From the NCBI RefSeq assembly GCF_004010195.1, contig NC_057718.1, positions 74,781,403-74,814,566 of the forward strand: a stretch of DNA of 33,164 bases, given 5' to 3'. The notes beneath the pieces were generated by a model that ran no database searches, had not been told where the DNA came from, and worked only from the letters and a program-made list of their open reading frames with translations. Positions 1 to 33,164 of this stretch are shown piece by piece; within the stretch, counting starts at the first letter, position 1; each line of letters begins with the position of its first letter. A program made the position numbers and the translations under genes. This DNA is from Chiloscyllium plagiosum (Eukaryota).

Positions 1-180
1 AGCTCTTCAAGAAGGAGGGTTGTTTTGTGAAGGAACTTCGAGTGTAAGGCAATGGAATGTTTGGCAATGTGTGGTGGATTGAAGCGAGGGGTAATATACC
101 ACATGGTATCAGAAATTTCAGGAGAATTGCTGCTAATAGGGTGAAATTCAAATACAAGGATGAGAATATTAAACTTGAGA
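1..180 (-). mobile_element. Old LINE fragment, possibly L2-like
   Basis: aaatacaaggatgagaatattaaacttgag resembles a common shark L2-type repeat as I recall it; highly degenerate. Confidence 0.3.
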
Positions 181-270
181 CAAAAACCAGAAGTACTGGA
201 GCAACTCGGCTCATCAGTGGAGAGAGAAACAGAATTAACATTTCAAGTCTGATATGGGTCTTCTTTCAGT
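181..270 (-). mobile_element. Penelope-like pLTR fragment with degenerate hammerhead motif
   Basis: Minus strand reads ctgaaagaagacccatatcagacttgaaatgttaattctgtttctctctccac; same family as 26557-26779. Confidence 0.55.
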
Positions 271-1274
271 TTTGCATGAGATGACATTTGTGGAGGATGA
301 AACAAGGGATTTAGCAGGCTATCATTGAACTCATTATCTACAAATAACAAGAGCTTGGCTGTGACTTTAGCCATCTGATTTTCTGATGAAACGTCAGATG
401 TCAGATGGACTGAGGCAGAATAGGACGTAGGTGATAACTTTTGATGGGGCAATGCAGCAATAATCTAGGTATCTACTCCATGAACCATTTCATTAGTATG
501 AATGTTTTGATTCAAGTACCAAATTGACCAGAATTGTTTCCCCTTACTAAAGTTTCCAGAATAAATTAGATTTTCACCAAGCTTTTTTTAATGAACCTCA
601 AAATAATTTAGTTATTATAAACAACCAATTTGTTAAACAGTTTTTCCAGTTGTTTAAATATCAAGTTTTATTCTGGAATTAAAGAATAATTTACTTAATT
701 ACTTAATCTCAGACAAACACATTCACATGACAATCCAGACAATATAGCTCTGCAGGCACGTTATAGCTTTTTTAAAAAATCAGGCAAAATGGGCAAAACA
801 AACCCTGTGGGCCAAGTGTCTGAACTCCAAGGATAAAAATGCAATTGTTTCTCATGATTCCTTGACTTTCCTGTCAATGACAGCAAAATACTGTCTGTCA
901 TAGAATGACAGAAAATCTTCAGATCAGAAGTCAGTTCAAATGGCAAGTTAGTTAGGCTTAAGTCTTTGATCAGAAGTAAGAGCTCAATTTTTAAGTTTTA
1001 TGAAGTGGTCAAGGATATTGATATTTGGAACTTGGAATTTGCAGAAATATTTCATTTAGATAGATTTCTGCAACCTGTCTTGCTGTAAGGTGTGCCTGCT
1101 GCTTTTTCAGGGGAAATAAAAACTTTTGTACTGCATATTTTCAAGGTTCATTTTTCTTCTGCTGGTATGCCCAGGTGTACTGGAAAACAGGAACTAATTC
1201 CAGAAGAATATTGCTAGGTAACCTTTATCACTTGGGCCCTATTTCTTACAAATAAAGTTGAAAGTTTGTTCACA

Positions 1275-2428
1275 GCATAAAAATAGTTGGAAAGGCAGAT
1301 TGTCAGAGAGATAACAAACACTATACAAAGAGATAGGTTAAGTAAATGGGCAAAAAGTTGGCAAATGGAGTATAATGTGGGAAAATGCAGAGTTGTTCAT
1401 TTTAGAAGAGGGAACAAAAGAACACGGGCGGCATGGTGGCACAGTGGTTAGCACTGCTGCCTCACAGCGCCAGAGACCCGGGTTCAATTCCCACCTCAGG
1501 CGACTGACTGTGTGGAGTTTGCAGGGTAAATGTAGGGGTATGGGTGGGTTGCGCTTCAGCGGGTCGGTGTGGACATGTTGGGCCGAAGGGCCTGTTTCCA
1601 CACTGTAATGTAATCTAAAAAATCTAATCTAAACAGAATATTCTCTAAATAGAGAAATACTGCAGAAAGCAGCAACACAAAGGGACTTGGGAGGTACTTG
1701 TGCATGAAACAGAGAAAGTTAGCACACACGTGTAGCATTTAACCAAGAAAGCTAATAGAATATTGACCCTTATTTCAAGGTGGTTGGACTATTAGAGTAG
1801 GGAGTCTCACTGCAACCGTGCAAGATGTTGGTGAGACCATGACTGGAGTCCTGTGGGCAGTTTTGATTCCTTATTTAAGGAGAGATATCATTTCATTGGA
1901 GATGGTTCAGGGAAAGTTTATGAGAATGATTTGATTTTATTTATTGTCATCTATATCTTATTACAAAACACAGTGAAAATTGTTCTATATTGGAGGAATT
2001 GTCTTTTGAGCAAAGGCTAAACAAGTTGGGACTCTACTCATTGGAGTTTAGAAGAATAAGACATGATCTCATTGGAACATATAGCATTCTTAAGGGACTT
2101 GACATGGTAAATGCTGAAAGGATGGTTCCCTTCATGGGAGAGTCTAGGCGTAAAAGGGTCTCAATTTAAGACCGAGATGAGGAGGAATTTCTTTGAGCAT
2201 TGTGAGTCTTTGGAACCCATTTCCACAGAGAACTGTGGGGGCAGAGTCTGTGTATATATTTAAGACTGAGACAGATAGCTTCTTTATCAGTAGGAGAAAT
2301 CAAGGGTTACAGAGAAAAGGCAGGAAAGTATGTATGAGGAATGTCAAACCAGTGATGATCCTATTGAATGGCAGAGTTGGTTTGACGGACTGTCTGACCT
2401 ACACCTGTCTGTATTTCTTTTGGTTTTA
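1275..2428 (+). mobile_element. CR1 LINE 3' fragment (RT C-terminus + 3' UTR), decayed, interrupted by a SINE
   Basis: Translates to DRLSKWAKSWQMEYNVGKCRVVH; later LVRP, GLYSLEFRRIR and VSLWNPFPQ match CR1 ORF2 motifs; many stops. Confidence 0.85.
1426..1631 (+). mobile_element. HE1/V-SINE-type tRNA-derived SINE with internal deletion
   Basis: A box tggcacagtgg, B box ggttcaattcc, 3' gggccgaagggcctgtttcc and (aatct)n tail; homologous to 26802-27113 but lacks the central segment. Confidence 0.9.
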
Positions 2429-3542
2429 TAGTCCAGTATTTAAAACCATGAACAGTATCTCGTATATTTCTTCAAAGCTTTACGTGTCTCGTCTCCAAAT
2501 TTAGTTTATTTTTCAGTAATTAACAGATGCATCACAGCAATAGTGAACCATTGCAAGAAATCACATATTCCTTCAAAGTCCTGATAAACACTTTTTAATC
2601 CAGAATGTTACAACAGTTTCATAATCCAGGCCTCATGGTCCTTAATTATAAATATGTGTTCCCAAAATGACTCCACTCTTGAGAAAGATGTAGACGTGAA
2701 ACAAATACCCTTGACCTAACCACAGCACTTTATCACTTCCTTGGCACACTACAGCCACCTCAGTCAGTTGGCATTCTACCCTTTCACCTAACAGATACCC
2801 TATCAACCTCACCAATCTGGCACCATACGTCCTCCCCCCAAGACCCCATATTTCCTGATTTCCACCCCATACATACCTACCAATGTGGCACTAAGCGGTG
2901 CGAAGGAGGGTGGTTTTAAATGATGATCTTCTCCATTGCTGGATTCCTAGATAGATTAATAACAGGGGGATCAATTATATCCATGAATCAACAGTACAGG
3001 CATCACCAAAAGGAAAGTAAACATTTTTAAAATGTGATCTGGGTCAGAATTGGTTCATAGACAATGACAAGAAACTAAAGTAGTAGTATGAAAATAGAAT
3101 TGATGTACAGAGGTTTGACCTGATGAGCAAAGAAAAGGTTTGAAATGCACAGATGGCACTGGTGGTGATAGTCTTGTATCTGTTCTGATGAGTTGATAGT
3201 GGAAAAGAAGGGGCGTGTGGGTGGGTGGGGAGTGCGAGGTACATATGAGGATGTGGTTGATAGCAGAAAAATCAGTGCTTACCTTTTGGCTCTAGTATGA
3301 TCCTCAAGTTTATAACTTAAGAGCTTGAAAGATCAGTTGTAAGTGACTTCAGGTGTCAAATACCTTTTAGCAGTCTGTGACAAAGAATGTCAGCATTGAG
3401 GTAGTAATGGGGATAAAAGGAAAGACTTGGTGGTGGCTTTGTCAGTTAGATTATAAATAAAAGGTTGAGGCAGGAATATTCAATTATTATGGTTCATATG
3501 GCACCTTATTGCTGTTGTAGAATGTCCTTCCTTATTCCAGGT

Positions 3543-3870
3543 CTGGGTCAGAAGAACTCTGGACTCAGACCCCACCTTAGAGTCTTGAACACAAAGTTCA
3601 GGTTGTCACTTCAGTGTAGTTCAGTGGCAATCCTGTCAAAAAAACTTCCTTAAGGTAGCACCATTCAAAGAAGAGGAATGTTCTGGTGTCCTGGACATTA
3701 AATATCCTTCAGACAATAATACCAAAATGATTATCTGGTCAGTTATTTCATTGTTGTTTATGGTTTCCTGATGAGCATAAATGAATTGCCAAATTTGCCT
3801 GCTTTACAATAGCGACTATTTTAAAAAAGTGCTTTAGGACATCCTGAGTGGCACAACGTAAATTTCTTTC
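3543..3870 (+). mobile_element. DeuSINE (SacSINE1-like), diverged
   Basis: gaagaggaatgttctggtgtcctggac...gattatctggtcagttatttcattgttgtttatgg...gctttaggacatcctgag follows the Deu domain and 3' part of shark SacSINE1 as recalled. Confidence 0.7.
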
Positions 3871-4778
3871 TCACTTTAAGGAGCAATATATATATAAAGC
3901 TTATGAATTTGCTTACAAAGTGGGCAGAGTAGTTAACTATAAAGTAATCTCTACTCTGGGCTTCAAGGAGACTTAATTTGTTCTTTCATTTCACATTTGG
4001 AGCATGTATTGGCGATCTTTGATTTGTCCATTCACCTTCCAGTGCATTTCTTTGAACTTTCTTTCTCTCCTTTCAAGCAGTTACATAAAATAACTAACTG
4101 TATGTTCTTGTTTCAATTACCTCAGTTCGTTCAACTTACCAAGAAAGTCTTACTAACAGAGTACAGAGAGATGAATTCTTATACTCGTAAATGTTATCAA
4201 AGAGATAAATGGAGGCAAGAATTAAAATAAATGTCACAGTATCATTTCTTTGGTATTCCTGCAGTTCTTCTGGAAACACAGCAGGCAAGCAGGAGAAAGA
4301 CATAGAAAGTTAATATCTTCATATTTTGGAATGGGAAAAGTACATTTCTTTGTAACAAAATAATAAAAGGGTAAGTGAACCCAGTTGCAGCAAAACAAGT
4401 CTAAAATGTGTTGCTATATCTTTTATGCCCAACCAGTGGCCATAACTTGATCTGCAGTTATTCTTTCTCAGGTACATCTCATTGATTAGTGTTGTTTAAC
4501 AATGTTACATTATGATTGTATCATTGTAAATAAAACTACATATTTGTACAACATGTATACTTTTGCATAAAAATGTTTAAAGCTGTTTATGGAATAATAT
4601 ATTTAAAGTTTGAGTATGCCAGTTTGTTTTAAAAATAATCACATTTGCATTTTTAAAAATACATAGTTTACATCAATATGATTTAATTTTCTCATTGAAC
4701 TTTTATTTTGGAATGTCTTAAAGGTTTTTACTTAGAATATGTCACCTGTTTCCAATTATATGCACCGAATGAATGTTT

Positions 4779-5292
4779 TAGAACATAGAACAAAGAACAT
4801 AGAACATTACATGGCAGTACAGGCCCTCGGCCCTGGATGTAGCACCAACCTGTGGAACCAATCTGAAGTCTTTCTCTCCTACATTATTCCATTTTCATCC
4901 ATATGTTTATCCAATGACCATTTAAATGCCCATAAAGTAGCAACTCTACCACAGTTGCAAGCAGTGCGTTCCACGCCCCTACTACCCTCTGAGTAAAGAA
5001 ACTGTCTCTGACATCTGTCCTATACTTATTACCCCTCAATTTATAACTATGTCCCCTCATGCTGGCCATTGCCATCCAAGGAAAAATGCTCTCAGTGTCC
5101 ACCCTATTAACACTCTGATTACCTTATATGTCTCAATTAAGTCACCTCTCAACCTTCTTCTCTGTAACAAAACTGCCTCAAGTCCCTCAGCCTTTCCTCA
5201 TAAGACCTTCCCTCCATACCAGGCAACATCCTAGTAAATCTCATTTGCACCCTTTCCAAAGTTTCCAAATCCTTCCTATAATGCGGTGATCA
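4779..5292 (-). mobile_element. CR1 LINE 3' end
   Basis: Minus ORF RGHSYKLRGNKYRTDVRDSFFTQRVVGAWNAL; (agaacat)n tail at left end. Confidence 0.92.
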
Positions 5293-5556
5293 TTTTGCCA
5301 GTTTTGATTTCACAACAGTTGGAGAAAGGATTCAACCACATTTTGATGCAAGGTATATGATTTATGTATAAGGTTTGCATCATTTATTTTGGATTTTGAA
5401 CTGGTGGCATGTGGGTTTTCGCAGCGTCTGATGATGTTTAGTAAATGAAGTTGTAAGTATTCCTGTAGCCAAGATAGATTTTCTTTAAAAAAAGCATTGT
5501 GAAAGAGTTCTTGGAAGCTAATGGGAACTTGTTTATATTGAGAGAGCTTTAGGAAT

Positions 5557-6280
5557 GGACAAAGTGAGGACTACAGATGCTGGAGATCAGTGTCAAAAAG
5601 TGTGACGGTTGAAAAGCACAGGTGGTCATGTAGTAACCAAGGGGCAGGAGAATTGACTTTTTGAGTATAAGCTCTTCATCTGGAATGAGGATTGAGACAG
5701 TGGGTCGACTGGGGCAGTCAGGTTTGTGAAATTTGAGTAGGAGGTTGAAACGGGCGGTACAGTATTCCCGGATTATGAGGTTGGAGGCTGTTGATGGGAG
5801 ATCCCCTGAGGTGATGAGGTTGTGGATGGTGTGGGAGATGCTGGTTTGGTGATGGGAGGTGAGGTCGTGGTCGAGGAGACAGTAGGAGGAGGTCCGCGAG
5901 TTTGCGCATGGCTTCAGCGATGTAGAGGTCGGTGTGCCAAACTACCACTGCATCCTCCTTGTCTGCTGGTTTGATGGTGACGTTGGGGTTGGAGTGGAAA
6001 GCGTTGGAGTGGGTGTTGCAATGCATATTGAATTAATTGATTCGGGAGCATAAAGGGATGAAGGTGAGGCCTTTACTGAGGACTGATCATTCATCCTCAG
6101 TGAGGGACAGGCCTTGGGGAATGGTAAAAACTGGCAGAACTGGGAGTCAGGACCTGATGTGGGGGCGGAGGCTGTGGGTGTGCTTATGGGATCATGGATG
6201 ATGTTACCAACAGAAGTGACCTCACCATGGGGGTCAGAGGTACAGAAGTGGTGCCTTCGGTAGCATTCGTGGGGGGGAAA
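5557..6280 (-). mobile_element. Penelope-like element fragment: RT N-terminal part joined to pLTR
   Basis: Minus strand NPNVTIKPADKEDAVVVWHTDLYIAEAMRKLAD and LLKFHKPDCPSRP; pLTR at 5557-5686 ends in ccagcatctgtagtcctcacttt. Confidence 0.85.
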
Positions 6281-7329
6281 GACCTTTTTAATTTCTATGG
6301 TTTGCAGGAGCCTTGGTTGAAATTGGATATATAAAATAATTGATTCTAAAGAAAGTAGTTAGTTTAGAATCGTTAAGAAAGGGGTTACCTCTGTAAGGAA
6401 TTTAGTTTAAAAAGTTCCAAACCATAAGTGTTTATTAAAATCCTGAAGGCATTATTTGAAGCTGAAGAAGTCTCTAAACTGATTTGTATGATGACTCAAG
6501 GAAGAGGCTATCATGTTCTCAAGACTGCAAATTGAAGCCAAGTAACAGAGTCATACAGAAGAGTCAGAAAGGTGACTGCTTTATACACGGGGATCTTTCC
6601 TTATTAACAATGAAGTAACTTTAATGGAGTAAAATTAAACAGCAATCAAATCTAATTTGCCTTTGCTTTCAATCTAACAGTCTTTCTTCTGAATGTGAAT
6701 GGGGCTGAAAAAGAGACAGACAAGCAAAAACAGTTAAGGGAAAAATAAAAGAAAATAACAAAACTGGTCAGTTTACTTAAGTGGCTTACGTGGTGCATTG
6801 TTCCACAGGCATAAATGATATTTTCTTGTTTGATTTTCTGAAGGTGTCGAACAGGATCATCTTTACAGTTTGATATTCTCTAAGATACCGAGAGATTCTC
6901 ACGGGAGGTTAGACAAGGAGCTTTCAAATTTTTTATGCTGTACCATCGGCACCTCTTTCTCACAAAAATCACAGTCCAAAACCAAATTCAAACTCCTTTA
7001 TAGATTGACCCTCTCTTCATGCAACGTCTGCTGTTTTCTTTCCACATATATTGGAACCAATTCTCAGGTACTGATATTGCTAATAGTCAACTTTTGCTAT
7101 CTGTTTAAATATAATACTGCTCCTTGGTGACAAAGCATCTGCAGAACCGTTTGGTCAGTAACCAAATTGAAACTAACTTTCAGGCTTGGTCTCATGAATA
7201 AACAAAAGCCTGTTTCTCTTTTAACACAAGCTGTTACCCACAATCCAAACATAAATGTTAGCTAACAGTTCATCTCCTTACCTACCTTAACAGCTGCCAT
7301 GACCAAATTTGAATAAAATGTAAAGAAGT

Positions 7330-8200
7330 AGCCTAAGTGGTACCTTCTGTAACAAAATGTCTAGGTAAGCTTTCCCCTTCCTGATGCATCTCAATGTCTG
7401 AAGCTTGACTCCTGCTCATCAGATTGGAACTTAATTCTTCAAGTTGTAGACCTTGGAGTACAGGTTCATAATTCCTTGAAAGTAGAGTCGCAGGTAGATA
7501 GGATAGTGAAGAAGGCATTTGGTGTGCTTTTCTTTATTGGCTAGCGTATTGAGTACAGGAGTTAGCGGCTGTACAGGACGTTGGTTAGGCCATTTCTGGA
7601 ATATTGTGTACAGTTCCAGTCTCCTTCCTATCAGAAGAATATTGTGAAAAATCAAAGGGTTCAGAAAAGACTTACAAGGATGTTGCCAGGATTGGAGGAT
7701 TTGAGCTACAGGGAGATGCCGAATAGGTTGGGACTATTTTCCCTGGAGTGTTGGAGACTGAATGTTGACCTTTTAGAGGTTTATAAAGTCATGAGGGGCA
7801 TGGATAGGATAAATAGACAAAGTCATTTCCCTGGGGTGGGAGAGTCCAGAACTAGAGGGCATAGGTTGAGGGTGAGAGGAGAAAGATATAAAAGGGACCT
7901 AAGGGGCACATTTTCATGCAGAGGGTTGTGCATGTATGGAATAAGCTGCCAGAGGAAGTAGTCGGAGCTGGTACAATTGCAGCATTTAAAGGCATCTAGA
8001 TAGGTTTATAAATAGGAATAGTTTAGAGGGATATGGGCCAAATGCTGACAAATGGGACTAGATTAGGTTAGGATATCTGGTGGGAATGGATGAATTGAAC
8101 TGTTTACAGGCTGTACATTTCTATGACTCTATTGCAGATATAGTTGCCATGGTTCACAGATATCCACCAGCTGCCACATGTCACTTGTTCTGTCATCCTT
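7330..8200 (-). mobile_element. Old CR1 ORF1 N-terminal fragment split by a younger CR1
   Basis: 8131-8200 gives MWQLVD...HGNYICN and 7330-7449 gives LQLEEL...EGES (frameshifted), the CR1 ORF1 zinc finger/coiled-coil pattern. Confidence 0.6.
7450..8130 (+). mobile_element. CR1 LINE 3' end (5'-truncated)
   Basis: LVRPFLEYCVQF...RVQKRLTRMLPGLEDLSYRE...RTRGHRLRVRGERY; ctatgactct tail. Confidence 0.92.
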
Positions 8201-9431
8201 ATTATATCTCATTCAAGTGATAGGGTTCAGCTGTCAAATATCACTCATCATGTATCCATAGCCAAATTACCTAGTTAAGCTATAGATCTAATTAAGCATT
8301 TTTTAATAATGGCATCTGCTGGCACCAGCACATGCGCCTTATGCACCACCTTAAATCACATGTGTGCAGACTTTGGGGGAATGCCAGGGGGGAGGAGGTT
8401 AGAACTGGGAGACGAAGAATGTGGACCCAGGAGAACATGAGGGGGGTAGGTTGGGTGAGAAAGAAAGAGAACCACAGTGGATTTGGAGTGAAGAGAGTTG
8501 AGTAAGCACAGAAGAAGGGAGACAGAGGAGGAAAGGGACTCCCAACTAATGGGTATTCATTACGTGCTCCCCCCATCCCATGTCCTGGGCCTCCCCTTGT
8601 TGCCCACTCACAACCCCTGTCTGCTGGCTCCTCTTCTCATTTTGGGGGATTCTGTACCCCCTGCTCTCTCCCCCCCACCCCCCACCCCCAAACTTGCAAT
8701 CCCCCCACCCCACCACTGAAACACCATTCAAAATCACACATTCTTTCCTGCACTTGCGCATGGTGTCACATAAAATCTACATGATGGACTATTGTGCTGG
8801 AACTGTACGCATGCATGTTCCCAAGTAAGAACACAGGCATAGTTACCTGCTGTCACCAGTCTAGGCAAATACTGCCTTTTTTTAATATGTCCCCAGTACC
8901 GGTGTAGAGAGGCAAAATAGCTTAAACACAACAACATTGTGACCTGATCTCCTAATTAATGTCTTTGAGCTTCAGTTCTCAGGTCTCACTCTTGCAACAA
9001 CCTTAATTGGCTGGTTCCTTCTTGCAAAAGACCAGAACAGCAGCTCTACTCTTAATGCACTGAATACCCTCACTTGCAAATTCTCAGAGTTAGTGGATTG
9101 TTCTTTGTGCACTCAGATAAAGCTGCACCTTTGCGTGATTTTACTTTGCGTGTTTACTAAAACTCTTGAATTGATTTTTGCTGAAATTCCAGCGAGCTGG
9201 TCAGTAACTATTGATCTGGAAACCAGTTCATACTTACTATGAAATTAAGTAACTGCTGCTGTCGTTAGCAGTTAATTTGTTTATCACTAACTAAGATTAT
9301 AGGAAACATAATTTACTGTTACACTTAAGCTTAACACTAAATGCAAACTTGATGAGATTTTAGATCAACTCTTAAAACTTCCTAAACAAATTCCCAAAGC
9401 TAATCATTTGGTCTCACTGGACTCAATTTCA

Positions 9432-9591
9432 TGCAACAGTGTGGTGCTGGAAAAGCACAGGTCAGGCAGCATCCGAGGAGCAGAAGAATCGATGATTCGT
9501 GCAAAAGCCCTTCATCAGGAATCCATTCCTGTGCTTTTCCAGCACCACACTCGACTCTAACCTCCAGCATCTGCAGTCCTCACTTTCGCCT
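9432..9591. mobile_element. Short fold-back Penelope pLTR element with 11-bp TSD
   Basis: TSD actcaatttca at 9421-9431 and 9592-9602; perfect 24-bp inverted arms 9438-9461 and 9528-9551; minus-strand cctgatgaagggcttttgcacgaatc. Confidence 0.85.
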
Positions 9592-9602
9592 ACTCAATTT
9601 CA

Positions 9603-10040
9603 AATCCTAGTCCTAGGCCTCCTCCACTGCCAAATCCAAGCCACCCAACAGCTGGAGGAAGAACACCTCATCTTCCACCTTGGCACCCTTCAACCACACG
9701 GCATTAACATCAACTTCACTAGTTTCCTAATTTCCCCTCCCCCCACCTCAACCCAGATCCAATCCTCTAACTAGGCACTGCCGTCTTGAACTGTCCTACC
9801 TGTCCATCTTCCCTCCTATCTATATACTCCACCCTCCCCTATTCAACCCCATTGCATCTGCCTATCTCCTTCTCAGCTATCTTTTTCCCCAATCCCCACT
9901 CCCACATTCCATTTTATCTCTTGCTCCCCCCCCCCCACCCCCACATTTCTGATGAAGGGCTTATGCCCAAAATGTTGACTCTCCTGCTCCTTGGAGGCTG
10001 CCTGACCTGCTGTGTTTTTCCAGCACCACACTGTTTGATT
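9603..10040 (+). mobile_element. Penelope-like element 3' end (GIY-YIG C-terminus + pLTR with hammerhead remnant)
   Basis: VLGLLHCQIQATQQLEEEHLIFHLGTLQPHGININFTSF, then a C-rich UTR and ctgatgaagggcttatgcccaaaatgttg at 9949. Confidence 0.88.
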
Positions 10041-10509
10041 CAATTTCTAACTGGCAGTCTTATGTGACTTGGCCATACAAGCTATTTGGATTCATTTGAA
10101 TTTCAAATGAAAAAGCTAATCTTAAATCCACTTAGTATTCTAAGATTTGTGCATGACCAAAGGCTCATTTTGAACCCAAAATTGGACTTTGGCCTTATTT
10201 CCACGTAACTTTTGTACTGCAGTGAACTGTTATACTTGAAGCTTTGCAATACTTGAGCACCCCTCAAGTAAATGAGGACATTTGGATAATTATGATTTTG
10301 ACTGATGATACACAATAAAATGTCAGTAGCTGGGATAACACAGTTCTGAGTATTTTTCTACTGGTTGTAGTTGACCACAAAAAGAAGCAGCAGGGGCATT
10401 TCACAATAAAGCTTATAGTATGATAAGAGAAACTGGATAAAAGAACAAGCTGTAACAAACAAGGAACAAAGAATGCAGACAAGGACAGCAGGATGGCCAG
10501 ATAAGAAAA

Positions 10510-10728
10510 TAACTAACAAGTGAGGTAATCGGCTTATGATAGGATGGGAAAAGGGAAGCATGATTCCGCAACTTGTAAACTGAATAAGAAAGCTAACAGG
10601 CTCTGTTTTGGTGCACATTTCTGCTTGATTGCAGAAGCCTCTGGTCCTGCAAGGCTGTAATAAATTGTTCTTGTTTCCAAGGCTTTGTCTCAGGCTGATT
10701 GATTTGTGAGTGAGTTCTGTTTCTCACA
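10510..10728 (+). repeat. ERV 5' LTR (part shared with the 3' LTR)
   Basis: Direct repeat of 18030-18249 with 4 substitutions and 1 indel; ends ttctcaCA; AATAAA at 10659-10664. Confidence 0.93.
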
Positions 10729-10731
10729 ATT

Positions 10732-10749
10732 TGGGGGCTCATCCGGAAT
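10732..10749 (+). promoter_or_regulatory. Primer binding site, tRNA-Pro
   Basis: TGGGGGCTCATCCGGAAT, 16/18 match to the tRNA-Pro PBS TGGGGGCTCGTCCGGGAT, 3 nt after the LTR end. Confidence 0.9.
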
Positions 10750-11168
10750 CCAAAACTCTGACCACTCAACACTCTTGGGACGATGGGGGAGGTGCACCTT
10801 GCCGATTTCGGTGATCTCCGACTCCCTTGCTTGTAGTTCATGATTTGGGCGAGTATGAACCGGATTGGGAGACCCTGGAAACAAGGTGGGCAGATGCGGC
10901 GGGTTCGGTCGGGCAACTCTTGTGCACAAAACCCAGGTAGGGAAAGGTCTTAAAGGATATATCCGGGTGCCAGGGGGCATCAGTATTTGCTGCAGGAATT
11001 GCCGCAGGACGGGGTGCACCGAAATGACCAGGTAACTCTGTGCACAGACCAAGGTAAGAAAAGAAACCTTCAGTATTGCCTTGGTGGTCGGGACGTACCT
11101 AAGTACGGGAAATTGGCAATATATAAAATAAAGCATATGTCAATGGAAAACAGCCCGTGTCAGAAGAG

Positions 11169-11276
11169 CTAGTAGCTGACCGGCTACTGAGGGTGCACTT
11201 CGTAACTAACTTATGGCCAGACATTCAGAAAAATATTCAAAACCTAGAGGAGTTGTTGCGGGAAGCTCAAAGTGTC
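11169..11276 (+). pseudogene. gag: Second, divergent gag capsid C-terminal fragment in the ERV leader
   Basis: LVADRLLRVHFVTNLWPDIQKNIQNLEELLREAQSV aligns to PIAQGLLKVQFVTKSWPDKQKKLQK...MEELLCEAQKV at 12538-12669. Confidence 0.8.
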
Positions 11277-11280
11277 TGTG

Positions 11281-11316
11281 AGACACACACGCACACACAC
11301 AGACACACACACAGAG
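11281..11316. repeat. Imperfect (CA)n microsatellite
   Basis: agacacacacgcacacacacagacacacacacagag. Confidence 0.85.
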
Positions 11317-11453
11317 AAAAGAGCTGTACAGCTAGTATAAAGTTTAACCCTTTGTGATTCGGTATGAATGCACATTTGTTTGTTGGTGATTGAATGTTAA
11401 CAGTTGAAGTCTCAAAAAGCATATAATTGGCCAGATTAATTAAATTTGCAATA

Positions 11454-12914
11454 ATGGGAGGCAAGGGGAGTTGCCTGTGTAACGATCGATCTGCAAATAA
11501 CGTTAAAGGGGGATATATCCTGCCCGACAGTCCTTTGGGGAAAGTGTTGGGTAATTGGGAACACAACTCCCGGACGCGGGAGAAAGATAAGGCTACAAAG
11601 ATAAACGATTGATGTTTTGTCTGGACTAGAGAAAGTATTAAGGTGCCTGGTATTTTTTGGCCCAAATATGGGTCAGATAAGAATTGGCTGTGTCAAGATC
11701 TTAATATATATGTCAATCGAAAAGAACCGTACAGTCAAAAAGAATCCGATTATGCGGCTTGTTGGATGGGAACCGTTGGAGTAAAATTATGTCCCATGAA
11801 TATGGAGGAATCAGGGGAAGAACAGAAAAAGAATGAACAAGGGAAGCCGCCCCCATATACTACTCCCCGGCACGAGCCTACAGCTCCCGAAGTAGAACTG
11901 AGTCCAGACACAGAAAAAGGAACGGACTCTGAACTAAAAGATGCAGAATCTAGTGGGCTCAGAATCACTCAAGCCACCACACGTAAAGGAGAGGCAGAGG
12001 TAATGGAAAATGTAAAATGATGTCCCTTACGAGAGGTTCCGATTGGGGAAGGTACAATCAGATATGTAAACGCTCCCTTAACTAGCAGTGAAGTTAGGGC
12101 CTTTAAAAAGGAAATGAAAAGTTTAATAGAGGATCCAGGTGGACTAGCCGAACAACTAGAGCAATTCCTAGGGCCTAATTTATATACCTGGGGAGAACTG
12201 ATGGCAATTTTAGGAACGTTATTTTCAGGGGAAGAACGAGGTATGATTAGGAGAGCGGCTTTATAGGAATGGGAAAAGAAGCACCCAGTTGGGGAAGAAG
12301 GGGCCCCAGCAGAACAGAAATGTTGACCCTCATTGGGAGAATAATGACAGAAGAGATAGGGAGTCAATGCGGGATCTATGAGAAATGGTAATATTAGGAA
12401 TTAAAGAGGCGGCACCTAGATCACAAAACTTTGTTAAGGCCTTTGAAGTACGACAAGAGAAGGATGAAACCCCTTCTGCATTTCTTAAAAGGCTCAAGGA
12501 GGCCACAAGGAAGTATTCGGGAATGGATTCCGATAATCCGATAGCACAGGGACTCTTAAAGGTCCAGTTTGTAACTAAATCATGGCCGGACAAACAAAAG
12601 AAATTACAGAAATTCAATGGATGGTGTGAAAGACAGATGGAAGAATTGTTATGTGAGGCACAGAAAGTGTGAAGCAGAAACAGAAAGCCAAAATGATGGT
12701 GGCGGCAGTAGAAGAAATAACAAAAAGGAGAATGGGATGAAGGGATAACAGAAAGGATAGGGGAAGACACGAAAGACAAGGGTCAGATACCCAGGAAAAG
12801 AGGCAACAGGCAGGGTGTTACCATTGCGGGAAAGTGGGGCATTTTAAACGGGAATGCCCGGAATTAGCACGAGAACGGGAAGCCGTTTCCCTAATGACCT
12901 TAGATGAAGATTAG
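11454..12914 (+). pseudogene. gag: ERV gag (MA-CA-NC), disrupted
   Basis: MGGKGS myristoylation-type start; PDSPLG, FWPKYGS, PLREVP, VNAPLTSSEVR, FLGPNLYTW, QEKDETP; one CCHC knuckle CYHCGKVGHFKREC at 12816-12857; TAG at 12912; internal stops and frameshifts. Confidence 0.92.
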
Positions 12915-12976
12915 GGGAGTCAGGGGTTCCTTCCTCCTGAGACCCACCGGGAACCCTTGATGAATTTAAAGGTGGG
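12912..12976 (+). promoter_or_regulatory. gag-pol UAG readthrough signal (predicted H-type pseudoknot)
   Basis: TAG in frame with pro, 8-nt spacer, stem 1 12923-12931/12949-12957, stem 2 CCCACC 12943-12948 with GGTGGG 12971-12976. Confidence 0.75.
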
Positions 12977-15900
12977 ACCTGAAGGGGAGGAGGCAGTATT
13001 TTTGGTGGACACGGCACGGTCATCCCTAAGTTTTAGACCTACCGGTGTTAAATTGACTAAGGAGTATGTTAAAGTTTCCGGAGTAAAAGGCGAAGAATTC
13101 TTGGTGCCTATTTTTGAACCAACCCTAATTAGAAGTGATGAGGAAGTGATAGGACAATTACTATATAGTCCTGACATTGGAAGTAATCTATTAGGTAGGG
13201 ATTTGATTATATTGCTGGGCTTAAAAATTGGGGTAGAGGATAGTGCAGTAACTGTAACGATGGCTATGTTAACACCTAGTGAAGAAAAACAAATCAGCCC
13301 TGACGTATGGGTGAAAGCGGATAACACAGGGCATCTAAATATTACTCCGTTGGTGATTACATTGACTCGAGAAGATGAGACAGTTCGGGTTAGACAATAC
13401 CCTGTATCGTTGGAAGGCAGTAGAGGTCTGCAACCAGTTATAGATTCTTTGGTAAAAACTGGACTGTTAGAACCATGTATGTCGCCCTTTAATACCCCAA
13501 TACTGCCCGTCCGCAAACCAGATGGAACCTTTCGATTGGTGCAGGATCTTAGGGCATTGAACTGATTGGTTCGAACACGACACCCGGTGGTACCTAATCC
13601 ATATACTTTGCTAGGCAAAATACCGTGTAACCACTGCTGGTTTAGTGTAATAGATTTAAAAGATGCATTCTGGGCTTGTCCTCTGGCCCCAGAAAGCCGC
13701 AACATGTTTGCTTTTGAATGGGAAAACCTATACACTGGTAGAAAACAGCAGTTCCGATGAACGGTACTTCCCCAGGGATTCACAGAATCACCTAATCTAT
13801 TCGGGCAAGTACTGGAACCGGTCCTGGACCAACATAAAATATCTCGGGGAACGTCATTGTTACAATATGTGGACGATTTACTTGTATCAGGACAAAAGAG
13901 ATGACATGAGTTTAGCCACCAATAGACTGTTAAATTTCCTAGGGCAACAGGGTTTAAGAGTATCTAGGAATAAATTGCAATATGTAGAGAAAGAGGTGAA
14001 ATACTTGGGACACCTTATTAGTGAGGGCACTAGGCGCATTAACCCTGAGAGAATTAAAGGGATCATTGAACTGCCCCTTCCGACCACCAAATGAGAATTA
14101 CGGAAGTTCTTGGGGCTGGTGGGCTATTGTAGATTATGGATAGAAGCATACGCCCAGAAAATGAAGGGGTTATATTACAAATTGACAGAATCTAAACATG
14201 AAAGACTGCACTGGACAGAAGAGGAAAAGGAAGGGTTACATGAGTTGAAGCACAGTCTAATACGAGCTCCGGTGTTGGCCCTTCCCTCCCTAGATAAATC
14301 ATTCCACCTTTTTGTGACAGTAAATAATGGAGCAGCCTTAGGAATGTTAACCCAGAAAGGAGAGGGAAAGAGACAGCCTATAGTCTTCCTGTCCAAGATC
14401 TTGGACCCTGTCTCGAGGGGATGGCCTGAATGTATACTGGCAGTAGCAGCCATTGCCATACTGGTAGAGGAAAGCCATAAACTTACTTTTGGAGGGGCGC
14501 TAGTCGTTAGTACCCCCCATCAAGTTAGAACTGTGTTAAACCAAACGGCAGGGAGATGGTTAACAGACTCACGAATCTTAAAATACGAAACCATCCTGAT
14601 GGAGAGAGATGACCTAGTGTTAGCGACAGACACCAGTCTAAATCCAGCTACCTTCCTATGGAAGGGAGAACCTCTAGACAAATGAGAATTAGAACATGAC
14701 TGCCTGGATATCATAGAATATCAAACCAAAGTTAGACAGGACCTAAAGGATATCCCCTTACATGACGGGGACAGACTGCTTATAGGCGGGTCATCAAGAG
14801 TAGTACAAGGAAAAAGACACAATGGAGATGCAGTAGTGGACGGTAACGAGAATCGAACGGTTGAGGCTGACCGGTTGCCTAACACATGGTCAGCCCAGAC
14901 TTGTGAGTTGTATGCATTAAACCAAGCTTTAAAACAATTAGAGAATCGAGATGGGACAATTTACACCGACTGTAAGTATGCCTATGGGGTGGTACATACC
15001 TTCGGAAAAATATGGCAAGAACGTGGACTAATCAACAGCCGGGGAAAGGAATTGATACACGAAGAGTTGATAGGACAAGTGTTGAAAAATTTGGAATTAC
15101 CCCAGGAAATAGCCACAGTCCATGTACCTGGGCACCAGAAGGGGAACACTCTAGAAGCAAGAGGGATAGGCTAGCAGACGAGGCAGCTAAAGAGGCAGCT
15201 ATAAGCCACACAGTAACAAAAATACGGGTTCTCACACCCATAGTGGAGTCCCCTTCCGTGAACCCCATGTACACGGAAGAAGAGGAAAAGGAATTCCAGG
15301 AAATGGGGGCCACTAAGACAACCCAAGGAAGATGGATCTTCTCGGATTGAAGGGAGTTATTAAGTAAACCAGTTATGAGAAACATCCTAACCACCTTGCA
15401 TTAAGGCAGTCACTGGGGATCCCAAGCTATGTGTGACATAGTGTTAAGGAAATACGGATGTAAAGGGATATACACATTAGCCAAGCAGGTATGCGCAGGA
15501 TGCCGACTTGCCAAAAGATTAATAAGAAAGTAACAAGAGGGGGGCCAGGAGGTGGAAGAAACCCTGGGGTAAGACCTTTTTAAAGAATACAGGTAGATTA
15601 CACAGAATTAATCCCAGTAGGGAAACAAAAGTACTTATTAGTCCTAATGGACCACCTAACTGGGTGGGTGGAGGCATTTCCAATGTCCTCAGCTACTTCA
15701 AAGGGAGTAGTGAAAACTCTTTTAGAACATATAATTCCTTGATATGGAGTGGTGGAAAGTATAGATTCAGACCAAGGTAGCTATTTTACCTCTAAGATCC
15801 TACAAGAAGTAAGGGCGGGATTAGAGATCTCTTGGGAATTCCACACTCCTTGGCACCCGCCTTCCTCTGGACGGTGGAACGAATGAATCAAACCTTAAAG

Positions 15901-16418
15901 AAGCAATTGTCTAAGCTAGTCCTAGAGACTCGATTACCATGGACAAAATGTTTACCTATCGTGTTGCTACACATTAGGACTGCACCTAGACATGATATAG
16001 GCCTCTCTCCTTATGAGATGATGTTTGGATTACCTTTCTTGGGTGGAAGATGGGAATTACCAACTGTAGAGTTCAATGATAAGTTTTTAAAGAACTATTG
16101 TGGCGCTCGGCTCTTCTTTGGAAGAAGGGTCTGTTGACTCAGACACCTCCACTTGAGTTCGCAGTACATCGGATACGACCGTGTGATTGGGTCCTGATAA
16201 AGACCTGGAAAGATACCAAACTGCACCCAAGCTGGGAGGGACCGTTCCTAACCCTCCTGACTACTGAAACAGCCATCCGAACTGCTGAAAAAGGGTGGAG
16301 TCATCACACTCGTGTTAAGGGCCCGGTGGACACTCCTTCCCCTCCGGCAGAGTGGCAAGCACATCCCACAGACAACCCTCTGAAAATCAAGCTGAGCAAA
16401 AAGAATGGACTGAGATAA
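12915..16418 (+). pseudogene. pol: ERV pro-pol (PR, RT, tether, RNase H, integrase), disrupted
   Basis: FLVDT and NLLGRDL; QYP, SPFNTPILPV, VQDLRALN, DLKDAF, LPQGF, YVDD at 13866-13877; SAQTCEL, IYTD; IQVDYTE, IDSDQG, VERMNQTLK, WEGPF; many stops and frameshifts. Confidence 0.95.
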
Positions 16419-16540
16419 GAGACTATTAAGTATTGGTTAAAAAAAAACTGTATCCCAAAACAATTGTAAGTGTTGCATGGGTTCACTCCTCCCTGGTATT
16501 TAAAGGGTTAGGGAATAGACAGATAGGGTTGTGAGCTGAA

Positions 16541-17873
16541 ATGAATGGTCAGCTTTATGTTGTCATGATAATATTGGCGCTAGCTGCCAAGGGGGGGGAT
16601 GGGAAAAATCATTTTACTGCTTTATGTCAGAATTGTGCTAAACTAAAGGGGCATACTGACTGTTGGGTATGTGCTGAGATCCCACACCATGGGGAATCCG
16701 GAATTCCTCTCACGGTAATACCACTTACCAAAGAAGAAGTGTACGATGTACAACAATTTGACTCAGGCTCAAATGATACAACTTGGAGATTTGAAAGGGG
16801 TAATTATAACTTTGTGGGATGGTTCCCTCAACCAGCCCCAAAAACTCTGGGTGCTATCGATGGCCTTAGAGTTTCCCCCCGAAAGGAGCAGTAAATACCA
16901 CTTGTTTCTGTAATCAGAATGATACAGCACCTTTCTGATTAGGAAAATCATCTTGTGTCTACACCAGCCAAACCACTGCCACGACCATTCCCCAAATATT
17001 AAACGGAACATATTGGGTATGCGGCCTGAAGGCCTATCTATTTATTCCTGGGGAGAAATACATTCGCGTGACTGAATGTATAGGAATGCATGCATGTTAT
17101 GATGTTGATCAAACACTGCCTCAAAGCCAGAAAGGCTGGAGTGGCTGCTGCTACCTCGCCTATATAATTCCCCACTTCAGGCTGTTAAAGAGAGCCCCAA
17201 AATTACCTTGGAATAAATAGGGAGGAAAGCGAGTAACCCGGAAAGTAACCGAAGGAGATCGCCTCCTCTGGACTTTGATACCTATGTATTGGACCGCTCA
17301 AGCAGGAGTAGAAATACAAAAGTTGGTGGCTTCCCTGGAAGAGTTGGCCAACAATACTGCTATGCGTTGGCCGAAACCCAATCCCAAGTAGCAGCCATAA
17401 CGACCGAAATGATTGCCATTAGGCTAACGACCCTTCAGAACAGGATGGGTCTGGATAATGTTCTAGCAGAGAAGGGTGGTATCTGTGCACTAATTGGAGA
17501 GGAATGTTGTACGTACATACCTGAGGTCTCCTCTAACATTACTGATATCTCCAAACATGTGCGAGACAAAATTGCCAAGATAAGGAAGGCCGGTAATCGG
17601 TTCCAGAATGAAAAAGGATGGGAATGGGGCAATTGGGGATTGACTGGTTGGGGAAGGTGGCTAGTCAATCTAGCTATCTATGGATTATTGATATTAGTGG
17701 GTCTGGTGGTAGGGTTCAATGTCCTAAAATGGGTAATGAGCCGACTGATGACATCCCTTGAGGAAGGAACCCAAATAAATCATCAGATGCTTTTACAATC
17801 AGCAGGTGATATGCAACAAAGAGAAAGTCAAAGAATGCATCAAAGGGACGAACAACTCAAATGTAAAATGTAA
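16541..17873 (+). pseudogene. env: ERV env, gamma-type, disrupted
   Basis: Signal peptide; CWVC at 16661-16672; RVTR cleavage site ~17230-17241; ISD LQNRMGLDNVLAEKGG; CX6CC CALIGEECC at 17484-17510; TM LVNLAIYGLLILVGLVVGF; about 2 frameshifts and 2 stops. Confidence 0.92.
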
Positions 17874-17965
17874 GATTGTGAACCTCATCGCCAAAAGGCA
17901 TAAGAGGGCAGAACATAAAAAAAAAAATAAATAAAGGAGAATTAATAAGTGCAAAAACAACAGTT

Positions 17966-17987
17966 AGAGAAAAAGAATAAGAGGGAA
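17966..17987 (+). promoter_or_regulatory. Polypurine tract
   Basis: agagaaaaagaataagagggaa just before the presumed 3' LTR start. Confidence 0.7.
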
Positions 17988-17988
17988 T

Positions 17989-18249
17989 TATGGGAGATTA
18001 GAAATGTTGTTGTTGCAGGTGGGGGAGGGTAACTAACAAGTGAGGTAATCAGCTTATGATAGGATGGGAAAAGGGAGGCATGATTCCGCAACTTGTAAAC
18101 TGAATAAGAAAGCTAACAGGCTCTGTTTTGGTGCACATTTCTGCTTGATTGCAGAAGCGTCTGGTCCTTGCAAGGCTGTATTAAATTGTTCTTGTTTCCA
18201 AGGCTTTGTCTCAGGCTGATTGATTTGTGAGTGAGTTCTGTTTCTCACA
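17989..18249 (+). repeat. ERV 3' LTR
   Basis: 18030-18249 repeats 10510-10728; start inferred from the PPT (tatggg, degenerate TG); ATTAAA at 18180-18185; ends in CA. Confidence 0.88.
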
Positions 18250-18817
18250 GTGGCCAGGAGAGCAGTCCTGTTCCTTCCAGCTCCACATCCAGTTCGATAT
18301 GTGAATGTTCCAGATGATTGTATTGTACGCATAGTGAATAACATGGCAAGAGTATTCTAAAATTAAAACTGGATTGTGCAAGTATTCTCTGAGTGCACCT
18401 ATTTTATTATAATTAGGCTTACCGCTCAAATCTTTCCAGGGTTAGTATTCTGAATGTTGGCTTAGCACAACTGACACACCCAACGTCTGCTTTGCTCAAA
18501 ACCAGAAAATGTAGTGTTATGTATCTTGAGCTCTTTTTTTAAAAAAGAAGGGTGGACTCTCCTCTCCAAAAATTTAAACAGGAGGGATCACATATTTTTC
18601 CTTTTTGGAATAAACTAGAATGGAAATTAGACATTATGATGTAGCAAAAATATGAGAAGAGTTTTGCAATTTGAAAAATCAAGTGGTGCACATCTTTAGC
18701 TGTAAAAGACTATATTGCTTTTGGATCAGTGAGATTGCCACTTTATTCAGTTAAAGCAGCACCCGAGGTTTTTGAGATAGGGAAAAACCCTTGGACTAGT
18801 AATGCTGCAGTTATCTA

Positions 18818-19235
18818 GAGACTTAGCATATGTACAGTACAGAAACAGACCTTTGGTTCAACCCGTCCATACCAACCAGATATCCGATCCCAACCTAATC
18901 CCATCTGCCAGCACCCTGCCCATCTCACTCCAAACACTTCCTATTCATACATCCATACAAATGCCTTTTAAATTTTGCACTTGTACTAGCCTCCACCACT
19001 TCCCTAGCAGCCCATTCCACACACACGCACCACTCTCTGTGTGAAAAAGATCCTACATAAGTCTCTTTTATATCTTTCCCCTCTCACTCTAAACCTTCCT
19101 GATGAAGGGCTTTTGCCCAAATCGTTGATTTTCCTGCTCCTTAGATGCAGCCTGACCTACTGTGCTTTTCCAGCGCTACTCTAATCTTTACTCTAAAACT
19201 GTGCCCTCTAGTCTTGTACTCCCCCATTCCAGCGA
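18818..19235 (-). mobile_element. CR1 LINE 3' end, interrupted by a 93-bp pLTR piece
   Basis: cagaaacagacctttggttcaacc 3' UTR; cactctctgtgtgaaaaa (FFTQRVV); tgccctctagt (TRGH). Confidence 0.85.
19097..19189 (+). mobile_element. Penelope pLTR piece starting at a hammerhead remnant
   Basis: tcctgatgaagggcttttgcccaaatcgttg...; flanked by actctaaacct (19086-19096) and actctaaaact (19190-19200). Confidence 0.8.
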
Positions 19236-19486
19236 ACAGTCTGAAAAAATCTAGAGTCAGCAAACAATACAAGTAATTAGATTAATTTGTTATAATTAGA
19301 CTATCTCTACAGACATACAGCAATAAACCATTCATTGATAATTCTGCTAACTAAAACTCTAATCCTATTATAAACTTCTCCGTGACCACAAATGCACAGA
19401 AAACCAAAAGGGAAAATAGATTCTTGGTGGTAATGTGAAACTGGAAAGTCAGTTCAGTGGTCTTTACCTCCCTGTTCTGGTGTTGA

Positions 19487-20602
19487 GATTATTCTTCTGA
19501 ATTTACACAACAATCCCAATAAGCAAACCCCCTTTAAAAAAAACAGTAAAAATTGAACAATTGCTTACAGGTTGAAGTCAGAAGGGTAGAAGGAGAGAGA
19601 GTTTCACAGACTGTTTCCACACAGTTGAACTCCTAACTAGTTCTGAATTGAACTGCTCAGCAAGAGAGCTGACCACTCCCCTTTCATTATACAGATTACT
19701 TTTAAAACATGACCACTTTCGCCTGAAGTCTCATCTGTTTATCTGTAAACAAAAGGCTCTCAACATCCTTTATCATCCCTGTACCAAATTAGTCACCCTG
19801 GAGTTGGAAGGGTTTTATGCCTCCTCTGAAAAAATAACAAGGACACAGTATTGTTGTGGGGAAAAACACCAGTCTCGGAGTCAGAATTGAATTTCAATGA
19901 CACAAGGAAATACCGGAGCTCCGGGGAGAGAAAGACACCGACAGCACAGTTGTTAACTGCAAGTCTTCTCTTGACCCAGAGCACATGTCAAGAAACTTTT
20001 ATACATCTTGTGATACAATAGGTCAGTGATGAGATTATTGTCTTTGTAACATGGTTTGTTTATGGCAATCATTGCAGAACCATTGATAGATTCAATGCAG
20101 TCTTTGTCAGTTCCAGCACAACCTTTGTTAATTTTCGCGTGGTCATTGTCAGTTTCAGTGCAGACATTGTCAGTTTCAATGTCTGCATGGAAATCTATGG
20201 GCGCTAATCACTCTTCCTGAGAAGGATGATTACTGCAGCCCTGGCTATTAGCATTTCGTATTGTATATGTATCAAACTGTTAGCATTTCTATAAGAGGTG
20301 TTGGCTGGACCCTGGCAGTGTTTGTTGCTAATGTGTATTCTCTCTTGCCTTAAACTAATCAGCTGGGTTGTGAGTGCATTGTGCTGGCATTCTGGTGGCC
20401 CCAAGTAGTGTCTGTATCTGCTCTACTGTTTCTATCCATATTGTGATCCAGTGGCCATCTTGTGTATCAAGTTGGGCAACTAATAGCTCAGTGGCCATCT
20501 TGTGTGTCCATGTGCCTAGTATCATCCTGCCCCATGGCATCTCCCTCATCAGTATCCTTGAGAAAAGGCACCGCTTTTAGAAACAAGGGATCAGCTTTGA
20601 TA
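19487..20602 (-). repeat. Gmr1-like 3' LTR (truncated, interrupted by a solo LTR)
   Basis: Homologous to ~24520-24916 (gaactcctaactagttctg, gcctgaagtctcatctgttta); PPT cctccccccttt at 20603-20614 adjacent. Confidence 0.85.
19852..20551 (-). mobile_element. Solo LTR of an unrelated family
   Basis: TG...CA ends with imperfect inverted termini tgttgtggg/ccctcatca; 4-bp TSD GTAT at 19848-19851 and 20552-20555; minus-strand TATAAAA near 20000. Confidence 0.85.
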
Positions 20603-20799
20603 CCTCCCCCCTTTAAAAAATGAACTATCAATATCAAAAGATGACTTTACTTTTAAAACCCCGCAAAAACACACTGGTTAGTAGTCTAAAACACATATAT
20701 ACACCATAGCAATGGTACACATGCAAAAATGCACAACCACATGCAAATTCAGGCCATGGCACATCTGCCACTGAATGCCTCTGTATCTCAGTTGAGTCC

Positions 20800-22900
20800 C
20801 GATAACGCATCGGCGATCATATTTTCCTTTTTTGTCCTTAAATTTTTCTACAAATGTCAATGGGTTATGAACAGTGTACACGATTGTCTCTGATGCATTG
20901 CTGGTAATATAAACACTGAAATGTCGTAATGCCAACACCAAGCTCAAAGTCTCTTTCTCCACCATTGAATATTTTGGTTAATGAACATTCAACTTCCTGG
21001 AAAAATACCCAATAGATCTTTCTATTCCCTGGTCATCCTCCTGCAGGACCACCCCACATCACTGGCATCGAATGCAACCTTGAAAGGCTTCATGTAATCC
21101 AGGGTGGCTAATACTGAGGAAATGGTTAACACAGTTTTTTGGCTGTCAAATGCCTTTTGACAGTCCGCTGTCCACTGAAACTTCTTGCCCTTTTGTTTTT
21201 AAAAATTCGGTGAGTGGAGCAGCCACATTGCTAAAGTTTGGCACAAGCTTTTAGTAAAATCCATTCCACCCCAGGAACTGTAGTACTGCTTTATTTGTCG
21301 ATGGTGTGGGAAATTCCCCAATACTTTCATTTTCACATCCCGTGGGGTCATTTGTCCATGTCCAATAACATGGCCCAGGAAGGCGACTTGGGCTTTGAAC
21401 ATTCACTTTTAGCTAGGTTTACCACCAAGCCTGCCTTGCAAAGTCAATTGAACAAATCCGATAAATGCTGTAAATATTCCTTCCATGAATGACTAAAAAC
21501 CACCAGGTCATCAATGTAAACAACATAATTGGGTAACCCAGCAATGACCTTATTTAGTCAGTCTCTGAAATGTGGCTGGAGTGTTTTTCATGCCAAATGG
21601 CATGACTTTGAACTGATATAGTCCATTTAGCATTACAAAAGCTGAAATTGCCTTTGCTCTCTCTGACAGATGTACTTGCCAGTAGTCTCTGAGCAAGTGC
21701 AGCTTAGAAATGTAAATTGCTTGTCCCACCTTTTTGACACAGTCCTCCAACCGTGGAATTGGATATGCATCAGTTTTTGTAACTGCGTAGACTTTGCGAT
21801 AGTCCACACATAACTATTGGGTACCATATGGCTTTCACTGTGATGCTGCATAATAGGATGGCCTCTGGAAATCTAGTCGACATGTTCATTATTGTTAATA
21901 AATACTCATTCCCACTTTTTGTTTGAGGTAGGGGACTTACGCAATCAATCAAGACTCTTATGAAAGGTTCTTCAAATGCTGCATTAAAGGTGCAGGTTTT
22001 ATTGCTGCCTGTGGTTTTCCAATTAGCTGACATGTATGACACCCTCACAAAATTCAATGGCATCCTTGTGTAGTCCAGGCCAGTAAAAATGTCTTTGTAT
22101 TTAAGTCTGCATTTTTCTCACCTCTATATGACCTCCAAGTGGTAGCTCCATGCGCCACTCGCAGCAACTCCTTTCTGTATTGTACTGGCAATACAGAACT
22201 TCTGCCCATTTCTTATTCACTTGAATGTGTGATGGTCTCCATTTCCTCATTATGACATCATTTGTTAAGTGATAACAACATGGATACATTCATTATCCTC
22301 TGAGTATGCCTTTTGATACAATGGTTTTTACTTCTCATCTTTCTGCTGTAACTCAATCAGCTTAGCAGAGCTAAAGAAACTTGTTTACCTATTTGCTCCT
22401 GTTCTGTCCCACTTATCTGATCAAAAAAGTCCCTGATAAAGCTATGTCAGCTTCCTTATCTGTGCCTTTTGATCTCTCCTGGTTCAACTTGTGCATCTGT
22501 GATCTTGTGATCACACAATCTGGGAAAATTTCTGGATAAACTAGAGTAGGCAGCATACCTACCAGTGAATTAGTGATATCCTTTGCAAGGACAAATTGTA
22601 TTCCTGGAGCTGAGAGTTTGTCCAATACTCCTACTACAAATTCTCCGCTCTTCTCTGGATTCTCGAGCCTCACTTTACATAATTGAGCACTTTTTGTTTC
22701 ACCATGAATTTCTGTTACCTTTTCTGGCAAGTGTCCCTCAGGAGTATATATCTCCTGATCCTTCAGCATTGCAGACTGAAAGGATCCTGTGTAATCTCTT
22801 CATCTGCTACTCCTGGCCTATGTGAATAAACTTTACCCTTGCATGTATACTTTTTAAGCAGATCTGGCACTTCCTCCTTAACCAACCTCTGATCATCTTG
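20800..22900 (-). pseudogene. pol: Gmr1-like pol (PR-IN-RT-RH)
   Basis: GGH...FYWPGLHKD zinc finger; EEPFIRVLIDCVSPLPQTKSGNEYLLTIM; CVDYRKV, YPIPRLED, MPFGMKN, YIDD at 21507-21518; DASDVG, VEKETLSLVLAL. Confidence 0.9.
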
Positions 22901-22979
22901 TACACTCTGAGGCAGTTACTTAACTTCCTTTATGCTTTTTGTTACTAGGCCAACAAAACTCCCAGGCTTGTCTGGTTTC

Positions 22980-24195
22980 CCTACATATAGCTTTCTCCTA
23001 GCCCACTAATATTGTGATTTCATGTGGCTCACTGTATTACAAATGAAAACAGCAGAGCTTTTTAACTTCTTTGTCCCTATCGAGGGTTTCTTTTTTACCC
23101 TGTGGTAAGTTATACTTATGCTCTTCACTGAGATCTATCTTTCCCTTTCAACGTGAGGATTTCTCTTTGCCCCAATTTTTGTCCCTCATGGACTGAAATT
23201 GATTCTGGAATCCAAACCGTGTTTTACAGATCAGCTCATAATCATCAGCCACTTCAGCTGCCAACCTTGCCATTTTAACTCTCTGCTCTTCCACATGAGT
23301 TTGCACTACTTCAGGCAGTGAATGTTTGAATTCTTCCAAAGTAATTACCTCTCTAAGGGCATCATAGGTTTGTTCGATTTTTTTAAAGGTGTTATTCATC
23401 TATCAAAATTACTCTGTTTGATCCTTTCAAACTCAATGGAGGTTTGACCTGGGTCTCTGCTTAGATTCCTGAAATGTTGTCTATAGGCTTCTGATACAAG
23501 CTCATATGCACTTAAAATGGCTTTTTTCACCTCCTCATACACTCCTGATACCTCCTCTGACAGTGATGCGAATACCTCACGAGCCCTACCTACAAGTTTC
23601 ATTTGGATCAACAAAATCCACATTGCCACTGGTCACTGCATTTGTTTAGCCACCTTTTCAAATGCAATGAAAAAGGCTTTCACATCCTTCTCAAATTTAG
23701 GCAGTGCTTGGACATTAAACAGTTTTTCACTAGGCTTTTGACTACCAGGGGCTTGCTCCAGGTAGTCTCTTTCTCACTAAGCCTACCTTCAGCCTTTATC
23801 TCCAGCCTTTTACACTGACTTTCCTTTTTAAGTGTCAGTTTATGAAGTTCAAAAGCTCTCTCTTTTTCTTTCTCTCCTGCTGCTCTCTTTTTCCCTCTCT
23901 TCTGCTTTTAATCGCAACTCAAACTGTTTCATTTCTGCTGCCCTTTCCTTACCTCTCGCCTCTAATTCAAGCTGCTTCATTTGCAATTGAATTCTTGCCA
24001 TCTCTATAGATTCTGATGGTTTCTCCAGCAAGTTTACATGCTGAGGTACTGCTGTAATTATCTCTCCTTTCCTCACAGAAGCAAGCAGGTCCAATCCCAG
24101 CTGGTCTGCTAATTCCTGCAGCTTGGTCTTATTCATCTTTTGCAAAATTTCCAAAGTCATCGCATCCACTTCCTATTTGCGATTGAAAGAGCCAT
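22980..24195 (-). pseudogene. gag: Gmr1-like gag with SCAN-like capsid domain
   Basis: Coiled coil, then FFIAFEKVAKQMQ, KLVGRAREVF, YEEVKKAILSAYELVSEAYRQHFR, LREVITLEEFKHSLPEVV, AAEVADDY; decayed CFH knuckle. Confidence 0.88.
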
Positions 24196-24283
24196 TACTA
24201 TCCCAAGCTTTGTCTATCCAACCAAACCAACATCCAAAATAAAGACACTAGCACCTACCACTCATTGTTTAAAATCTCATAAA

Positions 24284-24292
24284 GAGCCTCCA
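24284..24292 (-). promoter_or_regulatory. Partial PBS (tRNA-Pro-like) of the Gmr1-like element
   Basis: Minus strand TGGAGGCTC, 3 nt inside the LTR end. Confidence 0.55.
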
Positions 24293-24295
24293 ATC

Positions 24296-24916
24296 TGTTA
24301 TGGACTAGGGCAGAGCACTTAAAACATTCTTAAGCAGGCAGTCCAGACCATAACTTTGCAATTTGTTTCAGTAAGTGTACAGTGAAAATTACCCGGAGTA
24401 AGTTAGCTAGGTTGACTACCAGATTTTAAAACAAAAAAAATTCACAAAATTACACAATGAAACACAAAGAACAGGATAAAGAACCCATACAGAACTCAGT
24501 CTATCCAAATTAGACTTAATAATGTTGTTCCAATTACACCCAGCAGTCCCAAAAAACAACCCCACCCCCTTAAAAAACAGTAAAAATGGAACAAATCCTT
24601 GCAGGTTGAAGTTAGAAGGGCAGAAGAGAGAGAGTGTTCCACAGCCTGTTTCCACACAGCTGAACTCCTAACTAGTTCTGGACTGAACTGCTCCCTTTTC
24701 ATTATACAGATCACTTCTAAAACATGACCATTTTGGCCTGAAGTCTCATCTGTTTACATATAAACAAAAGGCCTCTTAACATCCTTTGTCATCTCTGTAC
24801 CAAACTAATCACCTCGGAGCCAAGAGGGTTTTATGACCCCTCTGAAAACAAACCAAGGACTCAGTATCCTTGGGAAAAGGAACAGCTTTTAGAAAAAAGG
24901 AACCAGCTTTGTGACA
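24296..24916 (-). repeat. Gmr1-like 5' LTR
   Basis: tgttat...gtgaca TG/CA termini, 621 bp, adjacent to the PBS, homologous to the left LTR. Confidence 0.88.
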
Positions 24917-26329
24917 CTGTCAAGGAAACTAATCCATGAGAACTTGTAAAATCACCTCACTTACAGCAATTTGCTTTCCTGTTGGCAATTTTGCTTCATA
25001 GAAAAGAACGAATAATATTTACAGTTTCATTATCCAAAAATATAACTTTTTTTTTCAATGATTGGCATGTCATCTGAACAGTAACTCTCCTTTCCAGAAC
25101 AATTAACATGTTAAGTCACCTGGTGCTCACATAGCTGTGATCTGTTTGATGAATGGTTCAACCAACTATTTCACATTCTCAGAATTATCCGAAGTAGATA
25201 TTTTACTTCTTATTTTGGGAGCCATTTAAGTTACTTCAGGAAAGCAACTCTTGTGAGAACTATATGGGCGACGTCAGAACCTTTTTTGCTGAATACAATA
25301 AAATTAATTATTTTAATTATTTCATGCCTCAGAACTCTTCTGATAGAAGCTGCAAGTGTTATTGTTGCTACTTTAATTGTTTTTATTATCATAGTTGGAA
25401 TGTAATAAATAATAGTTTATATCTGTAAATACAGAAGGAATTCACAGGCTCAGTTTTTTGCATTGTCTTGTTAGGTTAAAAGAACCAGAGTTTTTATATG
25501 TAAATACACGCTATAAATTTCAGTCTCACCTATTAGCAATCCAACATATTGTTACCCAAGTTCCAGATGAGTAACCATCAAGCATTTATTTCTAGACAGC
25601 TGCTTTTGTTAAAATTCTCGATCATTATGTTTCTTGTTGTGGCTTAATAACCTCCAAAAGAAATTCTTGTTTCATCTTTCGATGAAAGCATGAAATACAC
25701 TCGGGTGTAAAATGCATACAGTGCAGAATTATTACAAAACTAGTATTCAGATCTGCAAAACTTATCTTCGTGGAATTTGAAGGATTCTAGGGACATCAGA
25801 AATAGTGGGCATGACTTGATTCTGAGATTCCTGGGCCCAGACGCAACTTCTCCAATTTTTGCTGCCATCCAATAAACAATTCTGTACCCTACATTCCTTA
25901 TATTGCATGATGGACAATGCCTGGGACCCCAGTTTTTTATGAACTCAGGCCAGATCCTCCATGACTCCTTTGAGGGGTTAGGATTCACAGTCTGAACTTG
26001 GGAAGCTTCTGAAAGGAACATTTAAAACATTTTACCCATGTCCCTCATGTCTTCTCCACACAAACTGTCTTATGCCAGCACACACTTTTCCATCCAGCCT
26101 AAAACTAAAGCCCCTCATGTTAAATTAATGCAAACTTATGCCCCACCCACCATCTGACTCCTCATATCCAACTGTCAAGTTATGGTACTTCCACGCTGAT
26201 TCACCCAGCATACATGATGTACAAGGATAATGTTATGACAATGTCATATCTGAACAATGTTGACTACCTCTCTTGATATAACTCTTTCATGGATATATGT
26301 TCTCAGAAGATTTTCAGAAAGGAGAAGGT

Positions 26330-26540
26330 TTAAGGGAAACCTAATGAAAGTGTTTAAAATTGAGCAGTCAAGATAAAGTGTTCTGTTTCCCTTGGTTGAG
26401 AGGTCCATAACTAATAATATTAGTGTAAGAGGTAACAGTTTTACAAGAATTTCGAAAGGATTTATTTCACTCAGAGGGTAGTGAGGATTTGGAACTTATT
26501 GCCTGATAATACAGTGATTTCATCCCTTTTAAGAAGGACA
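26330..26540 (+). mobile_element. Old CR1 3' fragment, continuing in pieces to ~27160
   Basis: ctgtttcccttggttgagaggtccataacta and ttcactcagagggtagtgaggatttggaac (FTQRVVRIWN). Confidence 0.65.
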
Positions 26541-26556
26541 CCAAAGTGCACGTGAT

Positions 26557-26779
26557 ACAAAAACAGAAAATGCTGGAGAAACCCGGTAGGTTGGCATCTG
26601 TGGAAAGAAAACAGAGTTTCAAGTCCAATGATCCCTCTTCAGACTCAAACTTCAGATCTGGAGAAAGGTTACTGACCTTTAACATATTAACTCTTTTTTT
26701 TATCCACAAATGTTGCCAGAATTCCAGCAATTTCTGTTTTTGTTTCAGATTGCCAGCATCTGTAGTTTTTTGTTTTATT
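26557..26779. mobile_element. Fold-back pLTR element of a second Penelope family
   Basis: Arms 26557-26577 and 26723-26743 (20/21 match); minus-strand CTGAAGA...GAAAC at 26616-26642; tail ccagcatctgtagt. Confidence 0.75.
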
Positions 26780-26801
26780 AAAGATAAGCACTTGAAGTGA
26801 C

Positions 26802-27113
26802 GGGGCGGCACGGTGGCTCAGTGGTTAGCACTGCTGCCTCACAGCGCCAGGGACCTGGGTTCAATTCCTGCCTCAGGCGACTGTCTGTGTGGAGTTTGCA
26901 CATTCTCTTCGTGTCTGTGTGGGTTTCCTCTGGGTGCTCCGGTTTTCTCCCACAGTCCAATGATGTGCAGGTTCGGTGAATTGGCCATGCTAAATTGCCC
27001 ATAGTGTTAGGTGCATTAGTCAGGGTGGGTTGCTCTCCGGAGGGTTGGGTGGACTTGTTGGGCTGAAGGGCCTGTTTCCACATTGTAGGGAATCTAATCT
27101 AATCTAAAAAAAA
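26802..27113 (+). mobile_element. HE1/V-SINE, near full length
   Basis: A box TGGCTCAGTGG at 26814, B box GGTTCAATTCC at 26858, central gtgggtttcctctgggtgctccggttt, (aatct)3 plus A tail. Confidence 0.93.
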
Positions 27114-27164
27114 CCTACCAGGCTCAGAATCAAGAGCTGGAATGTGGGATTTGATTGGATAGTC

Positions 27165-27508
27165 ATTTGTTGTTGTGGTTCTGTTCGCCGAGTTGGGAAT
27201 TTGTGTTGCAGACGTTTCATCCCCTATCTAGGTGACATCCTCAGTGCTTGGGAGCCTCCTGTGAAGCGTTTCTGTGATGATTCCTCCGGCATTTATAATG
27301 GTTTGAATCTGCCGCTTCCGGTTGTCAGTTCCAGCTGTCCGTTGCAGTGGTCGGTATATTGGGTCTAGGTTGATGTGCTTATTGATTGAATCTGTGAATG
27401 AGTGCCATGCCTCTAGGAATTCCCTGGCTGTTCCCTGTTTGGCTTGTCCTATAATAGTAGTGTTGTCCCAGTCAAATTCATGTTGCTTGTCATTTGACTG
27501 GGACAACA
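27165..27508 (-). mobile_element. Penelope-like element 3' end (third family; GIY-YIG C-terminus + pLTR)
   Basis: HEFDWDNTTIIGQAKQGTAREFLEAWHSFTDSINKHINLDPIY. Confidence 0.88.
27208..27247 (-). ncRNA. Minimal type I hammerhead ribozyme motif
   Basis: gca-CTGAGGA-tgtcacctagataggggat-GAAAC-GTC-tgc: both core boxes, stem II, palindromic ACGT stem III and GUC site. Confidence 0.7.
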
Positions 27509-27855
27509 GTCTCTCAAATGCCTCTTAAATGTTGCAATTGTATCAGCCTCCACCACTTCCTCATGCAGCTCAAATTTGGATGTGATACTGCTTTCACAGT
27601 ATTTTTGCTATTATTTTACTCAAAGAGAAAAAGAACACTGCTTTCAAAGCAACCTTAGTGAGTTGCTACAGTACAGCCTGGAGGCTATACTTGCTGCATC
27701 AAAAGAATAGAGGGTTTGATGTTTAATTCATTTGTTGGAGTATTAACCAGATGAGACTCTCTGCCATCCTGAATGCTATTGAACTTCTTTACTATTGTAA
27801 ACAAAGAATAGTACAGCACAGAAACAGGCCCTTTGGCCCACCCACCCTTTATATT

Positions 27856-28124
27856 CATAGGATCCTTACAGTGTGGGAACAGGCCATTTGGCCCAACAGG
27901 TCCACACTGACCCTCTGAAGAGTAACCCACCCAGACCCATTCCCCTACCCTTTTACTCTACATTTAAACCCTGACTAATGCACCTAATCTACACACCCCT
28001 GAAAACCATGGGCAACTTAGTATGGCCAACTCACCCAACCTGCACATCTTTGGATTGTGGGAAGAAACCAGAGCACCTGGAGGAACTCACACAGACACAG
28101 GGAGAATGTGCAGCCTCCACACAT
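27856..28124 (-). mobile_element. HE1/V-SINE lacking the tRNA head
   Basis: Reverse complement matches the body and 3' end of 26885-27095. Confidence 0.85.
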
Positions 28125-28480
28125 AGGCCATCTTTCTAAACTAAAAGCCTTTTGCCTCCATGGGTCCGTATCTCTCTATTCCCTGCCTATTTATGTCTCT
28201 GTCACGATGCCTGGTAAACGTTGCTATTGTATCTACCTCTACTACCTTCTCTGGCTCTTGCCACCTACTATGTAAAGACATGCCTCTCACATCTCCTTTA
28301 AACTTTTCCCCTTTTACTTTAAACCAATGGCCCTAGTAATTAGCATTTATATCTGGGAAAATACTCTGACTATCCATTCTATCCATGCCTCTCATACTTA
28401 GAACATAGAACAGCGCAGTACAGGCCCTTCGGCCCTCGATGTTGTGCCGCCCTGTCATACTAATCTGAAGCCCATCCCAC

Positions 28481-31091
28481 CTACACTATTCCATGTACGT
28501 CCATTTGCCTGTCCAACGATGACTTAAATGCACTTAAACTTGGCGAATCTACTACCGATGCAGGCAAAGCATTCCATACCCTTACTACTCTCTGAGTAAA
28601 GAAACTACCTCTGACATCTGCCTTATACCTATCTCCCCTCACTTTAAAGTTGTGTTCCCTCGTGTTTGCCGTCCCCGTACTTGGAAAAAGGCTCTCCCTG
28701 TCCACCCTATCTAACCCTCTGATTATCTTGTATGTCTCTATTAAGTCACCTCTCAACCTTCTTCTCTCTAACGAGAACAGCCTCAAGGCCCTCAGCCTTT
28801 CCTCGTAAGACATTCCTTCCATACCAGGCAACATCCTAGTCAATCTCCTCTGCACCCTTTCCGAAGCTTCCACATACTTCTTATAATGCGGTAACCAAAA
28901 CTGTAGCTGAAAATGTGTTGCTGGAAAAGCGCAGCAGGTCAGGCGGCATCCAAGGAGCAGGAGAATCGACGTTTCGGGCATGAGCCCTTCTCCTGCTCCT
29001 TGGATGCTGCCTGACCTGCTGCGCTTTTTCAGCAACACATTTTCAGCTCTGATTTCCAGCATCTGCAATCCTCACTTTCTCCCCTAACCAAAACTGTATA
29101 CAATACTCCAAGTGTGGCCATACCAGAGCTTTGTACAGCTGGTTCCAGAACTCATTCCCTCTATTAATAAAGGCCAAAACACTGTATGCCTTCTTAACAA
29201 CCCTGTCAATCTGGGTGGCAACTTTCAGGGATCGGTGTATATGGACACCGAGATCTCTCTGCTCATCTGCACTCCCAAGAATCTTACCATTAGCCTAGTA
29301 TTTTGCATTCCGATTACTCCGGCCAAAGTGTATCACCTCACTCTTGTCCACATTAAACTCCATTTGCCACCTCTCAGCCCAGCTCTGAATCCTAGCTATG
29401 TCTCTCTGCAACCTATTACATCCTTCGTCACTATCCACAACTCTACCGACCTTAGTGTCGTCTGCAAATTTACTAACCCATCCTTTTAAGCCCTCATCCA
29501 GTTCATTTATAAAAATGATGAACAGCAGTGGACCCAACACCGATCCTTGCGGTACGCTGCTAGTAACTGGGCACCAAGATGAACATGTTCCATCAACTCC
29601 AACCCTCTGTTTTCTTTCAGCAAGCCAATTACTTATCCAAACAGCTATGTCTCCCACAATCCCATTCCTCCGCATTTTGTAAAGTAGCCTACTGTGGGGA
29701 ACCTTATCGAACGCCTTGCTGAAATCCATGTACACCACATTACCGGTTTACTCTCATCTACCTGTTTGGTCACTTTGTCAAAAAACTCAATAAGATTCGT
29801 TAGGCACGAACTACCCTTCACAAAACCGTGCTGACTGTTCCTGATTATTTTTTTCTAGATGGTTGTAAATCCTATCTCTTATAACCTTTTCCAACACTTT
29901 ACCAACAACTGAAGTGAGACTCACTGGTCTGTAATTACCAGAGTTGTCTCTACTACCCTTTTTGCACACACAACTTCCCACTATTATCCTTGTTTGGCCC
30001 TAATTTAACTCTTGTCATTCTTTTATTCCTGACATATCTATGGAAAGCCTTAGGGTTAACCCTGATCCTATCCACCAACAATGTCTCATGTCTCCTCCTG
30101 GTTCTTCTGAGCTCTCTTTTTAGGTCTTTCCTGACTTCCTTGTAACCCTCAAGCACCCTAACTGAGTTTTCTCATTTTGTCCTAACATAAGCCTCCTTCT
30201 TCTTCTTGACCAGGGATTCCACTTCCTTAGTAAACCACAGCTCACGCGTTCTATATCTTCCTCTCTGCCTGATAGGTACATACTTATCTAGGACACACAG
30301 GTGCTTTTCCTTGAATAAGCTCCACATTTTTAATGTGCTTATCCCTTGCAGTTTCCTTTCCCATTCTACGCTTCCTAAATCTTTCCTAATTGCATCGTAA
30401 TTTCCCTTCCCTCAGTTGTAACTCTTGCTCACCTATCCCTTTCCATCACTACAGTAAACCTGACAGAATTGTGATCGCTGTCTCCAAAGTGCTCACCTAC
30501 TTCCAAATCCAACACCCGGCCAGGCTCGTTACCCATTACTAAATCTAAAGTGGCTTCGTCCCTTGTAGGCCTGTCTACAGACTGTATCAGGAAGCCCTCC
30601 TGCACACACTGGACAAAAACTGACCCACCTATAGTACTCGTAATGTAGTGATCCCAGTCAATATTTGGATAGTTGAAGTCCCCCATGACAACTATCCTGC
30701 CTCTCTCACTCCAATCGAAAATTATCTTTGCTATTCTTCCCTCTACATCTCTGGGACTATTCGGAGGCCTATAGAAAACTCCCAGCATGGTGACTTCTCC
30801 TTCCCTGTTTCTAACCTCAGCCCATACTACCTCAATTAACGAGTCCCCAAACATCCTTTCTACAACTGTAATATTGTCCCTGATCAACAATGCCACACCT
30901 CCCCCTCTTTTACCATCTTCTCTGTTCTTACTGAAACATCTGAATCCTGGAACCTGCAACAGCCATTCCTGTCCCTGCTCAATCCATGTCTCCGTAATGG
31001 CCACAACATCGAAGTCCCAGGTACCAACCCACGCTGCCAGTTCACCCACTTTATTTCGGATATTCCTCACGTTGAAGTACACACACTTCAA
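28481..31091 (-). pseudogene. CR1 ORF2 (APE endonuclease + RT), disrupted
   Basis: AITETW, GGGVAL, YRPPN, MGDFN, SDHN; YRPVSLTS, DFSKAFDKV, PQGSVLGP, FADDTK; deletion near 29960. Confidence 0.92.
28906..29084. mobile_element. Short fold-back Penelope pLTR element with 14-bp TSD
   Basis: TSD taaccaaaactgta at 28892-28905 and 29085-29098; 61-bp arms 28905-28965 and 28988-29048 with 2 mismatches. Confidence 0.92.
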
Positions 31092-31197
31092 ACCAGGTTC
31101 TCGCTTGCCAGTGTCAGATACTTGATTTTGGAACTCCCTACTCTCATCCTTTTCTTTGTACCTGTCCTATAATTTTGGTTCCCATCCACCTGCTGCA

Positions 31198-31793
31198 TTA
31201 GTTTAAATCCACCTTAATAGCTTTAGCGAATTTCCCACCCAGGATATTGGTACCCCTCTGGATTAGATGAAGACCATCCTGCTTGTAGAGGTCGCTCCTA
31301 CTCCAGAAAGAGCTCCAATTATCCAAAAACCCAAAACCCTCCCTCCTGCACCATCCCTGTAGCCACGTGTTCAACTCCTTTCTCTCCCTGTTCCTCACCT
31401 CACTAGCATGTGGCACGGGCAGCAAACCAGAGAAAACAACTCTGTTTGTCCTAGCTCTAAGCTTCCATCCTAGCTCCCTGAATTTCTGCCTCAAGTCCCC
31501 ATTTCTCTTCCGACCTATGTCGTTGGTGCCAATGTGGGCCATGACTTGGGGCTGTTCTCCCTCCCCTCGAAGGATCCCAAAAACACTATCAGAGACATCA
31601 TGGACCCTGGAACCCAGGAGGCAACACACTAACCCTGAGTCTCTCTCGTCCCCACAGAACCTCCTATCTGTCCCCCTAATTATCGAGTCCCCAATGACTA
31701 CTGCTCTGCTCCTCTTCCCCCTTCCCTTCTGAGCAGCAGGTGCCCCACTGCTTTCCCCTGGTAAGTCATCCCCCCAACAGTATCCAAAACGGT
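31198..31793 (-). pseudogene. CR1 ORF1 SGNH/GDSL esterase domain, open but 5'-truncated
   Basis: VVIGDSIIRG, HIGTNDI, DGLHL blocks. Confidence 0.88.
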
Positions 31794-32507
31794 TGTAAAC
31801 TTCCATCAGGTTAGCATTTCAGTCTCCAATTTTCAAGTAAAAATGACAAACCAAGCTTATCCACTCTCTTCTCAAACTGAATACCCTCCAAACCAGGCAA
31901 CATCCTAGTAAAGTTTTTCTGTGCCTTGTCCAAAGCTTCCACATTCTTGTGATAGTATGATAACCAGAACAGTATGCAATATTCCAAATGTGTCCTAATA
32001 AAAGTTCTCTACAACTGCAAAATGATTTACCAATTTTTATACTCTATGATCTGAATGGTGTAGGCAAGCATGCCATATGCTTTCTTGATAATCTAAACCA
32101 CTTGGGTTGCCACTTCCAAGTGTCTGTGGACCTGTGCACCGAGATCCCTCTATGTTAATGCTTCTAAGGGTTTTGGCATTTACAGTGTACTTTCTTCATG
32201 CATCAGACCTTCCATAATGTGCACCTTGCATTCCTCTGGGTTTTCTCTGTCCAATTCTCCAGCCTATGTATATCCTGCTGTAACCTCTGGCGATTCTCCT
32301 CATTTTCCGCAGCTCCCCCAATTTTTGTGTCACCCTCAAACTTACTAATCAGATCATCTACATTCTTCTCCAAATCGGTTATATATATTACAGAAAACAG
32401 GGTTCCTAACTCTGATCCCTGTGGAATATAAATTTGTAATATATAAATATGTCATGCATATTTTCATAGCCTGTCTTGAGCCTTACAGATGATTAAAAAT
32501 CTTTGAA

Positions 32508-33164
32508 GGGGGGGATCCAAGATGGCGGCGACCCAGTAAGACTGAGTCTATAGTGCTCCTCCCAAGACTTGGGCACAGTGGGTCACCTACCCCCTACCAA
32601 GCTCACCAAATCATTTATAAATCATTTATAATAGTTTAGTAACTGAATTAGTGGTTTAATATTACATTTAAGCTACATTTAAGCAACTTTATCCTAAGTT
32701 AAAATGACTAAAGGGAAGGGAGCCCGCAGCTCTCAGCAAGCAGGAACCCCTCCCCCACACTCTACAGCTGCAGCAGAGGCGTCCACAGCCGCCCCGAGGA
32801 ACTTACCTACAGTAGCAAGTCTTGCAGAAATGCTTTCCAAGCTTGACTCGAAGATCGATGCCTTTATCGTCAAATCCAGAAATCGTTGGGAGTCGCTCTC
32901 GGCCGCGCTGCAGAAGCACGACCGTGAAATTGAAGAAATTCAACGCCGAGTCGGAGGGGCGGAGCTAAAGGCCGCGACCTCGGAGACAACCGCTCAATCG
33001 GCCGTGGATCAAGTCCGGACTCTCGAGCAGCGAGTCCGGACCTTGGAAAATCATATTGACAACCTCGATAATCGAGGTCGTCGAAAAAATATTCGTTTGC
33101 TGGGCCTTCACGAACAGGAAGAGGAAGGCCAGCTTACAGCATTCCTGGAGCAGTAGCTGCCACA
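32508..33164 (+). mobile_element. L1 LINE 5' end (5' UTR + ORF1), runs off the window
   Basis: G-run start, CAAGATGGCG YY1-like motif at 32518, TT|AAAAA just upstream, CpG-rich ORF1. Confidence 0.88.
32704..33156 (+). pseudogene. L1 ORF1p N-terminus (coiled coil to RRM start), probable premature stop
   Basis: IDNLDNRGRRKNIRLLGLHE matches L1 DLENRSRRxNxRIxGLPE; TAG at 33154 likely from TGG. Confidence 0.82.

Follow-up and report, generated by a model that had tools for sequence, protein, structure and literature searches.

A defective HERV-I-related endogenous retrovirus with a gamma-type envelope in the carpet shark Chiloscyllium plagiosum

Organization and coding decay of the provirus

The window that we analyzed is a stretch of 33,164 nucleotides from Chiloscyllium plagiosum. 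We are highly confident that the segment from 10510 to 18249 on its + strand is a defective endogenous retrovirus (ERV) of class I that belongs to the RT clade of HERV-IP and HERV-ADP (the “HERV-I-related” elements) and is fixed in the carpet-shark genome. Its parts follow one another in the order LTR, tRNA-Pro PBS, gag, an in-frame TAG, pro-pol, env, polypurine tract (PPT), and LTR (Table 1). The PBS begins three bases past the first LTR copy, and gag ends in a TAG at 12912-12914 that is in frame with the protease. A Pfam scan gave matches for eight of 12 pieces: Gag_p30 (E 1e-16) and one zf-CCHC (2e-7) in gag; RVT_1 (4e-17), RNase_H (5e-14), MLVIN_C (6e-10), and, weakly, Integrase_H2C2 (0.004) in pol; and TLV_coat (9e-13) in env. 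No accessory open reading frames were seen in the provirus, no tRNA genes were found, and 11100-33164 gave no Rfam matches. An earlier note on this DNA, written from the sequence alone, had listed all retroviral parts in order, with a tRNA-Pro PBS, a single CCHC, YVDD, and a gamma-type env, and each of these was recovered through the repeat, the PBS table, Pfam, and the motifs. Its description of the provirus as near-complete is apt for the layout and not for the genes, every one of which is broken.

Table 1. Features of the provirus, with positions in the window
Feature	Position	Strand	Basis or remarks
5' LTR, part common to the 3' LTR (3' U3-R-U5)	10510..10728	+	Direct repeat; AATAAA at 10659; ends in CA
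PBS, tRNA-Pro	10732..10749	+	Identical to the P (Pro, AGG) entry of the PBS table (Vargiu 2016, supplement 6)
Diverged relic of a capsid C-terminus, in the leader upstream of gag	11160..11276	+	Resemblance to the element's own capsid end
gag (MA, CA, single CCHC at 12816-12857)	11454..12914	+	Pfam; frame comparison with relatives
pro-pol: protease, RT (YVDD at 13866-13877), RNase H, integrase with MLV-type C-terminal domain	12915..16418	+	
Gamma-type env: short SU, CWVC at 16661-16672, R-x-x-R, ISD, CX6CC, membrane anchor, tail	16541..17873	+	
Polypurine tract	17966..17987	+	Purine runs at 17966-17977 and 17979-17987
3' LTR	17989..18249	+	Start inferred from the PPT; 18030-18249 common to the 5' LTR

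Comparison with unbroken relatives divided the coding region into 12 frame segments, with about nine frame changes and 15 in-frame stops. Five stops and two frame changes fall in gag (one of these stops lies near a frame change), eight stops and about five frame changes in pro-pol, and two of each in env; active-site motifs of protease and RNase H are also altered. Judged from its sequence, the locus is coding-dead and can yield no intact protein today.

The layout, the PBS, the in-frame TAG, the motifs, and the position in the RT tree are observed directly. The gammaretroviruses (MLV and its kin) have the same genome plan, a Pro PBS, an in-frame gag stop, a single CCHC, and a gamma-type env, and by analogy with their biology the ancestor would have been a simple gamma-like retrovirus primed by tRNA-Pro. 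Read-through of the TAG that ends gag would have produced its Gag-Pol, and its env would have been expressed from spliced RNA. The product of env would have been a gamma-type fusion protein with a disulfide between SU and TM, fusion being triggered by isomerization of the CxxC/CX6CC disulfide. A plain fold, which cannot represent pseudoknots, of the region in which a read-through pseudoknot might lie was no better than shuffled sequences (168 of 200 as good, z 1.01). Two candidate stems after the gag TAG are visible by eye and are unproven.

The long terminal repeats and the leader

The direct repeat (10510-10728 and 18030-18249) is 98% identical, with two transitions, two transversions, and one indel over 219 columns. 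Upstream of these shared 219 nucleotides the 5' parts of U3 are unrelated and give no alignment between the two LTRs; in particular, nothing at the 5' end corresponds to the first 41 or so nucleotides that follow the PPT. The true start of the 5' LTR may therefore lie upstream of 10510, at about 10414 or further. Nor did we find a target-site duplication: no 4-, 5-, or 6-mer within 9801-10510 matches the 3' flank exactly. Thus, the locus shows neither the two full, matching LTRs nor the 4-6 bp duplication of an intact single integration, and the limit of the provirus that the earlier note had set at 10510 marks a genuine repeat and not a boundary common to both LTRs. A candidate duplication at 10493-10500, matching the 3' flank at seven of eight positions, was rejected; it does not adjoin the start of the shared LTR part, and a match this good has a chance of about 5% over 130 offsets.

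The leader holds a further irregularity. Its capsid relic has 22 of 39 aligned residues in common with the capsid end of the element itself, with an alignment score of 90 that none of 1000 shuffles reached (best, 46). Also, the 15 stops imply 4.3%-5.5% substitution and hence 14-24 differences between the LTRs, whereas four are observed (P 0.0014 or less under all five rate models, which assume today's CpG content and thereby underestimate the CpG targets of the past). Together, the U3 mismatch, the missing target-site duplication, the capsid relic, and the excess of stops suggest that two proviruses were joined into a mosaic, that the LTRs underwent gene conversion, or that an already damaged genome was copied.

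Alternatively, this could be an ordinary single integration of which one LTR, or the sequence beside it, later lost a segment, with the stop excess due to CpG decay or chance. We regard this as a serious possibility, if a somewhat doubtful one. TGA accounts for 11 of the 15 stops and the CpG observed/expected ratio is 0.46-0.50, as CpG decay would have it; the one LTR indel agrees with about nine frame changes in 6.2 kb; and the shared LTR part is as similar as stated above. Against these points stand the shortfall in LTR differences and the leader relic, which a single integration leaves without explanation. Lost CpGs weaken the argument from the stops, and the indel counts do not conflict with the LTR divergence. 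We do not rely on an LTR date (K2P 0.0185, or about 42 My at the rate of 2.2e-10 assumed by Han), because it rests on four substitutions and the LTRs may not share one integration.

Affiliation of gag and pol

The earlier note had called the element HERV-I-related and had named RT falling outside the HERV-I-related clade as the outcome that would speak against this. In an RT tree of 71 rows with HERV-IP/ADP, gamma, and epsilon references, the provirus lay inside a clade of 48 rows (support 100/99) that also holds the HERV-ADP-like protein P0159, the HERV-IP-like proteins P0172 and P0202, all eight elasmobranch rows, snakes, and birds. All eight gamma and all four epsilon references lay outside it. 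Within the clade the branching forms a polytomy in which no nearest sister is singled out. The rows comprised the provirus, 55 hand-picked proteins (56 were picked from about 260 Pol matches, and P0182 was left out because of its gaps), and 15 of 24 IMG/VR retrovirus loci, the identities of these loci being presumed. The HERV references are database proteins assigned by eye to published consensus text rather than named records; hand counts put the identity of P0159 with the HERVADP consensus at about 91% and that of P0172 with the HERVIP consensus at about 87%.

In an AU test on 26 rows, a grouping of the provirus with the gamma references was rejected (p 4.6e-6), as was one with the epsilon references (p 0.013, with long branches in play), while a single elasmobranch clade was not (p 0.217). 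By this test the provirus lacks both the RT monophyly with MLV-related viruses that marks the genus Gammaretrovirus and that with WDSV-related viruses that marks Epsilonretrovirus and clade Mu. RT identity of the provirus is 66% to P0159, 58%-59% to P0172 and P0202, and 65%-74% to named elasmobranch proteins, compared with 44%-48% to the gamma references; the best match among solved RTs is that of MMLV (E 5e-50).

These values bear on the idea that the element might instead be a fish ERV of epsilon-like (clade Mu) type, comparable to CmiERV II/III of the elephant shark, with convergent motifs. Published accounts lend the idea some plausibility: elephant shark is described as having only SnRV-like and epsilon-like ERVs (Han 2015, PMC4422223), and the gamma-containing clade Jin is said to infect amniotes only (Xu 2018, PMC6001957). 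RT identity to the epsilon references is, however, only 36%-42%, compared with 58%-74% to the HERV-IP/ADP clade, and the AU test and the apparent lack of accessory frames point the same way. The epsilon-like reading is largely refuted, and we give it almost no credence. Indeed, provided that Jin as defined by Xu includes HERV-IP, the provirus argues against the restriction to amniotes as worded.

Membership in the HERV-IP/ADP clade is also apparent from comparison with the consensus proteins (Vargiu 2016, supplement 3), to which both Gag and RT can be matched. Gag and RT are closer to HERVADP than to HERVIP: by hand count, 122 of 168 RT core residues (about 73%) match the HERVADP consensus and 115 of 168 (68%) that of HERVIP, and 62 of 88 residues of the capsid N-terminus are identical to HERVADP. 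Within the record parts of about 400 letters in that supplement, both DLKDAFW and NAPLT turn up in HERVIP and HERVADP and nowhere else (two occurrences of each), and GRKQQ is confined to HERVADP; FVTKSWPD, a later motif, gave no match within these record parts. The Gag motifs that the earlier note had given for the group (PDSPLG, FWPKxGS, VNAPLTSSEVR, and FVTKSWPD) are present in the window, and the provirus thus has DSPLG, FWPKxGS, and VNAPLT of the supergroup HERVIPADP. It also has the single zinc finger, the in-frame gag-pro junction, and the A content above 31% of that supergroup (internal A content is 32.7%, compared with 31.1% in HERVIP and 32.8% in HERVADP). The usual PBS of HERVIPADP is for tRNA-Pro or -Ile, which the tRNA-Pro PBS of the provirus fits.

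In its Gag and Pol motifs, A-richness, single zinc finger, and RT clade the provirus is therefore like HERV-ADP (HERVP71A) and HERV-IP (HERVIP10F) as these are described for HERVIPADP (PMC4724089); the hosts and the LTRs differ. The “HERVI” of Vargiu 2016, assigned there to supergroup HERVERI, is distinct from HERVIP and HERVADP (PMC4724089), and it is with the latter two that the provirus belongs. Vargiu 2016 also likens HERVIPADP to avian ChiRV1 (PMC4724089). ChiRV1/avigamma1 of birds is, by published description, a full-length non-mammalian relative of HERVIPADP that contains stops (PMC4724089, PMC3482500, PMC4133949). Bird Pol proteins share the RT clade of the provirus, though their host class differs.

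The envelope and the spread of the lineage

The env gene carries CWVC at about residue 40, together with an R-x-x-R site, an ISD of the LQNR type (LQNRM), and CX6CC, and with its membrane anchor it has the features by which a gamma-type Env is recognized (CxxC in SU, ISD, CX6CC, and membrane anchor; PMC9967133). In seven of seven gamma reference envs, CxxC lies instead at residues 236-354. A search with TM found one protein among 429 candidates, C. plagiosum XP_043563399, to which all three env segments are 79%-85% identical, and an exhaustive search with XP_043563399 found 1012 relatives. XP_043563399 and the S. tigrinum protein XP_059503658 are env ORFs that lack a membrane anchor. Organism names were obtained for 15 of 20 relatives looked up among the best 150 of the 1012, and all were fishes except for one frog; the named hosts are Stegostoma, Chiloscyllium, Carcharodon, Pristis, Hemitrygon, Scyliorhinus, sturgeon, teleosts, and the frog. 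In a TM tree of 38 rows, none of them a HERV-IP env and with a bootstrap that had not settled, env grouped with Chiloscyllium (100/93), then Stegostoma (99/97), and then Carcharodon (95/89). This order is that of the known shark relationships. The closeness to Chiloscyllium and Stegostoma proteins bears out the earlier note's suggestion of a shark genome.

In the HERVIP env the ISD is of the WENRIAL type and SU is long (PMC4724089), in contrast to the LQNRM-type ISD, short SU, and early CxxC of the provirus. The WENRIAL ISD and YNQQR of the HERVIP/EnvP(b)1 type are absent from the provirus, and YNQQ occurs in one of 150 env relatives. Env thus appears to derive from an anamniote env lineage and not from that of HERV-IP/ADP, a difference that the earlier note had missed. 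Since env is not of the HERVIP/EnvP(b)1 type, we would count the provirus as a member of the HERV-IP/ADP Pol clade and not of the human HERVIP/HERVADP group in the strict sense. Because the placements of RT and env are incongruent, we infer that the clade has exchanged envelopes. Of five bird pol-env proteins two could be placed, both with envs other than that of the provirus.

Compared with PDB sequences, SU gave nothing below E 0.1, and no solved env matched in sequence. A model of P0241, a natural C. plagiosum relative (pLDDT 71), had as its best match syncytin-2 (7oix_A; Z 7.6, rmsd 4.6, 94 aligned), followed at ranks 2-7 by filovirus GP (GP1; Z 4.8-5.6); Foldseek gave no match with an E value of up to 0.001. 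An N-terminal CxxC is present in syncytin-2 as well (PMC9967133), and an SU plan of this kind is therefore already known.

How did such an element come to be in a shark? Among the best 120 of 305 and the best 120 of 871 Pol matches, most named matches came from birds, and further ones from snakes, lizards, and elasmobranchs (at least one and at least five, respectively, among the matches listed). The predominance of birds, together with the view that the lemon-shark element arose by cross-transmission (per Han 2015, PMC4422223), would accord with a recent cross-class jump that took the element from an amniote to a single shark species, or with amniote contamination. Yet annotations of related Pol exist for Scyliorhinus, Hypanus, Hemitrygon, Rhinoraja, and Amblyraja (the last as a cluster member), env follows shark relationships, and the bird dominance reflects one over-annotated swallow genome, so that a recent jump or contamination is very unlikely.

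A more far-reaching scenario is that elasmobranchs (sharks, skates, and stingrays) harbor an old and diverse radiation of HERV-IP/ADP elements, its env tracking shark speciation, and that the members in birds, snakes, and primates, human HERV-ADP and HERV-IP among them, descend from it through changes of host and of envelope. We consider this marine source unlikely, and give it some weight because the AU test did not reject elasmobranch monophyly, the base of the clade is a polytomy, and env branches in the order Chiloscyllium-Stegostoma-Carcharodon. If true, it would overturn the amniotes-only statement for clade Jin.

The lineage has long been known in sharks from one fragment, and the provirus supplies its anatomy from end to end. 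That fragment, the lemon-shark sequence of Herniou in 1998, is reportedly a product of pro-pol PCR, and HERV-I-related viruses are said to have been the subject of work by Martin in 1997. Described as close to a human ERV (Herniou 1998, cited in Han 2015, PMC4422223), it is a single sequence from a requiem shark and lacks LTR, gag, and env, all of which the provirus has. Elsewhere, 2018 clade I RT loci are reported from six chondrichthyan genomes (PMC11089739).

The earlier note had raised the prospect that a cartilaginous-fish member with full structure was undescribed, which is probably not so. By their main text, Chen et al. (bioRxiv 10.1101/2021.11.23.469661) extended ERVs with gamma-type env to full length in six cartilaginous fish; reported gamma-related ERVs with typical gammaretrovirus structure, including the lineages ERV-GA.a-Cpu and ERV-GA.a-Ara; placed consensus genomes in S4 Data; and described 46 orthologous ERV groups in Chiloscyllium. 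Cpu and Ara, to go by the names, would be C. punctatum and Amblyraja radiata. Likened by description only, these two lineages share with the provirus a gamma-related class I Pol, a gamma-type env, a simple-retrovirus layout, and coverage of Chiloscyllium. “HERV” occurs nowhere in the preprint text, whose main part makes no connection to HERV-IP/ADP. Our literature search, which did not extend to Dfam or Repbase and does not show absence from print, turned up no publication in which a full-length HERV-I-related provirus of sharks goes by that name, and the available text of PMC10435555, PMC9323773, PMC5753468, PMC4977317, PMC10536682, PMC3482500, and PMC4133949 mentions no shark member of the HERV-IP/ADP clade. 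The family is quite possibly catalogued already under another name.

For specialists the provirus holds little surprise, the lineage being known across vertebrates, full-length gamma-related ERVs having been catalogued in Chiloscyllium, and the copy being dead. Its interest lies in tying gamma-related elasmobranch ERVs to HERV-IP/ADP, with an envelope unlike that of the human members, and for paleovirology in what it adds on the range of hosts of class I ERVs and on their exchange of envelopes.

Finally, we note the outcome of several wider searches. An LTR motif scan of metagenome contigs gave five loci, none of them real (no match to the stretch beyond the motif); tblastn against plasmids gave one unrelated match; and a degenerate RT pattern found no viral contigs. 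Among the sequencing runs that contain part of 9000-18900, no RNA run was listed. These runs number 20, of which 14 (three organisms, five studies) cover a share of 0.30-0.37 and none reaches 0.5; flanking repeats make up about one-fifth of the query.

Envelope relatives of the provirus

The two closest relatives of the gamma-type Env encoded by the provirus are database proteins that are both annotated as "syncytin-1-like", one from Chiloscyllium plagiosum itself (XP_043563399, 371 aa) and the other from Stegostoma tigrinum (XP_059503658, 367 aa). The open reading frames (ORFs) of both have a start methionine and stop just short of the membrane anchor, and the two proteins could be either soluble, co-opted envelopes or merely decayed copies.

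Other mobile elements in the window

Additional repeats and element remnants are collected in the table.

Repeats and mobile-element remnants in the window
Feature	Position	Strand	Content
tRNA-derived SINE, two copies	1426-1608; 26803-27087
Short repeats, both orientations	5549-6032; 9425-10046; 19093-19182; 27228-27524; 28898-29082		ORF pieces
CR1-like LINE	28481-31818	-	GDSL esterase ORF1, endonuclease, RT
CR1-like LINE, additional 3' fragments	near 4940-5292 and 7566-8100
Coiled-coil ORF, start only	32698-33164	+	L1/Tx1-type ORF1 likeness, by eye
Capsid C-terminal relic, then CA microsatellite	11160-11315		Within proviral leader
Decayed Gypsy LTR retrotransposon	19520-24870	-	LTRs, SCAN, RT, RNase H

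The two SINE copies, which agree at 93% over 98 nt, are presumably similar to the elasmobranch HE1 SINE. By their appearance, the ORF pieces among the short repeats may be Penelope-type RT and endonuclease remnants; Pfam gave no match for the two pieces that were scanned. The Pfam matches of the coiled-coil ORF were weak and were to coiled coils only.

The Gypsy element

The LTRs of the Gypsy element are approximately 340 nt long and have a column identity of 87%. A piece at 21770-22117, integrase-like by eye and for which Pfam returned no match, is located before the RT, and integrase before RT is the domain order of Gmr1-type elements.

Follow-up and report, generated by a model that had tools for sequence, protein, structure and literature searches.

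A putative second gag, collapsed and lying in the leader of a decayed endogenous retrovirus of Chiloscyllium plagiosum

Why does the leader of an endogenous retrovirus (ERV) carry a second copy of the capsid end of the gag gene that follows it, and where does this copy come from? The question is raised by a window of 33,164 nucleotides (the whole stretch of DNA that was analysed, positions 74,781,403 to 74,814,566 of contig NC_057718.1, Chiloscyllium plagiosum), on the plus strand of which a decayed ERV lies at approximately 10510-18249. A sequence-only reading of this window had noticed the capsid fragment and had attributed it to another retroviral lineage, with the leader as a recombinant relic of a collapsed second genome or as a pre-gag module.

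The provirus and its surroundings

The provirus consists of the following parts, all on the plus strand:

10510 to 10728, plus strand: the part of the 5' LTR with a counterpart in the 3' LTR (219 aligned bases with 4 mismatches, plus a 1-nt indel, against 18030-18249)
10732 to 10749, plus strand: primer-binding-site-like stretch beginning 3 nt past the LTR end, which we take to be of the tRNA-Pro type
11454 to 12914, plus strand: own gag of the provirus, interrupted by stops and frameshifts (ORF pieces; Pfam Gag_p30, E=4e-17)
12915 to 16416, plus strand: pro-pol, broken, its end approximate (RT_RNaseH and RNase_H Pfam matches; ORF pieces)
16540 to 17873, plus strand: env, broken, its start approximate (TLV_coat, E=9e-13 on 17217-17870)
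17990 to 18249, plus strand: 3' LTR, its start inferred from the preceding purine tract

The own gag encodes one CCHC finger and contains the counterparts of both relic pieces described below, the matrix counterpart at 11634-11741 and the capsid counterpart at 12538-12669. Its capsid matches MLV capsid chains (E=4e-11), and 12538-12669 aligns with the last part of the C-terminal domain of MLV capsid. The gene ends in a TAG (12912-12914) and the pro frame goes on at 12915, gag and pro-pol thus sharing one frame, and the same gag-TAG-pro-pol arrangement is described for MLV (PMC4178896, in the part of the text that is accessible). The MLV-like p30 capsid, the gag-TAG-pol frame, the gamma-type env and the paired LTRs are class I features and suggest that the provirus is a class I (gamma/epsilon-like) ERV, an assignment made from gag and env domains and layout. 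Over the capsid region, six Chiloscyllium punctatum proteins are 81-91% identical to the own gag, three catshark proteins 59-62% and bird proteins 52-54%, values from which a bamboo shark or a near relative would be the likely host. Outside sharks, the named gags that come nearest are those of passerine birds (P0013-P0024; 52-54% over the capsid C-terminal part), which have the same conserved tail motif. The spacing from LTR through primer-binding site and leader to gag is ordinary (about 720 nt), the pre-gag regions of gamma-like HERVs being given as 423 to about 2000 nt long, with an origin that is mostly unexplained according to the accessible part of PMC6995185.

The ends of the provirus are less regular. 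Over 219 bases, the two LTRs have 98% identity, yet upstream of 10510 and 18030 they are unrelated (10250-10509 compared with 17990-18029), so that nothing upstream in the 5' LTR, the true edge of which was not found, corresponds to the first 40 nt of the 3' LTR. A target-site duplication of 4-6 nt was sought within 10000-10520, and none was found. As the first 40 nt of the LTRs differ and no target-site duplication was found, the locus must have been altered after integration, and both observations point to a deletion or an exchange.

The window contains other elements as well. Another decayed LTR element, whose terminal repeats have diverged, lies on the minus strand at about 19300-24910, with a repeat piece recurring at 20549-20599, and would by eye be a Gypsy-type retrotransposon. 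At 28905-29048, two arms of 61 nt, 97% complementary and 22 nt apart, are made of a repeat that is found elsewhere in the window, and the structure resembles an inverted duplication at the end of a retroposon. A short interspersed repeat is present in two copies (1426-1608 and 26803-27087), presumably related to the shark HE1 SINE, which it resembles.

A capsid tail and matrix pieces ahead of gag

The leader features on which the question turns are these:

11071 to 11109, plus strand: putative relic gag, matrix block 1, with a firm part (PKYG, 11098-11109) and a weaker part (11071-11097)
11136 to 11168, plus strand: putative relic gag, matrix block 2 (11 codons), matching own gag 11709-11741 and residues 65-75 of protein P0028
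11169 to 11276, plus strand: relic gag, C-terminal tail of the capsid with 8 codons deleted, from codon and protein alignment to own gag 12538-12669
11283 to 11313, plus strand: CA dinucleotide tract just 3' of the relic, seen in the sequence, a candidate junction

The 36 stop-free codons of 11169-11276 align to the 44 codons of own gag 12538-12669 with a single gap. When this gap is 24 nt long, 19 of 30 positions in the right-hand part match, against at most 13 of 30 for other lengths between 18 and 30 nt, and the coordinates, the frame and the in-frame gap of eight codons that the sequence-only reading had given for a second capsid C-terminus upstream of the gag ATG are thereby confirmed. 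Relic and own gag have 62% nucleotide identity and 21 of 36 identical residues, their longest common word is 8 nt, and the protein score of 90 compares with a maximum of 55 across 500 shuffled leaders. The eight residues that the relic lacks are present in all 24 homologs, and the gap therefore is a deletion in the leader copy. Repeats of at least 30 nt flanking the fragment, the ends of which are uncertain, were not found in the repeat survey of the window.

The extent of 11169-11276 that had been proposed holds for the capsid piece and is too narrow for the relic, as a matrix-derived piece lies directly upstream. From these alignments, the leader appears to hold a collapsed second gag of about 200 bases, in which a matrix piece is joined in frame to the capsid tail. 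Matrix block 2 ends at 11168 and the capsid piece begins at 11169 in the same frame, and the junction skips about 279 codons, the two parts being separated by 279 residues in P0028. The two sides of the junction start with a similar three-residue motif in P0028 (SEE and SED), which is a hint that would fit a deletion at short homology, P0028 having been seen as a protein only. The two matrix blocks lie 10 nt closer to each other than in gag and are out of frame with each other.

In block 1, PKYG is identical to own gag 11661-11672 and to residues 49-52 of P0028, and all three base differences from own gag are at third positions. The protein match of block 2 was reached by 1 of 100 shuffles for the own matrix and by none of 100 for the P0028 matrix, and with three bird-like matrix proteins the match did not stand out from the shuffles (48, 29 and 51 of 100). 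In all four settings, none of 400 shuffles equalled the chains of matrix blocks; for two control regions of P0028, 250-367 of 400 shuffles did as well or better. All these shuffle figures are somewhat generous, as the matrix target was picked after a first weak hit. At the DNA level, the best alignment of 11070-11168 is with own gag 11634-11740 (2 of 500 shuffles; pol-env control 11 of 200), and under three stricter scorings the matrix match was reached by 7, 14 and 21 of 1,000 shuffles (pol control 638, 31 and 216), which makes it modest.

Further upstream, shuffle tests of segments of 10750-11020 against gag and pol-env gave no significant homology, a short stretch between the tested segments lying outside them. 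For a relic reaching up to the gag N-terminus (10890-11022), the best matches were in the expected place under some scorings, and this longer relic was rejected (215 of 500, 51-300 of 1,000 and 48-91 of 100 shuffles). Also rejected was a relationship between 11277-11453 and gag or pol-env (142 of 500 and 166 of 200 shuffles). A 10-nt palindrome is shared by the leader (10955-10964) and early gag (11511-11520) at about the offset of the matrix relic; it is not significant alone (51 of 1,000 shuffles) and might represent another block of the relic or a signal for dimerisation.

Coding past, decay and relatives of the relic

The differences between relic and own gag are distributed over the codon positions one, two and three as 8/5/28 (7/5/28 with the gap one codon later), in agreement with the claim that they are mostly at third positions, and the eight codon pairs quoted for it are all in the alignment. 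An even spread is rejected (chi-square p=1e-5), with 28 third-position differences reached in none of 200,000 random placements. The codon alignment with pS and pN against own gag, which had been recommended as a check, gave a pS of 0.93, which is beyond correction, and a pN of 0.23; synonymous sites are saturated. In simulations with the criterion of at least 28 third-position and at most 13 other differences, a neutral leader copy next to a gag under purifying selection, with one clock, reached the pattern in 0 of 96,000 simulations (24 settings), and two long-coding copies, with or without later decay, in 0-30 of 1,500 simulations (36 settings). The earlier interpretation, a divergence under coding constraint instead of a local duplication that decayed neutrally, thus agrees with the simulations, and the codon pattern would already refute such a neutral local duplication unless some other three-base rhythm had constrained the leader sites. 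The favoured model fits codon positions one and two, and the 28 third-position differences lie in its upper tail, with 23.8 expected at saturation with the codon usage of the provirus (P=0.07). Among codons for the same residue, 16 of 20 differ, compared with 11.5 expected (P=0.028, post hoc). A selection against identity with own gag was considered on these figures (P=0.028 for same-residue codons, P=0.07 for all codons) and, being post hoc, is not claimed.

If the relic once was coding, it is likely that it no longer is. Defining conserved columns as those in which at least 16 of the 18 aligned homologs agree (18 of the 24 homologs being in the alignment), the relic departs at 9 of 24 such columns, two of them by the gap, own gag at 1 and the homologs at 0-4; without the gap columns, 7 of 22 are changed in the relic versus 1 of 22 in own gag (p=0.046). 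The invariant Trp is missing, and by alignment to MLV capsid the relic starts downstream of the major homology region, the boundary of which on MLV capsid we assumed for this placement. With no major homology region and 9 of 24 conserved columns changed or deleted, the piece does not have the attributes of a functional capsid C-terminal domain. The capsid frame of the relic is that of the gag ATG, and the open stretch around it (11127-11354, 76 codons) has no ATG and, in this one copy, is cut off from the gag ATG by stops at 11355, 11391 and 11424, so that no open frame leads from an upstream start into gag as it would in a glyco-Gag or a translated pre-gag ORF. The suggestion of a pre-gag module, understood as a working ORF, lacks support on the same grounds, namely the absence of an in-frame ATG, the three stops and the loss of conserved residues. 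As the relic is more decayed than the dead gag beside it, its decay likely began before this copy integrated. In an alternative reading, the altered residues would be the true residues of a remote lineage and not a result of decay.

The relic is about equally close to all 13 non-bird-like gags (19-23 identities over 36 columns): 21-23 to the six Chiloscyllium proteins, 21 to own gag, 19-21 to the three catshark proteins and 20-22 to three others, the best of the 24 homologs matching at 23 columns. To twelve bird-like gags there are 13-18 identities, and own gag has 31-34 of 36 to its family. In a tree of 44 columns and 26 rows, the family of own gag forms one group (90/86), and the relic stands outside on a long branch, unresolved. 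A position of the relic as sister of own gag is rejected (p-AU 0.024); a position as sister of the whole bamboo-shark family (p-AU 0.81) or of the catshark proteins (p-AU 0.10) is not. Of the different-lineage donor in the sequence-only reading, the separation from own gag therefore stands, and the donor need not be distant, as the relic may be sister of the whole family. Rather than a remote genus, the different lineage is likely a relative from the same broad clade of class I. The codon pattern, the simulations, the matrix chain and the tree agree in that the leader carries coding sequence that diverged in another ERV lineage, as in the recombinant leader of ERV-W.

For the donor family itself, which had been proposed as a target for translated searches, no close relative was found. 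When proteins were searched with the relic, none of 83 candidates of 94-2000 aa and none of 2 of 29-93 aa were similar, the full HMMER scan produced two matches that were rejected as repeat proteins unrelated to Gag, the Pfam scan was blank, the ESM Atlas returned no usable match, and related loci sought in viral and metagenome contigs were not found. Part of 10300-13000 occurs in 20 of the 24 listed sequencing runs (4 organisms; shares 0.18-0.36), with no RNA run among those that contain it, which has no bearing on the relic.

Origin of the relic and comparison with known systems

The explanation that we consider probable is that a collapsed gag was captured from a related, long-diverged retrovirus by a template switch in reverse transcription and has since been a non-coding passenger. 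Both gags would have evolved apart as working genes until their synonymous sites were saturated, and the donor would have lost most of its gag by deletion and decayed, either as a defective element or after the capture. The RNAs of donor and helper would then have been co-packaged and joined, most simply with the 5' end of the donor followed by the leader tail and gag-pol-env of the helper, and the switch point may have been near the CA tract (11283-11313). Such a recombinant would be stable, because 62% identity and a longest shared word of 8 nt are too little for a deletion between direct repeats: in the accessible part of PMC3187697, an exact repeat of 110 bp is deleted in 41% per cycle, and with less than 82% identity the figure is under 1%. 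Prior to the integration of this copy, it would have been passed on in a replicating lineage. That the matrix and capsid pieces are joined directly backs the collapsed second genome that had been suggested. Against a capture speaks that the sister position of the relic to the whole family would be expected from an ancient duplication as well, in a tree of 44 columns with a long relic branch; that the protein searches revealed no donor; that the DNA match of the matrix piece is modest; and that the third-position differences lie in the upper tail of the model. The differing LTR starts and the missing target-site duplication also argue against a clean history, as the locus was rearranged after integration and could be a genomic chimera.

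Such a chimera, assembled in the host genome and never part of a replicating virus, would have two sources, a small defective element for the 5' LTR, the leader and the relic, and a different provirus for gag-pol-env. LTRs that share 219 bases and then differ are not expected from reverse transcription, and the failure to find a target-site duplication fits as well. The crossover would need homology within 11277-11453, so that the defective element must already have had the leader tail and the LTR of the family, and the ordinary spacing from LTR to gag, within the range given in the accessible part of PMC6995185, also stands against a chimera, which we regard as unlikely. Distinctly unlikely is an ancient duplication of gag within the own viral lineage, with both copies coding for long, the upstream one as an accessory or glyco-Gag-like gene that later collapsed. 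It would yield the same codon pattern, it is in line with the p-AU of 0.81 for a sister of the whole family, and the capsid frame of the relic is that of the gag ATG, an agreement that has a prior of one in three. As exact repeats are often deleted, together with the sequence between them (PMC3187697, accessible part), a fresh internal duplication is unlikely to survive, and a literature search found no tandem-gag retrovirus.

A captured gag might also have been whittled down in frame and kept throughout the family as a leader RNA structure or as a matrix-capsid mini-protein that interferes with competing viruses, in which case the long class I leaders could be built from the collapsed gags of relatives; we judge this extended scenario improbable. 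It is related to a retained function of the relic in general, either of a matrix-capsid mini-protein that interferes with a competing Gag or of an RNA structure in the leader, for which one feature has to be added:

11079 to 11192, plus strand: predicted RNA helix of 13 bp, weak (11079-11091 with 11180-11192), spanning the deletion junction of the relic

For 12 of the 13 pairs, the predicted pair probability is 0.83-0.87, and the helix covers three of the unusual residue changes of the relic. A helix as long occurred in 5 of 300 shuffles of the relic span, in 33 of 300 of a wider span and in 2 of 31 control windows, and folding z-scores of -0.27, -1.27 and +0.97 make the overall folding unremarkable. 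That the large junction and the 8-codon gap are both in frame, leaving 76 open codons (11127-11354), and that the predicted helix crosses the junction would speak for a function. The open stretch has no ATG and three stops before gag, a frameshift separates the matrix blocks, the major homology region and the invariant Trp are gone, no similar predicted protein was found, and neither the z-scores of -0.27 and -1.27 nor the helix frequency in control windows set the RNA apart, which makes a kept function very improbable. A local duplication of own gag with neutral decay, or a chance resemblance, has in its favour that the single best-scoring protein is a family member (P0001, 26/41), and is practically negligible in view of the 96,000 simulations, the rejected sisterhood with own gag and the score of 90 against the shuffles.

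If the relic is a captured gag, it is a readable case of where long class I leaders obtain their sequence, an entire gene of a relative being reduced to a small number of blocks, and it records a retroviral lineage that is not found among predicted proteins. If it is present throughout the family, it gives a date for a recombination that involved two shark retroviruses, and the origin of pre-gag regions can then be tested on leaders with collapsed genes; if it occurs at one locus only, it is a curiosity of one decayed provirus.

The provirus itself resembles the class I ERVs of cartilaginous fishes in its Gag_p30, its TLV_coat env and its single gag-pol frame split by TAG, and epsilon-like ERVs have been described in sharks (PMC4422223, in the accessible part, which says nothing on leaders). 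A literature search that had most subscription papers, supplements and Repbase/Dfam entries outside its reach did not turn up a collapsed gag ahead of a complete one. Like the glyco-Gag of MLV, FeLV and KoRV and the pre-gag ORF of HERV-H (PMC6995185, accessible part), the relic lies upstream of gag in the gag frame, but those are translated extensions, whereas the relic is itself a gag remnant and is separated from the gag ATG by three stops. In recKoRV, the koala retrovirus has recombined with the old, dissimilar element PhER, partly at microhomologies, to give a mobile chimera (PMC6112702, accessible part). The likeness is that a retrovirus recombined with a dissimilar, decayed element, but recKoRV loses coding genes to the old element, while the shark provirus retains gag-pol-env and has the foreign piece in its leader. 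Closest is the pre-gag region of Catarrhini ERV-W, of which about 650 nt come from a HERVIP10-like pol according to the accessible part of PMC6995185: also here, a class I ERV has in its leader, between primer-binding site and gag, a coding fragment of another ERV group that is attributed to recombination. The ERV-W fragment is about 650 nt of pol with 82% identity to a known donor, whereas the shark fragment is about 200 nt of gag, internally collapsed and seen in one copy; unlike in ERV-W, it is homologous to a gene that is still present downstream, and no donor was found. The capture of coding sequence into a class I leader is thus known from ERV-W, and a collapsed gag ahead of the own gag would be a new form of it.
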